IMG/VR virus record: IMGVR_UViG_3300012964_000001
Coordinates: 1-64,000 of that record
Origin: a virus
Strand: one strand, 5' to 3'
Length of the DNA: 64,000 nucleotides
Part shown: in pieces, positions 1 to 64,000 of the stretch
How positions within the stretch are numbered: position 1 is the first letter of the stretch
Layout of the letters: the number at the start of each line of letters is the position of its first letter
Translations under genes and position numbers: made by a program
The notes under the pieces: generated by a model
What the model saw: only the letters and a program-made list of their open reading frames with translations
Told to the model about the DNA's origin: nothing
Database searches by the model: none

Positions 1-2055
1 CTAGTCGAGACGAAGCAGCCGGCTCCGGGCGCGGTTGGCCGACCCGATCGCTATGGCCGGTGTTATCGACCGAAGCCGACCAAGGTCGCGCATCCGGTCC
101 CGTCGCTTGACCGGGATTGGGACTTCATCATCATCGACGAGTGTCACCTGGTCAAAAACCCGAAGGCTCAACGCACCCAAGTCGTCCAGGCGCTGGCCAA
201 GCGCGCGCGCCGGCGGCTCACCCTGACCGGGACCCCGATCGTCAACCGACCGGCCGAGCTCTGGACGATCCTACAGATCACCGATCCGGCCTCATGGGAC
301 GCCGATGGCAAGGGCTGGTGGCGGTTCCGACGCTACACCGGCGGCTATCACTCGGCAGAGCTTCAGCAGAGGCTTCGTGAGACCTGTATGGTCCGCCGGC
401 TGAAAGCCGACGTCCTGACCGAGCTCCCGGCCAAGCGCCGGCAGATCGTCGAGCTCCCGGCCAACGGAGCCGCCCAGGCAATCGCCGCCGAAACCTCCGC
501 TTGGGACGCCCGGCAAGAGGCGCTAGACGGCCTACGGGCCGCCGTTGAGCTCGCGAAGGCTTCCGACAATCCGGCCGATTATGCTCAGGCCGTGTCCGAG
601 CTTCAAGAGGGCCTCCGGGCCGCTTTCGAAGAAATGAGCCGGATTCGTCGCGAAACCGCCGTAGCCAAAATCCCTTACGTGGTCGAGCATGTCCGGATGG
701 CATTAGAGGACGACCCATCGACCAAACTCGTCGTCATGGGTCACCACCATGAGGTGATTGACGGCATCCGCGATCAATTGGCTTCGTTTGGGGCCGTTTC
801 GCTGACCGGACGGGACTCTCTGGACGTCCGGCAGGCGGCGGTCGACCGATTCCAGTCCGATTCGGCCTGTCGGGTGTTCGTCGGATCCATCCAAGCGGCC
901 GGGGTAGGGATTACCCTCACGGCCAGCTCACACGTCGTGTTCGCCGAGCTCGATTGGGTCCCGGGGAACGTCAGCCAAGCAGAGGACCGCGTTCACCGAA
1001 TCGGTCAGACGGCTGAATCTATCCTAATCCAGCACCTAGTCCTCGAAGGGTCGCTGGACGCCCGGATGGCCGAGGTTCTGGTCGCCAAGCAGGAGGTAAT
1101 CGACAGGTCACTCGACCGTAAGACCGAGAACGGCTCGGACGTCCAGTCACGTCCGGTCGTCCCGATCGAGCCAGTGGTTCCGGGGCGCGAAGCTCCGGCG
1201 ACCTCGGGGCCACGGTCCGACCTCGATAGGGTGGCGGCAACCATGACGGCCGAGCGCGCGGCCATGATCCACTCGGCTCTACGGGAGCTCGCCGGCGTGT
1301 GTGACGGGGCCCGCACGCTAGACGGCGCCGGGTTCAGCAAGATCGACGTCCAGATCGGCATATCGCTAGCTTCAGCTCCGCGCCTTAGCGCCCGACAGGC
1401 GGCCCTCGGCCTGAAGCTTGTCCGGAAGTACCGCCGGCAGCTCGGCTCGCTCGCCCAGGCCATCCTGGGCGAGCCTCAGGCCGATCCAGAGGCGACTCCC
1501 TCTCCGGTAGCGGCGCCGGTGGCGGCGCCGGTGGCCTCCCCTGAACCAATCGCGGCCCGGAGCCCCGAACCCCCAAAAGCCGAGCCGGCATTCAAAGCTC
1601 CGGAGTCGAAGCCTGAGACCGAGGTTAGCGATCCGGCAAAGCCGGCCCGTAAGCTACCCGACACGCCGTCCGGCCGCGTCCCAGACTACCGGATCCGCAT
1701 CCTGTCGACCGCCACGCACGATGACATTGTCGGTCTCTACACTAGCTTCCGAGCGGTCGACCAAGTTCTTTCAGGGGCGGCCACCCGAGCGCCCTCCGGG
1801 GTCGGAAGCCACCGGGTGGACTACATGGTGACCCACGTTCCGACTGGAGCGACGTTCGTCGGCCGGATAGAGCTCACGCACCCAAGCCGGCGCAATTGGT
1901 CGCTGGTCTCGCTGGCCCGACACACCCGTCAGGCCGCCCAGGCCGAGGCCGACCTACTGGCTCATTACGGCGGCGCGCCCGAGCGGATCCGGTCACTCCG
2001 ATCCTGGGCCGAGCGGCTGGCGCCGGCCCCAAAAGCCAAGCGAGCCGCGGCCTGA
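1..2055 (+). CDS. SNF2-family helicase/ATPase (5' end outside window) with C-terminal extension
   Basis: Frame 1 is open from nt 1. DExH box DFIIIDECH, motif III LTLTGTPIVN and motif VI EDRVHRIGQT are present. A Pro/Ala-rich linker is followed by an extra domain. Confidence 0.9.
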   Translation, partial: LVETKQPAPGAVGRPDRYGRCYRPKPTKVAHPVPSLDRDWDFIIIDECHLVKNPKAQRTQVVQALAKRARRRLTLTGTPIVNRPAELWTILQITDPASWDADGKGWWRFRRYTGGYHSAELQQRLRETCMVRRLKADVLTELPAKRRQIVELPANGAAQAIAAETSAWDARQEALDGLRAAVELAKASDNPADYAQAVSELQEGLRAAFEEMSRIRRETAVAKIPYVVEHVRMALEDDPSTKLVVMGHHHEVIDGIRDQLASFGAVSLTGRDSLDVRQAAVDRFQSDSACRVFVGSIQAAGVGITLTASSHVVFAELDWVPGNVSQAEDRVHRIGQTAESILIQHLVLEGSLDARMAEVLVAKQEVIDRSLDRKTENGSDVQSRPVVPIEPVVPGREAPATSGPRSDLDRVAATMTAERAAMIHSALRELAGVCDGARTLDGAGFSKIDVQIGISLASAPRLSARQAALGLKLVRKYRRQLGSLAQAILGEPQADPEATPSPVAAPVAAPVASPEPIAARSPEPPKAEPAFKAPESKPETEVSDPAKPARKLPDTPSGRVPDYRIRILSTATHDDIVGLYTSFRAVDQVLSGAATRAPSGVGSHRVDYMVTHVPTGATFVGRIELTHPSRRNWSLVSLARHTRQAAQAEADLLAHYGGAPERIRSLRSWAERLAPAPKAKRAAA

Positions 2056-2079
2056 GGCGACCACGCAAACCTTAGCTCT

Positions 2080-2179
2080 ACCATGACGAGAGTGTCATGG
2101 TATGGCAAAACGGACCCAAGTAGTGAAGATTCCAGAACTTTTCCGGGCCGGTTCCTGGTTCGGTTTTCGACACCATGAC
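2080..2179. promoter_or_regulatory. Inverted repeat ACCATGAC-N6-GTCATGGT plus a third ACCATGAC half-site; candidate operator
   Basis: Read directly: ACCATGAC 2080-2087, GTCATGGT 2094-2101, ACCATGAC 2172-2179. It lies in the 216-bp non-coding gap after the SNF2 stop. Confidence 0.3.
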
Positions 2180-2271
2180 ACACATGTCCTGGTTAGGTAG
2201 TCCCAAGAGGGCCGTGTCCACTCAATCCTTACCATCTTCCTGTTGGCATGGTTATAGCATGAGGGCCTAGC

Positions 2272-2514
2272 GTGACCCACCAAACGACGATTCGAATTCT
2301 CAGCCGCAAAAACAACCAGCCGATCAAGTTCGTTCCGGTCGGTTGTGGCTACGTCAGCCAAACGACCGGACTTACCCGAATCCGTCTGAGCCGGGACGAA
2401 TGGGGTACCATGGGCTCGGACGGACTGGTCCGTGTCCGCGGTCTGAGCGACCCGGTCGCCGTCGCAGACGCCCTGAGAATGGGTCGCCGATCGGCCCGAA
2501 CCCCCGAAGACTGA
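2272..2514 (+). CDS. hypothetical small protein (80 aa, GTG start)
   Basis: The ORF is co-oriented with the block. Its stop lies 10 nt before stem-loop element copy 1. Confidence 0.4.
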   Translation: MTHQTTIRILSRKNNQPIKFVPVGCGYVSQTTGLTRIRLSRDEWGTMGSDGLVRVRGLSDPVAVADALRMGRRSARTPED

Positions 2515-2562
2515 CCTCGGCGCCCGCCCGGCAGGCGACTCCCGGGCGGTAACGGAAGCCAG
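2511..2562 (+). repeat. Conserved intergenic stem-loop element, copy 1 (terminator-like, no U-tract)
   Basis: CCGCCCGG 2524-2531 pairs with CCGGGCGG 2542-2549, with a 10-nt loop. The 52-nt block is near-identical to the copies at 2869 and 4788. Confidence 0.7.
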
Positions 2563-2595
2563 TCGGCTCCGTTCCCGAAAAGGACACCACCCACC

Positions 2596-2868
2596 ATGAT
2601 CAAGCACCGCAAACCACGCAACCGACCGACCAGCATTGTCCGCTACGCCGCAACGCCGGCCATCACGGCCGCGCACGAACAGGACGGCCTCGTGGCCTTC
2701 GAGCAGGCCGAGACCGACCTGACCCTTTCGCTCGGAGCCGACCGACGGCAAGAGACACTCTCGGCGCTCGAAGACCGGGCCCGCTGTGAGCTCGCCATCG
2801 AGTCACGGGCGGCTGAACTCGCCACCGCTCGAGCAGCCCGACTCGAGAGTTTCTTGGCACGGTTTTAG
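2596..2868 (+). CDS. hypothetical protein, paralog A of 4942-5232 (90 aa)
   Basis: Differences from paralog B over the first ~50 codons are almost all third-position synonymous in this frame (aag/aaa, ccg/cca, agc/agt, att/atc, cac/cat, gaa/gag, gac/gat, gtg/gtc). AGGA lies upstream of the ATG. Confidence 0.75.
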   Translation: MIKHRKPRNRPTSIVRYAATPAITAAHEQDGLVAFEQAETDLTLSLGADRRQETLSALEDRARCELAIESRAAELATARAARLESFLARF

Positions 2869-2920
2869 CTGACCTCGGCGCCCGCCCGGCAGGCAACTCC
2901 CGGGCGGTAGCGGAAGCCAG
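2869..2920 (+). repeat. Conserved intergenic stem-loop element, copy 2
   Basis: Stem 2882-2889 / 2900-2907. It differs from copy 1 at 2 of 52 nt and starts right after the stop at 2868. Confidence 0.7.
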
Positions 2921-2958
2921 ACACATTACACCACCCATCACCCCCCGGAGGCGGCCCC

Positions 2959-3339
2959 ATGGCACGCAAGACCAACCCCACACCAGTCCCGACTCTACCC
3001 CCAGTCATTCCGGCGTCCGAGATTGTAGCGGCCTACCGGCGCGCGAAGGCCGCGCAGGCCGAAGCGGACCGACTAGCAGCTGAGGCCAGAGCAGCCGCTC
3101 TGGCGCAGCATGAGGCGCACCACGTTACCGAGTGGCTCTCAGCCGACGGCACCGTGAGCCTCGTTCAGGTCGCGGGCCGCCAAACCCGCGAATTCGACGC
3201 CGAGCGCGCCCGCCACTTCATGACGCCCGAGCAGTGGGAATCATGCTCGAGCCTCAAGGTCGGAAGACCCGGCGTACGCGTCAGCTACGAGCCGTCGCCC
3301 GCCGTCAAGGCCGAGCCGTCTCTCCGACTGGTCGGGTGA
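2959..3339 (+). CDS. hypothetical protein (126 aa)
   Basis: ATG ORF preceded by GGAGG and tightly followed by the next ATG at 3343. Confidence 0.55.
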   Translation: MARKTNPTPVPTLPPVIPASEIVAAYRRAKAAQAEADRLAAEARAAALAQHEAHHVTEWLSADGTVSLVQVAGRQTREFDAERARHFMTPEQWESCSSLKVGRPGVRVSYEPSPAVKAEPSLRLVG

Positions 3340-3342
3340 GCC

Positions 3343-4035
3343 ATGGCACGCACCCTGGACAATCTACTGACGTTCGTCCGGTCGCACGACACCGAAGACA
3401 GCATGCCAGCGATCAGGCTGGTTCTGGTCGCCATGGCTCCAACGTTAGCTCGCGAGCTCGGCGTTACCCTGGCCACGCTCCGGCAATGGATCGAATCCGA
3501 AACGGACGACCAAACTATGGTCAGCCGACTCTATCCGATCATCCGAAAGGGCCAAAAGATCGACCGAGCGCGCCAGCGTGATTCGGCCCTATCGGACACC
3601 GGCAAGGCTGTCTCGGAAGTCGCGAGCCGGGCAACCTGGAATCACGGTCGGCTCGAACTGGACGCCCCGGCGTTACTCCGAGGGAAGCTCCCGCCGGCCG
3701 GAGGCTATCTGGTAGTCTCAAGCCCGCTATGGGAGGTTTGGATTGACGCTGGCCGACTCCGAAAGTTCGCTCGGCTCCCGCAGGCCAAGCGCGCGCGCGC
3801 TTGGGTCGACGGCAAGGGTTTCCACTTACGATGGGGGACCGGCGGTCTCGACCTCATTCCCCAGCCATCCGATCGCAATGCCCCAGTGGCCGTCATGTCG
3901 GTCGGAAAGCCCGCAGAGATCCGAGTAACACCCACCGAGCCGACCACGGTAGTTGACCTGGCGCTCGTAAGGGCTTTCCGCAGCAAGCACCCGGAGGAAC
4001 GACTCAGCAGGCCCATCGCCCGATCAATCCTCTAG
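3343..4035 (+). CDS. hypothetical protein (230 aa)
   Basis: Long ORF in the co-oriented block. Its stop is followed by stem-loop copy 3. Confidence 0.6.
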   Translation: MARTLDNLLTFVRSHDTEDSMPAIRLVLVAMAPTLARELGVTLATLRQWIESETDDQTMVSRLYPIIRKGQKIDRARQRDSALSDTGKAVSEVASRATWNHGRLELDAPALLRGKLPPAGGYLVVSSPLWEVWIDAGRLRKFARLPQAKRARAWVDGKGFHLRWGTGGLDLIPQPSDRNAPVAVMSVGKPAEIRVTPTEPTTVVDLALVRAFRSKHPEERLSRPIARSIL

Positions 4036-4036
4036 C

Positions 4037-4090
4037 GTACCCCCGCACCCCGCCCGGCAGCCACGCGTTCCCGGGCGGTATCGGAGGCAC
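4037..4090 (+). repeat. Conserved intergenic stem-loop element, copy 3 (diverged loop)
   Basis: The same 8-bp stem is present: CCGCCCGG 4050-4057 / CCGGGCGG 4071-4078. The loop is 13 nt and the flanks are diverged. Confidence 0.6.
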
Positions 4091-4092
4091 CG

Positions 4093-4317
4093 ATGCACGC
4101 CACCACACACACCACACCCACCCAAGCCCTCGCAATCGCGGAGCTCCATCTCCGGATTACTCGCCTCGCCCTCTACCGTCAGCAGGCTTGGCATCGCGCC
4201 ATGACCCGCACCCGACGGACTCGTCGGCATGCGGACGAAGACCTCACGCAATGGCACCGCCACGGAGTGGCTCTGGCCAGCGCCAGAGCTCAGCTCTCAC
4301 GATTACAGGAGTCCTGA
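4093..4317 (+). CDS. hypothetical small protein (74 aa)
   Basis: The ORF has an ATGA stop/start overlap with the next gene at 4315-4319. Confidence 0.45.
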   Translation: MHATTHTTPTQALAIAELHLRITRLALYRQQAWHRAMTRTRRTRRHADEDLTQWHRHGVALASARAQLSRLQES

Positions 4318-4790
4318 TGTTCCCAGTATTAACCATCGGCTATCAAAAACTCCAACCGGCCGACTTGGCCGCAATTGTCGAACAGACCGGCGCGCTGGTC
4401 GTGGATGTCCGGTCCCGTCCTACCTCCGGTCGTATGACCAGAGGGTTCAGCCGGGCCGACCTGGAGCGGCTCTTGGGACACGCCTACCACTGGCGTGGAG
4501 ACACGCTCGGAGGGTTAGGCTTAGGGCCTACCCATGTGGGCATCGCGTCATTGGCTGAGCAGGCTAACAGCCAGCTGAACATCCTATTATGTAGGGAGGA
4601 AAGTCCTGGTGAGTGTCACCGTCACCACATGATCGCCATCCCGCTCCGGAAGCACGGAATCGAGGTCTGGCACCTGTTCCGCGACGAGGCCATCACGGCC
4701 GACGAAGTGACCAAATTCTGGGCCTCGAAGGGAACGAAGCCCTACACCTACTCGCCGGCCTCCGAGGTCTTGGATGCTTACTCGATCTGA
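4317..4790 (+). CDS. DUF488-family protein
   Basis: TIGYQK...VVDVRSRPTS...LLCREESPGECHRHH matches the DUF488 pattern (TIGH, DVR-x-P-S, C-x-E-x3-CHR). Start chosen at the ATG overlapping the upstream TGA. Confidence 0.75.
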   Translation: MFPVLTIGYQKLQPADLAAIVEQTGALVVDVRSRPTSGRMTRGFSRADLERLLGHAYHWRGDTLGGLGLGPTHVGIASLAEQANSQLNILLCREESPGECHRHHMIAIPLRKHGIEVWHLFRDEAITADEVTKFWASKGTKPYTYSPASEVLDAYSI

Positions 4791-4840
4791 CCCCCGCATC
4801 CCGCCCGGCAGGCGACTCCCGGGCGGTAGCGGAAGCCAGC
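4788..4840 (+). repeat. Conserved intergenic stem-loop element, copy 4
   Basis: Stem 4801-4808 / 4819-4826. The loop and the 3' flank GGTAGCGGAAGCCAG are identical to copy 2. Confidence 0.7.
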
Positions 4841-4941
4841 GGCGACCGCGACCAGGGCCGTCCCGAGCAGGCGGCCACCGGCTCCCCCGGTCGCAAAAGG
4901 TGGGGAGCCACCCCCTTTACCCCCTGAGGACACCACCCACC

Positions 4942-5232
4942 ATGATCAAACACCGCAAACCACGCACCCGACCAACCAGTATCGTCCGCTACGCCGCAAC
5001 GCCGGCCATCACGGCCGCCCATGAGCAGGATGGCCTCGTCGCCTTCGAGCAGGCTGAGACCGACCTGACCCTTTCGCTCGGAGCCGACCGACGGCAAGAG
5101 GCTTGCCGGGCCATCCAGGACCGGGCCCAATGCGAACTCAGTATCGAGCAACGGGCCGCCGACCGCGCAACGGCGCGGGCTTCGCGCTTGGAAGCTTTTC
5201 TGGCACGATTCGATGGAGGGGAACATGCGTAA
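4942..5232 (+). CDS. hypothetical protein, paralog B of 2596-2868
   Basis: MIKHRKPR...FLARF is collinear with paralog A, with the same RBS context (AGGACACCACCCACCATG). Confidence 0.75.
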   Translation: MIKHRKPRTRPTSIVRYAATPAITAAHEQDGLVAFEQAETDLTLSLGADRRQEACRAIQDRAQCELSIEQRAADRATARASRLEAFLARFDGGEHA

Positions 5233-5989
5233 GCCCATCACGACGTTCGTGCGCGTCCGTCTGGACGCTCCCCCAGAACTCCCGTTGGAGCTACTCGACC
5301 GCGTCGTTCACCTGGCGCCCACAGTCACCGGCCAGTGCTACGCGCTCGTAGGTGTCGCCAGCAGTGACGTCGACGTGGTGGTCTCGCAGGATGCCTACGA
5401 CCCCCGGGACCCCCGGGACGAGCTAGTAGCCGAGCTCGCGGAGAAGACCGGCAAGTACGATGGTTCCGTGCGCGATCGACTACTGCTGCGTCGCCTGCCT
5501 GGACACCAGACACGCGACCTCCAGACCGGGACGGTCGAGCTCGTCGACTATGACGGCCAGGCCGACCTGGTCATCACCACGGAGGATGGCGCGGCCACAC
5601 GGCGCACCTACCGCCGGTGGACTCACGAGCTGACCGATTCACCCCACGCCGGCGCGATCGTGCGCTGGCACTGGAGGCGGTACTACCCGTTTTTGTCGGA
5701 GGCCGAGATCACTACACTGGCCGATGGATTCGGTGAACGAGCCGCCGGCCTCACATTGGCCGCGGCCAACCGACTCGCATCACGTGAGCTCTATTCAATG
5801 GCACGCGCCGCCGGCTGGCGGAAGCTCACGTTGCGCGAACAGCAGGCCCTAGGGCTCGAGGGGCAATGGCACCGCGACGACGTCGTGGCAGATCGTCGCG
5901 CCGACCAGGCACACCGGTCGGGGTGCGGAGAGCGGACCCTTTTGGCGGCATCAATGGCCGCTCACATCGCCGATTGGATGGACCGATGA
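5213..5989 (+). CDS. hypothetical protein (258 aa; start may be 5225)
   Basis: Long ORF with an ATGA overlap to the next gene at 5986. Confidence 0.6.
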   Translation: MEGNMRKPITTFVRVRLDAPPELPLELLDRVVHLAPTVTGQCYALVGVASSDVDVVVSQDAYDPRDPRDELVAELAEKTGKYDGSVRDRLLLRRLPGHQTRDLQTGTVELVDYDGQADLVITTEDGAATRRTYRRWTHELTDSPHAGAIVRWHWRRYYPFLSEAEITTLADGFGERAAGLTLAAANRLASRELYSMARAAGWRKLTLREQQALGLEGQWHRDDVVADRRADQAHRSGCGERTLLAASMAAHIADWMDR

Positions 5990-6249
5990 ACCACCATTGT
6001 CACCCACCAAGCTGTGCTATCTGCCGGCAGCTCGCCGGCGGAGAGCCCAGTGGCAACGTCGGGGATCTGGCGGACACGATCGCCCAGTACCTCGAAAACG
6101 CCGAGGCCGAGCCTTCGGACCGAGCACCGGAACCACCCACCTTGGCCGAGGCACGCGCGGCCGTCGCCCAGATTCGCAAGGTGCTCGACGCGGTCGAGCT
6201 CCGCCTTGAAGTGTTTCGATCAACCGTACCGACGTTGGCACGGTTATAG
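5986..6249 (+). CDS. hypothetical protein (87 aa)
   Basis: In-frame ATG overlapping the upstream stop (ATGA). Confidence 0.5.
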   Translation: MNHHCHPPSCAICRQLAGGEPSGNVGDLADTIAQYLENAEAEPSDRAPEPPTLAEARAAVAQIRKVLDAVELRLEVFRSTVPTLARL

Positions 6250-6263
6250 CTACCCAGGTCCCA

Positions 6264-6545
6264 ATGGCACCCAAAAAGACCCTCGTCTACGGCAATGTCC
6301 TCCAGGAGCTCGAAGACGATGCTCCGCCGCTACTCCGTCGGCTTCGGCAGACGGCCGTGGCTGGCATAAAACGCGAACTCAAGCGCTCTTCGAGCGCCGT
6401 TGAAGCTGCCGAACGGCTTGGGGTTACCTATCATTCGCTGATTCGCCTGGTCCGGGAGCACTGGAGCGAATTCGGGGATGCCTACAATGCCTGCGCCCAG
6501 ATTGGCCACCGTCCCCAAAAAGGACCGACCGCTTTCCGGATCTAG
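6264..6545 (+). CDS. small helix-turn-helix protein (Fis/HTH_8-like C-terminus)
   Basis: AAERLGVTYHSLIRLVRE resembles Fis-type HTH motifs. Confidence 0.5.
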   Translation: MAPKKTLVYGNVLQELEDDAPPLLRRLRQTAVAGIKRELKRSSSAVEAAERLGVTYHSLIRLVREHWSEFGDAYNACAQIGHRPQKGPTAFRI

Positions 6546-6658
6546 CCCCCATCCGCCGCAGAGGCCGCCCCGGGTCGCGCCCGGGACGGGGGCCCGAGTC
6601 CACAAGGACTCGCCGTGCACGTTCTGTGCACGGCAACAAGACAGACAGGATCAATCCC

Positions 6659-7681
6659 ATGAACATCACCTTCAAAGTCGACCAGGCAGCCGCGCTCAAA
6701 GCCGGCATCAATGCACCCACCAGCACGGTCAAGCTCGACATCGACCCAGCTGAGCTCACCCAGCAGGAGCGCGAGTTTTTGGCCAGCGCACTCACGGACG
6801 GTTACGACGCGACCAAACGTGGGGGTATTTCGTCCTTCGATCCCAACACCCGCTCGTCTGCACTTTACCTCCTACGACCGGACCTGCAGGGAGTCCGGGA
6901 GGCTATCGCGCTACGGTACGCCCAGTTGGAGTCCGATCGTGCGGCAGCAGAGCAGCGCTCTTTGATTCGCCGCCAAGAGGTCGACCGCGATATCTCCGCG
7001 GCTATGGCCGCGGTCGATAGCGAAAACATTCCCGTCGGAATGGTCGATGGGGAACTCGGTACTGACCACTATCGTGTCTATCGGGTCCGTACTAAGGTTA
7101 GGGTACCGAAATTACAGTATTTCGGTACTAGTACATTAAGCGATGCATCTCCCGAAGTCCGCGAACAGTATGTGTCGGCCAGTAGCGCTATTCAGGTCGA
7201 GCGCGAGAGGCTCATAGAATCAGCTCGTCCAGAGCTCGAGCGACTGCAGTCGGAGGCGAATGCTATTCGGGAAGCCGAACAAGCTCAGTACGACGCCCTC
7301 TACGCACGTCTCCCTGAAGCACTACGAGTACGCCTTAAGGCCGGATACGCCACTTCGACAGAGGTGACCGAGGGGATTGAATCTCTGCTCCGGCAGGACG
7401 CCGGATTCCCCGCTGAACTCGAGAGTTGGAATGACGAAGCTGACCTCAAGGTATTGACCGACGCACAATTCGCTCGGCTACTACAGGTCGAGAGCTCGGC
7501 ACCTGAAGGCGCCGAGGTCCAACCAGTCAGGATCAAGCGCGTAACCTATCGTCCCGCCCAAGACGGTGAGTACGGAGACGATGATGGCGAGATTGCAGTA
7601 AATACCTACAGCGATGTCGTGCTGCTCGAGTGGTCGCGCGGTGGCGTCACCGCGCAAGCAATAGTTCCGCTCGATGAATAA
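6659..7681 (+). CDS. hypothetical protein (340 aa; alternative GTG start 6626)
   Basis: Long ORF with AGGA 8 nt upstream of ATG 6659, followed by a strong hairpin. Confidence 0.65.
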   Translation: MNITFKVDQAAALKAGINAPTSTVKLDIDPAELTQQEREFLASALTDGYDATKRGGISSFDPNTRSSALYLLRPDLQGVREAIALRYAQLESDRAAAEQRSLIRRQEVDRDISAAMAAVDSENIPVGMVDGELGTDHYRVYRVRTKVRVPKLQYFGTSTLSDASPEVREQYVSASSAIQVERERLIESARPELERLQSEANAIREAEQAQYDALYARLPEALRVRLKAGYATSTEVTEGIESLLRQDAGFPAELESWNDEADLKVLTDAQFARLLQVESSAPEGAEVQPVRIKRVTYRPAQDGEYGDDDGEIAVNTYSDVVLLEWSRGGVTAQAIVPLDE

Positions 7682-7683
7682 CA

Positions 7684-7727
7684 GCTAAAGTCCGAGCCTC
7701 CGCACCGAAAGGTGCGGGGGCTTTAGC
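7684..7727 (+). terminator. Stem-loop immediately after the 6659-7681 stop
   Basis: Inner stem CCTCCGCACC 7697-7706 / GGTGCGGGGG 7711-7720 with a GAAA loop. Outer stem GCTAAAG 7684-7690 / CTTTAGC 7721-7727. No clear U-tract. Confidence 0.55.
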
Positions 7728-7917
7728 GGTGTGAACATCATTTACACCATGGTGTGTAACAACGGAGGTCATATGGGGCCAGGCCAGCAATGAGTTGGCG
7801 CGAAAGCAGCCCTACGACGCGCGGGTGACGCCCGCTATCCAGACAATCCGTTCTCCTAGCCCGGTAGGCGCTCTCACGAGTCAGACCCCGGGCTCGAGCC
7901 ATCAGAGCCCCCCGCCG

Positions 7918-8133
7918 ATGACACACCTCCCTGATACCAGTTCCACCACGACTGACCTTCCGCCGGTGTTTCGAGAGAGCGATTGGGACGCATGGCGCAA
8001 AGGCCACGAGCTATCGGCAGAGCTGCAACAGCAGATATCGCAGGCTGACGCCACCGCAACCACCGTGGTCCTGACACGGGGCAAGAACCGCCAAATTCTG
8101 CTCAGCGACGGAAAAGGATGGTCGACACCCTGA
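7918..8133 (+). CDS. hypothetical small protein (start uncertain)
   Basis: In-frame ATG inside ORF 7795-8133. The only evidence is orientation and its stop abutting the next gene. Confidence 0.3.
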   Translation: MTHLPDTSSTTTDLPPVFRESDWDAWRKGHELSAELQQQISQADATATTVVLTRGKNRQILLSDGKGWSTP

Positions 8134-8160
8134 TCGGTGCCAACCCTGAGGACCCAAACA

Positions 8161-8670
8161 ATGCGCACTATAACCCTATTGTTCTCTACCGTCGTTCTTT
8201 CATGCGGAGACCCGTCGGCCTCGCTAGCTCCGGAGAGCGACCTCTTTGACTCGAGCGCGACCTCACCAGCGGCGGGTGGCGCCAACATCGATTCAACTGC
8301 CCCGAAGCCTACTGCTGCGCTGAAGATTGGCGCTGAGGGAGGCTCCGGTGGAATGCAGAGTCTAGATGCAATGGCGATCGCAGGGATGGGGCCTGAGACT
8401 GGTGGATATGGAGGCGGGTCAGCGGCCTCTACCGAAGTCGACCCATGCTGGATCGTCCAATCAGTCTGCTACTGTGGACTACCGATCACCGCTCCCGGAG
8501 GTTCACCCCTCATTGTCGACCGCTGTGAGCCTCCGGTGACACCGAACCCTACTCTCGAGTGGTGCTGCGACACCTGGGCCGGCGTCTGCCGGTGCTGGCA
8601 ACGACAACCCGGAGAATGCCAATACTGGCGCGAAGAGGGTTCGTGGGTAGAGGGTTGCTCGGCCGTCTGA
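8161..8670 (+). CDS. putative secreted lipoprotein, Cys-rich C-terminus
   Basis: MRTITLLFSTVVLSCG is a signal peptide with a lipobox-like VLSC. GAGGA lies 9 nt upstream of the ATG. Confidence 0.6.
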   Translation: MRTITLLFSTVVLSCGDPSASLAPESDLFDSSATSPAAGGANIDSTAPKPTAALKIGAEGGSGGMQSLDAMAIAGMGPETGGYGGGSAASTEVDPCWIVQSVCYCGLPITAPGGSPLIVDRCEPPVTPNPTLEWCCDTWAGVCRCWQRQPGECQYWREEGSWVEGCSAV

Positions 8671-8674
8671 GAGT

Positions 8675-9010
8675 TCAGATAATCTTCCGGATTCGGTCAA
8701 GGTCGTGCTCTTCGTAGATTTCCTCGGCCACTTCTCGAAAGACTGTCATCAGACGGTTCGGGCTGATATGCTCGCTTCTGTGGAGAGCGAATGGGTCGTT
8801 GATGCTAGGGTTTAGTTCCGGTAACGCTGCATAAATCCTTCGCATAGTGGTATAGACGAGTCGGCCGACGTGATATGTCGGATCGGGAGCCCCATCCTGC
8901 ACCCTACGTTTTATGTACCGCCTCAATCGGTCTTCAGCGTTCCGTGTGTCACCCCATTCCAAAGCTAACGCCGCTTCTCGCAGCGTTATTGGGTAGGTTG
9001 AATGATTCAT
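8675..9010 (-). CDS. hypothetical protein (111 aa)
   Basis: ATG (MNHSTYP) is preceded by GGTGGA. The upstream gene stops at 9013. Confidence 0.5.
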   Translation of the reverse strand: MNHSTYPITLREAALALEWGDTRNAEDRLRRYIKRRVQDGAPDPTYHVGRLVYTTMRRIYAALPELNPSINDPFALHRSEHISPNRLMTVFREVAEEIYEEHDLDRIRKII

Positions 9011-9012
9011 AG

Positions 9013-9396
9013 TTATCCACCGTTCACGCGCAATAAGTAGAGCAGCTTCGCAGCGCGCGATAAGCTGATCACCCCTTTGCCTTTGCAGCGCTGACACCGG
9101 ATTCGGCGGATGGCGAAGATCCCAATCTTGGCCCAGTCAATGCCGACGCACTGGGTACTTCCGTTCATGTTTGGGTACCGATACTGGTTGCTCTTGATCT
9201 CCTGCACCTCTAAGGGGTGCCCATTCTTGATCATCTTGGCCGTGACGCGCTTTTGGCGTGGTTTACCATCACGCCAGTTGAAGCCACGGCCTTCGCAAGC
9301 ACGGCATCTGCGTCCTTCGTCGGCCAATCCCTCCCTTTCTAGTAGGCGCTCAAGCCTCCGGGCGTCGCAGTGGTCTCGGTAGGATGTTTCCTTCAT
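9013..9396 (-). CDS. zinc-finger protein with two DnaJ-type CxxCxGxG motifs
   Basis: CRACEGRG and CQRCKGKG are present. ATG (MKETS) is preceded by GGAGG. Confidence 0.5.
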   Translation of the reverse strand: MKETSYRDHCDARRLERLLEREGLADEGRRCRACEGRGFNWRDGKPRQKRVTAKMIKNGHPLEVQEIKSNQYRYPNMNGSTQCVGIDWAKIGIFAIRRIRCQRCKGKGVISLSRAAKLLYLLRVNGG

Positions 9397-9586
9397 GAGG
9401 ACCTCCAGCGAGCTTCGGCGAGCGCGCAGCGGTGGGGTCTCGGAAGCCTCCAGGATGTGTATGCCGATGAATCGAAGAGCCGGCGGAGCTTGGCCAGAGC
9501 TTTGCTTCTTGACAGAGGGTACGAATCCATGCAGGCTATCTCCTGCTGGTTGCACCTCTGTGTGACTGTGGTTTGGTGGTGAAGGC

Positions 9587-9618
9587 AGGCCCCCCGTCGC
9601 GAAAGTGGCGGGGGGCCT
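9587..9618 (-). terminator. 10-bp GC stem-loop 6 nt downstream of the glycosyltransferase stop
   Basis: AGGCCCCCCG 9587-9596 / CGGGGGGCCT 9609-9618 with a 12-nt loop. The T-rich tract is on the + side only. Confidence 0.4.
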
Positions 9619-9623
9619 GGGTT

Positions 9624-10430
9624 TTATTGGGTTCCGGTCCACGGAGCCGCCGGGAGCTCCCAGGGAGGCCATGGGAGCCTCGGATACCTCGGCATTCTAA
9701 TCATGCGCTCGGTCTCGAATGCCTCCTTGGACAAGCGTTCTCCTCCCGCATTCGGGATGCTGCGGGGATTACTGCCATTATAGGTAACCAGGACCTCCGG
9801 GATGAACCGATGGCGCTCTCCAGCCATCTCGAGCATCGGCCACATGGTGGCCCGATCCGTGACCTCGGTCATCCAGGAGCCGTCGGGCTGCTTGAGGTCA
9901 CGCTCCCGAATCGCTAGGAACAGGCCAGCCCGAAAGGTCTTCAAGTGGCTGGCTAACCATGGGGCTTTCCGATACGACCCATCAGCAACCACATCGGGCG
10001 CGTAAGGCGCGCATCCACGACGCTCCGGGTCATGCGGCCAGCATTCGAAGCTGCCGAAGGTGAGCCAAACGTCCCCCGAGTCGTATACGCTCCGGACAAT
10101 CTCGATGGCATCCGGTCGTGCGAGCCAATCATCCCCATCGAGCCAACACACAACCGTCTCCGGAGGAAGGCTTTCCATGACCCGGTAAACGCTCTCTAGT
10201 TGGCTTCCGTACCCATGGCGCAGCACTGTCAAAACGCTCCGGTGAAGCTGGCGCTTTAGGGCCTGTTCCGCCACGAATAGGGTAGGGGCGTCATCTGCCA
10301 TGAAAACGTGTGGAACCTGCAGCGTCTGGCCCATCACCGACTCGACGCAGCGCGCGGCGTACTGCTCGGCACGATAGGCGGTCGAGACTACGACGATCGT
10401 GGTCACGGTGACCTCTTCTGCACTCGCCAC
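9624..10430 (-). CDS. glycosyltransferase family 2-like (GT-A fold)
   Basis: N-terminal TIVVVSTAYRAEQYAARCVESV, then FMADDAP and the DxD motif LDGDDWL. Confidence 0.7.
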   Translation of the reverse strand: MASAEEVTVTTIVVVSTAYRAEQYAARCVESVMGQTLQVPHVFMADDAPTLFVAEQALKRQLHRSVLTVLRHGYGSQLESVYRVMESLPPETVVCWLDGDDWLARPDAIEIVRSVYDSGDVWLTFGSFECWPHDPERRGCAPYAPDVVADGSYRKAPWLASHLKTFRAGLFLAIRERDLKQPDGSWMTEVTDRATMWPMLEMAGERHRFIPEVLVTYNGSNPRSIPNAGGERLSKEAFETERMIRMPRYPRLPWPPWELPAAPWTGTQ

Positions 10431-10843
10431 CGGATCTGGGTGCCATTCACCTGCATTACCTGCTCACATTCAGAGGGCAGGCACCCTGTTTCGGCGACGA
10501 AGGCCTCCAAAATCTGCTCACGCTGCTGCATCAGCTTCCCGCTCATCTCGACGACGGCGACACGCAGCGCGTTTTCGAATACGGCGTCGCGCCGTTTCTC
10601 GTCTTCCGGGTTGTATGGCGTTATCCCAAAGACCTCCGCCACATGTTCCCAACGCTCAGGTTCGGCAAAGACAATGATTTTGCCGACCACATTACCAGGT
10701 GGCCATCGGCAATCGTCGCCGATCCCTGCGTCCGCTACCAAGAATTCTATGGCACCTGTGGACGTTCCGTGCGGTCTGTGTTCCCGGTACGAGATGTTTC
10801 GGTGCCGCTTGTCCAGTTCGTAGACGAATGATTCTTGGTTCAT
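10403..10843 (-). CDS. hypothetical protein (146 aa)
   Basis: ATGA overlap with the upstream gene at 10840-10843. Confidence 0.55.
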   Translation of the reverse strand: MNQESFVYELDKRHRNISYREHRPHGTSTGAIEFLVADAGIGDDCRWPPGNVVGKIIVFAEPERWEHVAEVFGITPYNPEDEKRRDAVFENALRVAVVEMSGKLMQQREQILEAFVAETGCLPSECEQVMQVNGTQIRWRVQKRSP

Positions 10844-12720
10844 AGCGTCACCATCCGATTGGGAGCCTCTGGCCAGAGCCTCAAGAGCTCTGCTTTGGCG
10901 TCTTCTGGGAACTTATGCCACACATTCCCGATCAGGCAGGTGGGGTGATCCCATCCTTCCCCGATCGTGAGCCCAGTCGCCTTCTCGAACGTCTCGTACA
11001 CTGTACCTAGCTTCAGCATGGCGTGTAAGAACTCGAACCATGCTTGCCATTCATAACAATCGTCCTGCACCGGAAGTACATCGTCCTTCGGGTATTTGAT
11101 GGTCCAGGCCTCATGGGCGACCATTAGCGCGAGGCGATGCCAGCCGCGGCATCGGTAGTGCTCGGCCAAGTTTACCAACGGCTCGGCGCGCGTCGGCCGC
11201 AATTCGTAGGCCGCGAGCATGGTCGCCGGCACTTCGATGTCCCGACCGAGCTCTTCCAAGAGGCAACCCACCTGCCACATGGAGAACCAGCGCTCCTCTT
11301 CGAATCCTCCGAGCTGAATGCGTTGTTGGTAGGCGACCAACGAAGCTTCGAACCAGGTCTTCGCGTGCTGTGCGCACTTGGCCGCTTCCAAGGTATTCCC
11401 GGTTTCTAGCGCACGATCGCGCTCCTCGAGGGCCGCAAGCCCAGCGTCGCGCAGGTTTTGGGCGAAGTAGAATAGAGCCCTCGTGTTACCAGGATTCTTT
11501 GCGAGGTCAGTCTGAAGCGCATCTGCCCCCCTGATGTACTTCTCCCAGGGTCTAGTCTGCTCCGCGGTGCGCGCACCGTCTGGGTAGGCCCGAACCTCCC
11601 AATCCAAGTCACCGACTCCGATTTGGGTCGAGCTCATGAGTCCGGGATGGTCGGCTCCTTCCCACCACCAAACGTGCTGCATCTTCAACACGTCCGGCCG
11701 GCGCCAGGACGTCCCCGCTTTGAGCATCCGGATGCGATAGGCGTCCGCTTTGAGGAATTGCGGAAGGAAAGGGGCCCTTTCCACAAGAGCGTCATCCGCA
11801 TCCAGGATGAACCCGAAATCAGAGCTCGAGTTCATCTGCGCGTTCCAGAACATTTCCGTTCGGTTCTTCCCCCAATTATCGAACCACTCACTCTGGATGA
11901 CCTTCCCCGGAATCTGGTTGCGCTTCCCCCATGCTTCGATCACCGCCTGAGTCCCATCCGTTGACCCCGTGTCCGTGATGACGAAATCCTCGATGTACGG
12001 CTTTGCAGAGGCGAGTGCGCCCTCGATGACCCGAGCTTCGTTCTTGACCATCATGACCAGGCAGAGCGTCGTGCGCCCCTCGTCTTGTCGCTGCGGCCGT
12101 CCGGCGATCATCCAATCTGGTCCAAGCTCCTCGGGATCGACGTCGTTGATCTCCATTCCCTTCACGTATAGGGCCCCGCGCTTCATCGTGTGGTCGGCCT
12201 GCGGAACATCGTAGACAGAGATGCAACGGAAGCCGAATGAGGCGAGATAGTCGGCATTGTAGAAGCGCACGTGCCGCTCGAACTCGTTACCGTTGATGGA
12301 TCCTTGCTCCCCAGGGTCCAGCGGGGTCGAGATGATTCCCCGGTTGATCTGACTGAGCACCGCTGCCGCCTTGGACGGTACTAGATGCTCTAGGACTTCA
12401 ATCAGTGCAACGACGCTTTTCTCGTCCAACCATAACTCCGTGATATCCTTGACCAGCGCCTGGTCGTACTCCGAGTGCCACGGCTGACCCATGTAGGGTT
12501 CGTGAACCTCGTAGCCGATGATGCGGCCCCGGTAACCCAACTTCCTCAGGCATCGACCCAGGAAGCCGCAGCCCATTCCGAGGTCGACGATTTCCGGAGC
12601 GTCCACCTTCGCTAAAATGGCCGCGACCACCGGAACGATCGGCGTCCACGAGCGACCCTTCATGCCGGAAAAGTCCTCGACTTCCTGCCGCAGGACTCGC
12701 TTGTCGTAAAGAGGGGGCAT
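10840..12720 (-). CDS. tri-domain protein: class I SAM methyltransferase + GT2 glycosyltransferase + TPR-like C-terminus
   Basis: VDLGMGCGFLG and EVLEHL indicate the MTase. VMMVKNE...FVITDTGSTDGT and ILDADDAL indicate GT2. The C-terminal half is a helical repeat. Confidence 0.75.
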   Translation of the reverse strand: MPPLYDKRVLRQEVEDFSGMKGRSWTPIVPVVAAILAKVDAPEIVDLGMGCGFLGRCLRKLGYRGRIIGYEVHEPYMGQPWHSEYDQALVKDITELWLDEKSVVALIEVLEHLVPSKAAAVLSQINRGIISTPLDPGEQGSINGNEFERHVRFYNADYLASFGFRCISVYDVPQADHTMKRGALYVKGMEINDVDPEELGPDWMIAGRPQRQDEGRTTLCLVMMVKNEARVIEGALASAKPYIEDFVITDTGSTDGTQAVIEAWGKRNQIPGKVIQSEWFDNWGKNRTEMFWNAQMNSSSDFGFILDADDALVERAPFLPQFLKADAYRIRMLKAGTSWRRPDVLKMQHVWWWEGADHPGLMSSTQIGVGDLDWEVRAYPDGARTAEQTRPWEKYIRGADALQTDLAKNPGNTRALFYFAQNLRDAGLAALEERDRALETGNTLEAAKCAQHAKTWFEASLVAYQQRIQLGGFEEERWFSMWQVGCLLEELGRDIEVPATMLAAYELRPTRAEPLVNLAEHYRCRGWHRLALMVAHEAWTIKYPKDDVLPVQDDCYEWQAWFEFLHAMLKLGTVYETFEKATGLTIGEGWDHPTCLIGNVWHKFPEDAKAELLRLWPEAPNRMVTL

Positions 12721-12736
12721 GTTTTGGTTTTTCTCC

Positions 12737-12985
12737 TTAGTGACTTTTCTGCCTTGGCATCAACGGACTACGTACCCATAGACCGTCACCCGACTTCTTG
12801 AGCTCTGACCGAAGCCGAACGACCTCCGCCTCCGCCTTCTCCGCCCGGTCAGTGAGCTCTTCCAGCTTAAACTTGTAGGCGAGCGCAATCTGCTCGGCCA
12901 CTTCGGCCATCTTGATGGCGCGCCGCTGTTTGAACTCGTCCGCGATGCGCCCGATCTGCTGCACGACTTTTGCGAGGATACTCAT
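12737..12985 (-). CDS. hypothetical coiled-coil protein (82 aa)
   Basis: ATGA coupling at 12982-12985. The sequence is heptad-like and charged. Confidence 0.5.
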   Translation of the reverse strand: MSILAKVVQQIGRIADEFKQRRAIKMAEVAEQIALAYKFKLEELTDRAEKAEAEVVRLRSELKKSGDGLWVRSPLMPRQKSH

Positions 12986-13539
12986 GAATGGATACTGACC
13001 AGTTCGCGGAGTCTGTTTTTGAGAGCTACGTGTTCCCCATCTAACCGTTCCAATTCACTGCATGCTCTTTGCAGTTGCCCTTTGGTATCCAAAAGGTCGC
13101 GTTCGAGTTTTTGGTAGAGGGTACTCTCTCGGACCATCTGTTCACGGATAGTGTGTCCCATATCTTTCGCTACATCGACCGCTGGCATCGGATAGTCTGC
13201 AGTTCCCCGATTCTGTAACTCCTCGAGTTTCGCTCGCATTGACCGGATATTCGCCTCCGCCTTCTCGGCGCGCATCATGGCGTCCCCGCGATCCCGCTGC
13301 GCTCTCTGGTAGAGCTCGCTTGCTCGCACTCGGTCTTCAAAGGCTATCTCCTGCGTAGAGCAAGACTGAATCAGTGCGCTTCTGATTGATAGCTGGTCTT
13401 CCTCCGTCTGCGCGTTGTACCAGCACGCGACGTCTTCGACGGTAATCAGGCGCTCAATGCCGGATCCATCCGGTCGATGAGCGTGCACCATAAGTCGGTG
13501 CACTTCGTTTACTGTCTTCTGTGTGGTCCATGTGTTCAT
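12982..13539 (-). CDS. hypothetical coiled-coil protein (185 aa)
   Basis: Long co-oriented ORF. Confidence 0.6.
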   Translation of the reverse strand: MNTWTTQKTVNEVHRLMVHAHRPDGSGIERLITVEDVACWYNAQTEEDQLSIRSALIQSCSTQEIAFEDRVRASELYQRAQRDRGDAMMRAEKAEANIRSMRAKLEELQNRGTADYPMPAVDVAKDMGHTIREQMVRESTLYQKLERDLLDTKGQLQRACSELERLDGEHVALKNRLRELVSIHS

Positions 13540-13558
13540 TTGGTATCCTGTTTCACTC

Positions 13559-13801
13559 TCACGCTTTCGGCCTCGTACTTTCGAGGTCTCGCAACTCCTG
13601 CTCCAGGAGTCTCAGAGTCTCTTCGTATCGGTGCGCGCTTTTCCTGTGTGAGTCGACCATCGAGCGCAGGTAGGTCTGAGCATCAGCGGGGCAGACCGCG
13701 ATCTGCTCGATGTGCTGTGCGCAGTTCTCGAGATCCACGACTGCGCTCTTGGTCTCTTCGATGCGGCGCCGGAGCTGGTAGAGCTCGTATTCAGTCGCCA
13801 C
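13559..13801 (-). CDS. hypothetical protein (80 aa)
   Basis: Co-oriented ORF overlapping the upstream gene end by 11 nt. Confidence 0.5.
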   Translation of the reverse strand: MATEYELYQLRRRIEETKSAVVDLENCAQHIEQIAVCPADAQTYLRSMVDSHRKSAHRYEETLRLLEQELRDLESTRPKA

Positions 13802-14312
13802 GCGCTATCTCCTTCCGGATCTTCCCCAAGATCTCCCCCATCGTGTTCTTGCGCTTCTCCGCCCACGGGGAGTCGCAGCGAAGTCCCGCGTACCCCGAGA
13901 ACGCCCCCCACCAACCCAGATGGCACCGCCAGTACGCGGCCCTAAACTGCCGGTCTGCGCACTTCGCTCCGGCCTCGAGCCATTCATAGGACCCGGGATG
14001 CATGTCGCGAAGCGATGGGCACACCGGGTGGTGAAGCTGCCACGGCGTGGCGGCGAGCCCCCCATCGCAATCTGGGGCCCCCTTGGGGATGTCTTCCTTG
14101 AGGCAGCCATCCTGCACGTAGGCGGCGCCCGACGACTCCTTCCACCAAAGAGTGACCAGGGCCGCCGCACGCGTCGGACTCCCATTGGTTGCCGAGCAGA
14201 TCGCCTGTGCAACGTCCGTCAGCCGAGCGCGCCTAGACTCCGGATCTTCGGTTTCCTTCGAATACGCCGGGAAGGCGAGCATGACGGCGAGGGTTGCGCT
14301 GAGGAGGTCCAT
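13791..14312 (-). CDS. secreted protein, possibly lysozyme/transglycosylase-like
   Basis: N-terminal hydrophobic leader MDLLSATLAVMLAFPAYS. The WWKESSG motif is only weakly SLT-like. Confidence 0.45.
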   Translation of the reverse strand: MDLLSATLAVMLAFPAYSKETEDPESRRARLTDVAQAICSATNGSPTRAAALVTLWWKESSGAAYVQDGCLKEDIPKGAPDCDGGLAATPWQLHHPVCPSLRDMHPGSYEWLEAGAKCADRQFRAAYWRCHLGWWGAFSGYAGLRCDSPWAEKRKNTMGEILGKIRKEIARGD

Positions 14313-14337
14313 ATTTATCGTTCCTTTTTGAGATTAC

Positions 14338-14523
14338 TCACCGAGTATTTCTCGGTGGTCTTGGCGCCCACGAGACGCCTGGTTTGGGCACCAGCACCCA
14401 AGCCAATCCGTTACGTTGCATGTGTTCGCGTTCTTTTTTTTCGCTCTCGGTCTCTTCTCTCCATTCGATCTGGCAAAGCTTATCTGGGCAGTTTGTGCAG
14501 GGGGAGCACTTTGGGAGCTTCAA
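14338..14523 (-). CDS. hypothetical Cys-rich small protein
   Basis: 61-aa ORF with 4-nt overlap coupling to the upstream gene. Confidence 0.35.
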   Translation of the reverse strand: MKLPKCSPCTNCPDKLCQIEWREETESEKKEREHMQRNGLAWVLVPKPGVSWAPRPPRNTR

Positions 14524-14783
14524 GTATCTTCCTCTCGGTCTTGGACGCCGGTGCTCTTCCTAAGCCCCGTCCACTCACGCAGCATTCGTCGAAGTACCCA
14601 CAACGGCAAACGCCTGCTCGGGTGCTCTTGACCGTCGTATCCGTTGAGTCCATATTGGGTGATCTCGTATTCGTCGCGGTCTCTCGTGGCCATAACCGCA
14701 GGGCCGCATTTGTCCCCATGCCATCCTATCTTTTCTGACTCGACGGTGATGTGCCAGCCCTTGAAGTCGTACTCACTCTTCAT
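14520..14783 (-). CDS. hypothetical protein (87 aa)
   Basis: 4-nt overlaps at both ends. Confidence 0.5.
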   Translation of the reverse strand: MKSEYDFKGWHITVESEKIGWHGDKCGPAVMATRDRDEYEITQYGLNGYDGQEHPSRRLPLWVLRRMLREWTGLRKSTGVQDREEDT

Positions 14784-15391
14784 CGACCGAGCTCCTTCAT
14801 CATCTCGTCCGCCAGTTCTTCGAGCTCCGGTACACCCTTCTCGGGGCCGTGAATCACGTAGTCGAAGTCTGAGTCCGGAATCTCGTTTAGCTCGACCTCG
14901 CTCGGGTGCGTGGTCTTGACGAAGAGCTCAGCTACGGGCCGCCGTACCCGCACGATGCGTGCCCCAGCTTCCCGAAGTATCTCGATCTCGTTCCGGAACC
15001 GTACATCGGATATGACGACACGAGTTCGGGACCTGCGCGCCACTCGCACCGCGTACTCGATCCAAACAGTAGGATAGCACTTGCGGCCCCACCCGGTAGC
15101 GAGCTCGATCATCGCCTCACGGGGCGAAAGCAGAGTCCCGTCGGGCCGCGGGTAGCGCGGATCTCCGACGTTCTTTCCGGATGTCTCCCCATTGAGCATC
15201 GACAGCGGCCAGTCGAACAGGTCAGCTAGAAAGCGTTTCATGGGGGAGGCTAGCGCCACATCGGAGAACCCATGCTCCGCCACCAAGCGGTTGGCTACAG
15301 TGGATTTGCCGGCGCCGGCCGAGCCCATCCTAGGTCGCAGCTGCCACCACTTGCGTTTCGCAACACAGAGTCCCGTAAGAGCGATGATCAT
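14780..15391 (-). CDS. deoxynucleoside monophosphate kinase-like P-loop protein (longer start 15499 possible)
   Basis: MIIALTG...GSAGAGKSTVA is a Walker A motif interrupted by a ~15-aa insertion. VVISDVRFRNEIE is typical of phage dNMP kinases. Confidence 0.6.
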   Translation of the reverse strand: MIIALTGLCVAKRKWWQLRPRMGSAGAGKSTVANRLVAEHGFSDVALASPMKRFLADLFDWPLSMLNGETSGKNVGDPRYPRPDGTLLSPREAMIELATGWGRKCYPTVWIEYAVRVARRSRTRVVISDVRFRNEIEILREAGARIVRVRRPVAELFVKTTHPSEVELNEIPDSDFDYVIHGPEKGVPELEELADEMMKELGR

Positions 15392-15506
15392 AACTTCACC
15401 TGCCTGTAAGTACAGCCGGCCTCCGCTCCTACCTTCGTGCTGCGGTCCTTCGACCATTGAGCAACCAAGGCCGCTAGTTCCAAAAAACGTTGGTCCCATT
15501 TATCGG

Positions 15507-16565
15507 TCATTCAAAAAGGCTCCTTTGCTTATCCAACGGAAGACAGTGCGGACTGAACCAAATGGTCTCTTGTTCGCGGTTGTCATTATCAACCGCTGCA
15601 TACCCGCGTGCACCCTTCCAGCGGTACACAGTCCAAGTCGTCGGCATTCGAGCGGCGTGCTCGTCGAAGTATCCGCAGAGCGCAATCCGTAACTCTGGAT
15701 CATCACCATGCTCAATCGCCCATTCTCTGACTTGCTCAGAGAGTCCGACTTCGTCGTGGTTGTAGATGTGATCCTTTCTGAGTTCTGTCAGATAGGGCGC
15801 ATCAAGAAATACCGCTACTGGGCTTCGTCCCCCAACGTTCCTGCCTTTTCCGAGCACAGCTGGCGTAACGATGCGCTTCCAGTCTCCACAGACCATCCGG
15901 ACTCGGCGCAGTCGAGAAGATAATGCCCGAAACCACTCCATCGCCGGCGGAGCCGCTACCCCGTTTATTCCACGGTCATTGCCTAGCGCTGGCAGATGGA
16001 TTCCTAGTCCGTCGGTACGGAGATACGGGATCTGTTTCCACCCTTCGGTAGTTAGGTTCGCGTGAACCCCCTGTCCGGAATTCAGGTTAGGTCTCGGTCT
16101 TCCGCGCTTAATCCCGCCGCACCACCCGGTGCCGATCCACTGGCAGATGCCCCAAACCCACCATCCTGCAACCTGAACATCGTAAGCATTTGGATCCGCT
16201 CGGAGTTCCTCGGTCAGGATCTCGAGCCGTTGGATGAGCCAAGTGTGCCGGGCGTGAAGATCGAGCTCCGAGATTGGCCAGTCGCACCAACGTGCCACCT
16301 CGTCAGGGGCCGCTTGGATGGCGCGCCAGAAATTCACGACGCCACCATCGATGTCGTTGATGGTCTCGATCTTGCCAGCGCCTCCAGGCCTTCCCAGGAG
16401 CACAGCGCCACTTCCCCAGAATGGTTCAATGTAGCCGGGCACGTCCGGCCCGAACGCTCTCCACACAATGCCGGAGACCCTGCGTTTGCCTCCGTGCCAC
16501 GGGTAGGGAGCACGTAAGTCGCTGCACTCATTCATGCACGCTATGGATTGTTCAGTATCCTGCAC
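15507..16565 (-). CDS. dam: DNA N6-adenine methyltransferase, Dam/D12 class
   Basis: YPWHGGKRR, EPFWGSGAV (FxGxG) and FLDAPY (DPPY-type motif IV). Confidence 0.8.
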   Translation of the reverse strand: MQDTEQSIACMNECSDLRAPYPWHGGKRRVSGIVWRAFGPDVPGYIEPFWGSGAVLLGRPGGAGKIETINDIDGGVVNFWRAIQAAPDEVARWCDWPISELDLHARHTWLIQRLEILTEELRADPNAYDVQVAGWWVWGICQWIGTGWCGGIKRGRPRPNLNSGQGVHANLTTEGWKQIPYLRTDGLGIHLPALGNDRGINGVAAPPAMEWFRALSSRLRRVRMVCGDWKRIVTPAVLGKGRNVGGRSPVAVFLDAPYLTELRKDHIYNHDEVGLSEQVREWAIEHGDDPELRIALCGYFDEHAARMPTTWTVYRWKGARGYAAVDNDNREQETIWFSPHCLPLDKQRSLFE

Positions 16566-17832
16566 GCGGCCTCTCGTTGGGCATCGGGATATCGAAGTCC
16601 CCGTCCGTCATGGCGGCCTCTTCCATGCTGGGGGAGTCAGCTGGGTCCCGGTACTGATCCAGGTAGTCGTGTGCCGAATCGTGTTCGTACTCGGGCTCGA
16701 AGTTCGCCGTAACCTGGTTCCACCTGAGTGCCACGATCCCTTTGGTTCCGACCTTTGCTTTATCGATGTTGATGCACTTGGTTCCAGCCGTGAAGTGGTG
16801 GTCTGGGTTCTTTGGGTCGGTCCAGTCGCTCTGAAGTTCGAACCCCATCAACACCGCCTCGGCTGCGTTCACGACGTCCTTGCTCTCGCGGACCCGGTAC
16901 TTACCCGGCATCTTGTTCGATTCATCGGGCGTGATTTGGGAACAGATAATGAGCGGTGTCTTGGACGACTTGCACGTGTGTGTGATCCGTTGCGCCGTTT
17001 CTCTGAACCGGACTCGCTCGTCCTGATAGTTCTTGGAAGCTGGGATTGTCTGCAGGTAGTCCACAATCACGAGCGCTACCTGGTACTCGAGCACCATGGC
17101 GGCTATATGTTCACAGAGTTCCGTTTCTGGGATGTCGCGACCATCGAGGTAGATCGGGGTCCGTTCTCCCTTTTGAACCACCGCAGAGATCTTTCGACGA
17201 TCGATGTCATCGAGCTTGTGGTCGCGAATTCTCGAAGCTTCTACGCCAGACCGGCGTGCCAATAACCGATCGCCGTAAATCGACTCATCATCCTCGGTCG
17301 CGACAATGAGTACGACCTTCCCGAGCTTCAGGTTCTCGTCGGCAATCGAAATTGCGAAGGCCGTTTTTCCCCAAGAGGTCTCGGCCGCAAGGATCCATCC
17401 ATGGCCCGGCTGAATTCCTCCGGTATGCCTGTCTATGCGCCAGTTTCCGGTGGTGATGACGCCTTGACGTTCCACCGATACCGATCTTTGACCTGATGAT
17501 CGCAGAAGATCTTCAACCGACAGAATTCTGGGGCTGGGAATTCGTCCGTGTAGATTTCGGTGACAGAAGTCGCACACAGCCACCAGTTCGTCGTCCCGTT
17601 CCGCACCTATATGTGCATAACTCAGATGATGAACCTGTGTGCATAGTTCTCGCTGACATATTTCACACTGTCCTCCGGACCGCGCCCGGATGCTGGTGCT
17701 GCGTGTTATCCACCACTCTGAAGCTAGATACTCTTGATATTGTTCTCTGTTCATCGTTTTATAAACCTCCACGAGGCCTCTCGTCATCGAGCCGCGATTA
17801 TTCTGCGTAGTCGTCCAATTCGTCGTACTCAC
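16552..17832 (-). CDS. DnaB-C/RecA-like ATPase with N-terminal HNH-like zinc module
   Basis: N-terminus CEICQRE...VHHLSY...CDFCHRNLH. C-terminus has ETSWGKTA (Walker A) and VDYLQTI, as in the DnaB C-domain. Confidence 0.7.
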   Translation of the reverse strand: MSTTNWTTTQNNRGSMTRGLVEVYKTMNREQYQEYLASEWWITRSTSIRARSGGQCEICQRELCTQVHHLSYAHIGAERDDELVAVCDFCHRNLHGRIPSPRILSVEDLLRSSGQRSVSVERQGVITTGNWRIDRHTGGIQPGHGWILAAETSWGKTAFAISIADENLKLGKVVLIVATEDDESIYGDRLLARRSGVEASRIRDHKLDDIDRRKISAVVQKGERTPIYLDGRDIPETELCEHIAAMVLEYQVALVIVDYLQTIPASKNYQDERVRFRETAQRITHTCKSSKTPLIICSQITPDESNKMPGKYRVRESKDVVNAAEAVLMGFELQSDWTDPKNPDHHFTAGTKCINIDKAKVGTKGIVALRWNQVTANFEPEYEHDSAHDYLDQYRDPADSPSMEEAAMTDGDFDIPMPNERPRAGY

Positions 17833-19270
17833 CGCTAGTTAGGTTATCGAAGCGGGTGTACTCGCTTGAAAACCTGGTCTTCACTACACCAGTCGGACCG
17901 TTGCGCTGCTTGGCGATAATGATCTCGGCGATTCCCCGATCGACGCTCTCGTCCTTGAAGTAGTACTCGTCCCGGTAGATGAACAGGATGGTGTCGGCGT
18001 CCTGTTCGATGGCTCCACTCTCACGGAGGTCGCTCAGCTGCGGACGCTTGTCCTTCGTCGTTCGCGTCTCCACCGATCGATTCAGTTGCGACAAGGCCAT
18101 CACCGGCACCCGGAGTTCCTTTGCCAATTGCTTCAGGCCACGTGACAGCTCGCTGATCTCTTGCTCCCGGCTGTGGGCGTCACGCCTTCCGTGCATCAAT
18201 TGCAGGTAGTCGACAACGACCAATCCTAGCTCATTGGGAAGCCCACAATCGTCCGTCGCCCGAGCAAGCTCAGCCTGAATCCGTCGCACCTTCGCCCGAA
18301 CCTCGAGCAGCGTGATCGCCGGAGTGTCATCGATCCAGATCGGCATACTTCCGACACGCTCCGCCGCATCGGTGAGCTTGCTCCAGTCCTCAGAACGCGG
18401 CTGACCCGAGCGTATGCGCCCGAGGTCAACGTGCCCCTCGCTGGCCATCAGCCGCATACCAAGCTGTTCTTTGGGCATTTCCAGACTGAAGAACGCAACC
18501 CCTTTGCCCGGGGTCGGCTGGATGGGATTTCCAAGCGGGTCAGTATCGAAACCTGTGTTCTTCGGACGAGCGACGTTGACGGCGATATTGATGACCAATG
18601 CACTTTTTCCCATCCCGGGCCTACCTGCGACGATGAACAGGTCCCCTTTGTGCATTCCCGTGGTCTTCCGGTCGATCTCGGTGAACCCAGTCGGTACTCC
18701 CGACACACCACGGCCATTCTGGCTCGCCGCCGAGATTATCTTAAACGATTCAACCATCACGTCTTTGACGGGAACGATTGCCGTTCTGTCGGACGTATGC
18801 GCGATTTCGAAGACCTTCTGTTCGTGCTGGTCGATGTAACGCTGAACGTCCTGGACCTTTCCGTAACCCTCTGCCGCGGTGTTCTGGCATTCTTGGATGA
18901 GCTTGCGCTGACGCCACAGCTCGACCAGTCGCTTGGCGTGCGTCTCGACATTGGCTACCGCAGGCGTCGCATCCACAACCTGAGCGAGGTAGGGGGTGCC
19001 GCCAATCTGCTCAAGCTTCCCGCGGTCCCTAAGCCATCCAGCGATAGACACTTGGTCCACTGGCCTACCGGACTCACGAAGGGACCACGCTCCCTCGAGG
19101 ATCAGCCGGTTGGCATTCGAGTAGCAGTGCTCGGGCCGGAAGAAGCTCGCGACCTCGTCTGCGAGTTCCGCGGACAGCAGGACCGCGGACAGCACCGTGG
19201 CTTCGGCATCTAGGTCCGATGGGGGAACGCGTCCGACCATAGGTCCCGGCTCTGCAGCCTGGTCAGCCAA
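17798..19270 (-). CDS. dnaB: replicative DNA helicase DnaB
   Basis: PPSDLDAEATVLSAVLL, GRPGMGKSAL, VDYLQLM and QLNRSVE. Confidence 0.9.
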   Translation of the reverse strand: MADQAAEPGPMVGRVPPSDLDAEATVLSAVLLSAELADEVASFFRPEHCYSNANRLILEGAWSLRESGRPVDQVSIAGWLRDRGKLEQIGGTPYLAQVVDATPAVANVETHAKRLVELWRQRKLIQECQNTAAEGYGKVQDVQRYIDQHEQKVFEIAHTSDRTAIVPVKDVMVESFKIISAASQNGRGVSGVPTGFTEIDRKTTGMHKGDLFIVAGRPGMGKSALVINIAVNVARPKNTGFDTDPLGNPIQPTPGKGVAFFSLEMPKEQLGMRLMASEGHVDLGRIRSGQPRSEDWSKLTDAAERVGSMPIWIDDTPAITLLEVRAKVRRIQAELARATDDCGLPNELGLVVVDYLQLMHGRRDAHSREQEISELSRGLKQLAKELRVPVMALSQLNRSVETRTTKDKRPQLSDLRESGAIEQDADTILFIYRDEYYFKDESVDRGIAEIIIAKQRNGPTGVVKTRFSSEYTRFDNLTSGEYDELDDYAE

Positions 19271-19448
19271 CTTTCACCTCGGCTGACGTTTCTCGCTTCC
19301 GGATCGCCAGCAGGAGCCGGTCTCGCTTGGGAGGACTCCATGGGTCCAAGAGCAGATGCCGCGTGCACCGCGCTTCGCCGCGAACCCGCCAGAAGATCGC
19401 TCGGTCACAGTAGGTGCAGGTGGGAGTCGGTTTGGTCGTTGGTTTCAT
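19263..19448 (-). CDS. hypothetical small protein (61 aa)
   Basis: Overlap-coupled on both sides. Confidence 0.4.
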   Translation of the reverse strand: MKPTTKPTPTCTYCDRAIFWRVRGEARCTRHLLLDPWSPPKRDRLLLAIRKRETSAEVKVG

Positions 19449-20041
19449 CCCGCCCTCTTGGCGCCCTGGAGGCGCTCAGACGCGCTAGACGGCGGGGACT
19501 CCCTGACCCCCGCGCTTGGGCGCTCTCGCTCGGTAGAGATAAAACCTGTGTCAGCAATCGGCTCTTTCGACCGAGATGGGATCTTGATCCCGAGCTTCGC
19601 GAACTGGGCCGCCTGCTCAGCGGTGGGGAGGCATGACCCGGCCGTGAACTTCCGCCACGCCTCCTCCGACCGCTCGCGTTCGGAGCGAAGTGCGGCCCGG
19701 CGTGCCCGGCGGAGAGCCGACGCGTCTGCCGGGGCCACGGTCCCCTCGGGCTTGATCGGGCGCCGCCCTGGGGTCTGCCACATCGACCAAACGTGCTTGG
19801 CGGCCCATCGGCGCCAGACATCCAGAGGGCGAACCTCAGTCCCAACGGTTGCCCCTAGCAGGAAGTCCTGTAAGCCCGGCTCGATAGCCCATTCCGGCAT
19901 GCCGCACCGGGCCACCAGCGTGTAGACCTGCTCTTCGGTCAGCGTGAGGGATGGAGGGCATGGGACGAGAGCTGGCTCGTTCTGTGCTTCAGGCGCGCGG
20001 AGAGGTGACCTGTTAGGTTGATCAGGCTTAGAAAGGTTCAT
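19445..20041 (-). CDS. hypothetical protein (198 aa)
   Basis: Long co-oriented ORF. Confidence 0.55.
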   Translation of the reverse strand: MNLSKPDQPNRSPLRAPEAQNEPALVPCPPSLTLTEEQVYTLVARCGMPEWAIEPGLQDFLLGATVGTEVRPLDVWRRWAAKHVWSMWQTPGRRPIKPEGTVAPADASALRRARRAALRSERERSEEAWRKFTAGSCLPTAEQAAQFAKLGIKIPSRSKEPIADTGFISTERERPSAGVRESPPSSASERLQGAKRAG

Positions 20042-20096
20042 AAGAAATCCATCAATCCATCAGAGGGGACGGGTACGGGGACGGGAGACCAGAAAC

Positions 20097-20708
20097 TTAC
20101 CGAGCACCTACCGGTAATAATCTGGTTATTTTCCGGTTGGGTTCCGGTAGCAGAACAATCCCAGCTTGTTCAGGAGTGCGATCCCTTTTGATTGAATTGC
20201 ACCCTCTGCATGCAACAACAACGTTGTCTGGTCCGTCGCTTCCACCGGTCGATATCGGTGTCACATGATCATAGGTGCCTCCGGTGGGACCTTTTCTATC
20301 TACCCACGACACCTTGCAGCCACAGTATCTACAAGCATCTCCATCTCGCTCCTTGATCTGTCGCATTAATCCTTGATTTGCTCGAAGCAACGACCGTCGT
20401 TGAGCGATGTTTCGTTTTTCCTTTACTTCTGCAGCTGATGGGTTCCAGTCGGCGAAGTCGTGAATGAGCCACCCGCCCGCTACGGGCTCCCATAGTCCAG
20501 CGCTCACCAGCTCATGGAGCGCCGAGACCAAAGCTTTGCCCTGCGGCGCCTTGGTGAGACACAGCGGGATAGCCTCTCCAACGAATCCATCTGTCAGCTG
20601 GTCGGCACAATGAAGCATCGCCGTCACGTGCAATCTGAAGGCTCGATCGCTCAAAGGAGCCACCTTTTTATGGTGAGCGAACCCGTCATCTAGGCGTAGC
20701 CATGTCAC
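20097..20708 (-). CDS. HNH endonuclease domain protein
   Basis: CRYCGCKV...YDHVTPISTGG...NVVVACRGCNSIKRD. Confidence 0.8.
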   Translation of the reverse strand: MTWLRLDDGFAHHKKVAPLSDRAFRLHVTAMLHCADQLTDGFVGEAIPLCLTKAPQGKALVSALHELVSAGLWEPVAGGWLIHDFADWNPSAAEVKEKRNIAQRRSLLRANQGLMRQIKERDGDACRYCGCKVSWVDRKGPTGGTYDHVTPISTGGSDGPDNVVVACRGCNSIKRDRTPEQAGIVLLPEPNRKITRLLPVGAR

Positions 20709-21133
20709 CCGAGAACTCCTCTCCTCTTCAGAGCCATCCGAGCCGACTTGAGCGAGCGGAATGGGCGGCGCGGGGAGCGGAGCCAGCGTGCTTTGCAGCC
20801 GGATTCATCGAGTGAAACAACGGCCCACCCGCCGCCGTACTTCCGTTTCCGACATCTGATCATGTAAATCGCGATATTCCCATGGTAGCCGGTGATGCTC
20901 ACGATGCGGCCGTGTTCGATCGTTAGATTCTCGGTCACCGACCAAAAAAAGGCTTCGATTTGCTCACGAAGTTGAGCGCAGTACTTACCGAAACAAGCGA
21001 TAGTGGTGTTGATAGGTACCAATGGTACTATCACCATGTCTGACCCCGGGACGGCCGGGTCAATTCCGATCTGCAAGTTCTCGACCGTGGTCTCGACGCC
21101 ATCGATAAAGAGCTTGTCGTTCTTGAGTTCCAT
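20705..21133 (-). CDS. hypothetical protein (142 aa)
   Basis: ATG (MELKND) overlaps the upstream stop (TGATG at 21131-21135). Confidence 0.5.
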   Translation of the reverse strand: MELKNDKLFIDGVETTVENLQIGIDPAVPGSDMVIVPLVPINTTIACFGKYCAQLREQIEAFFWSVTENLTIEHGRIVSITGYHGNIAIYMIRCRKRKYGGGWAVVSLDESGCKARWLRSPRRPFRSLKSARMALKRRGVLG

Positions 21134-21603
21134 CACGCCGCCTTCTCCGATCCCGGCAGAACCATTGCCAGCTGTTCCCGTAGCCACCGAAGGAACTGAG
21201 CCGGCGTGTCGGCCGCTCTCCAGGCCCTCTGAACCTCGAGTAGGATGGACGCGCGCTCGGCGATCAGGACCTTGTGCCGGGCGTCAAGCTGCTGGGGTCC
21301 CTTGGGGGCGCTGGGGTTGCCGACCGAGTTCCGGATGCGCTGCTTGACCATGCAGAGCTCACACTTGGCCTTCCCGGGCATCAGGGGCCGACTGTCATAG
21401 GGGCATAGGCCTTGGCTCCTGTACTGGAAGCGACGCTCCCGCTGCCTGGACCTCTGCCGGAGCCTCTCGGCTTTGGCGACGGCTGCCGCGGCGTGGTCGG
21501 CGCGAACGTAGAAGACCAGGACACCGTCGGGCAGTGCACGGTCGAGTTCCAGGCAGGAGTCGAGCGTTCCGTCGGGTTTGAATTCGACGCGGAAGGTCTT
21601 CAT
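21133..21603 (-). CDS. hypothetical protein (156 aa)
   Basis: ATG (MKTFRVEF) with an ATGA overlap at 21600-21603. Confidence 0.55.
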   Translation of the reverse strand: MKTFRVEFKPDGTLDSCLELDRALPDGVLVFYVRADHAAAAVAKAERLRQRSRQRERRFQYRSQGLCPYDSRPLMPGKAKCELCMVKQRIRNSVGNPSAPKGPQQLDARHKVLIAERASILLEVQRAWRAADTPAQFLRWLREQLAMVLPGSEKAA

Positions 21604-22271
21604 GGCTCGTCCCCCGTCCAGAGCTCGAGCAGCACCCCACCGGATATGCCCAGGGGGGCCGGCTCCCACCAGGTGGACCGGTTGAGTTTGGTGCCCTTAT
21701 CATCCTCGATGAGCCCTAACCCTGATACGTGGTTGATTTTGCCAGTCTTTCGGTTCCTGCGCACTATCCCTCGTAGGCAGATGTCGAGCGCCTGCTTCTC
21801 GAATCCGCAATTGGGGTCTCGCTCACGCTGGCTGAAACACACGCACCTGGCGAATGGGAATCCGGGCAGCGTTTCGTAAGGACGGACGTCCTGGTTCGTC
21901 ATCTGGACCCACATCATCGAAAACAGCTGCTCTTTGACTTGCCCGTACCGCCAAGGCGGCATCCGGCGAGTCATGTTGACGGTCGGGCACAAGTCGAGCG
22001 GGAGCGCGAAGCGGACGACGAGTTTACCCACTGGGTCAACACGCTTCAGCCGGGAGTAGATGCCGATAAGCGGGTGCGCTAGCTGCTCGTCCATCCACTC
22101 GAGCATTCCGCGCCAGTCGTGGGGCTCAGTCGTGGAGGCCTTGGTCTTCTTGACACGCTTGACGTTTATGGAGCCGTCGGAACGGAAAAGCGAGCGCTGC
22201 GGATGTCCGCTCCGGGCAAGGAATTCTTCTCGGGTGATGCGGTTGATGGGGTTCATGTTCGCGGACTCCAT
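21600..22271 (-). CDS. RusA-like Holliday-junction resolvase domain protein (putative)
   Basis: RDPNCGFEKQALDICL and GLIEDDKG resemble the RusA D-x-D-N...K...D and DD motifs. The protein is longer than canonical RusA. Confidence 0.45.
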   Translation of the reverse strand: MESANMNPINRITREEFLARSGHPQRSLFRSDGSINVKRVKKTKASTTEPHDWRGMLEWMDEQLAHPLIGIYSRLKRVDPVGKLVVRFALPLDLCPTVNMTRRMPPWRYGQVKEQLFSMMWVQMTNQDVRPYETLPGFPFARCVCFSQRERDPNCGFEKQALDICLRGIVRRNRKTGKINHVSGLGLIEDDKGTKLNRSTWWEPAPLGISGGVLLELWTGDEP

Positions 22272-22819
22272 CGCTCAAGCGGCGTGTCCCCGCGCACGTA
22301 GAGAGGATGTCTCGGATGCCACGCCTTGGTCGTACCGAGGCACCAGAGGTCGGACCGGAAGATCCTAAGAGCCGTCTTGGAGCGCTCAACGGCTATTGGC
22401 TCTGCCCCCCATCCGACCACCAGCCGGTAAGCATCGACTCCGGCCTTCGACAGAAAGGCGTCGTTCTCTGGCCCGACCGGGTCGGACACCTTGAGCAGGT
22501 CTGCCGGGTCCGTCGCTCGGAACGCCAGCATGTTGTAGACGCGGAAACCGCAGCATCCCCAGATCTTTGCGAATGCCTGACACCGGCGGAGCGTCGGGTC
22601 CAGAACTTCGTGGGTCGCGGTCGAGGGGTTGAGCATAACAAAGTCTGCGTAGCCGCGCTTGTTGAACAGCTCACCGTGGAACGTCCGCCCAAGCTCGTAT
22701 CGGTAACGCTCGTCGTCGCTGAACACGGCCCACCCGTTTCGGTCTTCTGAGTAGCGGGTAATCACGGCGGAGTTTTCCTGAAACTGCACCGGACCCACCG
22801 CCACGCCATCATGAGCCAC
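22253..22819 (-). CDS. DUF1643-family protein
   Basis: FVMLNPSTA...LDPTLRRC...VYNMLAFRATDP matches the DUF1643 signature. Confidence 0.65.
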   Translation of the reverse strand: MAHDGVAVGPVQFQENSAVITRYSEDRNGWAVFSDDERYRYELGRTFHGELFNKRGYADFVMLNPSTATHEVLDPTLRRCQAFAKIWGCCGFRVYNMLAFRATDPADLLKVSDPVGPENDAFLSKAGVDAYRLVVGWGAEPIAVERSKTALRIFRSDLWCLGTTKAWHPRHPLYVRGDTPLERWSPRT

Positions 22820-22937
22820 GGAAGACTCAGGACGGCGTAGATCGGCAGGTCATGAAGTGGACTTCCACATGCGTGCATCGTCGTCTCCGGGCGGCCCCCC
22901 AGGAAGAGAGGGACCGCCAATCGTCACGGCGGTTCAG

Positions 22938-23822
22938 CTACTCCGGTTGCCCTCGGTAGAGCGGCAGTTCGGTATGGGTAACCGCCTTGTCGCAGACCGT
23001 GCCGAAAGCCTCCGCGAGCGCCAGGTCTGGCCGGTAGAGCTCTACTGCCCAGGTGATGGTCCCGTTGTTGACTCGGTATCGGAGTCTCGCCGGAATGTGG
23101 TGGACGGCCCCGTCTCGGAAGACCTCGATCGAGAGCAGAAACAGCCCCGGAACGACGACGTTTTCGTCCGGCTCGTGCTCTTCGACGAACACCAGAGCCC
23201 GTTCCCCGGACTGCCGGTTCACGGCCTGCTTGACCTGCATCTTCACCGTGACCCCTAGCTTGGTGCTCAGTGTGAGCAGCTGGTTCGGCATCGCATACTC
23301 CTTGTGGAGTTTTGTACCGATCTCGATAGCCGTAGCATATTCTGGCTTGTCGGGATCGATGACTCCGATGTCCATGATGCGATCTTCGATGAACGCGGCC
23401 ATTTCGTCTTGGGTGTGGGACTCGTTACAGAATTCTTCCCACTTCTCCCAAGCATCGGACTTTGGGCATTCGTACCGCGCCCGGTGCTCACCGAATTCCG
23501 GGGTCTCCTGATTGCCGTGGTAGTCGAAGACCGTGGTCAGCGTGCACTCTTCGCTATTGGCGAAGATTACGGAATTCGGCACCTTGAACCGGTTGGTGTG
23601 GTCGATGAAGGACTGTAGGTTGGTAAGCACCGCGGTCCCTTTGATGCGATCCGGGCGTACCAGGTACTCATCGAGGAACGGCTTAATGGACTTGAGCTCT
23701 CGTCCTTTGGGAACAACCAAGACGGTTGCTTGGTTGTCATTCCGCGAAAGTACTATACTTTTCGCATCGAGTAATCTCTCGCTCAGCTCTACGACGGTCT
23801 GGGCAATGTTCTCTTCGCTCAT
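22938..23822 (-). CDS. hypothetical protein (294 aa)
   Basis: Long ORF with a 4-nt overlap to the upstream gene. Confidence 0.6.
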   Translation of the reverse strand: MSEENIAQTVVELSERLLDAKSIVLSRNDNQATVLVVPKGRELKSIKPFLDEYLVRPDRIKGTAVLTNLQSFIDHTNRFKVPNSVIFANSEECTLTTVFDYHGNQETPEFGEHRARYECPKSDAWEKWEEFCNESHTQDEMAAFIEDRIMDIGVIDPDKPEYATAIEIGTKLHKEYAMPNQLLTLSTKLGVTVKMQVKQAVNRQSGERALVFVEEHEPDENVVVPGLFLLSIEVFRDGAVHHIPARLRYRVNNGTITWAVELYRPDLALAEAFGTVCDKAVTHTELPLYRGQPE

Positions 23823-24187
23823 GATGGTAGCCTCTTGGTCTTTCCGAAGACCTCATCGTCTTCTTTCTCGAATGGCAGCTTGGTTTGGGTGAATGGGGCT
23901 TTGGCTATCTCGCCCCGTTTGTTGATGAAGAAAGCGGACGTGTCGCGCGCCGGCTGCGGCGCCTTCGTGTCCACCTTCCCGAGTTCCACGTAGCACTTCC
24001 CGTTGTTGATGACCTTGAACGACAGAGCGAGCGTAAGGGTCCCTTTCGCCTCGGCCTGGGCTTGAGCTTCCTCCCAGAGCTTCTGTAGAAGCTCGCTCAC
24101 TCGTTCCGTGAGCTCGGCATCGGCGGCCCCATCCTGTAGCTCTCCGATGAATTCCGAGAAGCTTGCGATTGCGGTTTGGTCAGCCAT
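23819..24187 (-). CDS. hypothetical protein (122 aa)
   Basis: ATG (MADQTA) lies 5 nt from the upstream stop at 24180. Confidence 0.5.
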   Translation of the reverse strand: MADQTAIASFSEFIGELQDGAADAELTERVSELLQKLWEEAQAQAEAKGTLTLALSFKVINNGKCYVELGKVDTKAPQPARDTSAFFINKRGEIAKAPFTQTKLPFEKEDDEVFGKTKRLPS

Positions 24188-24452
24188 GGTTTTCTTTCTG
24201 CGCCGCATTGGCGCGTTCTGTGTACCGTTTCGCCTCCTGCATCGCCTCGTGCATCGTGCGGCACGAGGCGAAGAAGAACCGGGACTCTTGCCCCTGGTTT
24301 ACGCCTTTGATCCGGGGCAGAATCTTGGACCGCATCTCGGCGGTCCAGAATCCGTCCACACTTTCGACCAGGCCGTACTCGGGGTGTACGTACCGGCCTT
24401 CGCCGGTGCGGATCCATCCGTCTTTGGACCATCGGTAGAAGTGGTCAGGCAT
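24180..24452 (-). CDS. hypothetical protein (90 aa)
   Basis: Co-oriented ORF with overlap coupling. Confidence 0.5.
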   Translation of the reverse strand: MPDHFYRWSKDGWIRTGEGRYVHPEYGLVESVDGFWTAEMRSKILPRIKGVNQGQESRFFFASCRTMHEAMQEAKRYTERANAAQKENHG

Positions 24453-24855
24453 TCTTCAACTCACGTTCTGCGACTGCTCTTGCCTCTTCGGCCGTCGTCC
24501 AGAATGGTCCCCCGTCGGTTTCAATGCGCCGCCAATTGCCGTCGTCCTGAATGCACGCAGCCCACCCAAGGCCGCGATTGAGTACACGTGCTCGGTCCCC
24601 TTCGCGTCGGTACGAACCGTCTGGTTGGGGATTCCAACGAGATGAGTCAGGCACACAGTGGAATGCTCGACGCCTTTCCTCCGCCAATCGTGCTCCCGGA
24701 CCCCACCGTCCACTCTGTGCTGGAATCGGTTTTGGTAGGTGAGGATTCCCCCACCGTGTACCCCGGCTGACACAGACCACCGGGAGCCCATTGGGGCTAA
24801 TGAGCTTCGCTCCTTTTTTCCTAGAACGCTGAAGGCGAACTGGTTTCACGGACAT
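24445..24855 (-). CDS. DUF4326-like protein
   Basis: RLQRSRKKGAKL...VCVSRGTRWGNPH resembles the DUF4326 N-terminal signature. Confidence 0.55.
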   Translation of the reverse strand: MSVKPVRLQRSRKKGAKLISPNGLPVVCVSRGTRWGNPHLPKPIPAQSGRWGPGARLAEERRRAFHCVPDSSRWNPQPDGSYRREGDRARVLNRGLGWAACIQDDGNWRRIETDGGPFWTTAEEARAVAERELKNA

Positions 24856-25154
24856 GCGTGTTGCTTCCTTTTCTCGCGCCTTGACACACACGGCTCTGAA
24901 TGTGGTGGATGGAATGGCTCTGAGAGCAGGTAGACAAAGAGCGGAGCTCGGGGCCTGCTTTGGTAGAAACCGATACCGTGCGAGTCCCGGCAATCTGCTC
25001 GGGACCACACTTGGAGTCGGTAGTAAATCGACTCAGCTGGCTCACTTTGGGTCGCCATACGGCGCATTAGCTCGCTGATCGAAAGCCCTTGGCGATGGCC
25101 AGCAAGGAATGCATGCACGCGGTCAATAAACGCAGATAGTTCATTTTTAGTCAT
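24846..25154 (-). CDS. hypothetical protein (102 aa)
   Basis: ATG (MTKNEL) with an ATGA overlap at 25151-25154. Confidence 0.4.
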   Translation of the reverse strand: MTKNELSAFIDRVHAFLAGHRQGLSISELMRRMATQSEPAESIYYRLQVWSRADCRDSHGIGFYQSRPRAPLFVYLLSEPFHPPHSEPCVSRREKRKQHACP

Positions 25155-25459
25155 CCACCCTTCCTTTCCGCATCTTCTGCGCAACCCACGAGTCCGAGCC
25201 CGATACTCTTCGCTTGATCTGGAGTGAACCAAAATTCCGTTTCCTCGGTCACGAGCTGTCCATCCCGCATTCCATGCGATGAGACGATGAAGAGCACGGC
25301 GCCTGGAGATGATTGGATGACGATGCCTGTCCCGGGGAACTCACGCAGTTCATCGGTGGACATGCGGGCAGCTCGACGCGCTGCAAGGTCGATCACGGGC
25401 ATGGAGGCCTCCGAATCCGGTAACGGTAAAGGCCTCCCTGTCGCGACACTTCCTGCCAC
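25151..25459 (-). CDS. hypothetical protein (start uncertain)
   Basis: Co-oriented ORF. Confidence 0.45.
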   Translation of the reverse strand: MAGSVATGRPLPLPDSEASMPVIDLAARRAARMSTDELREFPGTGIVIQSSPGAVLFIVSSHGMRDGQLVTEETEFWFTPDQAKSIGLGLVGCAEDAERKGG

Positions 25460-25567
25460 TCGGTCGTCATAAGGCGCTCTGAGCGGCGAAGTCGGGCGAT
25501 AGCGAGTTGGCTTTTGGTCATGATGCCTCTACGGGCATAGAGACTTCGGCCCAGTGTAATCCAGGCA

Positions 25568-25774
25568 TCACTTCTCCTCCGGTAGCGTGACTTCTGCCCA
25601 GTGGGTTACGCCTTCGGGAGCGCCGATCCAGCGCTGATTGTCAGCTAGCCAAGCCTGATACCAGTTGCCTCTACACACTACGGCGTAGAAGTGTGTGATC
25701 TGAGGACTCGGCTCACCCTCGCGAGGGGGCCAATGGTGCCAGATCACGGCAAAGTCCTCCGGTGGAAAGCACAT
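25568..25774 (-). CDS. hypothetical small protein (68 aa)
   Basis: Co-oriented ORF. Confidence 0.4.
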   Translation of the reverse strand: MCFPPEDFAVIWHHWPPREGEPSPQITHFYAVVCRGNWYQAWLADNQRWIGAPEGVTHWAEVTLPEEK

Positions 25775-25790
25775 CCCGGCATGTGACTAG

Positions 25791-26036
25791 TCATGAATCC
25801 ATCCCTGATGGTTTGTTCGCAAACTTGCGCATCGCAGCCTTCATCGCTGCGTCCTTCGAGCGGAACAGCCGCTCGCTTCCCTTGGGGGTCCAGAGCCATC
25901 CCATGCCAGAGTGTCCCGCACGCCATCTGCGCTCAGATGGGAAGTAGACCACGCATACATCTTCATTGGCTTCCCAGAACCAACCGGTGAATCCGAGACC
26001 TCGGACGTAACGCCATCCGTGTGCCTTGGTGGACAT
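25791..26036 (-). CDS. hypothetical protein (81 aa)
   Basis: ATG (MSTKAHGW) overlaps the upstream stop (TGATG). Confidence 0.45.
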   Translation of the reverse strand: MSTKAHGWRYVRGLGFTGWFWEANEDVCVVYFPSERRWRAGHSGMGWLWTPKGSERLFRSKDAAMKAAMRKFANKPSGMDS

Positions 26037-26383
26037 CAGGCGGAACTCCTGCTCACCGCCGCGAAGGCGGAGGCCAGTAGCCACGGTCTTGGGTTCAGAG
26101 CGGCCGCGCACTCAAGCAGTGCGCGAGATGCGTCTCGGTGCGTGGTAGGTAGCTCACAGAGCGGCTCGGGGTCGCCAACGAATTCGGTGGGGTCTCTGGG
26201 GTCCACGTGCTCGTGGTCCACACAGACCGATGCAGCCGGCTCCAGCACCACCCCGCAGACCCAGCAGCTGTTCAGTCGCCAGGCAATCTCGCGGGCGGAG
26301 ACGGCAAGGGAGAAGAGGGTGACAACTCCCCTACCTGCCGGAGACGGCGAGGTAGGGGCTTCTCGGTTCAACGGGCGAGCCAT
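26036..26383 (-). CDS. HNH/endonuclease VII-like small protein (true start probably downstream of 26383)
   Basis: CWVCG...VCVDHEHVD. The N-terminal ~17 codons (to ~26334) overlap the TnpB relic frame. Confidence 0.4.
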   Translation of the reverse strand: MARPLNREAPTSPSPAGRGVVTLFSLAVSAREIAWRLNSCWVCGVVLEPAASVCVDHEHVDPRDPTEFVGDPEPLCELPTTHRDASRALLECAAALNPRPWLLASAFAAVSRSSA

Positions 26384-26546
26384 CGCTCATCCCTCCCCGA
26401 AGGGCGTGCCCCGCCCTGTTTCCGATGTTGCGCGCTGCATTGACGTCGCGATCCAGCGGACCCCCGCCTGCAAAGCCGAGGCGGGGGCTTGCTCTCGTTC
26501 GGTCATCGGGAAACCTCCAGGACGTGCTTCCAGAACTTCCCGCGAA
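26334..26546 (-). pseudogene. Relic of a TnpB/Cas12-family C-terminus (RuvC-III motif only)
   Basis: The minus-strand frame reads ...RLGFAGGGPLDRDVNAARNIGNRAG...; the DRDVNAARNI motif is at 26424-26453. An in-frame stop lies ~30 codons upstream of the motif, there is no zinc finger, and no room is left before the integrase gene. Confidence 0.5.
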
Positions 26547-26679
26547 CTAGCCAGTCTATCGTCTGCCAGTTGACTCTGATTTCGGGGAGGACCTCCCCGT
26601 TATCTGGGTCCTGGGAGCTCGTTGGCGCCCTACTATGCCTCTTTACACGGCGCTTTTTGTGCTGCTTTCGAGCTCTACG

Positions 26680-26707
26680 CGAGGTTCGAGTCCTCGCGCT
26701 GGAGCCC
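26680..26707 (+). other. tRNA 3'-end-like segment (T-arm + acceptor strand); candidate attP core
   Basis: CGAGG-TTCGAGT-CCTCG is a perfect T-arm (26680-26696), followed by CGCTGGA-G-CCC. No matching 5' acceptor, D or anticodon arm lies upstream. It ends 5 nt from the integrase stop. Confidence 0.5.
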
Positions 26708-26711
26708 TGAA

Positions 26712-27818
26712 TCAGGCACTTTTCCTGCGTTTCACGCTGCTGCCATGGACCGGCTCCCCAGAATCCTCCCCAATAACCGCTGAGGCAGCCCGAAAGGATG
26801 GCCGGAAATACCGAGAGGTAGTGTGCGGGTCTTTGTGACCAGCCAGGTACTGGATCCCCGCCAGAGTCGCCCCGGGCCTCTCCCCGAAGTGGGTCAAAGC
26901 TGCCGACCGAAGATGCTGCATGCAGAGTATCTCGGCCTTCGTTGGGGATAGCTTCGCCCTGACGGCTGCGGACCGCACGTAAGGGTCGAGTCGGTGGCGG
27001 CCGAAGATTGTCCCTCGCTCGGGACAAACCGAGTCGAGCGCCTTCCTTGCTGCCCGTGATAGAGGGATGTCCCGAGCAAATCCCTCCTTGTCGATGTCCT
27101 CGGTGATTCTCAGAATCCGTTGCCCTTTCGAGTAGTGCTCGGGGCAGGACAACCGGTGCAGCGTTTCGGGTCTCAGCGATGTCTCGTGAGCCACGACTGC
27201 TCGAGCTCGGACCGGCCAGCCTTCTCCATTGGACCTCTCTGGTAGCGCGGCAATGAAGCGATCCACCTCCTGGGGTGAGAGGTCTGGTGCACGCATTCGG
27301 CGCCGGACCACTCCGGGGCGCCCCATGGTGCTCGCCGCTAGCTCGGGAACGGTGGGCATCTCGGGGAGCTGGTCCTGGTCGACCAGGTAGCGCAGAAATT
27401 TGCGCAGCGCCGAGGTCTCGTTCCGCACGGCCTTGCCCCCGACCTCTCGAAGTCGGTCCTGAATGTAATCGGCAACAGCACGGTCCACGAGCTCCGAGAC
27501 TCGCTTCCATCGACGGCACCAGCAGCCACCATAGATCCGATAGCGACACCGGGTGATCTCCCGGATAGCGAGCGATGCGACCCACTTCGCTATCCATTGG
27601 ACGACCTCCGAGTCGCTAACTCGACTACGTTGCTTTCCGTCTGGGCCTTTCCTGACGGATGCCGCGTAGATTTGAGCAGCTGCTTTCTCAGCTGAGCTTC
27701 GATCGCGGCGGTCTCGGCATCCAGTGGAGCGCTCGACACGTTTGCTTTGCGTCGTCCACCGGACCTGCCAGGTATCCTCATGCCAACGGAGTTTCCAACC
27801 CTGTGCTCTGCGACCCAT
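26712..27818 (-). CDS. int: tyrosine recombinase / phage integrase
   Basis: AHETSLRPETL (Arg box), HLRSAALTH (H-x-x-R) and LAGHKDPHTTSRYF (catalytic Tyr). Confidence 0.85.
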   Translation of the reverse strand: MGRRAQGWKLRWHEDTWQVRWTTQSKRVERSTGCRDRRDRSSAEKAAAQIYAASVRKGPDGKQRSRVSDSEVVQWIAKWVASLAIREITRCRYRIYGGCWCRRWKRVSELVDRAVADYIQDRLREVGGKAVRNETSALRKFLRYLVDQDQLPEMPTVPELAASTMGRPGVVRRRMRAPDLSPQEVDRFIAALPERSNGEGWPVRARAVVAHETSLRPETLHRLSCPEHYSKGQRILRITEDIDKEGFARDIPLSRAARKALDSVCPERGTIFGRHRLDPYVRSAAVRAKLSPTKAEILCMQHLRSAALTHFGERPGATLAGIQYLAGHKDPHTTSRYFRPSFRAASAVIGEDSGEPVHGSSVKRRKSA

Positions 27819-27958
27819 TGATCCAGCGCCTCTCGTTCGTATCGAACTAGGCTCCGGACCTTGCCCTGCACTTCGACCCGAGTCACTACTGGACGGATGT
27901 TCGCCTGAAAATACCGTAAGGAAACATGCAGATAGCGTGCCGCCTCTTCTCGCGTCAT
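27590..27958 (-). CDS. excisionase-type HTH DNA-binding protein
   Basis: MTREEAARYLHVSLRYFQ at the N-terminus. It sits directly upstream of int with overlapping ends. Confidence 0.6.
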   Translation of the reverse strand: MTREEAARYLHVSLRYFQANIRPVVTRVEVQGKVRSLVRYEREALDQWVAEHRVGNSVGMRIPGRSGGRRKANVSSAPLDAETAAIEAQLRKQLLKSTRHPSGKAQTESNVVELATRRSSNG

Positions 27959-27999
27959 CAAGGATGATGATCCATGAAGCTTCAGCTCTGCGCGTTCGG

Positions 28000-28236
28000 T
28001 CACCGCTGCGCCTCCTTCACGAGCTTCTGCCAGTGGCCCTTCTGGAAGGCATTCTGCCACATCTTGGCCGCTTCGATCTCTTTGCGTAGGGTAGCGTTCT
28101 CGGATTCAAGCTTGCTGATGTGCGCCTCGTTCATTCGGCGCGCGTAGTCTAGGCTAGTCTCGAGCCGACGAATCTCTTTGAGGCACTTTTCGCGCGCCAC
28201 AGTCATTAGGCGCAGTTGGGTTTCAAGGTCAGTCAC
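28000..28236 (-). CDS. hypothetical coiled-coil protein (78 aa)
   Basis: Co-oriented ORF with 4-nt overlap coupling. Confidence 0.5.
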   Translation of the reverse strand: MTDLETQLRLMTVAREKCLKEIRRLETSLDYARRMNEAHISKLESENATLRKEIEAAKMWQNAFQKGHWQKLVKEAQR

Positions 28237-28604
28237 GGATACCTCTCTCCCCTGGTTTCGCGAATCGTCTGAACCTCTTGTAGCGCGTCAAGCAGATCAC
28301 GAATGACGACGCGCGCAGCTGCGGCGTTGCAGCGTAGGTCGCCGACATGCGCATCAAGCCAGTATCTTCCGAGCTTGACCGCTTGTTGAACTTCTTGGAA
28401 GTCCGGGGTGGGCACACTCAACGCCGCCAGAACCTCCCGAGCTGCCTTCAGCTCGGCTTCTGCCTTTTCGACGCGCTTTTGCGCCATAGGTAGATGGAAG
28501 TCGAAGCACGGTTGGCAGTAGCCAGCACGAACGGCGTCGCGACCACAATCCTCTCGGTCGCTTCCATCCAAGACTCGACCTCTACATCGATTAGACACCG
28601 CCAA
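28233..28604 (-). CDS. hypothetical protein (123 aa)
   Basis: Co-oriented ORF. Confidence 0.5.
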   Translation of the reverse strand: MAVSNRCRGRVLDGSDREDCGRDAVRAGYCQPCFDFHLPMAQKRVEKAEAELKAAREVLAALSVPTPDFQEVQQAVKLGRYWLDAHVGDLRCNAAAARVVIRDLLDALQEVQTIRETRGERYP

Positions 28605-28968
28605 CTCCCTCCGGACTGAGGGTGAACTTCATCCGAGCGAAGACGTGCGGGAAGGTCTCCCGGGCCAGCGCAAGAATTTGATCTGCAGTGAGTTCCCCAC
28701 GAGCAAGGAAAGCGGAACAACTGTTGGGTCGAGAGTCGATAGAACGATCCCACCAGCTGATGATGGTCCAGCTCTCTGCCGATGTGACGTGCGATACTCG
28801 GCTCAATCTGTAGAGTCCCTGAACAGACTGTGTGCTAGGCAAAAAGATCCCACCATCGAGACAGTTCCACTTCAGTCGCCACTCGTAAGGTGGACGGTGT
28901 CCACCTGGGGCAGACAGATAGTGCCCCAATTGGCAATTCCAGCACCCGAAGTAGTAGATCTCCATCAT
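28591..28968 (-). CDS. hypothetical protein (125 aa)
   Basis: Co-oriented ORF with a 4-nt overlap to the upstream gene. Confidence 0.5.
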   Translation of the reverse strand: MMEIYYFGCWNCQLGHYLSAPGGHRPPYEWRLKWNCLDGGIFLPSTQSVQGLYRLSRVSHVTSAESWTIISWWDRSIDSRPNSCSAFLARGELTADQILALARETFPHVFARMKFTLSPEGVGGV

Positions 28969-29246
28969 CGTTCGCTATCCCCTTCAAACCCGAGCCTTCG
29001 AAACTCCCTTACACATGATTTACACGCTCCGGCGAGTCGAGCTTCGGTGAGCTTGTACGGAAGATCCCACCCATTGCCTCCGGGTTTTCCCGCGGGTCTC
29101 ACCCGACCGCACAGGCTGTAAGTGTCGATTCCTCCGCCTACGCATCGGCCACGATCTGTGAGCCTACGGATGCACCACGGAGCCAGCGGTCCTGCACATA
29201 CCGGCTCACAGAACGTGAAGATTTCGTTACTCACCGTGAGGTCCAT
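28965..29246 (-). CDS. hypothetical Cys-rich protein (93 aa)
   Basis: Co-oriented ORF. Confidence 0.45.
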   Translation of the reverse strand: MDLTVSNEIFTFCEPVCAGPLAPWCIRRLTDRGRCVGGGIDTYSLCGRVRPAGKPGGNGWDLPYKLTEARLAGACKSCVREFRRLGFEGDSER

Positions 29247-29491
29247 CGATTCGCCTTGACGGTTTTTATCGTCTCGTTTTCCCTGGGTATCGCGTTGTGC
29301 TCGACCGACGTGAACATGGACGAGTCGTCATCGTGACGGGATCCCTTGCAGTGCTGCAATTCTTGCACCTGCTTCAGAGCCTCGGCCAAAGCACGCGCTC
29401 CATGTGCGCACATCACGACCCGGAATCCCGGGCCGATCATCGCGACCTCTCTGGAACCAACCGGAACGACTACGATCGGGAAGTCAGGCAT
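29231..29491 (-). CDS. hypothetical protein (86 aa)
   Basis: Co-oriented ORF. Confidence 0.45.
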   Translation of the reverse strand: MPDFPIVVVPVGSREVAMIGPGFRVVMCAHGARALAEALKQVQELQHCKGSRHDDDSSMFTSVEHNAIPRENETIKTVKANRWTSR

Positions 29492-29846
29492 TCAATCTAT
29501 CCTTCCTTGCCTTCCTCTTCCAACGCAGCTCGGCCTTACGGGCCAGATCGAGAAGGTCCTTTGAAAACTCAGGATATTCACTCTGGCAGGCGGCTGCGTA
29601 AGCTCGCGCAGCCGGAACCGAGAAAGGATCGTGGTCCCAATCGAGAACAAAGTACTTGCAACGCTCGTGCTTCCCTCTGGAATTGGAGCTCCCGTCCGTT
29701 CTGCGAACCCAGAACTTGTGATAGACTCCCCGCTCGGGGTCGACTCGCGACCCGAATATAGGACGGTGCGGACACAGAGCTTCTCGGCACGAGCAGTTTT
29801 CGATCTCAAACCCATCCCCTCCGCAGGCTTTGCATGGTCTAAGCAT
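29484..29846 (-). CDS. hypothetical Cys-rich protein (120 aa)
   Basis: ATG (MLRPCKACGGDG) lies next to the upstream stop. Confidence 0.45.
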   Translation of the reverse strand: MLRPCKACGGDGFEIENCSCREALCPHRPIFGSRVDPERGVYHKFWVRRTDGSSNSRGKHERCKYFVLDWDHDPFSVPAARAYAAACQSEYPEFSKDLLDLARKAELRWKRKARKDRLNA

Positions 29847-30204
29847 CGGTTCGGTCCTTCGATGCGCACAAGTCAAGCTCTGCACGCAACCGCGTTATCT
29901 CAGCGTGCGCATCCACGGCCCATTCGACGAGGTCGAACAACTGGTTGATTGGAAACGACCGGTCTGTGTTCCTAAGCCAAAGCTGGGCTTCCAAGATCGG
30001 AGCCTCCCGGAGAGCGGATGCTTTGCGTGATGTAATTTCAGCTCTGAGCCTCTCTAGATCTCGCTCTGCCTCCGCCCTGCACCGCTGCTCGGACTCGTGC
30101 TCTGAGGCCAGTGTCATGGCAGAGCGTTCCCAATCCGCAGCTCTTTGCTCCGCCTCTTTGCGTCGGGCGCGTTCAGCGTTGAGCTCTTTCAATAGGTCAT
30201 CCAC
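29839..30204 (-). CDS. hypothetical coiled-coil protein (121 aa)
   Basis: Co-oriented ORF. Confidence 0.5.
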   Translation of the reverse strand: MDDLLKELNAERARRKEAEQRAADWERSAMTLASEHESEQRCRAEAERDLERLRAEITSRKASALREAPILEAQLWLRNTDRSFPINQLFDLVEWAVDAHAEITRLRAELDLCASKDRTDA

Positions 30205-30421
30205 GTATCACCCCCTCCGCCGGCCTGCAGCGGTCTAGCATGACTCGTAGCTTCGAGTTCTCTTCAAGAAGAGATTCCACGGTGTCAATCAGTGCCATGA
30301 TCACGCTCGCCCCGCGCTCGGCGTCCTCCGAGGTCTTCGTGAGCCCAACCGTTCGGGCGTTGATCGCCGAGGTCAAGAGCTGCGCGGCGAGCTTGTTGGC
30401 TTCAGCGAGATTGACCATCAT
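30197..30421 (-). CDS. hypothetical small protein (74 aa)
   Basis: Co-oriented ORF. Confidence 0.4.
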   Translation of the reverse strand: MMVNLAEANKLAAQLLTSAINARTVGLTKTSEDAERGASVIMALIDTVESLLEENSKLRVMLDRCRPAEGVIRG

Positions 30422-30626
30422 GGGTCCTCGAGCAGTTCGGGCAGTCTGAAACGTCGGCTTCGGGCTCGTTGGGTTCGAACCATGGTAGCTTCACCACTCG
30501 GAGCGTGTCCGGCGGAGGGGTGAAGTTACGATCCATCGGCGGCGCCGGCTCGGTGTCGCGCGTCTCCAGCGGAGGGGGAGGGTAGGAGTGTCCGGCGTTT
30601 GGACCTGGAGTCATTTCGTTAGCCAA
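30402..30626 (-). CDS. hypothetical Pro-rich small protein (74 aa)
   Basis: Co-oriented ORF. Confidence 0.35.
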   Translation of the reverse strand: MANEMTPGPNAGHSYPPPPLETRDTEPAPPMDRNFTPPPDTLRVVKLPWFEPNEPEADVSDCPNCSRTHDGQSR

Positions 30627-31495
30627 TCGAAGAAGGCATCGGACTCGACGTCATCCAACGCGAACAGTGCCTTCCTGAACCTGTCGCGGGGAGCTTCGGG
30701 TATCGCCAACCAGGCCTCTTGGGCTGCCTGCAGGCACGGATGGGGCGCGGGTGCTCGCTTCGGTGCAGGCGCAGCATTCGGCTTCTCTGGCGCCGCCTTG
30801 GTAGGCTTCGGCTGTGCCGCCTTCTTGACCTTCGCCTTCGCCTTCTCGACCTGCTTGACCGGGTCCTTCTCGCGGGCGAGCTCAAGCAGGTCTTGCTGGC
30901 GGTCCTCGACCGGGGTGCCTTCGAGCACCTTCACGGTCTCAGGTTTGAGCGACGCGCCGATCTGGGCGTCCTGCCGGACCGCGCGCTCGGAACGCCCGGT
31001 CTTGGCGGAGGTGTCGGCCACGAAGTCAGCAGTGGCATTTTTTGCCATTGCTGAGTCTTTGGCCGGCTTCGGGTGGTTCCTTCCCCCTGTGGTTCCTCCA
31101 GCCACGCCGGCCCTGGTCTCCGGGTGGAGCTTTTCGTAGATGACCTTCCGCCGAGCAGTAGCGGTTGACCGCTCTAGTACCGTTAGCTCTGCCCGGCAGA
31201 GGTTCTCGTCGATCTCAGCCAAGTCTGCCAGAAGCTTCGGGTCGTACTGGTCGGAGAGCCCATCCCCGCCTTCGAGGTAGGTCACCGGGACGTGCTTCCA
31301 GCCTAACTCTTTCACTGCCTCCAAACGATGGAGACCAGCGACCAGGGCAACCCCATTGACCTCCTGGAGGACCACCAGGGGTTCAAGTAGCCCGACAGTG
31401 AGAATACTGTCCTTCAAGGCCGCCACCCGTTTAGGGTCAACGGGGCGCCGGCCTTTCTGGACCACGATCGATGAAACGAGAACGCCGTTGGACAT
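30611..31495 (-). CDS. ParB/Srx-fold N-terminal domain protein with basic Ala/Lys/Pro-rich C-terminal region
   Basis: GLLEPLVV...LVAGLHRLEAVKELG is the ParB GxxR-type box. ATG (MSNGV) overlaps the upstream stop (TGATG). Confidence 0.7.
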   Translation of the reverse strand: MSNGVLVSSIVVQKGRRPVDPKRVAALKDSILTVGLLEPLVVLQEVNGVALVAGLHRLEAVKELGWKHVPVTYLEGGDGLSDQYDPKLLADLAEIDENLCRAELTVLERSTATARRKVIYEKLHPETRAGVAGGTTGGRNHPKPAKDSAMAKNATADFVADTSAKTGRSERAVRQDAQIGASLKPETVKVLEGTPVEDRQQDLLELAREKDPVKQVEKAKAKVKKAAQPKPTKAAPEKPNAAPAPKRAPAPHPCLQAAQEAWLAIPEAPRDRFRKALFALDDVESDAFFDWLTK

Positions 31496-32448
31496 CAGGG
31501 CAATAGCTCTCGACGATTTGCGAGATAGTACTGGTTGGCTGAATTGTGCTCTTTGAGAGTTCCCAAATTCTCGTGATGCTTCACGTGTCCATAGCAAGCT
31601 CGCAGGATTTTCACGAGTCTCACCGATTGGCTGTCAACCTTTGCTGTCGACCTCTTATCGCCAGAGTCCAGTTGGTTCAGGTACTTTCGCAGTGTCTGCG
31701 CTGGAGACCCAGATGTAATGGCTCCGTCCCACAGAGCTTGAACGAACTCAGAGATAGCTCGCTTGTCCTTCTCCCAAGCAACAACAAAGATCGCGTTCAA
31801 CCACGCATCCCATGGGCGAGGAAAGGAACCGCCTTGACGGTTAAGTATTCCAACAATCCAATCGAGGGCAGCCTTGTGCTTCTCTGCCATCTGATCGTAA
31901 TCATGTTGTGTTGGTGACCCAGTAAAAGCAGTTGCTATGCCCCATAAGGCCCGTATGATGGCTGCCCGGCGATTTCCCTGTGTTATGCCATCAAGTTTCC
32001 ACTGCTCACCGCAGGTCCTGCGGGCCTGCCGATCAAGTACCCGTTGAGCTTCATCGTCTAGGCCAAAGACAATCAAAAATACGGTGGCTTTCCCGGTTTT
32101 CACCACCATCAGAAGACGGTGTTGACCATCAAGTAGCAATCCGTCCTTTCCGAAGCCGAGTCCCTGTGGGGTAATAGGCCAGAAGCCATCTAACCGATCT
32201 CGGCAGTAGGCCTCCAGATTCGCGCTTCGTTCGTCCCTGTTATGCGTGTTCAGGTTCTCCAGCCAGAACGCAGCCAAGCGTGGCGTCACCTTGGCAAATA
32301 GACAGATCGGTTTGCGGGATGTCGGTTCCCAATTGTCGGGAGGGTCATAGACGCCTTCGAATCCTGGGTTCTTATCAAGATATTGCAGAGCATTGCGTGA
32401 CATCATTGTTCTCCTGGTTCCACAGCCTACGGCGTGGCCTAACGCCAC
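31495..32448 (-). CDS. DGQHR-motif (DndB/ParB-like) domain protein
   Basis: GLLLDGQHRLLMV is present. No C-terminal HNH/DUF1524 domain was seen. Confidence 0.6.
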   Translation of the reverse strand: MALGHAVGCGTRRTMMSRNALQYLDKNPGFEGVYDPPDNWEPTSRKPICLFAKVTPRLAAFWLENLNTHNRDERSANLEAYCRDRLDGFWPITPQGLGFGKDGLLLDGQHRLLMVVKTGKATVFLIVFGLDDEAQRVLDRQARRTCGEQWKLDGITQGNRRAAIIRALWGIATAFTGSPTQHDYDQMAEKHKAALDWIVGILNRQGGSFPRPWDAWLNAIFVVAWEKDKRAISEFVQALWDGAITSGSPAQTLRKYLNQLDSGDKRSTAKVDSQSVRLVKILRACYGHVKHHENLGTLKEHNSANQYYLANRRELLP

Positions 32449-32467
32449 CGGCTGAATGTCTTCAGAT

Positions 32468-32758
32468 CTACGTCGACCTCCTAGCCCGCCTCTCGCGCTT
32501 CGCTGCGTTCTTCTCGGCCTTCGAGAGACCGGCGATTTGGTGCCTCGGGAACTCGGCCTCCGCCGGAGTCTTGGGGGCTACGTCTCGTCCCCAACCAGGA
32601 GCGGCGCCGCTACGCCGTGGAGGGTAGTAGCGGTGCCCATCCTCGTCTGAACCGCGAGCTCTCGCGGGCGCCGGAACTTCTTCGGCGTTCTGACCAGCTG
32701 TGGCCATCCCACACAACAGCGTTGGAAACAGCGTTGGAAGCAACTTCAGAAGATTCAT
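32468..32758 (-). CDS. putative lipoprotein (96 aa)
   Basis: MNLLKLLPTLFPTLLCG is a signal peptide with lipobox LLCG. Confidence 0.5.
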   Translation of the reverse strand: MNLLKLLPTLFPTLLCGMATAGQNAEEVPAPARARGSDEDGHRYYPPRRSGAAPGWGRDVAPKTPAEAEFPRHQIAGLSKAEKNAAKRERRARRST

Positions 32759-32761
32759 AGC

Positions 32762-33019
32762 TCAATCTCTACTGGTGTTAATCACAGCCCACCGGACAAT
32801 CCTGCGTCCTATACGCGACCAATGGATGCCTGGCCAAATGGATACCGAATAGCTATAAGCAATAGCTCCTTGCGGTCCAGCCGGATCCGTCATCTCCTCA
32901 ACCAGGCACAAAACGCCGTCGGGCAGGGAACCAATCTCTGGTACGCGATAGTTCCAATGACCTGTAGCGAACGTATTCGGAACGAGAAGCTCTCCGTGTT
33001 GTCCTGTGAGCGATTTCAC
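32762..33019 (-). CDS. hypothetical protein (85 aa)
   Basis: Co-oriented ORF with a 4-nt overlap. Confidence 0.45.
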   Translation of the reverse strand: MKSLTGQHGELLVPNTFATGHWNYRVPEIGSLPDGVLCLVEEMTDPAGPQGAIAYSYSVSIWPGIHWSRIGRRIVRWAVINTSRD

Positions 33020-33264
33020 GCCTTCCTGCCTTTCCCGTTTCCGTTGCCCTTCAAGAGCTCCGCCTCGACCTCCCCGCGGGACAGCCCTAGAATCCGCTCT
33101 CCTTGCTCGCGAGCGTCGTACCAGAATCTAGCCTCGACTTCGCAGGAGGTCCTGGTCTGTACGATTTTGTCTAGGTTGGGAAGGATTACGCTGCAGCGCC
33201 ACTTGACTGGGACAGAAGGGGGAGTGGTTAGTTCCACCTTAGTCCTCAACTTTGGCCCACCCAT
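33016..33264 (-). CDS. hypothetical protein (start uncertain)
   Basis: Internal ATG chosen to limit overlap with 33239-33514. Confidence 0.3.
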   Translation of the reverse strand: MGGPKLRTKVELTTPPSVPVKWRCSVILPNLDKIVQTRTSCEVEARFWYDAREQGERILGLSRGEVEAELLKGNGNGKGRKA

Positions 33265-33514
33265 CGGGTATGTTTTGCCGCTTGTGCGACACAATGGGTT
33301 CTCCGATCCGAAGCTTGATGTCCCGGTGCTCAGCCGGGACGTCGTTGCGTTCGTGACGCAGTACCGACGCACGCGGAAGTTTCAGCAACATTAGGTCGCT
33401 ATCGAGCTCGTACATCACGGCTTTTGGGTCACGGATTGTGTGCTGGTGGCCGGTTATTTCACCTTCTCCCAGAATCAGCTTACGGTTGATACGCTTTACT
33501 TTTTTCATTCTCAT
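33239..33514 (-). CDS. hypothetical protein (91 aa)
   Basis: ATGA overlap with the upstream stop at 33511-33514. Confidence 0.5.
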   Translation of the reverse strand: MRMKKVKRINRKLILGEGEITGHQHTIRDPKAVMYELDSDLMLLKLPRASVLRHERNDVPAEHRDIKLRIGEPIVSHKRQNIPDGWAKVED

Positions 33515-34698
33515 GCCTCCTGGATAAACTCCAGTTGTGGATTTGTGTTGCACTCTTCGATAGACGGCCAATACAGAGAGTCCTTGGGAGCGTAGATCAC
33601 CACAATGTCGCCATGTCGGTAGTATCGTGCGCTACGATCCGTGCTCAGACGAATTTGCCATTTGCGGGCCGCCTGGGCGCTACTCAGACCCGGATCCACT
33701 GGCTCGATGAAGTACGGCTGCGATCCATCGTGCAACGGTGGCGACTCCATCCGAAGATACCGAGGTTCTAGTTCACCAACCCGATTCTCTGCTTCCAGCA
33801 ATTCATAGCGCAAACCAGTCTTCTTACACGTCCATCGGTCAATGACTACAACTCCACGAAGTTCAAGGTACCGAGCCCATCCCAGCTTTTCAGCGAGGCA
33901 CCGGTGAATCTCGGAGTTGCGTTCCGCGGATAGCTTTTCGCGCGTGTAGGACTCTGGTGCGTCGATGACTCGCGACGGAACCCTAACACCATGCCAACAA
34001 TGTATCTGATACCCATCGCGATACAGGAGCGCCGGTCCAGAGCTATTATGCAATCTAGGACGCTCCCGGTTAGGTTCCCATGAGACTAATTCTGGGCGCT
34101 CACTACAGATGCATACGCCAGAGTATGGCCACCACCATCCACAGGACTGCGCTACTTCAGACCATAACTCTAGATCTTCGTTTCGCTCGTATCGCACACC
34201 TAATATCTCTCTGGGAAACAAATAGAATGCGATCCAAAACGCTTCGTGCGCACCCCAGAAGCGAGACTCCCAGAGCGAGTCACGGAGCGAGTCACGGAGC
34301 GAGTCACGGAGCGAGTCCCAGAGCGAGTCACGGAGCGAGTCACGGAGCGAGTCACGGAGCGAGTCACGGAGCGAGTCACTGAGCGAGTCACGGAGCGAGT
34401 CACGGAGCGAGTCACGGAGCGAGTCACGGAGCGAGTCACGGAGCGAGGCACTGAGCGAGTCCCGGAGAGAGTCGTGTTTTACGTCGCGGATTATCGCGAT
34501 GGTTGCTACTGCCGTCGCGGGCGAATCCGTCCATATAAATCTTGGTGAAGATTGTCCAATACGAGCATACATGCTCGTTATGGCTACTTCGGCACGTGGT
34601 CGATCGGCGGGTTCCGTGCAAGATCCGATAGCAAACCAGCGAGCACGAAACTCACGTAGCTGCTCTTCTTGAGCACCGTTCAACTGCTCTATCTTCAT
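33511..34698 (-). CDS. protein with (S/D)LRD tetrapeptide tandem array (about 17 units) and globular C-terminal domain
   Basis: ATG 34698 (MKIEQLNG) is preceded by GAGGT. SLRDSLRDSL... is encoded by the 12-bp DNA repeat. The alternative GTG start at 34764 would overlap a small TM ORF. Confidence 0.65.
   Translation of the reverse strand: MKIEQLNGAQEEQLREFRARWFAIGSCTEPADRPRAEVAITSMYARIGQSSPRFIWTDSPATAVATIAIIRDVKHDSLRDSLSASLRDSLRDSLRDSLRDSLRDSLSDSLRDSLRDSLRDSLRDSLWDSLRDSLRDSLRDSLWESRFWGAHEAFWIAFYLFPREILGVRYERNEDLELWSEVAQSCGWWWPYSGVCICSERPELVSWEPNRERPRLHNSSGPALLYRDGYQIHCWHGVRVPSRVIDAPESYTREKLSAERNSEIHRCLAEKLGWARYLELRGVVVIDRWTCKKTGLRYELLEAENRVGELEPRYLRMESPPLHDGSQPYFIEPVDPGLSSAQAARKWQIRLSTDRSARYYRHGDIVVIYAPKDSLYWPSIEECNTNPQLEFIQEA
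34273..34476. repeat. 17 x 12-bp in-frame tandem repeat (GAGCGAGTCACG on + strand)
   Basis: 12 units are perfect. Variants are at 34309, 34369, 34441, 34453 and 34465. Confidence 0.95.
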
Positions 34699-34705
34699 AG
34701 CGACC

Positions 34706-34834
34706 TCAGATACCTCGGATGCATGATCCAACCGCGAGTCCGATAGCCACCGAAAAGAGTGCACCGATCATGAACCACGCGAGCCACTCAGAACATGCGA
34801 CGTACTTGTATGCGGTGGATACGCGATTCTTCAT
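34706..34834 (-). CDS. possible 42-aa membrane peptide
   Basis: Reads MKNRVSTAYKYVACSEWLAWFMIGALFSVAIGLAVGSCIRGI, with an ATGA overlap to the upstream stop. Not in the supplied ORF track because it is under 60 aa. Confidence 0.3.
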   Translation of the reverse strand: MKNRVSTAYKYVACSEWLAWFMIGALFSVAIGLAVGSCIRGI

Positions 34835-35118
34835 GCCGCCCTTCCTTTCCTGAGCACCGAGCTCAAATCAACCAGGTCGAGTTTTGCTAAAATCTCCCCG
34901 GGCACTGGGCGCTTCCCGCTCACGTACCGCTGTAGGGTATTGCGGTGTAGCTCGAGCTCTCGCGCCGCCAGTTCGAGGCAGTTGAGCCCCCGCTCTTCGA
35001 GTCTCCGAAGCAAGGCCCTTGCGACGTACCGTCGAAGCAATACCCGTTCGGGTACTGCCGATGAATGCTCGGTCGCTATCTTGACTGATATGAATCCCCC
35101 TAATTCGACTCTTTTCAT
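34831..35118 (-). CDS. XRE-type HTH protein
   Basis: GLNCLELAARELELHRNTLQRYVSGKR. Confidence 0.55.
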   Translation of the reverse strand: MKRVELGGFISVKIATEHSSAVPERVLLRRYVARALLRRLEERGLNCLELAARELELHRNTLQRYVSGKRPVPGEILAKLDLVDLSSVLRKGRAA

Positions 35119-35318
35119 GTGGCCGCCTCTGAACGGGCTCTGTACCCACAGGACTGTGGGTCGTACTGAAGTTTTCCTTCGTCAAATAGAAGCTTTGCGA
35201 GCGCGTCCACGAGTGCACGACGTTCTTCGTCAGTCGACACGCCCAGCCGGCGCTCAAGCTCGGGAACCGGCACGGCTGCGTCCGCGCCTTTGATGACATC
35301 GAGAACCTGTCGGATCAC
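35115..35318 (-). CDS. hypothetical small protein (67 aa)
   Basis: 4-nt overlaps on both sides. Confidence 0.45.
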   Translation of the reverse strand: MIRQVLDVIKGADAAVPVPELERRLGVSTDEERRALVDALAKLLFDEGKLQYDPQSCGYRARSEAAT

Positions 35319-35542
35319 GACTCCACCGCCTTTTGGCGGGAATGGGCCAAACAGCTCAGAAGTCCATCGACCTCAATTCCGCAGAACCGGCAGATTGGCC
35401 GCCCACAGACAGTGCCTTGGGGAGCGTCCACGAGCCTCCCGTTGCGACGGATCCTTTTGATCGGGTACTGGCAGTTCCCGATAGAAAGGGTGCCACAGCT
35501 GGCGCATGGCTCGCTCTTACGGCCGCAGAGGAAAATATCCAT
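35315..35542 (-). CDS. Cys-rich (zinc-ribbon-like) small protein
   Basis: CGRKSEPCASCG...CGRPICRFCG. Confidence 0.45.
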   Translation of the reverse strand: MDIFLCGRKSEPCASCGTLSIGNCQYPIKRIRRNGRLVDAPQGTVCGRPICRFCGIEVDGLLSCLAHSRQKAVES

Positions 35543-35545
35543 GGA

Positions 35546-35833
35546 TCAGGCCGCAGTCTTCTTGGAGCGCTTCGTGGGTTGACACAGACGCTCTGGAATC
35601 TTCGGGAGCTCGGCGTCGGACGGATCGTTCTGCCCCCAGCACCGTCCTGCCACACCGAGTAGCTTCTCGATCACGTTGGCCGACGGATGGAGCGGTACCT
35701 GTAGTCCGTTGACCCACCTCGATACGGAGGCCGCGTCGGTCGCTATGTGTTGCCGCATCCGGCGTACCAACTCAGCCTGCGTCCATCCTCGGTCCTGGAG
35801 GGCCCGACGAACCATTCGAACGGCGATCACCAT
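35546..35833 (-). CDS. XRE/Cro-CI-type HTH regulator, first gene of the leftward block
   Basis: LQDRGWTQAELVRRMRQ...VSRWVNG. ATG 35833 was chosen because the TTG at 35869 coincides with a -35 hexamer. Confidence 0.6.
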   Translation of the reverse strand: MVIAVRMVRRALQDRGWTQAELVRRMRQHIATDAASVSRWVNGLQVPLHPSANVIEKLLGVAGRCWGQNDPSDAELPKIPERLCQPTKRSKKTAA

Positions 35834-35840
35834 AGGGCGC

Positions 35841-35869
35841 AGTATGTTGCGGCTCCACAATGTTGTCAA
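35841..35869 (-). promoter_or_regulatory. sigma70-like promoter for the leftward HTH gene (TTGACA-17-CATACT), near-leaderless
   Basis: The minus strand reads cTTGACAacattgtggagccgcaaCATACTgcgccctATG. Only 7 nt separate the -10 from the ATG. Confidence 0.4.
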
Positions 35870-35926
35870 GAATCATCAGATCAAGGCCATGTTTTCGCCC
35901 CCAAAAGGCCGCTACAACCAATAGAT

Positions 35927-36391
35927 ATGGCGCGCAGAGCCACCGATCCGACCCGCGAGCTGAAGACGCTCCATCATCGGCTGAACGAAGCGATGGAGTA
36001 CGCTGGGTACTCGAATGAGCGCGGACAACTCCGTCGTCTCGCAAAGGCGTCCAAAATAGACGTCGCTCTGCTCTCTCGCTACCGACGCGGCAAGAACATC
36101 GCGGGCATCACGGCCGATATGGTCGTCCGTTTGGCCAGATTTCTAAACGTCTCCTGCGGATGGCTTCTGGCGAGTGAAGGTCCTGCTCCGTGGGGGGAAC
36201 TTCACACTAGGAGCTTCATCCAGAGAGAGACAGCATTCCGGGACTTCCGGGGCCCTCCAGGAGTAGGCGTAATCGACCACCCGTCGACAGTAATCCAGGT
36301 CTCCAGCGGCAGTGGCGACAAGCACGATAGCGTGCCGACAGGCGCAACGCCGATACACCCTCGCACACCACGTCGTTCCAATCGGAAATAG
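35927..36391 (+). CDS. XRE-type HTH regulator, first gene of the rightward block
   Basis: LRRLAKASKIDVALLSRYRRGKN is present. The gene is divergent from 35546-35833 across a 93-bp gap. Confidence 0.6.
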   Translation: MARRATDPTRELKTLHHRLNEAMEYAGYSNERGQLRRLAKASKIDVALLSRYRRGKNIAGITADMVVRLARFLNVSCGWLLASEGPAPWGELHTRSFIQRETAFRDFRGPPGVGVIDHPSTVIQVSSGSGDKHDSVPTGATPIHPRTPRRSNRK

Positions 36392-36869
36392 TAGCGTCAT
36401 CATGGGCAGCTCTCCCCTCCCCGTAGATCGGGGTCGAATGCTAGAAATACAAGGCGATACCAGGTGTATGTGGGCTCTAGTAGACTGAATCTCCCTATAC
36501 GAGCTCTTCCATACTGTGGATAAGCCATGATCGCTGGTCTTTCGGCCGTTCTTGTGTGGCCTCAAGATTGTTTCTTGACAACGATGTTGCTTTGCTGCAA
36601 GGTCGACCCACAGAGCATGGAACCAACACCCAAAACAGAAGGCAGAAAGAAGAAGAGCCAAAATATTGACGCTGGCTAGCGCCACGAAGCGGGCATGCCG
36701 ACCGGAAGTCCCACTTATCCCCCTCTGTGTTGACCTCCTGTCGCTTGCCCTCTTCGTGGCACAAGCGTCCCGCCTTGGGCTCGGCTCACCCAGGGGCATG
36801 GTGCCCCACGGCAAATCGACCAAAGCAATTCACGGGTGTTTTCTACGGGTGAGCCGAGCCGAGGGCACG

Positions 36870-37073
36870 ATGTCGATCAACAACCAACCCACCGAAGAAC
36901 AGCTACGTGATGCGCGGTCACACCTGTACGTCGCGCTCGTCGAGAGCCTACCGTCGGACGAACCGCTCATCCTGGACCACGTGCGAGAGGCCCTGGTCCT
37001 GTTGGGTGGTACCCCGCCCGACGTGGTTCGAGAGGTAGTTCTTCGGGTTCAGCGGGACAGGTCAGCGTCATGA
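36870..37073 (+). CDS. hypothetical small protein (67 aa)
   Basis: ATG preceded by GAGGG. Confidence 0.4.
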   Translation: MSINNQPTEEQLRDARSHLYVALVESLPSDEPLILDHVREALVLLGGTPPDVVREVVLRVQRDRSAS

Positions 37074-37125
37074 TTCCGAGAGCGCTTGCACGTCGTGTCC
37101 TCTGCGATGCGGCGCAGGAGGATAC

Positions 37126-37419
37126 ATGAAGCTCGAGGATGTCCGGAAGTACTCTACGGTCCAGAAGTTCACGGAAATCTTGGCACGTGACCAGTTGATG
37201 CTTGCGGTCAGCCCTCCGAAGGGGACTCGGGGCCGCTGGTACGTCCAGCTCTACGACCGAGCGACGGGAGAAATCGGGACCGGTACGAGCCCCAACTTCG
37301 AAAACGCGCTCATTCTGGCGACTGCGAGCCTCGAGCGGGCAAACGTGGAACGCACCCAGGAGAAATCGGTCGGCTTGATTCCGGACGGCGGGGAGATTGT
37401 GGCCAAGGAGGCCAGCTGA
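37126..37419 (+). CDS. hypothetical protein (97 aa)
   Basis: ATG preceded by GGAGGA. Confidence 0.5.
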   Translation: MKLEDVRKYSTVQKFTEILARDQLMLAVSPPKGTRGRWYVQLYDRATGEIGTGTSPNFENALILATASLERANVERTQEKSVGLIPDGGEIVAKEAS

Positions 37420-37422
37420 GCC

Positions 37423-37692
37423 ATGCAGGTCGACCTAGGATCCACTTGGCCAGCTCCGGACGGACTCGTCCGGGAGACAGGCTTTGCCATTTACGACCAC
37501 CCTCTCGACTACCCGGAGGGATTCGTGGTGCGGCGCTGGTGGATTTTCCGAGGTCAAACCGAGCCGGTTGCGGACATCGTGCCTCGATTTGCACAGAGCC
37601 TCCAAGAGGCACGGGCGTGGATCCCAGTGGGGCTCACCCGGATGCCGCGTATGCATGGGGATGACCTTTCGATTTGTGAAACGTGGATTTGA
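37423..37692 (+). CDS. hypothetical protein (89 aa)
   Basis: Starts 3 nt after the upstream stop. Confidence 0.5.
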   Translation: MQVDLGSTWPAPDGLVRETGFAIYDHPLDYPEGFVVRRWWIFRGQTEPVADIVPRFAQSLQEARAWIPVGLTRMPRMHGDDLSICETWI

Positions 37693-37728
37693 GCACACAG
37701 GCAAACAAGCAGAGAAGTGAGGGCAACC

Positions 37729-38925
37729 ATGGCTGAAATCAAGCTACCGCCGAGCAAGGGAGAAGACCCGGTTCCGATTCCGCAGCTGAGCGACCAACAG
37801 CTCGGATTCTGGGAGAAGTACCTCGGGGACCAACTGCGCGACGACCCCGATGGAAAATGGTCCTCCAACAACCGGCTCAAACTGGACGCTGTCCAGAAAG
37901 AGCGGTCCGCGCGCGCCAACGGAAAGGCGCAGGCCACGTCGACTCCTGCGACCACCAATCCTCTCCCGGCTCACATCAAGATCCCGCCAGAGCTCCTCAT
38001 GCCCATCGAGGACCCGAAGGATTTCACGGCTCGGATGGCTGAGCTCGACCAGTACGCCAACCTGCTGACGAGCGCGACCACGCTCGATATCCTGCCCCCT
38101 GGGTGCTCACTCACACTCGGAAAGCTCGACGTTTCCGGGGAGCCCTCGGACGGAATGGTCTACAAACAGAAGAAAGACCCCACGGAAGGCGGTCCCGACC
38201 GATTCTCACTCGGAGGCGGAGCACTCAAAAAGCTCGCCCTGTTGGCGAACGTCCGGTACCTCGACCATCGGCAGGAGTTTCTGCCTGGCCAGCCCGGTTA
38301 CCGCGACGAACACGGGAAGTACCCCTATGGTCCGCCGCACCCGTTTTTCCAGCGCTGGACCTGCCGAGGCACGCGCGAAGAACTCGACGGTAGCGTGCTC
38401 GACAAGACCGAGGAAAAAACGGTCGACCTACGGGACGGCTCTCCCGAGGCGTCTCTACAAAGCGATAAGCAGCTCGCGAGAGCTCGCGTGAACATCGAGC
38501 AGGCAACGAAGACCAAGGCCAAGTACCGGCTGATCCGGGTGCTCCTCGGCCTAAATGACGCCTACACCCAGGCCCAGCTCGCCAAGCCGTTCGTCGTCGT
38601 GCGGCTCAACCGGCACGGAAACTACGAGACAGGGAATCCGGAGTTCGACTCTCAGATCAAGATGCTGAACTACCTCCGTGTGCATCAGGCCAACCTGCTG
38701 CTATTCGGGAAGGGACCATCCGAGGTCATCCACGAAGCCTCTCGGCTACTCGATACACAGGTCAAGGCGTCCGTGCCGGCGCAGCTTCCGCCGGCCACCC
38801 TGAAAACTACTGAGACCTTCGACCGGGACGGAGTCTCGCTCGAGGACCCGTCCGGCGAAGACACCGACGACGATCCCGAGGAAGACGACGACCTGGCGGA
38901 TTTCGGCGACAACGACAAGGTGTAG
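37729..38925 (+). CDS. hypothetical protein with acidic SSB-like C-terminal tail; possible recombination protein by context
   Basis: 398-aa ORF with C-terminus EDTDDDPEEDDDLADFGDNDKV. A PD-(D/E)XK nuclease gene lies two genes downstream. Confidence 0.55.
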   Translation: MAEIKLPPSKGEDPVPIPQLSDQQLGFWEKYLGDQLRDDPDGKWSSNNRLKLDAVQKERSARANGKAQATSTPATTNPLPAHIKIPPELLMPIEDPKDFTARMAELDQYANLLTSATTLDILPPGCSLTLGKLDVSGEPSDGMVYKQKKDPTEGGPDRFSLGGGALKKLALLANVRYLDHRQEFLPGQPGYRDEHGKYPYGPPHPFFQRWTCRGTREELDGSVLDKTEEKTVDLRDGSPEASLQSDKQLARARVNIEQATKTKAKYRLIRVLLGLNDAYTQAQLAKPFVVVRLNRHGNYETGNPEFDSQIKMLNYLRVHQANLLLFGKGPSEVIHEASRLLDTQVKASVPAQLPPATLKTTETFDRDGVSLEDPSGEDTDDDPEEDDDLADFGDNDKV

Positions 38926-38927
38926 TC

Positions 38928-39248
38928 GTGATCAAAGAGCGCTTGGTTGTTTTTGAGCAAGCCCACAACTGGGCCATCGGTTGGGACTTCGGGGAAGGTT
39001 GCGACGCTTTCCTTGGTCAGGACCCCAAGGACGGCACTGGGAAGGCTCCAGTGGACAAGGACTCTTGGGAGCACTGGGCTGCGTCCAAGGCACTCCGCGA
39101 TGCCGGTTTGGGATTCAAGTTCGATTCCCGGACGGAAGCTTTGAAAGCACTTAGTCTGGCCAGAGCTGCGCTAAAGACGAAGCGACCATTCGCGGATTGG
39201 GAACTCAAAGCACTGGCAGCAGGGTGGACTCCACCCAAAGGACGTTAG
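38928..39248 (+). CDS. hypothetical protein (106 aa, GTG start)
   Basis: Tightly packed between neighbouring genes. Confidence 0.45.
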   Translation: MIKERLVVFEQAHNWAIGWDFGEGCDAFLGQDPKDGTGKAPVDKDSWEHWAASKALRDAGLGFKFDSRTEALKALSLARAALKTKRPFADWELKALAAGWTPPKGR

Positions 39249-39250
39249 CC

Positions 39251-39931
39251 ATGGCGCCAAGACTTCGGCTCTCTGACGGTACCGCGGTTCCGGCCGTGAC
39301 TTCGATCATCAATCGATTCAAGGACTCAGGCGCACTCATCAACTGGGCATGGCGCGTCGGAAAGGCCGGGGAAGACCTCCGGGGATACCGGGACCCGGCG
39401 GCTGCGGCGGGCAAGATCACGCATGCGTTGATCGATGCCAACAATAAGAGCCAAGCCCCGCGGATTCCGACGTCCGTGGAGCTCGGCGTGGACCCCGACG
39501 TCTACAAGGTGGCGGTCCTGCAAGGCAATAATGGATTCGAGGAGTTCAAGGCTTGGGCAGAACGTGAGTTATTCACGGTCGTCCATAGCGAAATAGCGAT
39601 CGTGAGCTCAGAATACCGCTTCGGCGGTGTCCTTGACGCGATCGGTCGGTGGCGGGGCCGCCGGGTGGTCGCAGACTGGAAACTCGCGTCTGGGGTGTAC
39701 CTCGACCACCTTCTGCAGCTGGCGGCCGAGCGCGTCCTTGCAATTCAGAAGAAACCCGACGAGCCGCCGGACGTCCTACTCCTTCAGATCGACAAAGAGA
39801 CCGGCGAGTGCATCCCTCATACCTGGTCGACTGAGATCCTGGACGAGGCCTTCGAGATGTTCATGGCACTTCGCCGGGCCTACAGCTTCGACGCGAAGCT
39901 CCAGGCCGTCTGCAAAGAGGTGGCGGCGTAA
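39251..39931 (+). CDS. PD-(D/E)XK (RecB/Cas4/YqaJ-like) nuclease
   Basis: GGVLDAIG...VVADWKLASG...LLQLAAE fits the D...(D/E)xK...Q pattern. Confidence 0.55.
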   Translation: MAPRLRLSDGTAVPAVTSIINRFKDSGALINWAWRVGKAGEDLRGYRDPAAAAGKITHALIDANNKSQAPRIPTSVELGVDPDVYKVAVLQGNNGFEEFKAWAERELFTVVHSEIAIVSSEYRFGGVLDAIGRWRGRRVVADWKLASGVYLDHLLQLAAERVLAIQKKPDEPPDVLLLQIDKETGECIPHTWSTEILDEAFEMFMALRRAYSFDAKLQAVCKEVAA

Positions 39932-40087
39932 CCAAGACTTGCCGGCCTTCTCGTCCTGGGGCGGTACAGCTGACGCCTTGGCTCGACGAACGCCGGTGCA
40001 CATGCCGGGCACCAGAGAACGGCTCGGACGCGGCCCGCGAAGGGCAAAGCCCAGTCGAGTGTGACAGCTCGGGTGGGCTCCAATGAA

Positions 40088-40942
40088 ATGGAATCGATGA
40101 AAACGCTCTGCATCTACCACTCGGCCGATTTGGACGGCCATTGCTCGGGAGCCATCGTGCGCCGAGCTCGCCCCGACTGCGAGCTCATCGGCATCAACTA
40201 CGGGGATCCGTTTCCGTGGGACCGTATCGACCAGGACACCGAGGTCATCATGGTCGACTTCAGCATCCAGCCCATCGAGGGCATGGTGCGTCTCCAGCAG
40301 GAGTGCGGGCACCTGGTGTGGATCGACCACCACGAGTCAGCGATCAAGGAGGCAGCAAAGTATCCGGCACTTTACTCGACTCCCGGACTCCGGGTTATCG
40401 GGAAGGCTGCCTGCGAGCTCGCATGGGAGTGGTTCTTCGAAGAGCAGAGTCCGCCATCGGTCTACCTCTTGGGTCGTTACGACGTTTGGGATCTGGACGT
40501 ACACCCCGACGTTCTTCCATTCCAGTGGGGGATGCAATCGCTGAAGGAAACGTCCCCCGGATTCACGCCGCTCTGGGTGGCATTGTTCTCGGGTGATCCT
40601 GATAGTGTCCATCACCTATGCGAGGTAGGACGCACCCTGCTCGAGTTCCAGGCTATCCAGGACGCCAAAGCCTGCGCCGGATGCGCGTTTCCGGCAGAGC
40701 TCGATGGCCTAAAGGTGATTGCGATGAACCGAGGCCTCGTGAACTCCCTAACCTTCAAAAGCGTCTGGGATCCTTCGCTCTACGACGCCATGTGCGCGTT
40801 CGTTCGGCGCCCGAACGGTACCTGGACCGTGTCTCTGTACACGGACCGGGAAGACGTGGACGTCGGCGCCTTCTGCAAGGCACACGGCGGAGGAGGACAC
40901 CGGCAGGCGGCGGGGTTCCAGGTGAAGGAATGTCCGTTCTGA
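40088..40942 (+). CDS. DHH/DHHA1-family phosphoesterase (RecJ/NrnA-like)
   Basis: HSADLDGHCS (DxD), VIMVDFS, WIDHHES (DHH) and HGGGGHRQAAGF (GGGH). The start could be 40061, 40088 or 40097. Confidence 0.8.
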   Translation: MESMKTLCIYHSADLDGHCSGAIVRRARPDCELIGINYGDPFPWDRIDQDTEVIMVDFSIQPIEGMVRLQQECGHLVWIDHHESAIKEAAKYPALYSTPGLRVIGKAACELAWEWFFEEQSPPSVYLLGRYDVWDLDVHPDVLPFQWGMQSLKETSPGFTPLWVALFSGDPDSVHHLCEVGRTLLEFQAIQDAKACAGCAFPAELDGLKVIAMNRGLVNSLTFKSVWDPSLYDAMCAFVRRPNGTWTVSLYTDREDVDVGAFCKAHGGGGHRQAAGFQVKECPF

Positions 40943-40956
40943 GAGGAGTAGATCCG

Positions 40957-41358
40957 ATGAAACCAGAAGAAGTCACGAGCATGATCGAACAGGCAGGAGG
41001 AAATGTGGACGCGATTGGCGCGCTCCCCGACGGTTCGGGGTTCGCCACCGCGAGCTTCCCGCTTCCGAAGGACCACTGGCTCACGCAGCCGGGGGACAAC
41101 GTCCCGCCGATGCCGATGCGAGTCGGAGTTGGTACCGACCGTGACAGACTCGCCGAGCAGATCAAAGTAGCTGCACGCTACGCCGTTCGCGCGACGACGA
41201 TGAATGGATCCGTGGATGACTCTGACCCGGACGCCTGGGTTCAGAACATGATCATCGGCCTGCTCGGCTACTGGACGAAGGACGGGTTGAGCACAGATAG
41301 ATGTGGAAACCCTGACGTCATTCCGGACCCATTTCCGCCGCAGAAGGTCGGGGAATGA
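40957..41358 (+). CDS. hypothetical protein (133 aa)
   Basis: ATG preceded by GAGAGGAG. Confidence 0.5.
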   Translation: MKPEEVTSMIEQAGGNVDAIGALPDGSGFATASFPLPKDHWLTQPGDNVPPMPMRVGVGTDRDRLAEQIKVAARYAVRATTMNGSVDDSDPDAWVQNMIIGLLGYWTKDGLSTDRCGNPDVIPDPFPPQKVGE

Positions 41359-41875
41359 TGATTCTGAGGCGCCCGGATCGTCTCGCAATGGAAGCTGAAG
41401 CTGCTGGTCGGTGCATCGATTCAGCGGCAAAGTCCGGCCCTGGCCCGGGTAGGGCTGACGGTGATGGCGATGTGGCGAGATGACACATGCCTGCGAGCCA
41501 TGCCCGCGGCGACCGGCTCAACGGAGGTCGGTCGTGCTTGCGTACAGCCAACGGTAAAACGAATGGCGAGCTCTACGGCGGGACCCGGAGCCAGTCGAAA
41601 TACTGGCAGGGAAAGCGGCGACCAGGAATCCGGAGCTGGAGCAGGGGCAGGACCTGCCCATCACCCAAACCACGGTGCATCAAACAACCCCTAACAAACC
41701 CATCGGCGGTGCACCGTGGCTCTCTATCCCGCGGGGCCGGAGCGGACTCGGTTCAGCTACTCCGGCTCCGCGGATCTCTACCCACCCGGCGGGTCGTTGC
41801 CGGAGGCCCGCGACGGCGGGTCGAAACGGTACCACTTGGGATTTCGCTCAGGTGGCAGTCTTAGCGTGAGATCTG

Positions 41876-41900
41876 TCCGGTTCGACTCCGGAGCGCAGGA
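41876..41900 (+). other. second tRNA-like T-arm + acceptor-strand segment at the 3' end of a structured non-coding stretch
   Basis: TCCGG-TTCGACT-CCGGA followed by GCGCAGG-A. No complementary 5' acceptor strand lies at tRNA distance. Confidence 0.4.
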
Positions 41901-41945
41901 CTGAAACCTACGTCATTTTCACAACCAACCACCGAGAAGAAAGTC

Positions 41946-42719
41946 ATGGCATCGAAGTACTCCAAAACCGAGAAAACCGTCACCACCACGATCAAGCCCG
42001 GCGACCCGGTCATCACCCAGCCCAACACCTTCAGCACCGCGCTGGAGCTCAAAGGGACCGCTCCGCTCATCCAGAACAACTTCAGCCAGAAGGCCATCGA
42101 ACAGATGCTCCGGAAGCACATGGGGTTGGCCGTCACGCGGGAAGTCAAAAAGCCCAGCGACTGCGTGGAAAACGCCACTATCCGGAACGTAAAGGGTGAC
42201 GTCTGCATCCCCCCGATGGCTCTCAAGAAAGCCATGCTGACCGCGGCCAGTGGCGTGAAGACTCTGAAGAAGACCCAGCTCAGGACGTCGATCTACATCG
42301 TCGGCCAGTCGCTTCCGATCAAGTATTCGAAGATGGTCCCCCGCATGGACATGGTGCGGACCAGCGGAATGAGCCGGACCCCGGATGTCCGGTTCCGGCC
42401 GGCGTTCGACGAGTGGTCGGTGCGCGTCGTGATCGAGTACTCCGACACCCTCGCGGTCCAGACCGTGATCGACCTGGTGCAACGGGCCGGCTCGGTGGGA
42501 CTCGGGGAGTGGCGCCCCGAGAAGGACGGCGTCTTCGGGACCTTCAAGATCGAGCGCGCCATCACTCTAATGAAGGAGATCACCGAAGTCCGGAAGGCGT
42601 GCTCGGTGTCTCTGGTACCGCTCGTCATTCCACCGTGGGCGATGGATCTCGAAATCAGCCCGGACTTGATGCGGAGAATTGCGAACAGCAACACTGAAGA
42701 AGATGAGGAATCGGCGTGA
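41946..42719 (+). CDS. hypothetical protein (257 aa)
   Basis: Long ORF with normal amino-acid composition. ATG is preceded by GAGAAGAAAG. Confidence 0.6.
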   Translation: MASKYSKTEKTVTTTIKPGDPVITQPNTFSTALELKGTAPLIQNNFSQKAIEQMLRKHMGLAVTREVKKPSDCVENATIRNVKGDVCIPPMALKKAMLTAASGVKTLKKTQLRTSIYIVGQSLPIKYSKMVPRMDMVRTSGMSRTPDVRFRPAFDEWSVRVVIEYSDTLAVQTVIDLVQRAGSVGLGEWRPEKDGVFGTFKIERAITLMKEITEVRKACSVSLVPLVIPPWAMDLEISPDLMRRIANSNTEEDEESA

Positions 42720-42774
42720 ACTCTTGGGCGCCCAGGATTGCCATGGTGAACGTCTTGGGCGCCTCTCTATTTTT

Positions 42775-43830
42775 GGCAGGCCTGGAATGGCGCGGCGCGG
42801 CCAGGCGAGGACTGGCTGGGTGCGTCCGGTCGAGGCAAATCACGGCAGGCAAGGCCCGGCGAGTCCGGGACTGGAGTGGACGGGCCCGGCGAGGCGTGGC
42901 GCGGACTGGCAATCACGGCAGGCATGGCTCGGACAGGCGGGGCGAGGCGTGGAGCGGTCAGTCCAGGCAAGGCTCGGCAATCACGGCAGGCATGGCGATG
43001 CCTGGCACGGCGAGGCGTGGCGAGGAGCGGCTCGGCAATCACGGCAGGCAAGGCTGGGCCGGGCGAGGCGCGGAACGGTCAGGTTGGGATATCACGGCAG
43101 GCGAGGCGAGGATGTTCATGGACGGGCCAGGCGCGTAATGGCGATGCAATCACGGCAGGCGAGGCAAGGCTGGGCTAGGCCCGGTACGGCGAGGCGAGGC
43201 AATCACGGCAGGCGAGGCGTGGAATGGCACCGGTGGAACGTTCAGGTCAATCAATCACGGCAGGCAAGGCGTGGCGAGGAAAGGTGTGTAGATGCATGGT
43301 ATGGCAATCACGGCAGGCGAGGCATGGCAAGTCCGGGACTGGAGCGGCACGGTCTGGCGAGGCAATCACGGCAGGCGAGGCACGGCGAGGCAAGGCAAGG
43401 CCTGCCAAGGCCAGGCAATCACGGCAGGCGAGGCAAGACTGGGAGAGGCATGGCGAGGATTGGCGCGGCATTCACGGAAGGCAAGGCGAGTCCGGTCCGG
43501 GCAAGGCGTGGACAGGCGCGGAGCGACTCAATCACGGCAGGCAAGGCTGGGCAGGGCGAGGCGTGACGAGGCACGGCGGGGCAATCACGGCAGGCAAGGA
43601 GTGGCTTGGTGCGGAAGGGCCAGGAGCGGACTGGCAATCACGGCAGGCGAGACATGGCGTGTCGGGGACTGGCGATGCCCGGCGAGGCGAGGCATTCACG
43701 GCAGGCGAGGCGCGGCGGTTCCTGGACTGGAGTGGAGCGCTGGGCTGGGCAATCACGGCAGGCAAGGTTGGGCTTGTAATGGCATGGCATGACCGGGCCC
43801 GGAACGGCAATCCCGTCAGGCAACCAAAGG
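42775..43830. repeat. G-rich degenerate tandem array I: about 18 copies of core GGCAATCACGGCAGGCRAGGC
   Basis: CACGG of the core is at 42841, 42914, 42982, 43040, 43093, 43151, 43204, 43256, 43309, 43367, 43420, 43473, 43533, 43586, 43639, 43697 and 43754, plus a decayed copy near 43811. The period is mostly 53 or 58 bp. Confidence 0.9.
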
Positions 43831-43858
43831 CAGCATCATGAACGATTGAGGTAATCAG

Positions 43859-44437
43859 ATGGCACAGAAGAATTCCAAGAAGACCACCAAGAAACCGTAT
43901 GTAGCCCCCAAAATCGAGTACATCGAGAAAAAGGACGCGCTCATGCAGCGCGAGAAAAAGTCCGTGCTCGTCGACCGAGAACTCGGCAAGATCCACAAGG
44001 AACACGGCGTCGTTACGCCGCAGCTCATGATCGAGTCCGCGCGCAACGCGAAGCACCCGCTCCACCGGTACTTCGAATGGGACGACTCGGTTGCGGCACA
44101 GAAGTTCCGACTCGCCCAGGCCCAATCGCTCATCATGGGCAGCAAGTACGTCGCCGTCCTGAACTCGAAAGCAACGGACCCCGTCAACGACCAGCTCGTG
44201 ATTTCGGCCCACCAAGTTCAGGTCAGGAAGTACTTGCCGATCGCCCGAGGAGCCGGGCAGAAGACCCGAGAGGAAGTCCTCGGCGAGGAGGACAGCAGAG
44301 CACGCTTGGTCGAGCAGAAGATCGGCGTACTAAAGGGATGGTGCCGCTCAGTTTCGGACATCGGAGAGCTCGATAGGGTGCGCATTGGAATCGAACGACT
44401 GGTCCAGGAGGCCACGCATCCGATTGCGGCGGAGTGA
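43859..44437 (+). CDS. hypothetical protein with basic N-terminus, embedded between the two repeat arrays
   Basis: ATG preceded by GAGG. Composition is normal, unlike the flanking repeats. Contains HPLHRYFEWDDSVAAQKFRLAQAQSLI. Confidence 0.6.
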   Translation: MAQKNSKKTTKKPYVAPKIEYIEKKDALMQREKKSVLVDRELGKIHKEHGVVTPQLMIESARNAKHPLHRYFEWDDSVAAQKFRLAQAQSLIMGSKYVAVLNSKATDPVNDQLVISAHQVQVRKYLPIARGAGQKTREEVLGEEDSRARLVEQKIGVLKGWCRSVSDIGELDRVRIGIERLVQEATHPIAAE

Positions 44438-44756
44438 TAAACGGCAGGCGAGGCTGGGCCGGGCGAGGCGTGGCGAGGAGCGGCTCGGCAATCACGGCAG
44501 GCAAGGCGCGGAATTGCGAGTCCGGGAATGTTTGGGCTGGGTTGGGAATGGCAATCACGGCAGTCGAGGCTAGGCCGGGCCTGGAGTGGCTGGGCACGGC
44601 GCGGACTGGACAGGCAATCACGGCAGGCACGGATAGGCCTGGCGCGTCTTGGTTGGTCCGGGCCAGGCGCGGAACGTCGAGGACATCACGGCAGGCGAGG
44701 CGCGGCGCGACTAGGACTGGCGATGCGCGGCAAGTCTATTACGGCAGGAAAGGAAC
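44436..44756. repeat. G-rich degenerate tandem array II: 6 further copies of the same core
   Basis: Cores near 44441, 44493, 44556, 44619, 44687 and 44739. The 46-nt stretch 44462-44507 is identical to 43009-43054. Confidence 0.9.
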
Positions 44757-44763
44757 AACACAA

Positions 44764-45252
44764 ATGGCAGCACGAAAAACGTATAAAGGCAGCATGTCTG
44801 ATTTCGTCCGGGAGCACCCGGACCTGACGACGACTGCGCTCGTCGAAGAAGGCAAAAAATACGGGATGAAGCTGAAAGAAACCTTGATCCGTGTCGTCCG
44901 CTGGAAGGAGAAACAAGCCTCCGGCGCCTCCCCCAAGCGCGGCCGACGCAAGGGTGGCTTCACTCGCCCGACGGCGCCGGCTCAGCCGAAGCCCGCGCTA
45001 TTCACCGGGAAGCGACGGGGAAGACCACCGAAGAACCGGGAGGCGACTCAGAATCGCGAGAATCTGACCGTCTACCGTGACTTCGATGGAAACGAGGTCG
45101 TTGCCAAGGATCTCCCCTTCGACAAAGTCGGGAGCCGCCTGCCGCCCCCCGAGCTCGAGTCCACGGCGCGCGAAGCCGACACGTTCTGCCGCATCGTCAC
45201 CAAGATCGGTACCACGAAGGCCCGGGCTCTCTTGGACGAGCTCGAGAAGTGA
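44764..45252 (+). CDS. AT-hook-containing basic protein (putative DNA-binding)
   Basis: KRRGRPPKN is an AT-hook GRP core, and the middle is Lys/Arg-rich. ATG is preceded by AAAGGAA. Confidence 0.55.
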   Translation: MAARKTYKGSMSDFVREHPDLTTTALVEEGKKYGMKLKETLIRVVRWKEKQASGASPKRGRRKGGFTRPTAPAQPKPALFTGKRRGRPPKNREATQNRENLTVYRDFDGNEVVAKDLPFDKVGSRLPPPELESTAREADTFCRIVTKIGTTKARALLDELEK

Positions 45253-45262
45253 GAGACCTACC

Positions 45263-45457
45263 GTGTTGGAAGTTTTTGCGCTTCTGCTTTCGTTCATCTG
45301 CGGAGTCGCCATCTATCACTGGGGCCGAGTGAACGGCAACAAGCCGGGATATCGACTGATTCAGGATCTTGCTGCGGCCGCTGATAACCCGGACGAGCTG
45401 CGCCTAATGGCACAGGTGGCTCGGCAGGCGCTCTGGAGTAAGAAACAACCACAATGA
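45263..45457 (+). CDS. possible small membrane protein (64 aa, GTG start)
   Basis: LEVFALLLSFICGVAIYHW is a hydrophobic helix. Confidence 0.35.
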   Translation: MLEVFALLLSFICGVAIYHWGRVNGNKPGYRLIQDLAAAADNPDELRLMAQVARQALWSKKQPQ

Positions 45458-45562
45458 CCATCGCCATCTTCCTTATCGCGACCGGAGTCGCGATCTTCTT
45501 CTACCTGCTCGGCTTCTCTGCCGGGCAGAAGGTCAGCAACAATCCATGGAGCAACGACGAAA

Positions 45563-45916
45563 ATGCCACCTAGAAAAGCACCACCAGTAACTCAACCGAC
45601 CGGAACAGCGACAGAAACGTTCGAGCTCGTATCCGATCCGACCCCTTCGGTTGTGGAGAAATTCTACTCTGCCGCCGACAAGTCGGCCTTGAAGGCCAAG
45701 GTCGACGGAATCACCGAGGAGGTCGAGGAACTCAAGCGCCAGATTGACCTCAAGAAAGAGATCCTGAGCGACGCCGTGTTCGAGCTCAAGCAGGCTCTTG
45801 GCGGAAAGTCCTTCAAGGACTCCCAGGGAACGGTTTGGATGTTCTCTAGCCGCGGCAAAGAGACCCCAACCCACTTCCTGCGCCGGCAGGGCAGCTCAGA
45901 AATAGAGGAGCTGTGA
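45563..45916 (+). CDS. hypothetical protein (117 aa)
   Basis: ATG ORF with a 4-nt overlap to the next gene. Confidence 0.5.
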   Translation: MPPRKAPPVTQPTGTATETFELVSDPTPSVVEKFYSAADKSALKAKVDGITEEVEELKRQIDLKKEILSDAVFELKQALGGKSFKDSQGTVWMFSSRGKETPTHFLRRQGSSEIEEL

Positions 45917-46722
45917 ACCAGCAACCCCGTTCCGTTGCCCAGCAAGCCGGCTGCCAGCAGGCTGAGGCATTCTGCCTGATGCTATACCGTGACTCCGCCG
46001 GTAACGAGGAGTGGATTTGGAACTCACGGGACGGGGTTACGCCTTTCATTGTGCGGTCCCGTCAAGGGCTCTCGTCTCAGCACGTCGATTGGAAACGAGA
46101 CCGGTTCCTTCCCTACCACGTGCCGGCCGTTGGGGACCGGATCTTCGTCACCACGACCCCGGAGCGAGCCCGGGAGCAGGCCGAGTCCTGGTACGAGACT
46201 TGGTCAAAGGACCCTGAGCACGGACCTTACTTCTGTTGGCATTGGCCATATCGGTCAAATGCGGTCGAATGGCAGGCGGCAAAGATTCTTTCCTGGATGG
46301 GAGGCGAGTCACCAGAGCTGATTGAGGTCACCGAAGAGATACTGGAACAGCTCCTGAATCGACCGGCACTAGTGCTTGCGAGCGGACACCAGCGGGCAGC
46401 GTTGCTCCAACAAGTAGAACAAGCGAACATGGAAGCAATTGCCTCCACGTCAAAGTTGGGCCTCGAGCAGCTCCAGCGCGAGCTGGCCGACGAAAACGCC
46501 AAGCTGGCCATGATTGCGTCCACGAAAGCAGAAGATGTGACGGAGCTTACCGACCCGCGTCTCGTGCTCGAGGCCCAGTGTCGCGACCTCGGTAGGCTCA
46601 TCCTTCAACAACTTCCGACGGGTACGGGGTTTACCCTATTGCTGTACGACTTCGGCTCCGACGGTAACCTGGCCTACGTTAGCAGCGGAAAGCGCGAGGA
46701 CTGCCTGAAGATGATGAGATAG
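45913..46722 (+). CDS. hypothetical protein (269 aa, GTG start)
   Basis: Long co-oriented ORF. Confidence 0.6.
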   Translation: MNQQPRSVAQQAGCQQAEAFCLMLYRDSAGNEEWIWNSRDGVTPFIVRSRQGLSSQHVDWKRDRFLPYHVPAVGDRIFVTTTPERAREQAESWYETWSKDPEHGPYFCWHWPYRSNAVEWQAAKILSWMGGESPELIEVTEEILEQLLNRPALVLASGHQRAALLQQVEQANMEAIASTSKLGLEQLQRELADENAKLAMIASTKAEDVTELTDPRLVLEAQCRDLGRLILQQLPTGTGFTLLLYDFGSDGNLAYVSSGKREDCLKMMR

Positions 46723-46766
46723 TTTCTGCAGCACGTGGAGTCGCACACGAACTAGGGCTATCTAAC

Positions 46767-46967
46767 ATGAAAATCACCATCACGCCCAGTGCCGAATTCG
46801 TTGAGCTGAACGGAGCCCCGTGCCGCATCTGGACCGGTAAAACCCATCGCGGCATTCCAGTCACGCTTTACGTTACCAGGGTCCAAGTCGACCGAGACCT
46901 CGACCAGGACGAGTTCTTGCGGGAACTCGTCGAGACCGACCCTCCCAAGATCCAGCCGCCACAATGA
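46767..46967 (+). CDS. hypothetical small protein (66 aa)
   Basis: Co-oriented ATG ORF. Confidence 0.4.
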   Translation: MKITITPSAEFVELNGAPCRIWTGKTHRGIPVTLYVTRVQVDRDLDQDEFLRELVETDPPKIQPPQ

Positions 46968-47119
46968 CTGTCTTGCCATTGGTTCCCTGGGGTGCTACAG
47001 AAAGTGAGCCCGCGGCGCGTCAACGCCCGGGCTCAGGCCCCAGCGACTCCGTAAGAGTCCAGTGGGGCAAGAAGACGAATAGCAGCCGGCCGGGCTGCTA
47101 GCAAGAAGCGAGGGAAACC

Positions 47120-50100
47120 ATGATCCGTGTCGTACAGTTGTCTGATTCCCATTTTCAGCAGAATCGTCGATTCGACGAGTGCATTCGGATGCATGACCTC
47201 ATCGCCGAGCACGTTGAGCGATCGAAGCCTGACTTGGTGGTCCACAGCGGCGAGCTCTATGATCGTCCATCGACACCGCGGGAGCGTGAGGCTGTCGCTG
47301 AATGGGTCCAGCGCATTGCCACGGTCTGCCCGATTGCAATAGTCCGCGGAAACCCGGTTCACGAGGCCGCACAAGAAACCGAGCATCTACGGCGTCTGAG
47401 CTCTACACATCGGATCTTGGCGGTCGAGACGCCCATGATGATGACCCTAGGGGGTGTCGAGCTCTGCATGTTCCCTGCACCGACCAAGTCGGGTGTGCTC
47501 ACGGCCATCGGCCAGATCGGGATCGAACAGGTCAACCAGGTAACCTCCGAGGCGATGCAGAGCCTTTTGAGATGGATGGGAGACAAAGCTACATCGATAG
47601 GTCTTCCACGCATGTTCGTCGGCCATATGATGGTTCGTGGCTCTCGGACAAGCCATGGGCAGGAACTCATCGGGGCCGACTTAGAGCTAGGTCTAGAAGA
47701 CCTGGAACTGGCGAACTGCGATGCATACGCACTCGGCCATATCCATCTTCACCAAACCTTCGAGGCGTTCGGAAAGCCGATTGTCGCCTATTCAGGGAGT
47801 CCATACAGAACCTCTTGGGGAGAGACCGAAGACAAGGGGTTCATCGACTGGATGTTCAAAGAAACGCTCGATGGTTGGCGTGCAGAGTGGAAGTTCATCA
47901 AGCTACCGGCGACCCGGATGCTGCTCATCGAGCCCGAATGGTCCGGAGACGATTGGGCTCCGGGTCCCGGGTGTCCGACCCTGATGGATCCCGTGGAGGG
48001 ATCAGAAGTCCGTCTGCGCTACCGGTGTGAGAGCTCGCAGCGCACCCAGGCCGCCGCAGGGGCCGCCAAGCTACGGGACGAGCTTCTGTCCCGGGGAGCC
48101 GTCTTGGTGAAGCTTGAGCCCATCATCGAGGTCCACAACGCCGCGCGCGCCCCCGAGATTGCGCTGGCGCGCGGGATGGCCGAGAAGCTCCCGGCATTCT
48201 GGGCCGCCCGGGGTACCACCCCAGAGGAACCCCGCCGGTCCCGACTCATCGAGTTGGCAGGCCAAATCGAGGCCAATACACCCCGCCCGGTGGGCATTTC
48301 GACCGGCGCCGCCCTCCTAGACTGGATCAAGCTCCGGGGAATCGGTCCCTTCAAGGGGACGGTGGAAGTCGACTTTCGCGACCTTCCACCGGGCATCGTG
48401 GCGTTCACGGGTCGGATTGGCAGCGGGAAAACGACTCTGATGGAGGCCTACGCTGCAGCGATGTACCGCCGGCTCCCGACGTCCGAGCGGGGCCTCCTGT
48501 CCAAGATGGCCGTCTCCCGCGACGCGTTCGTGGACGTCGGCATCCAGAACGGGCAGTCCCTGCGCATCGTCCACGCCATCGATGGCGGACAGAAGACCCC
48601 CGGGTGGGAGGTCTCGGTCTATGACCGCGGGGTCGAGTCCGCGGAATCTCTCACCGGGTCGAGCAAAGTATCGGCATTCGACGAGTGGCGGGAGACCCAC
48701 ATGCTGCCCCCGGAGATCTTCCTGGCAGGGCCGTTCCAGGCCCAGGGTGCCAATGCCCTGGTTGCCGCCACGGATTCCGAGAGGGCGTCGATCATTCTCA
48801 GGGCTCTCGGACTCGAGTACTACGAGACCATGGCCGAGACGTTCCGGAAGCGCGCCAGCGCGGCCCGGGAGGAACTCGAGAAGGCCACGGCACGCGTGGA
48901 CGACGAGCGTGCCCGCGGGGGCGACGTCGCTCAGTGCGAGCAGGCGTTGGTCGACGAACGCATGGGTCTTGTCCCATCCCAATGGGCGCTCCAGGTGGCC
49001 CGAGACGCTCTCACGGCCGCCGAGCAGGCGCTCCGTGAGCACTCCAGGGACCAGGAGGCCTACCTGGAGGCCGTCGGCGCGCGCGGGGAACTCGAGTCCA
49101 AGATCCGGGACAACCGCGCCCAGTACGCCGACTTGACCGAGCGGATGACGAACAACCAGAAGCGTCTGGCTCAGAAGCCGAAGATCCAGGCCGCTGTCAA
49201 ACGCTCAGACGAGCTTCGGGTGAGCATTTCCGCTGCCGAGGCGGAGCTCGCACGGCTCACCGCCGAGCACCAGGGGCTCCAGCGGGAAGAGCTAGCTTTC
49301 CGGCAGGAATCCGCTGGTCACAAGATTTCATCCGGGTCGGCGCAAGAGCGGGCCGAGTCCGCCAAGCGGCGCCTAGGCCGAAAGCCGGAGATTGACGCCG
49401 CCGCGGCCAGCGTTCCGGGGCTTCGCTCCGCCTGGGAAGAGTCCTTGAAAGCGGCTGAGGAAACGGTGCATAGGGTCCGCGGAGACGTGGCGGCTGCCGA
49501 AGCCGAGCTCGAACGGCTGCGCGGCTTGCGGGTGGTTGGGTCAGAGGACCGCATCATCGGACTCCGCTCTGGTCTCGAACAGGTAGTGTCATTGGCAATC
49601 ATAGGGCGCGGCACCCATGAATGCGCACAGGGTACCCTGCACCGTGACGATGAGGCAGCCACGTTGGCGCTGGAACTGCCGACTCAGATCACCCGCCAAG
49701 CCGCCGAGGTCACTCGGCTCCGTAGGCTGCTGGAGACCGTCACCCAACAGTCCGGGGAGAATCGGGACGAGGCCGCGCGGGCGCTCTCCAAAGCCGAGCA
49801 ACTGGCGGCTGAGTCAAAGCACCTGGATGCCGACCAGCAGGAACTCGAGTCCGCGCTTGGAGACCTACAGCGCTACCAACAGGCCGAGCGCGCCTGCATC
49901 GCCAAGTCCACCGATACGATCCAGCGTCGCACGAAAGTCCAAGAACTACGGGACTCCCTGGAATTCACTGAGCGCTCTTCCATGGAAGAGCTTCAAAAGC
50001 TAGCACCGGTCGTCGCCTACAAGGAGCAGGCGGACAAGGCGGAGGCCCGAATCGAGCAGCTAGAACGGGAGCTTGCGCGTATCGACTCCGAGCATACCGA

Positions 50101-50845
50101 ACTCACCCAAAAACTTGCCCGAGGTCCGGCGGTGGTCCTTCCCCCTCCACCACCGCCGGATGTCTCGGGCCTACGGATTTCCGTAGGCAACGCCGAAAGC
50201 CAAGTGCAGGCCGTGACTACCGCAATCGCCCGCGCCGAGCAACGGCTTGATATGGCCCGGGAGAGCGCCGGTCGGGTCCTGGAGCTCGAGGCCGCTCGGG
50301 CACAACGGGCGGAAGCGCAGGCCGATTGTCAGCGTCTGGCTGAAGACCTCGGCAAGAAGGGTCTCCAAAGCGCCGAGATTGACGCCGTGGGTGCAGAGCT
50401 CACGGCAGACACGAACGACTTGCTTCATTCCTGCCTCGGAAGCACGTTTACGGTCTCGGTGGAGACAACCCGCACCGTTGACAAGGGCAAGCGTGAGGTC
50501 GATGCCTTGCCGATTATAGTCTTCAACTCTGACGACGGATACGAAGGCGAGGTCCGGACCTACTCCGGAGGTCAGAAGGCTCTGATCGGGGAAGCGCTGG
50601 CGCTCGCGCTGACGATTCTGTCGTGCCGGCGCGCTGGAATCGACCATGGGTTGACACTCATACGTGATGAACCAACGGCATCGTTGTCCCCTGAAGATGC
50701 GCGCGCATATGTTTCTATGATGCGCGCCGCTTCCGCGATCGTTCACGCACGACACGTTCTCTGCATCACGCACAACGACGCTGTCAGTAACGCTGCAGAC
50801 GTCCAGGTGAAGGTAGCCAACGGAAGCGTGGAGGTAATCCAGTGA
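47120..50845 (+). CDS. fused SbcD-SbcC (Mre11-Rad50-like) nuclease/ATPase, 1241 aa
   Basis: The N-terminal phosphoesterase has LSDSHF, VHSGELYD, VRGNPVHE and ALGHIHLHQ. Then come Walker A FTGRIGSGKTT, a long coiled-coil, ABC signature YSGGQKALIGEALALAL, Walker B LIRDEPTASL and H-loop CITHND. Confidence 0.85.
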   Translation: MIRVVQLSDSHFQQNRRFDECIRMHDLIAEHVERSKPDLVVHSGELYDRPSTPREREAVAEWVQRIATVCPIAIVRGNPVHEAAQETEHLRRLSSTHRILAVETPMMMTLGGVELCMFPAPTKSGVLTAIGQIGIEQVNQVTSEAMQSLLRWMGDKATSIGLPRMFVGHMMVRGSRTSHGQELIGADLELGLEDLELANCDAYALGHIHLHQTFEAFGKPIVAYSGSPYRTSWGETEDKGFIDWMFKETLDGWRAEWKFIKLPATRMLLIEPEWSGDDWAPGPGCPTLMDPVEGSEVRLRYRCESSQRTQAAAGAAKLRDELLSRGAVLVKLEPIIEVHNAARAPEIALARGMAEKLPAFWAARGTTPEEPRRSRLIELAGQIEANTPRPVGISTGAALLDWIKLRGIGPFKGTVEVDFRDLPPGIVAFTGRIGSGKTTLMEAYAAAMYRRLPTSERGLLSKMAVSRDAFVDVGIQNGQSLRIVHAIDGGQKTPGWEVSVYDRGVESAESLTGSSKVSAFDEWRETHMLPPEIFLAGPFQAQGANALVAATDSERASIILRALGLEYYETMAETFRKRASAAREELEKATARVDDERARGGDVAQCEQALVDERMGLVPSQWALQVARDALTAAEQALREHSRDQEAYLEAVGARGELESKIRDNRAQYADLTERMTNNQKRLAQKPKIQAAVKRSDELRVSISAAEAELARLTAEHQGLQREELAFRQESAGHKISSGSAQERAESAKRRLGRKPEIDAAAASVPGLRSAWEESLKAAEETVHRVRGDVAAAEAELERLRGLRVVGSEDRIIGLRSGLEQVVSLAIIGRGTHECAQGTLHRDDEAATLALELPTQITRQAAEVTRLRRLLETVTQQSGENRDEAARALSKAEQLAAESKHLDADQQELESALGDLQRYQQAERACIAKSTDTIQRRTKVQELRDSLEFTERSSMEELQKLAPVVAYKEQADKAEARIEQLERELARIDSEHTELTQKLARGPAVVLPPPPPPDVSGLRISVGNAESQVQAVTTAIARAEQRLDMARESAGRVLELEAARAQRAEAQADCQRLAEDLGKKGLQSAEIDAVGAELTADTNDLLHSCLGSTFTVSVETTRTVDKGKREVDALPIIVFNSDDGYEGEVRTYSGGQKALIGEALALALTILSCRRAGIDHGLTLIRDEPTASLSPEDARAYVSMMRAASAIVHARHVLCITHNDAVSNAADVQVKVANGSVEVIQ

Positions 50846-51333
50846 CCGCGGGAGGTAGTGGAGTCACCCAATCCCACACCGTCAACTCAGAACTCACGGT
50901 CACTGTGCATTCAGACGGCACGGTCACGTGGTCGTCGGCCTACCCTATGTCAGTCGAAGAGGTTCGAAAACAGATCGCTCGACAGCGCTGCAAGTCATCG
51001 GATCGCGTAGATGAGCTCGAGCGATTGTGGTCGATGGTAAGTGCGCCCCCAACGATCTGTGGTTCATCCATTCTGGAAGCAATCAACCAGTCGTATCCTC
51101 AGCATCCCGATCTCAAGATCACCACGCTAATCGGTGTGGTCTACGTTGAACTAGCTCACGAGCTGCCGCCTAAAGACTCATCGCCATACATCGCCACCAT
51201 CGCATCGGCTCTCGAGGCCGCCGGGTACTCATGTACCCGGAGCCGCACTCGGGTCACGGTGCGCGCCCACGCCAACTCGCTTCCAGAACGCGAACCAGAC
51301 TTCGTATGCACACGATATGACCACGACTTTTGA
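50842..51333 (+). CDS. hypothetical protein (163 aa)
   Basis: 4-nt overlap with the SbcCD fusion stop. Confidence 0.55.
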   Translation: MTAGGSGVTQSHTVNSELTVTVHSDGTVTWSSAYPMSVEEVRKQIARQRCKSSDRVDELERLWSMVSAPPTICGSSILEAINQSYPQHPDLKITTLIGVVYVELAHELPPKDSSPYIATIASALEAAGYSCTRSRTRVTVRAHANSLPEREPDFVCTRYDHDF

Positions 51334-51347
51334 CGCCGGCATCCACC

Positions 51348-51935
51348 ATGCAAACGAACCCAATCCTCACCCTTCTTGAGTTGGTGGACTTCCACCTATC
51401 GACCACAGAACGTGCTCCAAAGGATCTTCCTGCAGAGGTCCAAGCTGTCGAAAAGAGACAACGAGAGCTCTTGGCGTCCAAAGAATGGCTTATGCATTTG
51501 AAGGATGCAGAATGGACCACTCCATTCAACTGCCGAGACTGCGGTGCAAAGCCAGGTGATCTTCATATACCAGGCTGCGACACAGAGACTTGCGCGATCT
51601 GCGGATGGCAGGCAATTAGCTGTCCTTGTGTCAAGAAGTTCGCACCGTCAAAACCTATCATTGACGATGAAGACGCAGACCCGACCCCAGAGATGTGGTC
51701 CGCATACGATTCGGCTGTCTCTGCCTTAGGCGGACGTATCCAATGGTCAGGATTAGCATCCGGGGTGAGAGAGTGCGTCGAGTTTGGATGGTTCGCGCGC
51801 TGGGATGAAGAGCTACAACGTCATGTAAGATGCGACTATGCTCATCCAAACGCTTTGCCAGACCTCAACCGGGTCACGCACCCATGTGGTGAAGCTAAGT
51901 GGGACAAAAAACTGCGCCGCTTCGTGAAGCGGTAG
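51348..51935 (+). CDS. Cys-rich hypothetical protein (about 195 aa; TTG 51330 alternative)
   Basis: CRDCGAKPGDLHIPGCDTETCAICGWQAISCPC is a zinc-binding-like cluster. Confidence 0.55.
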   Translation: MQTNPILTLLELVDFHLSTTERAPKDLPAEVQAVEKRQRELLASKEWLMHLKDAEWTTPFNCRDCGAKPGDLHIPGCDTETCAICGWQAISCPCVKKFAPSKPIIDDEDADPTPEMWSAYDSAVSALGGRIQWSGLASGVRECVEFGWFARWDEELQRHVRCDYAHPNALPDLNRVTHPCGEAKWDKKLRRFVKR

Positions 51936-51947
51936 CCTAGAGTCAAT

Positions 51948-52169
51948 ATGACAATCGATAGCACCTTACCCGATCCAGAGGACCAAGAAGTCTGCGCGAT
52001 CAGCGTCAACCCATCCGAATACGCCGCGATGACTGAGTTGATCGCGGGCGCGGAAGATAGCGTCTGGACCATTCTAGTAATCGCCGGCCAGCTCGTGCCT
52101 TCGGGGCAGATACGCTGCTCCTGTTCCGACGGAACTAGTGTCTGGTTGGATTGGGCTAGGACGTCATAA
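51948..52169 (+). CDS. hypothetical small protein (73 aa) directly upstream of the Cas12-like gene
   Basis: It lies 12 nt after the previous stop, and its stop is 2 nt before the next ATG. It shares a 13-nt start-region repeat with the next gene. Confidence 0.45.
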   Translation: MTIDSTLPDPEDQEVCAISVNPSEYAAMTELIAGAEDSVWTILVIAGQLVPSGQIRCSCSDGTSVWLDWARTS

Positions 52170-52171
52170 CG

Positions 52172-54094
52172 ATGAATACCATGCACACGACAATCGATAG
52201 CGCCCTCGGCGCCACCCGGAGTGGGGAAGCTACTGGCTTGACGCTCGACAATCATGACGCCCCAGTGGCGTCACACGTTGCACCCGCGAAAGCGGTAGGG
52301 CGGACTCCACCGCCCGAAGTCGAACAAGTCAAGACAGATGCCACCCAGGTAGCACCGGGGGCCCTATCGATAGTCCGTGCCACTTGTCGAATCCTGCTGG
52401 ATGTGGCGGTGCTCGCCGCAGACCGACGCGAACACATCGCCAAACGATGCGGGGGTACCGAAGGCGGGTGCAAGGCCTGCCAGCTACAGCAGGAGCTTCG
52501 GGGAGCCCAACGAGAAGCCGTTCGGGCCGCTAATGCGGCGATGCGGGTTCATTGGCGTGCCGACGCCGATATCTTGGATCAGGCGCTTCTTGCCACCGGC
52601 GCTCCGCCGGCAAAGGCCGCGGACTGGAAGCGCTTCGCCCAGATTGACCCAGAGCGGCTGGTTCGCGCGGTATCCCCGGGACTCAGCAGGGGAGAGACGA
52701 AGCTTGCAGCAGGTGAGCTTGTGAAGACCAGTAAGGCCGATAAGACCTATTTGTCGACCTATCGCCTAGTCCGTGTGATCGCCCCAGATCTCCCAGGTGG
52801 TATCGCGTCGGCCATCTCGGATTCCGTTCAGTCCAAGTGGCAGCGTGAACGGTTCGCCTCTCTGGTCCGCTGCACCAAGTCTCCACCGCACTATACGGGG
52901 ACAATGCCACTGCCGCTGCGCGCCGCCGATTGCGCACTGACCCATTGTGTGGATGATGACTACGAATTCACCTTTGCTATTCGCGGTGGCCTCGGGCACC
53001 GATGGACGCTCCCAATCTCCGCACGCGACGGTGCCACCAAGAAACGCTATCTGGCGAAGTTACTGTCCGAACTCGCTGGCTCGAACGTGAAGTTCGGAGC
53101 CTGCCAGATCTCTGAGGACCGTATGCGACCAGGTCGCTGGTTCGTCCGTATCGCCTACACCCGGCGAGTCGATGCAGCTGTCGTGGGCAAGAACGACTGC
53201 GCAATCCATCTAGGCATCGTCAACTTCATGGCTGCCTTAGGCAGCGATGGAGAACGTTTCATCATCGAGGGCAACGACATTCGGACTCACCTTGCGCAGA
53301 TCCAGGCACGCCGGAGAAGCTATCAGCGACAGATCAAATACAGCAACCGGACCGGCCGCGGTAGAGAAGCAGCGTTGGCGGCGAGTCGAAAACTAGCAGG
53401 TGCACACGAACGTTGGGTCGACACGACCATCCAACGGATCGCACGATCCATCGCAAACTGGGTCAAAGAGCACGGATACAGCCGCGTCTACATGCCGGAT
53501 TTTACCCGAGTACGGGACTCCGTCCCGGAGCTTCTAGAGCGTAGTGACTCGGTCTACCAGTGGCTCCAAGAGTGGCCATACTACCGGATGCAGCAGGCCA
53601 TACGGTCTTGCCTCGAGGAGGTAGGCATCGGTTGCAATCACGAATGCTCGGGTAGCCGAGCTAGGCCCCCCACATGCAGCTGTATCGCGGAACGTGGTAG
53701 CGGAGTAGATGATGGTGTCCTATCGCGTCATGCTTGCCCGGCATGCGGAGAGACCGAGGCGCTAATCGAAGACCTCGGGATCAGGACCTTCCGCTGCGAA
53801 AGCTGTGGTCACCATGGTCCTCTGGACGTAGTATTGGCCGAGCTAATCCTCGCTCGCGGTCGCGAGCGCCGAGGTGACTCGGACTCGCTTATAGGAGAAA
53901 ACGGCTCGAAGCTTGGACCACCAAAGGGCAAAAACGGAGGCGCTCGCAAAGCGTCACGTAAGTACCCGAAATCAAAAGGTCCTCGCCGGGCGGGGTCAGA
54001 AGAGAGTTCAGTGTGCAACGTGATTGGAGCTATGGCCCGCCGACCAGCGGCGCAGCAGCTCCTTCGTCAGAAGAGAGTTCAGTGTGCAACGTGA
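52172..54094 (+). CDS. compact TnpB/Cas12-fold CRISPR-associated effector candidate (type V-like) with non-canonical RuvC motifs; ORF runs into the array
   Basis: WED-like GRWFVRIAY. RuvC-I-like CAIHLGIVNFMAALGSDG, a helical insert, then RuvC-II-like YSRVYMPDF. Zinc ribbon CPACG...FRCESCG, followed by GPLDVVLAELILARG in place of D-x-NAA-x-NI. About 607 codons precede repeat 1, and the stop TGA 54092-54094 lies inside repeat 2. Confidence 0.75.
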   Translation: MNTMHTTIDSALGATRSGEATGLTLDNHDAPVASHVAPAKAVGRTPPPEVEQVKTDATQVAPGALSIVRATCRILLDVAVLAADRREHIAKRCGGTEGGCKACQLQQELRGAQREAVRAANAAMRVHWRADADILDQALLATGAPPAKAADWKRFAQIDPERLVRAVSPGLSRGETKLAAGELVKTSKADKTYLSTYRLVRVIAPDLPGGIASAISDSVQSKWQRERFASLVRCTKSPPHYTGTMPLPLRAADCALTHCVDDDYEFTFAIRGGLGHRWTLPISARDGATKKRYLAKLLSELAGSNVKFGACQISEDRMRPGRWFVRIAYTRRVDAAVVGKNDCAIHLGIVNFMAALGSDGERFIIEGNDIRTHLAQIQARRRSYQRQIKYSNRTGRGREAALAASRKLAGAHERWVDTTIQRIARSIANWVKEHGYSRVYMPDFTRVRDSVPELLERSDSVYQWLQEWPYYRMQQAIRSCLEEVGIGCNHECSGSRARPPTCSCIAERGSGVDDGVLSRHACPACGETEALIEDLGIRTFRCESCGHHGPLDVVLAELILARGRERRGDSDSLIGENGSKLGPPKGKNGGARKASRKYPKSKGPRRAGSEESSVCNVIGAMARRPAAQQLLRQKRVQCAT

Positions 54095-54901
54095 TTGGAG
54101 GGACCTCTACCGCGGCCGAAATTTCGACATCGATCAAGTCAGAAGAGAGTTCAGTGTGCAACGTGATTGGAGGTTGCATGAATACCGTCCAGGACGAGGC
54201 CGACCGAATGTCAGAAGAGAGTTCAGTGTGCAACGTGATTGGAGGTAGCGCGGGGCATCGCCCACCATGACGACCGGCATGGTCAGAAGAGAGTTCAGTG
54301 TGCAACGTGATTGGAGGGACATCCGCGGAGGTCGAAATCTCTGCATCTAGCAGTCAGAAGAGAGTTCAGTGTGCAACGTGATTGGAGGGAGGTGACGCCC
54401 GACGGAGTGCGGCCGGTACCCCCCGTCAGAAGAGAGTTCAGTGTGCAACGTGATTGGAGGTTCGTAATCGAGGTGGAGCACCTTCCCTTGCCGGACCGTC
54501 AGAAGAGAGTTCAGTGTGCAACGTGATTGGAGGTTGCGCCAAGCAAAGGGGACCTGGACGGCGTTCGGCTGGTCAGAAGAGAGTTCAGTGTGCAACGTGA
54601 TTGGAGGCAGGATGGAGGATGCCGCGGGCGATGGAATCGACGAGCTGTCAGAAGAGAGTTCAGTGTGCAACGTGATTGGAGGCTCGGTGGGAGCTCGTTC
54701 AGCGAGCTAAGAAGAGAATGTTAGAAGAGACTTCCATGTGCAACGTGGTTGGAGGTGGATACACTCGAGCGACCCATGCAAAATGTCGGATGGTCAGAAG
54801 AGGTTCCGGTTCCAAGGCAAAGGCCGATCGGGCTGGCGCAGTCAGAAGAGAGTTTCAGTGTGCAACGTGATTGGAGGTCCCATGTGCAACGTGAAGGGAG
54901 G
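53995..54901 (+). CRISPR. CRISPR array: 10 x 36-bp repeat GTCAGAAGAGAGTTCAGTGTGCAACGTGATTGGAGG plus decayed distal copies
   Basis: Repeats start at 53995, 54066, 54138, 54210, 54282, 54353, 54425, 54498, 54572 and 54647; only repeat 1 differs, at its last base. Spacers are unique and 35-39 bp long. Decayed copies are 54720-54755 (5 mismatches), 54793-54807 (truncated), 54841-54877 (1-nt insertion) and a 3' half-copy at 54881-54901. Confidence 0.95.
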
Positions 54902-54937
54902 CGCCCGACTCCAAGGAATCGAAGTCAAGATCTAAGC

Positions 54938-54966
54938 TTGACACGGCCGGCCGAACATCTTATTAT
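54938..54966 (+). promoter_or_regulatory. near-consensus sigma70 promoter TTGACA-17-TATTAT just downstream of the array
   Basis: TTGACA 54938-54943, a 17-nt spacer, then TATTAT 54961-54966. It is followed by hairpin CGCGGCC-AAA-GGCCGCG and the ATG at 55021. Confidence 0.55.
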
Positions 54967-55020
54967 ATGGCCATGACGCTCTGAACGCGCGGCCAAAGGC
55001 CGCGGGAAAGCCGGCCTCCG

Positions 55021-55248
55021 ATGGAAAAGACCCTTAGAACCGAAACCAGCACTCCGCTGCGACTGATTGGCCGCGTCGCGCTTCCGGACGCCAGAGACGC
55101 CCTGCTCACCGGGGATGACCTCTGGGGCCTCTGGAACGCTTCCCTAGAGCTCGTAGACGATGGTCAGACTCCCGACCTGGTTCAGTTCGCCATCACGAAC
55201 GACGGGGCGGAGAGCTTCCTCGAAGAGACCGGGACCGGGGCGGCGTAA
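55021..55248 (+). CDS. hypothetical small acidic protein (75 aa)
   Basis: First ORF after the promoter, with a TAATG overlap to the next gene. Confidence 0.5.
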   Translation: MEKTLRTETSTPLRLIGRVALPDARDALLTGDDLWGLWNASLELVDDGQTPDLVQFAITNDGAESFLEETGTGAA

Positions 55249-55445
55249 TGGACTCGAAGAGCCCAACTCCAGAGCAAGTCGAACGGTGGGCTAAGCTTGC
55301 TCCCGGGACATTGCCAGAGGCTGAGATTCAAGAAGCCGCTCGGCAACGAATCCGTTCAATGACTCCGGAGCAGATTCGGAAGACGTTCATTGACGCTGGA
55401 ATCTATACCCAAGATGGAAAGCTCCGACCGGAATACGGTGGATGA
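55248..55445 (+). CDS. hypothetical small protein (65 aa)
   Basis: Coupled to the upstream ORF. Confidence 0.45.
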   Translation: MDSKSPTPEQVERWAKLAPGTLPEAEIQEAARQRIRSMTPEQIRKTFIDAGIYTQDGKLRPEYGG

Positions 55446-55552
55446 CAACGACAAGCGGTGCTCGTTCAGAGTTGCTGGGATGACGCTGGAGGACGCGCTG
55501 GCTGGCCCAGCGAAGGGACTGGTCTGCCCGGTATGCGGGAGGAGCGGGTAGC

Positions 55553-55768
55553 TTGCGTCGCGTGACTCCGTTGATAGTTGCGACTACGGTATGCGGAGCG
55601 GTTCTTTTTGGATACCTCTTATACAGGGTCCGAGACGGAGAAGGATGGTGCCGCGCCGCGTGCTCCGGTGATCGCATGATGCTGTGTTCACAGCACTACA
55701 AACAGGGTGACGTAGCCCTATGTCTTAGCCAGAATGGGCGTCTCTACCCAGTCGAAAGGCACCGCTGA
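55553..55768 (+). CDS. small membrane protein (71 aa)
   Basis: RRVTPLIVATTVCGAVLFGYLLY is a TM helix. Confidence 0.4.
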   Translation: MRRVTPLIVATTVCGAVLFGYLLYRVRDGEGWCRAACSGDRMMLCSQHYKQGDVALCLSQNGRLYPVERHR

Positions 55769-55771
55769 ACT

Positions 55772-55795
55772 CAAAAAACAAGCGCCCGAGGGCTC
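55772..55795 (-). terminator. 24-nt repeat CAAAAAACAAGCGCCCGAGGGCTC, copy 1; weak hairpin + T6 on the minus strand
   Basis: The minus strand reads CCGAgcccTCGGgcgcTTGTTTTTT. It lies at the convergence point of the + and - blocks. Confidence 0.35.
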
Positions 55796-55836
55796 GGAAG
55801 GGGAAGCCGGACTTCTACGGCGCGGCGGCGAAGTGG

Positions 55837-56091
55837 TCAGCCACGCTTCCGGTTTCCTGCGTGCTCAGCTAGCACCTTGCAGACAACCCCGCCTTTGACG
55901 AGCACTCGGTAACGATCACCTCGGTGGCTGCCCTTCAGGCGAAAGACCGTGTACCCGTTGTCCTGCCGGCGTACCTCGCGCGCTTCCGGTAGGCGAGCCT
56001 GAAGTTCCGCCTGCGCCTTGTCCTCCGAGATTCCGGAAAGCGCGGCGTACTCGCGTACCGCTTCAACCTTGATCGCGAATTCCATGGTCAT
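55837..56091 (-). CDS. hypothetical protein (84 aa)
   Basis: ATG (MTMEF) with an ATGA overlap at 56088-56091. Confidence 0.5.
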   Translation of the reverse strand: MTMEFAIKVEAVREYAALSGISEDKAQAELQARLPEAREVRRQDNGYTVFRLKGSHRGDRYRVLVKGGVVCKVLAEHAGNRKRG

Positions 56092-56366
56092 TCGGAACGG
56101 CATTTTTGGGCGCCTCCACATGAACATCCATCATGACCACAGACGCAGATAAAGGTTGTGTTGTGCTCACAACAATCATGGCCACAGGCCAAGCATACCT
56201 GGTGACAGTCCCAGGGGTGTTTACCGTGCGGGCAATAGGGGCCAGTGTCCCAATCCAGGTCTTCGTTCTCTTTTGCTGAAGATTCCATGGGCCCCTGAAA
56301 CATGTCGGCCCGACCGCCTAGGACGATCGGGCCTTTTTTTGTAGTGGTCGCCGCCGACCTTCGCAC
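56088..56366 (-). CDS. Cys/His-rich small protein (start uncertain)
   Basis: CPHGKHPWDCHQVCLACGHDCCEHNTTFICVCGHDGCSCGG. Confidence 0.45.
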   Translation of the reverse strand: MRRSAATTTKKGPIVLGGRADMFQGPMESSAKENEDLDWDTGPYCPHGKHPWDCHQVCLACGHDCCEHNTTFICVCGHDGCSCGGAQKCRSE

Positions 56367-56432
56367 TTTTCAAAAAGGCAAACGGTGGCGGCTGACGAAG
56401 AGCTTTCCTCACTTCGAAGCTCTGGTCAACCC

Positions 56433-56456
56433 CAAAAAACAAGCGCCCGAGGGCTC
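56433..56456 (-). terminator. 24-nt repeat CAAAAAACAAGCGCCCGAGGGCTC, copy 2
   Basis: Exact copy of 55772-55795. Confidence 0.35.
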
Positions 56457-56536
56457 AGGGGGGGGATGAGCCGCTCAGGCGCTGAAGGGTGAATCCTGCA
56501 CGAATTCACCCTTGGATGCAATCTCATTCTAGCTGT

Positions 56537-56580
56537 CCCAAAGACGCCCAAAGCCCCCGCCGGCCGAAGCCAACGGGGGC
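56537..56580 (-). terminator. intrinsic terminator-like hairpin downstream of 56726-57253
   Basis: GCCCCCG 56553-56559 pairs with CGGGGGC 56574-56580. On the minus strand it is followed by TTTGGGCGTCTTTGGG. Confidence 0.5.
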
Positions 56581-56725
56581 AGTGAACGCCGCGCCACCCT
56601 GGGGCCCGGGCGCGGGGCAGGAGGCCGCTAGATGGTGATGAGCTGGGCTACATCAGGCCCAGCAAGGAGCCCATCAGCTTCCCCAGGGAGAACTTGACCC
56701 AACTGGCATGCCATGGGCACTTCAC

Positions 56726-57253
56726 TCATCGGGCGCGAGAAGGCGATTTTTCGGCCACTACGGCTGGAGCTGGATGCACAGATGACTGCTGCGTGACCAC
56801 AGACGCGCTCTTCGCCCGTTCACTCAGGTACCCCATGGCAGCGGTACCAAACGCTAGGAGTCCCATGGCGAAGGCCCAGAGGCGCCCCGAGCGCGCCGCA
56901 GCCCCGAACTCCTTGCGCATCATCAGGTGGTCCTTGGCGTTCTCCGCCGCCACCTGCTGGGCCGCAAGCTTGGCTTCCCGGGCCTCTAGCTTACCCTCTC
57001 GGGCCTCAAGCTCTCCCTTGTAGGCCCGCTGCTTGGCGTCACGCGCCAGTTCTTCGACCGAGCGCATCCACGCCACTTCCTCCTTGGGACGGTCTACCGT
57101 TGGGCGGATCGAGTCGGCTTTGAGCGCTGGGGGTCGATCATGCACCCATGTCGATTCGTAGAGGTCCTCTTCGGAGAAGTCTGGGTGTTCATCACTCATG
57201 GCACTTTCCCCCATCCTTCGCATCATCTGGGGAGTATCTTCGGTATCAGTCAC
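56726..57253 (-). CDS. coiled-coil protein with C-terminal TM helix (lysis-cassette accessory candidate)
   Basis: GELEAREGKLEAREAKL and the TM segment LWAFAMGLLAFGTAAMGYL. It sits downstream of the endolysin genes. Confidence 0.55.
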   Translation of the reverse strand: MTDTEDTPQMMRRMGESAMSDEHPDFSEEDLYESTWVHDRPPALKADSIRPTVDRPKEEVAWMRSVEELARDAKQRAYKGELEAREGKLEAREAKLAAQQVAAENAKDHLMMRKEFGAAARSGRLWAFAMGLLAFGTAAMGYLSERAKSASVVTQQSSVHPAPAVVAEKSPSRAR

Positions 57254-57756
57254 TCTCCCGAAGCTCCGTTGCCCGACATAGCGTCACCAATTACACGCTT
57301 CACCATGCACTGGGGCTGCGGGCAGGTCAGGCGCTTATCAAGCTGGTTCATCTGATCCCGTAACGATGTAGCCATTGAATGCTGAGCAATGGAGTCGTCG
57401 GCCAACTTGGTAACGATCTCCTTGGCCCCCTGCGAGATCTGTTTGACCTGATCAAGTCCACTATGGAGCTGCCCGATCTCTTCCCAAACCAAATCCTGGT
57501 TTCCGAGCACTCGGTCAAGCTTTGCCTGAATCGACTCCAGAACATCGTGGAGCGCGTTACCGGGGATGATTCCATCTGGGCCCGGCTCGAGAGGATCGGA
57601 CGGTTTTGACGGAACGATCACGGGCTCGGACGGGATACTGCTCACACGTTCCAAGTACTGTTCTGCGGTAAGCGTAAGATCTCCGGCCAGTGTATTGGGC
57701 GCTACCCAGTCTTCGCCGGGCGGTGGAGAACTAAGCCGGTCGTCGTTGTCTGCCAT
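57250..57756 (-). CDS. hypothetical protein (168 aa)
   Basis: 4-nt overlap coupling. Confidence 0.55.
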   Translation of the reverse strand: MADNDDRLSSPPPGEDWVAPNTLAGDLTLTAEQYLERVSSIPSEPVIVPSKPSDPLEPGPDGIIPGNALHDVLESIQAKLDRVLGNQDLVWEEIGQLHSGLDQVKQISQGAKEIVTKLADDSIAQHSMATSLRDQMNQLDKRLTCPQPQCMVKRVIGDAMSGNGASGE

Positions 57757-57792
57757 CGGAACGAATCCTCGGCCCCCCTCGGGGTCTTGGGT

Positions 57793-58590
57793 TCAGAATT
57801 CCAGCTCTGAGACTGCTCGGTTGCGCTCTGCCAGCATAGCAGCGGTGGTCTCTGGATCTATGGTAAGCGGAATGAGGTCAATGTCGATGGATTCGGGGGC
57901 AACTGTGGGTGCCCCAATCACGGGCATCGGCAGGCGTGCTACGTCTTGATCGACGGCACGTGGATTCGTCGGGTCTTGGCAAATGACCTTGTCGAGCGGG
58001 TCGACCAGCTGCTGCCAGAAGGTCCACTGGACATTCCCGGGGGTCGCCGGATGGTCGAGTACCGCCTTGCTCCCCTTGGCGGGCCAGTGGGCAGTCCACT
58101 GAGGGTACTTAAGCAGCCATTCTGGACGCCCGAGCTTGACCCAATCAGCCTGCGTCTCGTAGATGACGGGCCCTCCATATTGCTCGGCGATGCGCTCCAC
58201 GAACTCCCGTAGGGGTTCAGACCACGCGGGGCATGGCTGAGTCCAGTGCACTGGACGACCGTTTTCCCACTTATCCGGGAACGCCTCTACATCGACCGCG
58301 CACAGCAGATCTCCGGTGCCGATGTTCGTGGCTCCGGCAACCGAACCCAGCGTCTCTAGTTGCTTTCCGATGTCCAGGTCTGGGCGCAGAAAGGCGTAGA
58401 GTCCCGGGATAACACCCGCAGCCCGAATCTTGGCCACGTGTCGCGTCGTAGCCTTATCAGGGCGAATTCCGTAGCAGGCCCGCACGTAGGCGAAGACGAT
58501 TCCGAGCTCGGCACGTACATAGCCCCAGTCGATCAGATTCTCTGACTGGAATTCGGAGATGTCGCAGCCTTTGACTACCAGCTCAGGCAT
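57793..58590 (-). CDS. GH25-family muramidase (endolysin)
   Basis: VVKGCDISEFQ...FAYVRACYG...GLYAFLRP...LCAVDVE follows the GH25 pattern. ATG lies next to the upstream stop. Confidence 0.75.
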   Translation of the reverse strand: MPELVVKGCDISEFQSENLIDWGYVRAELGIVFAYVRACYGIRPDKATTRHVAKIRAAGVIPGLYAFLRPDLDIGKQLETLGSVAGATNIGTGDLLCAVDVEAFPDKWENGRPVHWTQPCPAWSEPLREFVERIAEQYGGPVIYETQADWVKLGRPEWLLKYPQWTAHWPAKGSKAVLDHPATPGNVQWTFWQQLVDPLDKVICQDPTNPRAVDQDVARLPMPVIGAPTVAPESIDIDLIPLTIDPETTAAMLAERNRAVSELEF

Positions 58591-58993
58591 GAATAAACCT
58601 CGCAATACTGTAGTACGTGACGCCTGTGTAGTTCCGAGCCCTCCGGATCCGTTGCACCTTGCCACCGGTGCTGTTCCCATCGATCGTTGAGAGGAATCCG
58701 GCCCCTACCTCTTCGACAATGGCGTCGTGCTGGAAGGCAGTGAAGTGCGCCCAGTCCCCTGGATCTGGGTAGCGCGTCACCTTCAGGTGCTGGGTGATGT
58801 CCGTGAATCCGATGCTCCACTCAATGTCCAAGAGCAGACCGGCTTCATGCAGGGCCCAGAGGCAAAAACAACCAGACCAGTGGTGCGGCCATGGCTTTCT
58901 GCCGGGTCCAAGCGCGGACTGGTAGTAGGCGTCTTTGGCGTCGCAGCCGATCTGGCTCACGGCAGCGGCGACAACAGCTTCACGTTGGGTCAT
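58583..58993 (-). CDS. CHAP/NlpC-P60-type cysteine peptidase (endolysin component)
   Basis: HHWSGCFCLWALHEAG is the catalytic Cys context, with HDAIVEEV and DGNSTGG also present. Confidence 0.65.
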   Translation of the reverse strand: MTQREAVVAAAVSQIGCDAKDAYYQSALGPGRKPWPHHWSGCFCLWALHEAGLLLDIEWSIGFTDITQHLKVTRYPDPGDWAHFTAFQHDAIVEEVGAGFLSTIDGNSTGGKVQRIRRARNYTGVTYYSIARFIHA

Positions 58994-58996
58994 GGT

Positions 58997-59623
58997 CTAC
59001 GGAACTGCGCGTCCCGCCTTCTTGGCCAGTAGGGTGATTTGCCAATCCAGAATCACGTTCCAGTGGGATTCCGCCACCTGCATCTGATGCTGCTCATGCC
59101 TTAGCCCGAATGCTCGGGTGACAATCGGCGTGATGCCGGGAGAGAAATCGCACCGTACCGGGTAGAATCCACACGCATTCGCCACCCGCCATTCCGCCGA
59201 TAGGAAGAAGAACGACTCGGCAACGAAGTGCCTGCGAATCAGTGGGTCGATGAAGGCTCGGGTGCATCGCGCGTTGGGAACGACGGCGGTCATGATCGAC
59301 CCCGGTTTCAGGATCCGCCAGCATTCGCTCATGAAGGCAAAGAAGAAGTCCTCACCGACGAACCCCAAACCTTCGGGAGATGCCATATCCCGATCTTCGA
59401 CCTCGCGATTCGGCACGTACTCCAAGAGATGCGAGCACATGATTTCATCGACTGAGTTATCGCCCCACGGCAACGGGAATTTGAACAGGTCGACGCGCTG
59501 CGCAACGTTCGGAGCTCTGAGGTCGACGCCAATGAAACCCGCCCGGGGCGCTAGACCGCAACCCAGATCCAACGCTACCCGGTTCGGAGACGGCTCGACC
59601 GTAAGCAGTTCTTGAAGATTCAT
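58997..59623 (-). CDS. class I SAM-dependent methyltransferase
   Basis: VALDLGCGLAPR and IMCSHLLEYV. Confidence 0.7.
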   Translation of the reverse strand: MNLQELLTVEPSPNRVALDLGCGLAPRAGFIGVDLRAPNVAQRVDLFKFPLPWGDNSVDEIMCSHLLEYVPNREVEDRDMASPEGLGFVGEDFFFAFMSECWRILKPGSIMTAVVPNARCTRAFIDPLIRRHFVAESFFFLSAEWRVANACGFYPVRCDFSPGITPIVTRAFGLRHEQHQMQVAESHWNVILDWQITLLAKKAGRAVP

Positions 59624-60198
59624 GCGCGCTCCTCTGCCGCCTGCTTCAGCGTCACGGACTCGACACTCTTGCTAGCCACCGCCCACAGGTCAAAGTAGCC
59701 CGTCTTGACCCGCACGGATCCGAATCCAGAGAGCCACAGCGCTCGTTCCAGCGTCGCCTTTGTGAACCCGGTACGGTGAGCCTGAAAGCCATTACCCTGA
59801 AGGATCCACTGCCGGTTCCCGTACAGCATATCGATCGGGCAGATCGGCCCCGCAGGGCTGCTGTACGCCGGAACGTCCAGGCCTCCCTTCAGCAATGCCT
59901 CGGCGACCTGGCCCAAATCCGGCACTGTAATGAGCGCAAAGCCATCCGGTACCAGTACCCGGATGAACTCGCGTAGCGCTAACTCGGCTTCGTGCGCTTC
60001 CAAGTGCTCGAGGCCGTGAGACGACCAGACTGCATCGACTGAGTCCGAATCGACCATCGGCATCGAATGCATCGAAGACACGATATCGGGCTTGACGCCA
60101 GCATTTACATCAAGTCGGACCTCATGCCATTCGGAGTTGCAGAACGACTCATGAAGAATCCCCTGAGCTCCGCACCCAACGTGCAGCACCGTTTTCAT
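59620..60198 (-). CDS. class I SAM-dependent methyltransferase
   Basis: VLHVGCGAQG and VWSSHGLEHL, with ATGA coupling on both sides. Confidence 0.7.
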   Translation of the reverse strand: MKTVLHVGCGAQGILHESFCNSEWHEVRLDVNAGVKPDIVSSMHSMPMVDSDSVDAVWSSHGLEHLEAHEAELALREFIRVLVPDGFALITVPDLGQVAEALLKGGLDVPAYSSPAGPICPIDMLYGNRQWILQGNGFQAHRTGFTKATLERALWLSGFGSVRVKTGYFDLWAVASKSVESVTLKQAAEERA

Positions 60199-60953
60199 CA
60201 GTACACAACCCCTGTTTCTACGTCCATGTGCCCGACCCGCACCCGCATGTCGACGGCGAAGCGCTTACCGACACGCCGCGCTCGCTCGCAGAAGTACAGA
60301 TCTTGCGTGAATGCCATGATGCCCTTGTCCGGTATGATGTCGTTGACCGTGACGAACCACGGCGGATCGATCTCGCGGAATAGGTCCATGCGCCATAGCG
60401 CGCAGCCCATGCCGATGCCGTTGACCTCCATGATCGTACCGGCTTCGACCGCATGGGCGACGTCACGCGGTTGCATCGTCAGCACTCCGGTCCGGGCGTA
60501 CTCCGCGGGATCCCCGTAGGCCATCGGCATGTTCCAGTCGCCCTTGGTGAAGTAGAGGCCCGAGACGGCGTCGTAGCCGCCCCAGTCGATGGTCTCGAGC
60601 AACCGGATGTGCGCGTCGGGAGGCGGCAGGTTGTCGTCCTCCATGGTCATGATGTACTTCCACTTGGATAGGTACGGATCCTTCAGGATGCGGCCCACCA
60701 TCTCGGTGTAGGCGTGCCCGACCTCATCACCCTCCGTGAAGGTCAGCCATCGTTTCTGGTTCATCGGCGCGATCAGCCCGATCCAGCTCCCAATCACCTT
60801 CGGGTCGATGAGGCCCCGCGAGGGAACGAGCTGGATGGTGCTGCAGTCTTTGAACGTGGATCCGTGTAGCAGCTCGACGCGCTCGAATCCCAGCGGACTC
60901 AGCGCGTCGACTACCGAGGGCATGTCCAGCATCTGCTCGGCGCGACCCGACAT
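60198..60953 (-). CDS. GT-A-fold glycosyltransferase-like protein (tentative)
   Basis: IMTMEDDNLPP is a DxD-like motif. ATG overlaps the stop of the collagen-like gene. Confidence 0.45.
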   Translation of the reverse strand: MSGRAEQMLDMPSVVDALSPLGFERVELLHGSTFKDCSTIQLVPSRGLIDPKVIGSWIGLIAPMNQKRWLTFTEGDEVGHAYTEMVGRILKDPYLSKWKYIMTMEDDNLPPPDAHIRLLETIDWGGYDAVSGLYFTKGDWNMPMAYGDPAEYARTGVLTMQPRDVAHAVEAGTIMEVNGIGMGCALWRMDLFREIDPPWFVTVNDIIPDKGIMAFTQDLYFCERARRVGKRFAVDMRVRVGHMDVETGVVY

Positions 60954-63328
60954 CACGGCACCCCCGTCGCTCTCATGAGTACCCACGGAGTTCTTGGGTT
61001 CATGTAGTTGATATCCGTTAGGTTCACGGAAGCGCGCATGGCGGCCGTTGAAGTAGCGTAATAACCTAGTCCATCATCGATGCGGCGCGACGTAATGCCA
61101 GAGGATTCTCCGAAGCTACCCGAATAGTTCTGAACGCCCCCCATCATGGATAGGTTGCATGAACCGTTCGCGGTGCCACCGTTGCTCGTTTGCAGAAGGT
61201 AGCCAATCCAATATTGCCCCGGAGTCATCGATAATGCAGCGGCGACGCTGAATTCTTTGACGCCGTTGTAACTTGCAGTACTGACGTTCGACGTGAAACT
61301 CCAGCTGTAGGAAACCGAACCACTCGCCATACTAGTGAGCGTAGATCCAGTTAGAGAATAAACCCCAAGAGCCACCGACAAATAGCCCGACCGAGTGCCT
61401 GAAGTCGACGTGTTCATCGATACGCTGAGCAGCATCTTGAGCTGCGTCATCGTTAGCGAATTGTCCAGAATGAAGGGCACGAACCCATTGAACTGATTCG
61501 AGAATGCGCCAGCACTCAGCGATACGCCTTCGGCGATGGCGTATCGCGAGAGCATGATACCAGGACCACCGGTCACTCCCTGTGATCCCTGCGAACCTTG
61601 AGCTCCCTGTGAGCCTTGAGACCCTTGGGACCCTTGCGCGCCTGCGGCGCCGGAACTCCCCTGGAAGCCCTGAAAACCTTGGGCGCCTTGAGAACCCTGG
61701 GATCCCTGGGCGCCACCGGCGCCCGAACTTCCCTGGAAGCCCTGAAAGCCCTGTGATCCCTGAGACCCTTGGGAGCCTTGGGCTCCTCCGGCACCGGACG
61801 TTCCCTGAAAGCCCTGGAATCCTTGGGACCCCTGAGACCCTTGGGAGCCCTGGAAGCCCTGGGCACCACCGGCACCCGAGCTCCCCTGGAAGCCTTGGAA
61901 GCCTTGCGAGCCCTGGGAACCTTGGAAACCCTGGGCACCACCGGCACCCGAAGTACCCTGGAAGCCCTGGAACCCTTGCGAGCCCTGGGACCCTTGGAAG
62001 CCCTGAACCCCCTGTAAACCTTGGGATCCTTGAGACCCCTGATAGCCCTGGGCGCCACCGGCGCCGGATGTTCCTTGAAAGCCTTGGAAACCCTGTGATC
62101 CTTGGGATCCCTGTGATCCTTGCGACCCCTGGTAGCCTTGGTAACCCTGAAAACCCTGGGTTCCCTGAAAGCCCTGAGGACCAATCGTTCCCGGTACGAC
62201 GATCCAACGCGGCGGAGAGATCTGAGACGATTCGATGACCGCTACATCGAAGTTGATCGTCATGACGAGGTAGCGGTTACTCGTGCCGGTGCGCGAATCA
62301 GAGATGAGGCCCGTCACGCCTGAATCAAGCGTGATGTTGTAGGTCTGGGCCTGCCCACCCGCATCCTGAACCTGAACGTATCGATTGAGGACGCTCGGAC
62401 TCGGCAGAGTGAAGGTCGGACCCGAGGAGAGTCCGGAACAGACGACGACTTGGTTGATGTCGTCCAGAGTATCGCTGCCGCTTTTGCTCAGTACGGTTGG
62501 GATGCCAGTAACACCCTGGAAGCCCTGGTTGCCCTGAAAGCCCTGATTGCCCTGGAAGCCTTGGTTGCCCTGAAAGCCTTGGAAGCCCTGGGCACCATCG
62601 GCGCCCGAGCTCCCCTGGAAGCCCTGGAAGCCTTGGGATCCTTGAGACCCTTGTGAGCCTTGAAAGCCCTGAAATCCTTGGAAGCCTTGAGAGCCCTGAG
62701 ACCCCTGCGACCCTTGGAATCCCTGAACCCCATCAGCACCCGAACTGCCTTGGAAGCCCTGGAAGCCCTGAAAACCCTGGGAACCCTGCGATCCCTGGGA
62801 TCCCTGGAATCCCTGAACGCCATCGGCTCCCGAGCTACCCTGGAAGCCTTGGAAGCCCTGAAAGCCCAGGGATCCCTGTGATCCCTGGGACCCTTGGAAG
62901 CCCTGGAAGCCCTGAAAACCCTCCGACCCCTGCGATCCCTGAAACCCCTGGAATCCCTGCGCGCCGGAGCCGGAACTTCCTTGGTAACCCTGGAACCCCT
63001 GGTTTCCCTGAAATCCCTGGTAGCCTTGCGCGCCCTGCGATCCCTGCGGCCCGCCGGGATCTCCCTGCTCTCCTTGGGTCCCCTGAGTTCCTTGGGCCCC
63101 ATCATCGCCCTGGGGACCCTGTTCCCCATCGATGCCCTGAGTCCCCGGCACACCCTGAGGACCCTGGGGGCCTCCGTACTCACCCTGCGGTCCCTGTGCT
63201 CCGTCGTCGCCCTGCGGCCCTTGCGCGCCATCATCGCCCTGGGGTCCCTGGATCCCGACGTGCGTGTGGGTGCCGGGCGGAATCTGCTCAGCAGTCCCGG
63301 TTCCCCGGAGTGTCGATAGCTCGGGCAT
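60953..63328 (-). CDS. collagen-like triple-helix repeat protein (tail-fibre candidate), two G-x-Q blocks + globular insert + C-terminal domain
   Basis: Long runs of GFQGSQGSQ / GPQGDDGAQ triplets are interrupted by a ~110-aa non-repeat segment. A ~190-aa non-repeat C-terminus follows. Confidence 0.85.
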   Translation of the reverse strand: MPELSTLRGTGTAEQIPPGTHTHVGIQGPQGDDGAQGPQGDDGAQGPQGEYGGPQGPQGVPGTQGIDGEQGPQGDDGAQGTQGTQGEQGDPGGPQGSQGAQGYQGFQGNQGFQGYQGSSGSGAQGFQGFQGSQGSEGFQGFQGFQGSQGSQGSLGFQGFQGFQGSSGADGVQGFQGSQGSQGSQGFQGFQGFQGSSGADGVQGFQGSQGSQGSQGFQGFQGFQGSQGSQGSQGFQGFQGSSGADGAQGFQGFQGNQGFQGNQGFQGNQGFQGVTGIPTVLSKSGSDTLDDINQVVVCSGLSSGPTFTLPSPSVLNRYVQVQDAGGQAQTYNITLDSGVTGLISDSRTGTSNRYLVMTINFDVAVIESSQISPPRWIVVPGTIGPQGFQGTQGFQGYQGYQGSQGSQGSQGSQGFQGFQGTSGAGGAQGYQGSQGSQGLQGVQGFQGSQGSQGFQGFQGTSGAGGAQGFQGSQGSQGFQGFQGSSGAGGAQGFQGSQGSQGSQGFQGFQGTSGAGGAQGSQGSQGSQGFQGFQGSSGAGGAQGSQGSQGAQGFQGFQGSSGAAGAQGSQGSQGSQGAQGSQGSQGVTGGPGIMLSRYAIAEGVSLSAGAFSNQFNGFVPFILDNSLTMTQLKMLLSVSMNTSTSGTRSGYLSVALGVYSLTGSTLTSMASGSVSYSWSFTSNVSTASYNGVKEFSVAAALSMTPGQYWIGYLLQTSNGGTANGSCNLSMMGGVQNYSGSFGESSGITSRRIDDGLGYYATSTAAMRASVNLTDINYMNPRTPWVLMRATGVP

Positions 63329-63337
63329 GGGTCGATC

Positions 63338-64000
63338 TCACTCGATGAAAGAAATCCGAGTCTCAAGCGCATCTTGAAGAAAATCGCTAGGGGACTTGCC
63401 GGACTTCAACCACTCTGGGCTAAATACCGCCCACGGCTCGTCGCAGTACTTCCGGATCCCGCCCCAGGTCACACGTTGACGATATCCCCAAGTGAAGATC
63501 TCGATACCGTCAGCGTCGAAGGTTCCGAGACTCACGGCATGTCCGCCCCATGTTCCGGGCACCCCATCGGATCCCGCCGCGACGTCCCAGACGGTCTGCC
63601 ACTGCCATGCGCGAGGCATGTTCAGTCCCAGGTAGAGCCCACCGAAGAGTAGCGAGGCTTGTTGAAGTTCCAGCTGGTCGTATGGATCTGCCAATGCGAA
63701 ACCCAGAATCTTGTGGCCAGCGATTCCGGTTGTGCGCCAGTAGTTCAGGACGTCGAGCATCACGAGCCCAGAATCTTCCCCGCCGCTCAGTGTGAAGTAC
63801 GTCGAGACGAGTTGGTCGTCAGGAATCGTGACGACGGATCCGTTGTTGCCCGTCCAGGTCTGGACCAGGTGCCCCGCAGCCGCGATCGTGCAGTCTCCGT
63901 ACTGGTCGTTTGCCATCATGCCCGAGGCCGGGCCGCCCTTGAACCAGTCAAGCGTGCTGGGCGAGATAGTCAGCGGGGCTTCGGCGAGCAGCTCTGCGGC
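63338..64000 (-). CDS. hypothetical protein, 5' end beyond window; weak papain-like Cys motif
   Basis: The frame stays open to nt 64000. NDQYGDCTIAAAGH is reminiscent of a Q...C peptidase active-site context. Confidence 0.5.
   Translation of the reverse strand, partial: AAELLAEAPLTISPSTLDWFKGGPASGMMANDQYGDCTIAAAGHLVQTWTGNNGSVVTIPDDQLVSTYFTLSGGEDSGLVMLDVLNYWRTTGIAGHKILGFALADPYDQLELQQASLLFGGLYLGLNMPRAWQWQTVWDVAAGSDGVPGTWGGHAVSLGTFDADGIEIFTWGYRQRVTWGGIRKYCDEPWAVFSPEWLKSGKSPSDFLQDALETRISFIE

What the first reader, a model, noticed from the sequence alone, without database searches (positions are those of the whole stretch)
42775..44756. About 1.4 kb of strand-asymmetric, G-rich degenerate tandem repeats (24 copies of GGCAATCACGGCAGGCRAGGC) flanking one small gene
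Seen directly: there are 18 copies in 42775-43830 and 6 in 44436-44756, separated only by gene 43859-44437. The array is followed by an AT-hook protein gene. The core is conserved, while the 30-50-nt linkers are related GGC/AGG-rich sequence rather than unique spacers. The period is mostly 53 or 58 bp, and 53 bp is about five helical turns. The + strand is very T-poor and G-rich, so several frames on both strands are open here, which produces the nested ORFs in the track. A 46-nt stretch is identical between the arrays (43009-43054 and 44462-44507). Inference: this looks like an array of protein-binding sites. Candidates are a partition centromere like sopC of F (two ParB-fold genes are present at 30.6-32.4 kb), replication iterons, or a pac region. 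It could also be an R-loop-prone, G-rich transcribed origin.
Basis: partly seen in the sequence, partly recalled or inferred. Interest (0 to 1): 0.7.

Follow-up and report, generated by a model that had tools for sequence, protein, structure and literature searches.

The report
Phage VIPR guide-RNA array (vrRNAs)
The G-rich repeats are best explained as a two-part array of about 23 guide RNAs of a VIPR system, a CRISPR-like, RNA-guided DNA-silencing weapon of phages first described in 2026 preprints, so the finding is real but belongs to a kind that is now known.

Summary
There are 18 + 5 copies of the core ATCACGGCAGG, all on the + strand, spaced 52-73 nt apart (mostly 53 or 58). They flank gene 43859-44437, and none is expected by chance.

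The interpretation (centromere, iterons, pac site or R-loop origin) is not supported. Each unit parses as GGCA + 9-13 pentamers GGYNN + TCAC. This is the grammar of VIPR guide RNAs (vrRNAs: 9-16 YNNGG repeats, GGY fixed, NN variable; bioRxiv 10.64898/2026.04.26.720920 and .720927).

The gene just upstream (41946-42719) is a Vipr homolog. Its predicted fold matches Cas7-type RAMPs, and its profile matches SUSP1 Vipr (PDB 36pp), with the thumb and G-loop residues that read GG conserved. The 192-aa gene inside the array is a conserved accessory (vap-like) protein of unknown fold, unrelated to SUSP1 vap1.

Of 119 IMG/VR contigs found by the DNA pattern alone, 88 carry this gene. Every array next to the gene lies on its sense strand, and 96 of 99 testable loci also encode Vipr. 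Cultured phages (Mycobacterium phage Saal, Cyanophage Cy-LDV1) carry the same module.

No natural target of the guides was found, and no guide matches the window itself. Verdict: a new member of a known kind, with a compact, tail-less, unusually large array.

The parts
41946..42719 (+). vipr gene: 257-aa Cas7-like RAMP protein (PHROG phrog_4652), predicted to coat the guide RNAs with one protomer per pentamer
   Evidence: The family profile hits PDB 36pp 'SUSP1 Vipr protein' at E=3.3e-5. hhalign against SUSP1 Vipr gives probability 95.6%, E=1.3e-8. The AlphaFold model has pLDDT 86. Its best PDB fold matches are all Cas7-type RAMPs (Csm3 6xn3_F E=3.6e-7, Cmr4, type VII Cas7), with 107 hits at E<=1e-3. 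R151, E188, W189 and R190 are invariant and align with SUSP1 R138, D177, W178 and R179.
42775..43814 (+). vrRNA array 1: 18 head-to-tail guide units, each GGCA + 9-13 x GGYNN + TCAC. Unit starts: 42775, 42844, 42917, 42985, 43043, 43096, 43154, 43207, 43259, 43312, 43370, 43423, 43476, 43536, 43589, 43642, 43700, 43757
   Evidence: Parsing. 19 of the 23 units in the two arrays are exactly 8+5n nt long.
43815..43858 (+). degenerate array remnant that runs into the ribosome-binding site of the next gene
   Evidence: In relatives too, arrays end about 25-35 nt before a start codon.
43859..44437 (+). vap-like accessory gene: 192 aa, PHROG phrog_15946, conserved HPLHxYFEWDD motif, no known fold
   Evidence: PHROG hit E=3.4e-17. 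No Pfam or NCBIfam hit. 5847 cluster representatives at E<=1e-3. Model pLDDT 81 with no PDB fold match. Arrays lie next to it in 107 of 119 loci. Unrelated to SUSP1 vap1.
44438..44742 (+). vrRNA array 2: 5 guide units (starts 44443, 44496, 44559, 44622, 44690), same grammar as array 1
   Evidence: Shares an identical 46-nt stretch with array 1.
44743..44763 (+). array remnant (GGCA GGAAA GGAAC...) that doubles as the ribosome-binding region of the AT-hook gene
44764..45252 (+). downstream neighbour: 162-aa AT-hook protein. Probably not part of the system
   Evidence: RGRP motif present. No homolog next to any of the 119 related loci.

Best explanation
This is a VIPR (Viral Interference Programmable Repeat) locus of an uncultured phage on a contig of about 112 kb. 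The published mechanism is as follows. The array is transcribed from the + strand, probably together with vipr and the vap-like gene. Vipr protomers polymerise along each guide, one per pentamer, and hold the GGY bases. The two variable bases of each pentamer stay exposed. These NN dinucleotides pair with double-stranded DNA that reads NNxNNx... (the '1-nt skip' rule), forming a gapped R-loop triplex that blocks transcription of a competing phage, satellite or prophage. Shown here: the Vipr homology and fold, the guide grammar, the strand lock, the three-way synteny across many viruses, faster change at NN than at GGY, and the absence of self-targets. Inferred from the papers and not shown here: transcription, processing into about 23 separate guides, RNP formation, silencing, and what the targets are. 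The invariant GGCAA-TCAC-GGCA junction is inferred to be the boundary or handle between guides.
For: Grammar: the units are GGCA + 9-13 GGYNN + TCAC. At the triplet position GGC occurs 119 times, GGT 11 and GGA 33 out of 190, while all 16 dinucleotides occur at NN. Across 176 related arrays (70 kb), GGC-to-GGC spacing is 5 nt in 6014 cases and 4 nt in 994, and in 925 of those 994 the intervening base is A. Cores are spaced 44, 49, 54 or 59 nt apart, which is 9-12 units. The paper defines vrRNAs as 9-16 YNNGG repeats. Protein. Association: starting from the vap-like protein, most of 27 IMG/VR loci have an adjacent array. Starting from the DNA pattern alone, 88 of 119 loci carry the vap-like gene, and no array next to the gene lies on the opposite strand. 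Vipr is present in 96 of 99 loci with enough flanking sequence. Cultured phages carry the same module. Variability between related arrays, substitutions per site: G1 1.2%, G2 2.4%, Y3 7.6%, N4 21.8%, N5 25.6%. No self-target: best matches are 62-78% of NN positions, the same as for shuffled guides; the paper reports the same for its systems. No sigma-70-type promoter and no + strand terminator was found within 41.3-45.4 kb.
Against: No natural target was found. There were 0 exact hits for three long guides in IMG/VR and for two of them in metagenomes, and only one chance-level hit in genomes. About 31% of pentamers lack a pyrimidine at position 3 (GGA 17%), although the SUSP1 pocket excludes purines. 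Four of the 23 units are out of register, so some units may be decaying. There is no ~40-nt structured 3' tail like that of the characterised type II vrRNAs. Sequence homology to SUSP1 Vipr covers only the C-terminal third, so H17 and K33 could not be checked. Expression was not tested. The reference work consists of preprints.
Confidence: 0.9

Rival explanations
1. A double-stranded DNA array of protein-binding sites: a partition centromere like sopC or parC, replication iterons, or a pac site.
For: Tandem direct repeats with a conserved core. A ParB_N gene at 30611-31597 and a DnaB helicase at 17798-19270 are present in the window.
Against: The ParB_N gene is 11 kb away on the other strand. 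No ParA, Rep or terminase gene is adjacent. In more than 100 other viral contigs the arrays travel with Vipr and the vap-like gene, and always on their sense strand. The core is not palindromic. There is no AT-rich region (T 11%). The pattern of fixed GG with free NN on a 5-nt lattice is explained by the Vipr-RNA structure.
Confidence: 0.03
2. An R-loop-prone, G-rich transcribed replication origin or recombination hotspot.
For: The non-template strand is 43% G with GG clusters every 5 nt. The neighbours are recombination and repair genes: an exonuclease, a DHH phosphoesterase and an SbcCD fusion.
Against: The neighbouring recombination genes are not conserved next to the arrays in relatives, whereas Vipr and the vap-like gene are. 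Cy-LDV1 carries the same arrays and has a lambda O-type replication gene elsewhere. This idea does not explain why NN varies while GG is fixed.
Confidence: 0.03
3. A translated low-complexity protein. Public gene calls place 131-aa and 205-aa ORFs inside array 1.
For: Several frames are open on both strands, and an automatic gene caller called ORFs there.
Against: Unit lengths of 53 or 58 nt and the 4-nt GGCA and TCAC elements shift the reading frame at every unit, so no single frame is conserved. The open frames follow from the low T content. Related arrays change length in 5-nt steps.
Confidence: 0.01
4. A decaying or non-functional relic of a VIPR array, maintained only by repeat dynamics.
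For: Degenerate pentamers (GGA, GTC, TGC and GAC make up about 31%) and four out-of-register units. No targets were found.
Against: 19 of 23 units keep perfect register, and the junction GGCAATCACGGCAGG is almost invariant. vipr and the vap-like gene are intact, with their key residues conserved. The paper notes that internal degeneracy is common in vrRNAs.
Confidence: 0.05

Closest known systems
Type II VIPR system of Escherichia phage SUSP1 (bioRxiv 10.64898/2026.04.26.720920 and 10.64898/2026.04.26.720927; PDB 36pp)
   Same: A small RAMP protein with conserved thumb and G-loop residues. Guides are built from tandem pentamers with fixed GGY and variable NN, 9-13 repeats per guide. A two-gene locus (vipr plus an accessory gene) is flanked by guide-encoding intergenic regions on the same strand, inside a phage genome, with no self-targets.
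   Different: SUSP1 has 4 separate vrRNAs of about 100 nt. They use GGT pentamers, and each has a ~40-nt hairpin/pseudoknot tail and its own upstream AT-rich segment. The window has 23 contiguous units of 52-73 nt (mostly 53 or 58), using GGC pentamers and joined only by GGCAA-TCAC-GGCA. The accessory protein is unrelated to vap1. The window's Vipr is 257 aa against 195 aa, and they align only over the C-terminal part. GGA is tolerated at 17% of triplets.
[quoted passage not shown]
   Same: Contiguous arrays in which the end of one guide marks the start of the next. The 4-nt GGCA unit seen in 176 related arrays could be that overlap point.
   Different: The figure is not available to me, so the match is inferred from its legend only. 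The paper does not list this architecture among those it confirmed by sequencing. The window adds an extra TCAC element at each junction.
Class 1 CRISPR arrays and Cas7 backbone filaments
   Same: A RAMP protein polymerises along a guide RNA and flips out bases periodically. The array holds many guides and is directed at mobile elements. The fold match is to Csm3, Cmr4 and Cas7.
   Different: There are no repeat-spacer units, no Cas1/Cas2 and no contiguous spacer. The information is spread over dinucleotides on a 5-nt lattice.
TRAP-binding sites in the Bacillus trp leader (from my own knowledge)
   Same: Triplets repeated with 2-3 nt spacers and read by a protein oligomer on RNA.
   Different: TRAP sites are a regulatory target rather than a guide, and the protein fold is unrelated.

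Membership tests
VIPR system | A Vipr protein with the RAMP fold (RRM core, G-loop, thumb) is encoded at the locus | tested here: met
   Model pLDDT 86. Top PDB fold hits are all Cas7-type RAMPs, probability 1.00, with 107 hits at E<=1e-3. The profile hits SUSP1 Vipr at E=3.3e-5. hhalign probability 95.6%.
VIPR system | Residues that read the two guanines are conserved (SUSP1 R138 in the thumb; D177, W178, R179 in the G-loop) | tested here: met
   They align with R151, E188 (D to E), W189 and R190, all invariant in 37 family members. H17 and K33 lie outside the aligned part and were not tested.
VIPR system | vrRNAs consist of tandem YNNGG (GGY/NN) pentamers, 9-16 per guide | tested here: met
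   23 units of 8-13 pentamers (9-13 in the 19 regular units). The first two positions are GG in 86% of pentamers and the triplet is GGY in 68%. The 5-nt lattice holds across 70 kb of related arrays.
VIPR system | NN positions are hypervariable while GGY is conserved | tested here: met
   All 16 dinucleotides are used within the window. Between related arrays the rates are 22-26% at N4/N5 and 1-8% at G1/G2/Y3. Caveat: lattice alignment can pair non-orthologous units. The 95%-identical pair L121/L235 gives 17/92 against 0/141.
VIPR system | An invariant 3' tail caps each guide | tested here: inconclusive
   There is an invariant junction GGCAA-TCAC-GGCA of about 13 nt, but no ~40-nt structured tail as in SUSP1. 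The paper says architectures differ between types.
VIPR system | An adjacent vipr-accessory (vap) gene | tested here: inconclusive
   The 192-aa gene is syntenic with Vipr in 96 of 99 loci, so it is a vap by position. It is not related to SUSP1 vap1. Sequences of the other vap families were not available to me.
VIPR system | Guides lie in intergenic regions on the same strand as vipr, and the locus is in a virus | tested here: met
   The contig also carries phage-type genes.
VIPR system | Guides do not match their own genome under the 1-nt skip rule | tested here: met
   Best self-matches are 62-78% of NN positions, equal to shuffled guides.
VIPR system | Natural targets (NNx code) lie in competing mobile elements | tested here: inconclusive
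   No hit above background in 2.1 Mb of fetched loci. There were 0 exact hits in IMG/VR and in metagenomes. One genome hit, in Steroidobacter, is judged to be chance. Only exact matches could be searched.
VIPR system | vrRNAs are expressed, processed and bound by Vipr, and they silence targets | not testable with these tools
   This needs sRNA-seq, pull-downs and reporter assays.
Plasmid or phage partition centromere (sopC/parC type) | Repeats lie next to a parA-parB (or parM-parR) operon, and each repeat carries an inverted-repeat binding site | tested here: not met
   No par genes are adjacent. The only ParB_N gene is 11 kb away on the minus strand. The core is not palindromic.
CRISPR array | Identical repeats of 23-47 nt separated by unique spacers | tested here: not met
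   The 'spacers' are themselves a GGYNN lattice, and the conserved element is only about 13-21 nt long. A true CRISPR array lies elsewhere, at 53995-54755.
Replication origin iterons | Iterons beside an initiator gene and an AT-rich unwinding element | tested here: not met
   No initiator gene is adjacent. T content is 11-13% throughout.

The most novel reading that the evidence does not exclude
This clade may be a VIPR subtype not yet characterised, or not yet classified. It combines a Vipr of about 250 aa, an accessory protein family (phrog_15946, FEWDD motif) with no detectable fold relatives, and contiguous tail-less arrays punctuated only by a 4-nt GGCA (here GGCAA-TCAC-GGCA). If so, guide boundaries would be set by a processing or phasing mechanism different from the tailed type II vrRNAs. 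The array tolerates GGA triplets, and the closest relative L091 uses mostly GGA, which suggests a relaxed position-3 pocket. The same phage also carries a Cas12f-type CRISPR locus 8 kb downstream, so one virus would field both the proposed ancestor and the descendant of RNA-guided defence.
Probability: 0.3. Interest if true: 0.6.

Novelty: new member of a known kind. Interest (0 to 1): 0.45.

Why it matters
VIPR was described only in 2026 and has been characterised experimentally mainly for type II (SUSP1 and the P. fulva prophage).

- **Size of the array.** This locus holds about 23 guides in 1.4 kb with almost no inter-guide sequence. It is a useful test case for how guide boundaries are set without a structured tail.
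- **Breadth of the clade.** The accompanying survey gives at least 119 IMG/VR contigs, plus Mycobacterium Cluster F-type phages such as Saal, several Gordonia phages that carry the two genes (arrays not inspected in detail), and Cyanophage Cy-LDV1. The clade is therefore widespread and present in cultured, tractable phages.
- **Annotation.** In those phages the two genes are annotated as hypothetical proteins, and in the assembly this window comes from ORFs were called inside array 1.
- **A practical recognition rule.** A 5-nt GGY lattice, punctuated by GGCAGG every 44-59 nt, on the sense strand beside phrog_4652 and phrog_15946 genes.
- **Co-residence with CRISPR.** Having a Cas12f CRISPR array in the same phage bears on the proposed VIPR-to-CRISPR evolutionary link.

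Tried and rejected
- **Rfam** at gathering thresholds and a tRNA scan of the window: nothing.
- **Exact 16-mer core scan of IMG/VR:** only single, chance-like matches, so no close copy of this array is there.
- **Megablast of 24 kb against cultured phages:** no match.
- **First literature searches by description** (pentanucleotide repeats, Cluster F repeats, Cy-LDV1): nothing relevant. The link came only from the PDB profile hit.
- **The 192-aa protein:** Pfam and NCBIfam gave nothing, and PHROGs gave only a family of unknown function. The PDB profile search gave nothing significant, with a best E of 0.23. Foldseek against the PDB gave a best E of 1.8, with MarR/TcaR-type winged-helix proteins among the insignificant top hits. 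BFVD returned only uncharacterised phage proteins.
- **Ideas considered before the identification and dropped:** CsrA or TRAP-like sponge RNA, clusters of Chi-like sites, arrays of SD-like ribosome standby sites, G-quadruplex or R-loop origin, terminase pac site, and SSAP loading sites.
- **Target search:** self, 2.1 Mb of fetched loci, three IMG/VR scans, two metagenome scans and two genome scans. The only hit was Steroidobacter agaridevorans, 22 of 24 nt. It lies at the 3' end of an M28 peptidase gene in housekeeping context, its skip bases are not at wobble positions, and about one hit is expected by chance for the 20 searched bases. I rejected it.
- **Complementarity to the CRISPR repeat:** the junction (CAATCACG) and the 3' end of the neighbouring CRISPR repeat (CGTGATTG) are complementary over 8 nt. 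My rough chance estimate is 1%. It is too short for an anti-repeat, and I did not pursue it.
Full report
**1. The observation**

The region is as described. The 21-mer GGCAATCACGGCAGGCRAGGC has 21 matches at up to 3 mismatches. All are on the + strand and all lie between 42835 and 44701; no match occurs in 100 shuffles. The 11-nt core ATCACGGCAGG occurs 18 times in 42839-43810 and 5 times in 44491-44738, spaced 52-73 nt apart. Most spacings are 53 or 58, and they differ from one another in steps of 5 nt. Tandem Repeats Finder reports only fragments, with periods of 5, 10, 15 and 53, because the copies are too diverged.

The two blocks are separated only by the 192-aa ORF 43859-44437 and are followed by a gene whose product carries an RGRP AT-hook motif. 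The 46-nt identity between the blocks is exact. G is 43% and T is 11-13%.

**2. Anatomy**

Cut at the cores, each unit reads GGCA, then 9-13 pentamers, then TCAC. 19 of the 23 units have a length of exactly 8+5n. Across those units the first three positions of the pentamer are GGC 119 times, GGT 11 times and GGA 33 times out of 190. All 16 dinucleotides occur at the last two positions. The conserved core is the junction between units.

**3. Relatives found from the protein**

The 192-aa protein belongs to PHROG phrog_15946, of unknown function. It is a large family, with 5847 cluster representatives at E<=1e-3. A search of IMG/VR with this protein gave 27 loci at 28-49% identity. In most of them the only G-rich, 5-nt-periodic stretch in about 12 kb lies directly beside the homolog, on its sense strand.

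The arrays all share the same features: GGCNN pentamers, a recurrent GGCAGG(C) punctuation, and an end about 25-35 nt before a start codon.

**4. The reverse test**

I scanned IMG/VR with a pure DNA pattern (GGCAGGC followed by five GGC triplets on the 5-nt lattice). An HMM of the 192-aa family finds a member in 88 of these 119 loci. Most of the remaining 31 have the array at a contig end.

Over all 119 gene-bearing loci, the array lies upstream of the gene in 33, downstream in 59, on both sides in 15, and is not adjacent by my threshold in 12. In no case does an array next to the gene lie on the opposite strand.

Pooled over 176 arrays (70 kb), the GGC-to-GGC spacing is 5 nt in 6014 cases and 4 nt in 994. 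In 925 of those 994 the extra base is A. The cores are spaced 44, 49, 54 or 59 nt apart, which is 9-12 units.

**5. The second partner and the identification**

The gene just upstream of the array (41946-42719, 257 aa, phrog_4652) is also syntenic. A plain phmmer search finds it in 63 loci. With an HMM it is found on the same strand in 96 of the 99 loci that have at least 900 nt of upstream sequence.

A profile of this family hits one solved structure, PDB 36pp, 'SUSP1 Vipr protein', at E=3.3e-5. That name led to two 2026 bioRxiv preprints from the Doudna laboratory. They describe Viral Interference Programmable Repeat systems as follows:
- **Components.** A small RAMP protein (Vipr), an accessory gene (vap), and vrRNAs made of 9-16 YNNGG repeats followed by an invariant tail. 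GGY is conserved and NN is hypervariable.
- **Assembly.** One Vipr protomer binds each repeat and sequesters the GGY bases.
- **Targeting.** The NN bases pair with double-stranded DNA that reads NNxNNx, on either strand and without a PAM.
- **Outcome.** Transcription of competing phages, satellites or prophages is silenced.
- **Diversity.** Seven types are reported, with differing array architectures. One is a 'staggered' array in which the end of one guide is the start of the next.

**6. Tests of membership**

- *Fold.* The AlphaFold model of the 257-aa protein has pLDDT 86. Its best PDB fold matches are all Cas7-type RAMPs (Csm3, Cmr4, type VII Cas7) at probability 1.00, with 107 hits at E<=1e-3.
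- *Sequence.* hhalign against the SUSP1 Vipr sequence, taken from the phage genome, gives probability 95.6% and E=1.3e-8 over the thumb and G-loop.
- *Key residues.* The SUSP1 residues that hold the two guanines (R138, D177, W178, R179) align with R151, E188, W189 and R190. All four are invariant in 37 family members.
- *Variability.* Between related arrays, substitutions per site are 1.2%, 2.4% and 7.6% at G1, G2 and Y3, against 21.8% and 25.6% at N4 and N5. The caveat is that a lattice can align non-orthologous units. The 95%-identical pair L121/L235 avoids that problem and gives 0/141 against 17/92.
- *Self-targets.* No guide matches the window itself better than shuffled guides do (62-78% of NN positions). 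The paper reports the same for its systems.
- *Transcription signals.* No sigma-70-type promoter and no + strand terminator interrupts 41.3-45.4 kb. This fits co-transcription, but it is weak evidence.

**7. What differs from the characterised system**

In SUSP1 the locus is vrRNA1, vipr, vap1, then three more vrRNAs. Each vrRNA is about 100 nt, uses GGT pentamers, carries a ~40-nt hairpin tail, and is separated from the next by AT-rich sequence.

In the window, 23 units follow each other without gaps and are joined only by GGCAA-TCAC-GGCA. This may correspond to the 'staggered' arrays of the paper's fig. S18, but I could read only the legend.

The 192-aa protein is unrelated to SUSP1 vap1 (hhalign probability 0.2%). 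It has no fold relative in the PDB. In BFVD it matches only uncharacterised phage proteins. By its position it is a vap, but which of vap2-6 it is, if any, could not be determined.

GGA makes up 17% of triplets here. The closest relative, L091, uses mostly GGA. The SUSP1 pocket, by contrast, excludes purines at position 3.

**8. Targets**

I applied the published 1-nt skip rule to all 23 guides.
- Nothing exceeded the shuffled background in 2.1 Mb of fetched loci.
- Exact patterns from the three longest guides found nothing in IMG/VR.
- Two of them found nothing in JGI metagenomes.
- In 596 Gb of genomes, one pattern found nothing and one found a single site, in Steroidobacter agaridevorans.

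That site matches 22 of 24 guide positions. However, it straddles the stop codon of an M28 peptidase gene in housekeeping context, and its skip bases are not at wobble positions. About one such hit is expected by chance for the 20 bases searched. I treat it as chance. The targets remain unknown, and only exact matches could be searched.

**9. Context**

The window is part of a 111,741-bp metagenomic contig (ENA ERZ27227668). It carries a DnaB helicase, one ParB_N protein, an exonuclease, a DHH phosphoesterase, an SbcCD fusion and a collagen-like protein. About 8 kb downstream of the VIPR locus lie a Cas12f-like effector gene and a CRISPR array of 11 repeats.

Cultured phages carry the same vipr and vap-like gene pair, annotated as hypothetical proteins:
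- Mycobacterium phage Saal, genes 51 and 52, with an array just upstream of gene 51.
- Cyanophage Cy-LDV1, g34 and g33, with arrays on both sides of g33 as in this window.
- Gordonia phage UmaThurman, gp39 and gp41.

**10. Verdict**

The region is a VIPR guide-RNA array with its vipr and vap-like genes. It is a new member of a kind described in 2026, notable for its size, its compact tail-less architecture, an accessory protein of unknown fold, and its presence alongside a CRISPR-Cas12f locus in the same phage.

Expression, processing, RNP formation, silencing and the identity of the targets are all inferred, not shown.

Noticed in passing
window 52172-54094 (+) and 53995-54755 (degenerate copies to about 54900): A Cas12f-like effector gene: TnpB/OrfB RuvC domain, with PDB 9i8y Cas12f1 at E=1.6e-16. 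It is followed by a CRISPR array of 11 repeats (GTCAGAAGAGAGTTCAGTGTGCAACGTGATTGGAGG, 36 nt) with unique 35-39-nt spacers. No Cas1, Cas2 or Cas4 was detected nearby. The 640-aa ORF runs about 100 nt into the first repeats. One phage therefore carries both VIPR and CRISPR.
   Followed up: partly
window 42908-42923 (and every other junction) compared with the CRISPR repeat at 54066-54101: The vrRNA junction contains CAATCACG. This is the exact complement of CGTGATTG near the 3' end of the CRISPR repeat. It is only 8 nt, and my rough chance estimate is about 1%. It is too short for a typical tracrRNA anti-repeat.
   Followed up: no
window 42862-42880, 43332-43350, 43657-43670, 43716-43733, 44519-44530: Several guide units share a sub-string such as AGTCCGGGACTGGAG(T/C)GG. 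It contains the small palindrome AGTCC-G-GGACT and non-GGY triplets (GTC, GGA). These units may be recent duplicates, may target variants of one sequence, or may carry a small structural element.
   Followed up: no
L118 8885-9280 and 9366-9983 (window about 42743-43138 and 43224-43841): The public gene calls for this contig place 131-aa and 205-aa ORFs inside array 1. These are almost certainly artefacts of the T-poor composition.
   Followed up: partly
L121 (Mycobacterium phage Saal NC_023580) 3935-4230; genes 51 and 52: Saal gene 51 is a Vipr homolog and gene 52 a vap-like homolog. Both are annotated as hypothetical. A GGCNN array lies just upstream, and the annotated start of gene 51 (locus position 4174) falls inside the array, so that start is probably called too early. 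The related Mycobacterium phages listed share the gene pair.
   Followed up: partly
L122 (Cyanophage Cy-LDV1 BK059895) 4680-4870 and 5475-5630: Two GGCNN/GGCAGGC arrays flank the vap-like gene g33, and a Vipr homolog (g34) lies upstream. This is the same layout as in the window, in an assembled lambda-like cyanophage.
   Followed up: partly
L091 4850-5050 and 6540-6660: The closest relative of the 192-aa protein (47% identity) has arrays built mostly of GGANN pentamers, with ACGGCAGGA cores. This suggests a clade whose Vipr accepts a purine at position 3.
   Followed up: no
window 47120-50845 (+): A single 1241-aa ORF fuses an SbcD-like phosphoesterase (Metallophos) to an SbcC/Rad50-like ATPase (AAA_23, SMC_N).
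   Followed up: no
L242 2756-2790 (Steroidobacter agaridevorans NZ_BLJO01000004.1): A site matches 22 of 24 guide positions of the unit at 42917-42984 under the 1-nt skip rule. It lies at the 3' end of an M28 peptidase gene, about 115-145 nt upstream of an EF-hand gene. I judged it to be chance. However, the genus has a GC content that, to my knowledge, is similar to the window's, so it is a weak host lead.
   Followed up: yes
window 60953-63328 (-): A 791-aa protein with extensive collagen triple-helix repeats (Pfam Collagen, E=5e-67), possibly a fibre protein.
   Followed up: no

Follow-up and report, generated by a model that had tools for sequence, protein, structure and literature searches.

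Organization of the locus

The locus lies on the plus strand of a 64,000-nt stretch of viral DNA (the window, i.e. the whole stretch that was analysed) and comprises an open reading frame (ORF) for a compact Cas12f-like effector, a structured RNA over the 5′ end of this ORF, a short nucleotide element within its 3′ end, and a CRISPR array. The coordinates are given in Table 1.

Table 1. Features of the effector-array locus in the window.
Feature	Position	Strand	Basis
Cas12f-like effector ORF, RuvC-dead by sequence	52172–54094	+	ORF call, Pfam, phmmer, profile, Foldseek
Candidate tracrRNA, structured RNA	52183–52380	+	Inverted repeat, MFE, cross-locus structure
Anti-repeat CACGTTGCAC, perfect complement of repeat positions 19–28 (GTGCAACGTG)	52274–52283	+	Exact-complement search
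RuvC-I position, His346 in place of the catalytic Asp of Cas12f (AIHLGI vs GIDLGV)	53207–53209	+	Alignment
RuvC-II position, Pro442 in place of the catalytic Glu of Cas12f (VYMPDF vs IQMEDL)	53495–53497	+	Alignment
CxxC...CxxC zinc ribbon (TNB domain), Cys522, 525, 542 and 545	53735–53806	+	PF07282 (sub-cutoff); clade alignment
RuvC-III position, Asp552 kept (PLDVV vs NADYNAA)	53825–53827	+	Alignment
Conserved pre-array ("leader") element, core GCTCGCAAA at 53942–53950	53934–53994	+	Cross-locus position
CRISPR array, ten 36-nt repeats with nine 35–39-nt spacers between them	53995–54682	+	Window sequence
Decayed distal array end	54720–54901	+	Degenerate repeats

A preliminary description of this DNA had reported ten repeats, identical except for the last base of repeat 1, and unique spacers of 35–39 bp; recounting repeats and spacers in the window gave the same result. 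The perfect repeat is GTCAGAAGAGAGTTCAGTGTGCAACGTGATTGGAG[G], the final C of repeat 1 being the sole deviation among the ten copies, which start at positions 53995, 54066, 54138, 54210, 54282, 54353, 54425, 54498, 54572 and 54647. Spacer 10 (54683–54719) lies 3′ of repeat 10 and leads into the decayed end, which consists of a repeat with five mismatches (54720–54755), a heavily decayed copy (~54797–54830), a copy with one inserted T (54841–54877) and a partial copy (54878–54901). Folding revealed no hairpin within the repeat itself (z = +1.4). The repeat end ...TTGGAGG is common to the repeats of related loci, which otherwise vary widely among related phages. An array adjoins the effector gene in 10 of 14 related loci with sufficient flank. 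Three relatives (L001, L003 and L009) have none nearby, and the array of L016 has crumbled.

The coordinates bear out that a CRISPR array directly follows an ORF of the TnpB/Cas12 fold. The two had been described as abutting without a gap; they are indeed contiguous, but the ORF has no stop codon ahead of the array and actually runs through repeat 1 and spacer 1 into repeat 2, where it stops at 54092–54094. This read-through explains the length range of the effector, 607 aa up to the array and 640 aa for the open frame. Functionally, the locus amounts to more than the span originally assigned to it (52172–54901) suggests: a co-varying tracrRNA-like RNA covers the ORF's 5′ end and a conserved nucleotide element sits in its 3′ tail, neither of which the preliminary description had noted.

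Identity of the effector

The conserved core of the effector is encoded at ~52367–53874 (residues 66–568). Residues 1–62 and 568–607 are unconserved and modeled with low confidence, and GC content by codon position gave no decision on whether residues 1–65 are translated. The protein matches Pfam OrfB_IS605 above the cutoff (4.9e-8) and the Cas12f1-like_TNB domain (PF07282) below it (E = 6e-4). Searches with phmmer matched the effector to SpCas12f1 (9i8y, 1.6e-16) and AsCas12f (about 6e-14), and a profile of its family matched AsCas12f with E = 3.8e-66 (227 bits) and SpCas12f1 with 4.7e-64. Matches of the same profile to other groups are much weaker or shorter: CasPhi is matched with E = 7e-10 over profile positions 439–537 only (~100 C-terminal residues), UnCas12m4a with E = 1e-6 across about 75 residues, ISDra2 TnpB with E = 3e-4, and the solved sigmaE-type dCas12f (9n9c) with only 72 bits.

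An AlphaFold model of the effector, built from seven sequences, is of moderate quality (mean pLDDT 67). Foldseek aligned it to AsCas12f (8j12) with E = 8e-23 and a TM-score of 0.76 normalised to the target. The best 50 matches are Cas12, TnpB or Fanzor proteins throughout; Cas12m2 reaches a TM-score of 0.35–0.41, and CasPhi is not among the top matches. By sequence and predicted structure, the effector is thus clearly a relative of Cas12f1. The TnpB/Cas12 fold proposed from the sequence is supported by Pfam, profile and Foldseek, the domain order had been read correctly, and every quoted peptide motif is present in the ORF. Profile and structure comparisons, which the preliminary description had suggested as a check, both placed Cas12f1 on top; Cas12j/CasPhi and Cas-lambda, which it had named as comparators, were the wrong ones.

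The RuvC active site

The effector carries H346-P442-D552 in place of the expected D-E-D triad. The active site had been called atypical, which is right yet understated, as two of the three catalytic carboxylates are gone (D to H and E to P). In the phmmer alignment, the column of His346 is the one engineered from D to A in the dead AsCas12f entry 7wju (GIALGV). Among 102 members of the clade, not one has the RuvC-I aspartate (N in 70, H in 16, T in 7, R in 6, Q in 2 and C in 1), and the D-E-D triad is present in 34 of 47 lower-scoring Cas12f/TnpB relatives. The RuvC-II glutamate is retained in 76 of 103 members and lost in the sub-branch of the window effector, where the window protein and P0009 have H-P-D, P0029 and P0043 have R-P-D, and P0003 has H-V-D. 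The RuvC-III aspartate is retained in 96 of 102 members and the four cysteines of the zinc ribbon in about 98 of 102. The only further invariant acidic residues are D131 and D286, both located in the REC/WED parts.

Since two of the three carboxylates are absent from the window effector, loss of RuvC cleavage is predicted. Together with the missing RuvC-I aspartate across the clade, this suggests that the effector is probably a DNA binder rather than an interference nuclease. The N-E-D arrangement found in most of the clade could point to a remaining or changed function in catalysis or RNA processing.

An RNA-guided nuclease that uses a substitute acidic residue, His/Asn chemistry or a recruited host or phage nuclease for conventional interference, in the manner of CasPhi or Cas12r, would be compatible with the retention of the RuvC-III aspartate and, in most members, the RuvC-II glutamate. 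Rearranged yet active catalytic sites are documented for TnpB/Cas12 proteins (PMC10691335), and 1.3 kb upstream the window encodes an SbcCD nuclease fusion. Such a nuclease is nevertheless unlikely, given that the aspartate is lost throughout the clade at the very position engineered in dead AsCas12f, that the window effector has a proline for the glutamate besides, and that the invariant acidic residues elsewhere are confined to the REC/WED parts. The SbcCD gene, like all neighbours, is not conserved across loci.

Distribution and conservation of the clade

A word-index homologue search found only seven proteins, and the same seven were recovered with a 67-sequence alignment. The family surfaced in an exhaustive HMM search, where the clade of the window effector amounts to about 100 clusters at 50% identity; related loci were gathered with a tighter family alignment. 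Judged by these sequences, the effector is not a singleton. Clade members have a median length of 548 aa, compared to 436 aa in active relatives (about 110 extra residues). Besides the zinc-ribbon cysteines and the RuvC-III aspartate, about 35 positions are at least 90% conserved. Because of this conservation and the ten perfect repeats in the window, the sequences indicate that the clade effectors are under purifying selection and not in decay.

The members sit on phage-like contigs, the largest a UViG of 182 kb; another UViG measures 78 kb. No relative was detected in 185,579 species genomes with the single pattern [RL]IQEWPYY. Megablast with 20 kb of the window found no match among INPHARED phages, which leaves the source phage without a close cultured relative.

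A candidate tracrRNA with a co-varying anti-repeat

The structured RNA covers codons 4–70 of the annotated ORF. It consists of a long closing stem (arms 52189–52219 and 52345–52375), formed by a 31-nt inverted repeat with 81% complementarity, and a three-way junction. Its minimum free energy (MFE) is −101.1 kcal/mol (z = −7.3), and none of 200 shuffled sequences was equally stable. In 10 of 12 related loci, an equivalent stable structure precedes the protein core, with gene-body controls giving z near 0. The consensus fold of four orthologous regions contains 20 pairs, 7 of which show compensatory double changes. No Rfam family was found within 50000–57000, and the candidate RNA is accordingly unmatched.

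In the predicted structure, the anti-repeat is left unpaired between hairpins 1 and 2. All eight array-bearing loci contain an 8–11-nt perfect complement to positions 17–30 of their own, differing repeat, located 90–217 nt upstream of the start of the conserved core, and it is unpaired in the MFE structure in five of six loci. Among controls, a complement of at least 9 nt was reached by 1 of 56 mismatched repeat/zone pairs and by 6 of 331 other tiles (1.8%). The structured RNA is a candidate tracrRNA because this exposed anti-repeat co-varies with the repeat of each locus. Duplex-energy searches of the window and of the 700-nt stretch ahead of each array yielded no convincing candidate, since a 10-bp match is hidden among GC-rich background duplexes; only exact-complement search combined with cross-locus position brought out the anti-repeat.

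The co-variation also bears on whether the dead effector and its RNAs act as an anti-CRISPR decoy, sequestering the crRNAs, tracrRNA or Cas protein of a host Cas12f and thereby disarming host type V-F. Such a role has been proposed for a phage RuvC-dead Cas9, and phages use repeat-mimicking RNAs (PMC11656645, PMC10651486). However, these phages own arrays of 10–19 unique spacers, their repeats differ widely from one related phage to another, and repeat and anti-repeat co-evolve in cis, which is needed by a self-sufficient guide system but not by a decoy. We therefore regard a decoy as very unlikely.

A conserved nucleotide element ahead of the array

The core of the pre-array element in the window lies 53 nt ahead of repeat 1, inside the disordered C-terminal tail of the ORF. 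It is found 51–54 nt upstream of repeat 1 in all eight loci with regular downstream arrays, a fixed distance although the proteins are only about 35% identical. The motif is read as G-A-R-K (phase 0) in the window, L002 and L008 and as V-L-A-K/N (phase 2) in L006, L010 and L011; in L005 it does not code. Measured from repeat 1, the ORFs stop anywhere between −102 and +97. As the reading phase differs among loci and the motif can be non-coding, it is conserved as nucleotides rather than as protein.

The motif occurs once per strand in the window. The minus-strand copy (35194) is part of ordinary coding sequence, is followed by no repeat and is considered a chance match. Several explanations of the element were discarded. 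RNAalifold found no pairs in the pre-array region that would make it a folded RNA. A "conserved guide 0", with a degenerate repeat ahead of the motif, does not fit L015 and L008, which have no repeat-like sequence there. As a sigma-70 promoter, the hexamer spacing is unsuited and a promoter scan was empty at the site.

It is highly improbable that the locus is a decaying, non-functional Cas12f remnant captured by a phage. The lost catalytic residues, the degenerate distal repeats, the ORF without a clean stop before the array and the crumbled array of L016 would all suit a remnant. These features are outweighed by some 100 clusters that keep full length, zinc ribbon and many invariant residues, by the perfect repeats and co-varying anti-repeat, and by a leader motif at constant distance among such divergent proteins.

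Genomic context

The window encodes two DnaB helicases, the SbcCD fusion, a collagen-repeat tail fibre and a GH25 lysin, which support the earlier view that the locus is phage-encoded. No tRNAs were found in its 64 kb. The claim that an adaptation module is missing also stood: Pfam scans detected no cas1, cas2 or cas4 in 30 window ORFs, which include the 10 nearest neighbours and most Cas1-sized ORFs but leave out those at 41946–42719, 45913–46722 and 60198–60986 and most small ORFs. Comparison of 766 neighbouring ORFs from 13 loci gave no cross-locus match. This lack of a conserved neighbour argues that the effector and its RNAs act alone.

The neighbourhood is also informative about a dead effector that serves as an RNA-guided recruiter of RNA polymerase, a sigma factor or another machine, for example activating transcription like the dCas12f-sigmaE of Bacteroidetes, which provides a precedent (PMC13472631). 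One homologue (L001) has a weak Sigma70_r4 gene 3.3 kb away, and the ~110 additional residues of the clade could make an interaction surface. However, no sigma domain is present in the 10 ORFs nearest the window effector, and neither a sigma factor nor any other gene is conserved beside the effector. Moreover, the family profile scores the sigmaE-type protein far below active AsCas12f, and the clade, unlike dCas12f-sigmaE, retains the C-terminal zinc ribbon, RuvC-III and multi-spacer arrays. We consider a recruiter improbable.

Spacer targets

No protospacers for the window spacers were found in INPHARED, PLSDB, the window itself or the related loci. IMG/VR contained none for three spacers and a spacer 2/5 consensus, and GTDB genomes none for the spacer 2/5 consensus. 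Thus, a PAM is not derivable. The preliminary description had considered that the spacers might be copies of local sequence; the best match inside the window is 24 of 36, and this did not hold. A 14-nt complement between spacer 2 and the effector gene (53353–53366, E = 0.015) has three mismatched repeat-proximal bases and was attributed to chance.

Functional implications

On balance, we think it probable that the locus is a self-contained, phage-borne module derived from Cas12f1 that performs RNA-guided DNA binding and silencing without cutting. The module would likely consist of four parts on one strand without gaps: a tracrRNA-like RNA, a nuclease-dead effector, the leader element and the array. 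It would be transcribed rightward, probably as a single unit because the ORF continues into the array. The anti-repeat of the structured RNA, supported by covariation, would pair with repeat positions 19–28, as in Cas12f tracrRNAs, and leave the conserved repeat end ...TTGGAGG free beside the guide. The effector, which by alignment and model retains the Cas12f fold and zinc ribbon while lacking the RuvC-I aspartate (His) and RuvC-II glutamate (Pro), may take up the tracr:crRNA duplex, possibly as a Cas12f-like dimer. The examples of Cas12m, TldR and engineered dCas12f suggest by analogy that it would then bind complementary DNA without RuvC cleavage and block transcription or replication of the target, a natural multiplexed CRISPRi. 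The targets are slightly more likely to be rival phages or other mobile elements than host genes. There are precedents both for type V effectors that only bind and for type V arrays of phages directed against other mobile elements (PMC11656645, PMC10442227, PMC13472631, 10.64898/2026.04.20.719267). As adaptation genes were not found, new spacers would need host machinery or recombination.

More tentatively, the clade may represent a distinct, unnamed Cas12f1-derived subtype of large uncultivated phages, a partner-free multiplexed CRISPRi in one compact transcription unit (an ORF with the tracrRNA embedded at its 5′ and the array leader at its 3′ end) that silences genes of rivals or of the host, with GCTCGCAAA as a new subtype-specific signal for processing, loading or autoregulation.

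Binding-only type V effectors are already known from plasmids (Cas12m), transposons (Cas12k) and Bacteroidetes chromosomes (dCas12f-sigmaE, TldR). If the silencing module is real, dead Cas12f proteins with full multi-spacer arrays, forming a sizeable clade restricted to phages, would bring natural CRISPRi into phage biology and raise the question of what a virus gains from silencing over cutting. The virus might control its host without killing it, exclude competitors without setting off DNA-damage responses, or avoid repair-based escape. The placement of the tracrRNA-like RNA and the leader in the two ends of the ORF is an unusually dense coding arrangement that recalls TnpB and its omega RNA, and so bears on the evolution of Cas12f guide RNAs. 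A natural dead effector of about 540 aa with a cognate tracr:crRNA could also be considered as a compact scaffold on which CRISPRi tools or base-editor fusions are built.

Comparison with known systems

The Cas12f1/V-F1 proteins (AsCas12f, SpCas12f1, OsCas12f, Un1Cas12f/Cas14a) are nearest to the clade by sequence and fold. Shared features are the compact size (607 aa for the window effector, 400–700 aa for V-F1), the TNB zinc ribbon and an unstructured purine-rich repeat. Cas12f1 requires a tracrRNA that pairs with the middle-to-3′ part of the repeat, for which the window locus has a candidate equivalent. The clade differs from Cas12f1 in its broken triad and its additional length of ~110 aa, N-terminal segment included, in the tracr-like RNA and array overlapping the 5′ and 3′ ends of the ORF with cas1/2/4 not found, and in being phage-borne and not found in the cellular genomes searched with one motif pattern.

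The dCas12f-sigmaE proteins (PMC13472631, PMC10691335) and the present clade are both nuclease-inactivated descendants of Cas12f and presumably RNA-guided DNA binders. Those proteins are chromosomal in Bacteroidetes, C-terminally truncated (RuvC-III lost), linked to rpoE or HTH genes and mostly array-less, using a single fused guide without tracrRNA, whereas the present clade is phage-borne, keeps its C-terminus, has no conserved partner and combines multi-spacer arrays with a separate anti-repeat RNA. Hoffmann et al. (Nature 2026, PMC13472631) described a separate dCas12f cluster near CRISPR arrays, perhaps gene-repressing, with a structured RNA upstream of the array. The present clade might coincide with this unnamed array-linked cluster or with V-U43/44 of Altae-Tran et al. 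(2023, PMC10691335).

Cas12m (V-M), a type V effector of mobile elements that silences by binding without dsDNA cleavage, offers the best functional analogy. It is only distantly related to the clade, as judged by its short profile match and low TM-scores, uses crRNA only, is mostly plasmid-borne, and retains a non-canonical RuvC for crRNA processing. TldR proteins share a RuvC-dead TnpB/Cas12 fold; they are RNA-guided transcriptional repressors, some prophage-encoded, that descend directly from TnpB, measure about 350–400 aa, rely on one omega-RNA-like guide in place of a CRISPR array plus tracrRNA, and have fliC or oppF as linked genes. Unlike TldR, the clade has Cas12f1 rather than IS605 TnpB as its nearest active relatives, and has an array and no conserved neighbour.

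Cas12j/CasPhi, Cas-lambda and Cas12r resemble the clade as compact phage type V effectors with arrays and without adaptation genes, and Cas12r spacers aim at rival integrative elements (10.64898/2026.04.20.719267). These proteins are active nucleases without tracrRNA and have a different repeat architecture, and their similarity to the clade is confined to the C-terminal RuvC/Zn region. In contrast to Cas12j/CasPhi and Cas-lambda, whose crRNA-only guides are processed by RuvC, the window locus has an unstructured repeat and a tracr-like RNA.

A probably nuclease-dead relative of Cas12f1

The effector exceeds the cutoff for the Pfam family OrfB_IS605, and a phmmer search against PDB sequences matches it to SpCas12f1 (9i8y, 1.6e-16) and AsCas12f (~6e-14). 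The best Foldseek matches of its AlphaFold model (pLDDT 67, with confident regions in residues 63–567) are ternary complexes of AsCas12f (E=8e-23, TM 0.76 normalised to the target). The effector is, therefore, a Cas12f1 relative. These profile and structure comparisons bear out the TnpB/Cas12 fold proposed in the preliminary description, and all of the peptide motifs quoted there are present in the ORF. The comparators named with it, Cas12j/CasPhi and Cas-lambda, do not hold as kin, since the similarity spans only ~100 C-terminal residues. A lineage-specific, Cys/Ser-rich insertion of ~22 aa, NHECSGSRARPPTCSCIAERGSGVDDGVLSRH (aa 497–519), lies immediately N-terminal to the zinc ribbon; it is absent in all aligned homologues and has pLDDT <50.

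In an alignment with PDB sequences, the RuvC-I Asp column reads AIHLGI in the window protein versus GIDLGV in Cas12f, and the engineered dead AsCas12f (7wju) has GIALGV at the same column. For the RuvC-II Glu, VYMPDF is aligned with IQMEDL of Cas12f. Thus, the active site previously called atypical has the triad H346-P442-D552 in place of D-E-D. The minimal type V-like CRISPR-Cas locus originally proposed is supported overall, with the effector now specified as a probably nuclease-dead Cas12f1 derivative.

A word-index search returned only 7 homologues; when 1.84 billion representatives were searched exhaustively with a profile, a clade of ~100 clusters (50% identity) emerged, with full-length matches of 350–790 bits. 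Beneath it, ordinary Cas12f/TnpB proteins match only the conserved core, whose start is marked by an IVRAT motif, at ≤190 bits. In the joint alignment, the RuvC-I Asp is found in none of 102 clade members (N in 70, H in 16, T in 7, R in 6, Q in 2, C in 1), while the RuvC-II Glu is retained in 76 of 103, the RuvC-III Asp in 96 of 102, and all four zinc-ribbon cysteines in ~98 of 102. The D-E-D triad is present in 34 of 47 lower-scoring relatives. The sub-branch of the window protein lacks the RuvC-II Glu as well (H-P-D, R-P-D, H-V-D). The median length is 548 aa for full-length clade members versus 436 aa for D-E-D relatives. Since the RuvC-I Asp is lost throughout the clade while the zinc ribbon, RuvC-III and full length are kept, the pattern suggests selection for a protein that does not cut, and a locus that is merely the product of decay is hardly credible. 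Most clade members conserve an N-E-D triad, so that some residual or rearranged nuclease activity is conceivable; we consider it unlikely beside the uniform loss of the RuvC-I Asp.

Comparison with known type V systems

"Large branches" of Cas12f have been reported to have altered catalytic sites (Altae-Tran et al., PMC10691335). In Bacteroidetes, dCas12f recruits sigma-E for RNA-guided transcription; these proteins are C-terminally truncated, mostly without arrays, and use a fused single guide without a tracrRNA, and a separate array-linked dCas12f cluster, possibly gene-repressing, is mentioned in passing (Hoffmann et al., Nature 2026, PMC13472631). In contrast, the present clade retains the zinc ribbon and RuvC-III, and no conserved neighbour gene, sigma factor included, accompanies it (0 cross-locus matches in an all-against-all blastp of 766 ORFs from 13 loci). 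The clade profile scores 227 bits against active AsCas12f, compared to 72 bits against the sigma-E-type dCas12f 9n9c. The clade, therefore, does not belong to the sigma-E lineage. Recruitment of another machine by the dead effector, as described for the Bacteroidetes proteins, is rather improbable in a clade with no such conserved neighbour. The Cas12r nuclease of Thermus phages is active and has no tracrRNA (10.64898/2026.04.20.719267), whereas the present clade is probably nuclease-dead and has a candidate tracrRNA. Our literature searches turned up no phage-borne dead Cas12f with both an array and a tracrRNA, although the clade could coincide with the array-linked dCas12f cluster or with a V-U group.

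Phage context and distribution

Consistent with the phage surroundings described before, window genes for a collagen-repeat tail fibre and a GH25 lysin occur together with those for two DnaB-like helicases, a 1241-aa SbcCD fusion and a methyltransferase. The longer helicase is full length with DnaB N- and C-terminal domains, while in the shorter one the DnaB_C domain is preceded by a region matching an HNH-endonuclease PHROG. The SbcCD fusion is not kept beside the effector at other loci. As first reported, no cas1, cas2 or cas4 is recognisable: a Pfam scan detected no such domain in 30 window ORFs, among them the ten nearest neighbours, all but three of the Cas1-sized ORFs and a minority of the small ones.

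The related loci are on soil and groundwater metagenome contigs dense in small ORFan genes, and two IMG/VR viral genomes (182 kb and 78 kb) also carry relatives. Among 185,579 species-representative genomes scanned for the motif [RL]IQEWPYY, none yielded a relative, a negative that is not exhaustive because a single pattern was used. The clade is sizeable and appears to be phage-restricted.

Features of the window locus and of related loci (L001–L016)
Locus	Feature	Position	Strand	Remarks
Window	Two adjoining DnaB-like helicase genes	16552-19270	-	490 aa and 426 aa
Window	SbcD/Mre11-like phosphoesterase (N-terminus) + SbcC/Rad50-like ATPase, single ORF	47120-50845	+	1241 aa; 1.3 kb 5' of CRISPR locus
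Window	Upstream copy of GACAATCGATAGC	51948-51962
Window	Effector ORF	52172-54094
Window	In-frame start codons	52172, 52181, 52238, 52265
Window	Candidate tracrRNA	52183-52380		198 nt
Window	GACAATCGATAGC in candidate tracrRNA	52187-52201
Window	Anti-repeat CACGTTGCAC	52274-52283		complements repeat positions 19-28
Window	Effector segment complementary to spacer 2	53353-53366
Window	Insertion NHECSGSRARPPTCSCIAERGSGVDDGVLSRH	53660-53730
Window	First array repeat	53995
Window	Spacer 2	54102-54137		complementary segment 54105-54118
Window	Spacer 5	54318-54352
Window	Degenerate distal repeats	54720-54755, ~54797, 54841-54877		partial copy ending 54901
Window	Sigma-70-like promoter	54938-54966	+
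Window	Small ORFs	55021-55445
L002	Tandem duplication	7691-7837		78 nt
L002	Array	9279-10580
L003	ORF segment matching L005 spacer 1	7044-7079
L005	Spacer 1	3767-3802
L009	tracr signature pair	668-721
L016	Shrunken array	9500-9858		IMG/VR UViG 3300037714_000266
Window, L002, L004, L005, L006, L008, L010, L011, L015, L016	Array 3' of gene
L007	Array 5' of gene

Repeat arrays

The array begins where it was initially placed and contains ten copies of GTCAGAAGAGAGTTCAGTGTGCAACGTGATTGGAGG, identical save for the final base of repeat 1 and spaced by 71–75 nt. The spacers (35–39 nt) are all unique, and none duplicates local sequence (best window match 24/36). The effector ORF does precede the array without a gap, as described, but it does not end there: it has no stop codon ahead of the array and runs on through repeat 1 and spacer 1, such that its final 33 codons consist of these elements and part of repeat 2. 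Directly past the decayed array end is a near-consensus sigma-70 promoter (TTGACA-17-TATTAT, 11/12 positions). Its orientation toward the small ORFs suggests that the genes downstream of the array form a transcription unit separate from the CRISPR locus.

An array adjoins the gene in 10 of 14 loci having enough flank, with the decayed array of L016 counted. The repeats vary between loci; all are purine-rich, unstructured, and end in ...GGAGG, ...GAAGG or ...GCAGG. In L016, whose family member has an N-E-D triad, the array has shrunk to a ~10-nt core, GAGATGGAGG, at irregular intervals of 20–45 nt, which suggests either that a handle needs no more than the 3'-terminal ...TGGAGG or that this array is in the course of collapse. 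In L002, the ~17–19 repeats differ mutually at many sites, an uncommon trait among CRISPR arrays. No CRISPR array was seen within the available flanks of L001, L003 and L009, whose effectors may depend on an array farther away or on a single guide. Even so, a highly stable structure (z=-5.3) precedes the core in L003. L009 has a tracr signature pair (GGYGAGAA...GCTCRMNAA) 3.2 kb 5' of the gene, and L001 a weak Sigma70_r4 gene 3.3 kb downstream.

Candidate tracrRNA and leader element

The window repeat has no hairpin of its own; therefore, a tracrRNA is expected, as for Cas12f. Energy-based scans did not find an anti-repeat, and an exact-complement search located one, CACGTTGCAC, in the unconserved N-terminal extension of the ORF (pLDDT <30). 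A perfect complement of 8–11 nt to the locus's own repeat (positions 17–30) is present 90–217 nt 5' of IVRAT in all eight array loci. Among controls, a complement of at least 9 nt was reached by 1 of 56 mismatched repeat/zone pairs and by 6 of 331 tiles taken elsewhere in these loci (1.8%). For seven of eight loci at the 1.8% rate, we calculated a binomial probability of ~5e-12; the zone was picked post hoc, from the data, and the margin over controls is very large.

The surrounding window element folds at -101 kcal/mol (z=-7.3), with a long closing stem and a three-way junction, the anti-repeat being predicted as single-stranded between two hairpins. L002, L005, L006 and L008 repeat this layout (z -2.7 to -8.2), and the anti-repeat is unpaired in the predicted folds of five of six loci. 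Four orthologous regions share a consensus fold of 20 pairs, of which 7 show compensatory double changes. Stable structure just 5' of the core is found in 10 of 12 loci, while gene bodies have z near 0. The element has no Rfam match. We propose this structured RNA as the candidate tracrRNA of the locus. It is intergenic in L005; in the window it overlaps the 5' end of the ORF, since the only in-frame start codons are upstream of or inside it.

The 13-mer GACAATCGATAGC, which forms the 5' arm of the closing stem, recurs upstream, where it opens a 73-aa ORF (MTIDS... versus ...TTIDS...). The second copy could be an alternative partner for the 3' arm or a trace of local duplication. In L002, a tandem duplication in the N-terminal extension of the ORF has strong hairpins just 3' of the tracr-like element.

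A second element, GCTCGCRRR, is located 51–54 nt 5' of repeat 1 in all eight loci with regular downstream arrays; in the window, GCTCGCAAA is found only once per strand. The motif is read as G-A-R-K in three loci and V-L-A-K/N in three others, it lies past the stop codon in L005, and ORF stops vary from -102 to +97 relative to repeat 1. These differences argue for a signal at the nucleotide level, with a constrained distance to the array. No conserved folding was detected for it. The motif resembles GCGCUCGCCAA, a motif within the tracr-like RNA, and might serve as a promoter for the array, signal processing or loading, or pair with the tracrRNA. We count both elements as parts of the locus, the candidate tracrRNA overlapping one end of the ORF and the leader element the other.

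Putative function and targets

By analogy with Cas12m, TldR and engineered dCas12f, we infer that the module would be self-sufficient, binding DNA under RNA guidance and thereby silencing its targets. This reading draws on the Cas12f fold, clade-wide carboxylate loss, array linkage, co-varying anti-repeat, lack of a conserved partner and phage residence. That such a phage-borne, array-linked locus is instead an anti-CRISPR decoy seems very improbable.

No targets of the window spacers were found in INPHARED, PLSDB, the window or the related loci, nor in IMG/VR (three spacers and a 24-base consensus pattern of spacers 2 and 5) or GTDB genomes (consensus only). Spacers 2 and 5 are ~70% identical in register, with 6 of 11 differences in one codon phase, as would be seen if both came from homologous coding regions in targets that have diverged. 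An exact block of 19 nt (23/36 positions, E=1.6e-5) is common to L005 spacer 1 and an ORF of L003, a different phage contig whose family member lacks an array. The 11 nt nearest the repeat do not match, and thus the L003 ORF is homologous to a real target rather than itself the target. Both similarities are weak hints of phage genes as the spacer source.

Over 14 nt, spacer 2 is also perfectly complementary to the effector gene, within the codons of its conserved NRTGRGR motif. With the three repeat-proximal bases unmatched and a blastn-short E of 0.015, we take this apparent self-targeting as chance, although self-regulation through the complement is conceivable.

Follow-up and report, generated by a model that had tools for sequence, protein, structure and literature searches.

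The window analyzed here is a stretch of 64,000 nucleotides from a viral record in IMG/VR (IMGVR_UViG_3300012964_000001, positions 1 to 64,000). It encodes a DnaB helicase, a tail fibre, and an endolysin, and its identity as phage DNA is confirmed. On the plus strand, where all of the features described below are located, it carries a tracrRNA-like structured RNA (52195..52365), the gene of a Cas12f-like effector (52238..54094), and a CRISPR array (53995..54682) with a degenerate distal end (54720..54901). The layout is unusual in that the effector ORF shares its 5' end with the tracrRNA and has the array as its 3' end. Since the parts of the module are tightly packed, they probably belong to one transcription unit.

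The mechanically called ORF of the effector begins with the ATG at 52172. The TTG at 52238 is the likely start, because it aligns with an ATG in the relative L032 (72% identity) and because the reading frame is kept between the window and L032 only from this codon on, not upstream of it. The residue numbers used here run from ATG 52172, and a start at TTG 52238 lowers every number by 22. At the other end of the ORF, the 3'-terminal 33 codons consist of repeat 1, spacer 1, and part of repeat 2.

The Pfam profile OrfB_IS605 matched the effector with 33.7 bits, above its cut-off of 30.5, and two further profiles matched under their curated cut-offs, namely Pfam Cas12f1-like_TNB, weakly (residues 521-554, E = 6e-4), and NCBIfam guided_TnpB (E = 9e-11). 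A phmmer comparison of the window protein with PDB sequences yielded Cas12f1 (9i8y, E = 1.6e-16) as the top match, with AsCas12f (8j12/7wju) at ~6e-14, and a profile built from 62 family sequences matched AsCas12f 7wju with E = 2.3e-63. The AlphaFold2 model of the effector (pLDDT 81.8) likewise had AsCas12f as its top structural match in Foldseek (TM 0.76, E = 5e-23), and the Foldseek matches were Cas12f, TnpB, and Cas12 structures; a BFVD fold search revealed nothing beyond generic viral TnpB or "transposase" proteins. A CxxC...CxxC zinc ribbon (53735..53806) is formed by C522, C525, C542, and C545, whose columns are nearly invariant in the family. With both the TnpB-type split RuvC and the zinc-ribbon (TNB) insert present, the protein is a type V effector (Cas12 in the broad sense), and Cas12f (V-F) is its closest relative by sequence and structure. 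It shares with AsCas12f, from Acidibacillus sulfuroxidans, the size class and the WED/REC/RuvC/zinc-ribbon layout, but its family has an additional N-terminal region with a conserved Cys-rich segment.

The main departure from Cas12f concerns the catalytic positions of the RuvC domain. In motif I (CAIHLGIV, 53198..53221), His346 (CAT, 53207-53209) stands in place of the catalytic Asp; in motif II (RVYMPDFT, 53483..53506), Pro442 (CCG, 53495-53497) stands in place of the catalytic Glu and is followed by D443 (GAT, 53498-53500); and in motif III (PLDVVLAELILARG, 53819..53860), Asp552 (GAC, 53825-53827) is kept and the NAA part has diverged. A sequence-only reading of this DNA, made before our analysis, had located exactly these codons and residues and had aligned the motifs by eye, an alignment that HMMER reproduced both with phmmer and with the family profile against AsCas12f. 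In the phmmer alignment, aIHLGi is paired with gIDLGv, ympdF with qmEDL, and cgHHGPLDvv with cgYEANADyn; in the profile alignment to 7wju, the columns of motifs I, II, and III fall on residue 225, E324, and D401, respectively. That is, H346, P442 (D443), and D552 correspond to the catalytic D225, E324 (+1), and D401 of AsCas12f. The 7wju chain has Ala at residue 225, where 8j12 has Asp, and we read this Ala as the mark of an engineered dead mutant.

In the AlphaFold2 model, H346 terminates strand 342-347, P442 terminates strand 438-442, and D552 begins helix 551-566, with pLDDT values of 85-95 for these three segments. A structure-guided alignment thus also has non-acidic residues, His and Pro, at catalytic positions I and II. 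While the earlier reading was right that the motif II Glu is replaced by Pro442, its suggestion that the Glu might have shifted to Asp443 did not hold up, since D443 occupies the second, conserved position of the E-D-[FL] motif, where 91% of the family have an acidic residue and canonical Cas12f has D/N. The window triad is H-P-D, and the intact D-E-D triad of the dsDNA-cutting Cas12f is absent. Because the motif I Asp and the motif II Glu are lost, two-metal DNA hydrolysis should no longer be possible, and the RuvC domain is predicted from residue identity and the structure model to be nuclease-inactive.

Comparison with relatives suggests how widespread this loss is. Among 102 related metagenomic cluster representatives, the motif I residue is N in 70, H in 16, T in 7, R in 6, Q in 2, and C in 1, and Asp was found in none; DED is the triad of 33 of the 45 more distant proteins in this alignment, canonical Cas12f-like proteins among them. 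The triad is NED in 56 of 99 family members, and the motif II Glu is retained in ~74%. A neighbour-joining tree has one Asp-less clade, within which the subclade of the window also lacks the motif II Glu (triads HPD, HVD, RPD, TAD, and TSD); H-P-D itself is shared by the window, L032, and L006. On the evidence of these alignments, loss of the motif I Asp is a family trait and not a one-off mutation. Taken as a prediction, the earlier proposal of a nuclease-inactive RNA-guided DNA binder is supported by the alignment, the model, and the family-wide loss. The family members that were traced come from metagenomes only (Logan, JGI, and ENA), soil and groundwater samples among them. No member was found among GenBank phages, a single peptide pattern found no effector relative in 185,579 species-representative genomes (GTDB), and a second protein search with the family alignment retrieved no additional relatives. 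The same metagenome-only occurrence applies to 15 of the 40 V-U groups.

The family counts also bear on whether the protein could still be a nuclease, either through a non-canonical site (e.g., His346 as general base together with Asp552 and one metal) or on another substrate, such as ssDNA, RNA, or its own pre-crRNA. The Asp of motif III hardly varies (100% of the full-length proteins in the family have D or E there), which, together with the frequent retention of the motif II Glu, points to a pocket under selection, and Altae-Tran et al. (2023, PMC10691335) describe TnpB/Cas12 branches with rearranged, probably active sites. In the window protein, however, two of the three carboxylates are gone, Pro cannot ligate a metal, and a scan of the RuvC region for a family-specific substitute acidic residue revealed none. 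Moreover, the comparable H-D-D site of Cas12m2 holds one Mg2+ as well as the non-target strand but does not cleave, the protein silences by binding, and reversion of HDD to DED does not restore cleavage (PMC10442227). We consider continued nuclease activity unlikely. The conserved Glu and Asp of the NED triad in most relatives hint at a residual metal-dependent function, e.g., RNA processing or nicking, which might persist in some form.

The tracrRNA-like RNA folds with an MFE of -80.5 kcal/mol (z = -4.3), and its modules stand in a permuted order compared with those of the family. A covariance model from which the window had been left out matched 27 of 30 homologue loci (L001-L031 minus L004, which is the window's own phage) directly upstream of the gene, and it scored 25.4 bits on the window itself. 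Compensatory changes were found in 11 of 15 pairs of the model-fitted 24-locus alignment and also between the RNAs of the window and L032, between which nucleotide conservation begins near 52200. Within the effector gene, dS is 0.32 in the first 42 codons versus 1.83 in the remainder. An Rfam search over 51800-55100 gave no match.

Two putative anti-repeats were resolved by exact-complement length and register. Anti-repeat 2 (CACGTTGCAC, 52274..52283) is complementary to repeat nucleotides 19-28. Anti-repeat 1 is the loop CTCCA (52305-52309) of the hairpin GGGCGG-ACTCCA-CCGCCC (52298..52315), which corresponds to stem 1 of the family model, and it is complementary to TGGAG at the 3' end of the repeat. 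The loop and the repeat 3' end covary over loci (GGAGG/CCTCC, GCAGG/CTGCA, and GCGGG/CCGCA). In addition, the longest complement of each locus to its own repeat (8-10 nt) keeps to the same register in 11 of 12 loci, between 44 and 139 nt upstream of the conserved IVRAT strand, and its mean length is 8.9 nt for cognate versus 6.2 nt for non-cognate combinations. A search for anti-repeats by RNAduplex energy, with a cognate/non-cognate energy matrix, was dominated by GC content and uninformative. The covarying anti-repeats argue for a tracrRNA that would pair with the repeat, a feature of Cas12f. AsCas12f likewise has a dual crRNA:tracrRNA guide with two repeat:anti-repeat duplexes and a guide 3' of the repeat; the window differs from Cas12f in that its tracrRNA is upstream of and overlaps the ORF, its array abuts or overlaps the stop codon, and the module resides on a phage without cas1/2/4.

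The CRISPR array, which begins within the 3' end of the effector ORF, comprises 10 identical repeats (GTCAGAAGAGAGTTCAGTGTGCAACGTGATTGGAG, plus G in 9 of the 10) and nine spacers of 35-39 nt, and a tenth spacer lies between the final perfect repeat and the first degenerate one. The multi-spacer array on a phage that the earlier reading had described is thus present. At the distal end, a repeat with five mismatches (54720-54755) is followed by a fragment around 54793, then by a repeat that carries a 1-nt insertion (54841-54877) and by half a repeat (54881-54901), so that the whole array extends over 53995-54901. Arrays of at least three repeats occur at the stop codon or no more than about 100 nt from it in 15 of the 25 homologue loci whose downstream sequence is long enough for assessment, and none was found in the other 10. 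The array-linked relatives include L006 (HPD, 12 repeats) as well as HDD, HGE, and SGD effectors, and a repeat 3' end of TGGAGG/TGCAGG is common to the loci.

A decaying relic, i.e., a Cas12f pseudogene beside a fossil array, both now functionless, would account for the loss of two catalytic residues, for an ORF that has no stop of its own before the array and reads into repeat 2, and for the degenerate distal repeats. Furthermore, L032, the closest relative, has an in-frame TAA four codons upstream of motif II, which could be a sequencing error or genuine decay. However, the effector gene is under purifying selection, with a dN/dS of 0.13 for the gene overall and 0.11 for its RuvC half (codons >300); the model fold is confident and intact; and the Asp-less family has diversified to about 100 clusters at 50% identity with arrays retained. 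Given the dN/dS value, the 10 perfectly identical repeats, and the tracrRNA conserved through compensatory changes (even between the window and L032), we conclude that the protein is no decaying relic, a reading to which we assign a very small chance.

The targets of the spacers were sought in several ways. No protospacer for the 10 spacers was found in the window with up to 8 mismatches, and blastn revealed no match in 50,697 phage records and a single 28-nt match (E = 0.7) in 72,556 plasmid records. Exact 22-mers of spacers 1-3 had no target in IMG/VR. Comparison of the 123 spacers of all arrays with the window and all loci returned shared arrays only, ~80 pooled spacers from the arrays of relatives gave one marginal match among isolate phages (a Gordonia phage, E = 0.03), and spacer peptides matched the window at chance level only. 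A candidate self-targeting or autoregulatory guide, in which the sequence that follows the terminal half repeat (from 54902 onward) resembles 52303-52340 by eye, was rejected, because the local alignment scored 19, while shuffled sequences averaged 16.8 and reached up to 28. Spacers 2 and 5 are identical at 24 of 35 positions, with mismatches enriched in one codon phase; their targets look like diverged alleles of one gene, a pattern that would fit immunity-like sampling of related targets.

The repeats also speak to the possibility of an anti-CRISPR decoy, in which crRNAs from a Cas12f-type system of the host would be captured by the dead effector together with the phage tracrRNA. Such a role has been proposed for a phage Cas9 with inactivated RuvC (II-C2 variant; PMC12669027, PMC11656645), and it would suit a phage that has no adaptation genes. 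Yet this phage comes with 10 spacers in an array of its own, the repeats of which match the phage's tracrRNA, and a 22-nt piece of the repeat had no exact match in the 185,579 GTDB species-representative genomes or in IMG/VR, the former being the genomes in which the peptide pattern found no effector relative. A decoy role is, in our judgment, highly improbable.

The earlier reading had considered recruitment as well as silencing. An RNA-guided recruiter of a sigma factor, transposase, recombinase, or other nuclease would have precedents among dead type V effectors, such as dCas12f-sigmaE (Hoffmann et al. 2026, PMC13472631) and Cas12k (PMC11656645), and in L001 a weak Sigma70_r4 gene is located 3.3 kb downstream. 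No partner gene that supports recruitment was found near the effector or conserved across loci: no cas1/2/4, sigma factor, or transposase gene linked to the window effector was found, its neighbours in the window had no Pfam matches, and no gene is conserved beside it across 31 loci, the effector being the sole gene conserved between them. Neither hallmark neighbour of dCas12f-sigmaE, i.e., rpoE (sigmaE with a C-terminal extension) or an HTH gene, was found. Nor, in a profile-library scan that covered a subset of the window ORFs, were the Tn7-like tnsB/tnsC/tniQ genes and short array with transposon ends that mark Cas12k. We regard a recruiter as improbable.

The dCas12f-sigmaE proteins are themselves Cas12f-derived, RuvC-inactivated RNA-guided DNA binders (PMC13472631). 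They are bacterial, mostly from Bacteroidetes, C-terminally truncated with part of the RuvC site gone, have lost the array, and mostly use single chimeric guides with sigmaE/HTH partner genes, whereas the window protein is phage-encoded, has an intact C-terminus with the motif III Asp and zinc ribbon, and keeps its array without a partner gene. In addition, the family profile matches the dCas12f structure 9n9c much more weakly (E = 6e-11) than active Cas12f (1e-50). A separate cluster of dead Cas12f lies beside CRISPR arrays and may repress efflux genes (PMC13472631), and the window family may or may not correspond to this cluster. Cas12k and TldR, named as precedents in the earlier reading, stand as analogues, being RuvC-inactivated TnpB/Cas12 relatives with RNA-guided DNA binding, but the nearest relatives are Cas12f and the best functional precedent is Cas12m. 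Cas12k (TM about 0.3) belongs to Tn7-like transposons with tnsB/tnsC/tniQ and very short arrays, neither of which is present in the window. TldR is TnpB-derived, has a single omega-RNA-like guide downstream and no array, and adjoins the genes that it regulates, whereas the window combines a multi-spacer array with a tracrRNA-like RNA upstream of the gene, and the scores of TnpB chains are far below those of Cas12f.

By analogy, Cas12m is the closest functional counterpart, though it is no close relative. Cas12m (type V-M, e.g., MmCas12m2) is naturally non-cleaving, keeps arrays, and interferes via tight DNA binding and transcriptional silencing, and Cas12m triads are graded and non-canonical (HDD, HEK, NED, and DND) (PMC10442227, PMC11013384). 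The window triad is similarly non-canonical, with an H...D...D-like pocket that resembles the HDD site. Cas12m differs in that it uses a self-processed crRNA alone, compared with a tracrRNA-like RNA in the window, and is mostly plasmid-borne rather than phage-borne; furthermore, the family profile matches UnCas12m4a with E = 0.0074, and TM scores are 0.36-0.40 to 8hhl, 8hio, and 8pm4 versus 0.76 to AsCas12f.

Since two of the three acidic residues needed for cutting are lost but the effector, guide scaffold, and array are all conserved, the protein most likely binds DNA rather than cuts it. We consider it reasonably probable that the locus is a compact phage type V module (tracrRNA-like RNA, Cas12f-derived effector, and array) with this function. 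The effector keeps the Cas12f fold, zinc ribbon, and guide-RNA apparatus; crRNAs would pair with the tracrRNA via the two anti-repeats and then be taken up by the protein, which probably forms a dimer like that of Cas12f. The loaded complex would form an R-loop on complementary DNA, remain bound, and block transcription or replication of the target, like Cas12m. As in the HDD site of Cas12m2, His346 and Asp552 may still bind a single Mg2+ and clamp the displaced strand. The likely targets would be rival phages or other mobile elements, with host genes less likely. We infer the absence of cleavage, the DNA binding, the silencing, and the target identity and, since no spacer target was found, the biological role as well.

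RuvC inactivation has occurred repeatedly in type V, including large Cas12f branches, as described in PMC10691335 and PMC12669027. These papers report Cas12f, V-U24, V-U43, and V-U44 branches with altered catalytic sites (PMC10691335) and subtypes V-O and V-P, predicted to be inactive (PMC12669027), in descriptions that do not suffice to equate the window family with any of them. In the literature consulted, the phage-CRISPR survey of Al-Shayeb et al. 2022 (Cell) aside, we found no description of this large phage family without the motif I Asp. A more far-reaching proposal, which we hold only tentatively, is that the family is a phage-associated, metagenome-only Cas12f branch at the subtype level that lost the motif I Asp once, at its base. 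Its tracrRNA, effector, and array would have long persisted as a single-transcript natural CRISPRi that silences competitors or host genes, with the tracrRNA circularly permuted in the window and L032 and its helices kept by compensatory changes.

If the binding-only reading is true, phages harbour natural dCas12f CRISPR modules that make up a sizeable family not annotated to date, and binding-only CRISPR interference, known from plasmid Cas12m and bacterial regulators, extends to lytic or temperate phages. The natural triad series NED, HED, NDD, HPD, RPD, and TAD would then illustrate the conversion of a RuvC pocket from a catalytic site to a DNA clamp. Effectors of ~500-600 aa that are optimised for binding and have defined guide RNAs could also be scaffolds for CRISPRi or base editors. 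Binding-only interference by phages raises the question of how a phage benefits from silencing a target instead of destroying it; a possible benefit is that a co-infecting relative or a host gene could be repressed without DNA-damage responses.

The effector ORF (52172-54094, + strand, 640 codons numbered from the ATG at 52172) encodes a Cas12f-like protein with H346 (CAT, 53207-53209) at the RuvC motif I position, P442 (CCG, 53495-53497) at motif II, followed by D443 (GAT, 53498-53500), and D552 (GAC, 53825-53827) at motif III, all at the codons that the sequence-only reading had named. The protein matched OrfB_IS605 above the cut-off and the Cas12f1-like TNB zinc ribbon weakly in Pfam, and its NCBIfam match to the TnpB family fell below the cut-off. 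A phmmer search of all PDB sequences returned Cas12f proteins as the top matches (9i8y, 1.6e-16; AsCas12f 8j12/7wju, ~6e-14), pairing aIHLGi with gIDLGv, ympdF with qmEDL, and HHGPLDvv with YEANADyn. In addition, a 62-member family profile matched AsCas12f at 2e-63 and aligned its motif I column with residue 225, motif II with E324, and motif III with D401. Residue 225 is Asp in 8j12 and Ala in the 7wju chain, which we interpret as an engineered dead mutant.

An AlphaFold2 model of the effector, built on this alignment, was confident (pLDDT 81.8, pTM 0.76) and has H346 ending strand 342-347, P442 ending strand 438-442, and D552 opening helix 551-566. Foldseek ranked AsCas12f first among PDB folds (E=5e-23, TM 0.76), with the sigmaE-type dCas12f 9n9c lower and Cas12m2 far lower (TM ~0.4). 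This structure-guided comparison placed His346 and Pro442 at the positions of AsCas12f residue 225 and E324, and D552 at that of D401. The earlier by-eye alignment, with His in place of the motif I Asp and the motif II Glu lost, is correct, being reproduced by phmmer, the 62-member profile, the AlphaFold2 model, and Foldseek. Its alternative that the motif II Glu is at best shifted to Asp443 did not hold, since the D443 column is the second residue of E-D-[FL/L], conserved in the window's family and canonical Cas12f alike. Between the RuvC core and the zinc ribbon, the window and its 72%-identical relative L032 alone carry a Cys-/Ser-rich insertion of ~33 residues (53633-53731, residues 488-520), which was modeled with low confidence. 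In L032 (1413-1427), the frame is interrupted by a TAA four codons ahead of M-P-D-F, where the window reads TAC, so that two ORFs are called; a sequencing error, real pseudogenization, or recoding could explain it.

When 1.84 billion representatives were searched exhaustively with a profile, ~105 close full-length relatives were recovered, followed by a sharp fall to ordinary Cas12f/TnpB-like proteins, and all ~105 were placed in one alignment with more distant proteins. Asp occupied motif I in 0 of 102 family sequences (N 70, H 16, T 7, R 6, Q 2, C 1), Glu was found at motif II in 76 of 103, and motif III retained Asp in 96 of 102. The commonest triad was NED (56/99), and DED was found in 33 of the 45 more distant proteins. 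No substitute acidic column specific to the family was found in the RuvC region of the alignment. In an identity-based neighbor-joining tree, calculated without support values, the Asp-less proteins form a single clade adjoining DED Cas12f-like proteins, and the window lies in a subclade that has lost Glu too (HPD, HVD, RPD, TAD, and TSD). His346 itself recurs in orthologues, as both L032 and the 43%-identical L006 carry H-P-D. Judged from these sequences, loss of the motif I Asp is a trait of the family. Since dN/dS between the window and L032 is 0.13 overall (0.11 over the RuvC half) and arrays are retained in 15 of 25 assessable homologue loci, the effector locus is not a relic.

The multi-spacer array described beside the effector was borne out, with 10 identical 35/36-nt repeats (53995-54682, +) that start inside the 3' end of the ORF. 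The reading frame has no stop before the array and runs through repeat 1 and spacer 1 to end in repeat 2 (53995-54094); the last 33 residues are therefore encoded by CRISPR sequence and would change with the first spacer. In several relatives, the stop codon lies within the first repeat or a few nt before it. The degenerate array end (54720-54901, +) comprises a repeat with 5 mismatches, 10 nt of a repeat near 54793, another repeat carrying a 1-nt insertion (54841-54877), and, 4 nt further on, a half repeat (54881-54901) that keeps both tracr-pairing segments. Directly after the array, a near-consensus sigma-70 promoter (54938-54966, +; TTGACA, 17 nt, TATTAT; 11/12 matches) faces small ORFs from 55021 on; a promoter of similar quality was not seen ahead of the tracr-effector-array unit.

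At least 300 nt of sequence followed the gene in 25 homologue loci; in 15 of these, an array of at least 3 repeats opens at or close to the stop codon, and the array-linked effectors include HPD, HDD, HGE, and SGD triads. No array of that size follows the gene in the other 10 (L001, L003, L007, L014, L017, L018, L022, L025, L026, and L031). L001, which has the triad HVD and 41% identity to the window, has no tracrRNA-model match either, and a weak Sigma70_r4 gene lies 3.3 kb downstream. Part of the family may have switched to fixed guides or taken on other roles. The repeats vary between loci and have a common 3' end (TGGAGG/TGCAGG), which fits a type V crRNA with the handle before the guide, transcribed in the gene direction.

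A structured and conserved tracrRNA-like RNA (52195-52365, +) overlaps the annotated 5' end of the effector gene, and it also occurs just upstream of the gene in L002-L031. For 11 of the 12 loci compared, the stretch with the longest complementarity to that locus's repeat (8-10 nt) was on the + strand and preceded the conserved IVRAT strand by 44-139 nt; these complements always pair with the same part of the repeat, with a mean length of 8.9 nt in cognate versus 6.2 nt in non-cognate pairs. A covariance model built without the window matched 27 of 30 homologue loci (L001-L031 minus L004, which represents the window's own phage), each time immediately before the gene. The order conserved in the family is stem 1, GAAGGCGAG, an inner stem, GGGGAAG, GCGCTCGCCAAT, a hairpin, the anti-repeat, and a final hairpin. 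In a 24-locus alignment fitted to the model, 94% of cells were paired versus 71.5% in shuffles, 11 of 15 pairs showed compensatory changes, and slid controls collapsed. Furthermore, a second anti-repeat forms the stem 1 loop and covaries with the 3' end of the repeat (CCTCC/GGAGG, CTGCA/GCAGG, CCGCA/GCGGG).

The window RNA contains GGGGAAG (52223-52229), GCTCGACAAT (52243-52252), a hairpin (52256-52272), the anti-repeat CACGTTGCAC (52274-52283), another hairpin (52284-52295), stem 1 with loop ACTCCA (52298-52315; loop anti-repeat 52305-52309), and GAAGTCGAAC (52316-52325). Compared with 27 other loci, the window (52223-52325) and L032 (~205-330) thus have a permuted module order: the anti-repeat-bearing 3' half comes before stem 1, which the GAAG-GTCGA strand follows; tandem duplication followed by loss is one possible origin. 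Between the window and the rest of the family, L032 included, a compensatory double change keeps a long-range helix: GTCGA:TCGAC in the former, GGCGA:TCGCC in the latter. The folding energy of 52195-52365 is -80.5 kcal/mol (z=-4.3), and the predicted fold includes this helix and leaves both anti-repeats unpaired. Given the RNA overlap, the disorder of residues 1-60 in the AlphaFold2 model, the low dS in the RNA-overlapping 5' part of the ORF (0.32 versus 1.83 elsewhere, window against L032), and the loss of frame between the two upstream of TTG 52238, where L032 has ATG, effector translation probably starts at TTG 52238.

The phage setting was confirmed, as the window encodes a DnaB-type helicase, a collagen-like tail fiber, a GH25 endolysin, and an SbcCD-like protein. 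The last is a 1241-residue fused SbcD-SbcC/Rad50-like protein (47120-50845, +; Metallophos plus AAA_23/SMC_N), three small ORFs upstream of the CRISPR module. Two adjoining DnaB-like helicase ORFs (16552-19270, -), one of which (16552-17832, -) has an HNH endonuclease match in its N-terminal part, may be one helicase gene that was split or into which a homing element inserted. Homologue loci lie on contigs of up to 119 kb whose flanking genes match PHROG families; one is in IMG/VR and one has an integrase. The effector is the only gene common to them, and no cas1/2/4, sigma factor, HTH, or transposase gene was linked to it among the window neighbors and homologue loci. The family was not found in 185,579 species-representative genomes (one peptide pattern), in GenBank phages (tblastn), or in plasmids, where the sole match was a distant transposase. 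Ten members that were looked up came only from Logan, JGI, or ENA metagenomes with uninformative names.

No spacer targets were found in the window, phage/plasmid records, IMG/VR (exact 22-mers of spacers 1-3), or the homologue loci, nor for the relatives' pooled spacers against phages, and a 22-nt repeat piece had no exact match in species-representative genomes or IMG/VR. Spacers 2 (54102-54137) and 5 (54318-54352) are identical at 24 of 35 positions without gaps (score 13 versus 2.9 +/- 1.4 in shuffles), and of the 11 mismatches, 6 share a codon phase. This resemblance is suggestive of an origin from two diverged alleles of one protein-coding gene, as would be expected of immunity to related elements and not of promoter regulation.

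RuvC inactivation recurs in type V systems, namely V-C, V-K, V-M, and predicted V-O and V-P (PMC12669027), and 'altered' large branches have been described in Cas12f and V-U24/43/44 (PMC10691335), as have dCas12f-sigmaE and an array-linked dCas12f cluster (PMC13472631). Unlike dCas12f-sigmaE, the window's family has an intact C-terminus, no partner gene, retained arrays, and a phage location; it may coincide with one of the unnamed or V-U groups. The best-studied analogue of a binding-only effector is Cas12m2, which silences by binding and in which one Mg2+ and the non-target strand are held at the H-D-D site (PMC10442227, PMC11013384). The family is not Cas12m by sequence or fold. Its near-invariant motif III Asp and frequent motif I Asn/His would fit a similar clamp role. 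The concept of a dead type V effector is already strongly precedented, and the function proposed here is a prediction: the effector is a putative natural dCas12f-type protein that, loaded by crRNA:tracrRNA, would bind complementary DNA without cutting it.
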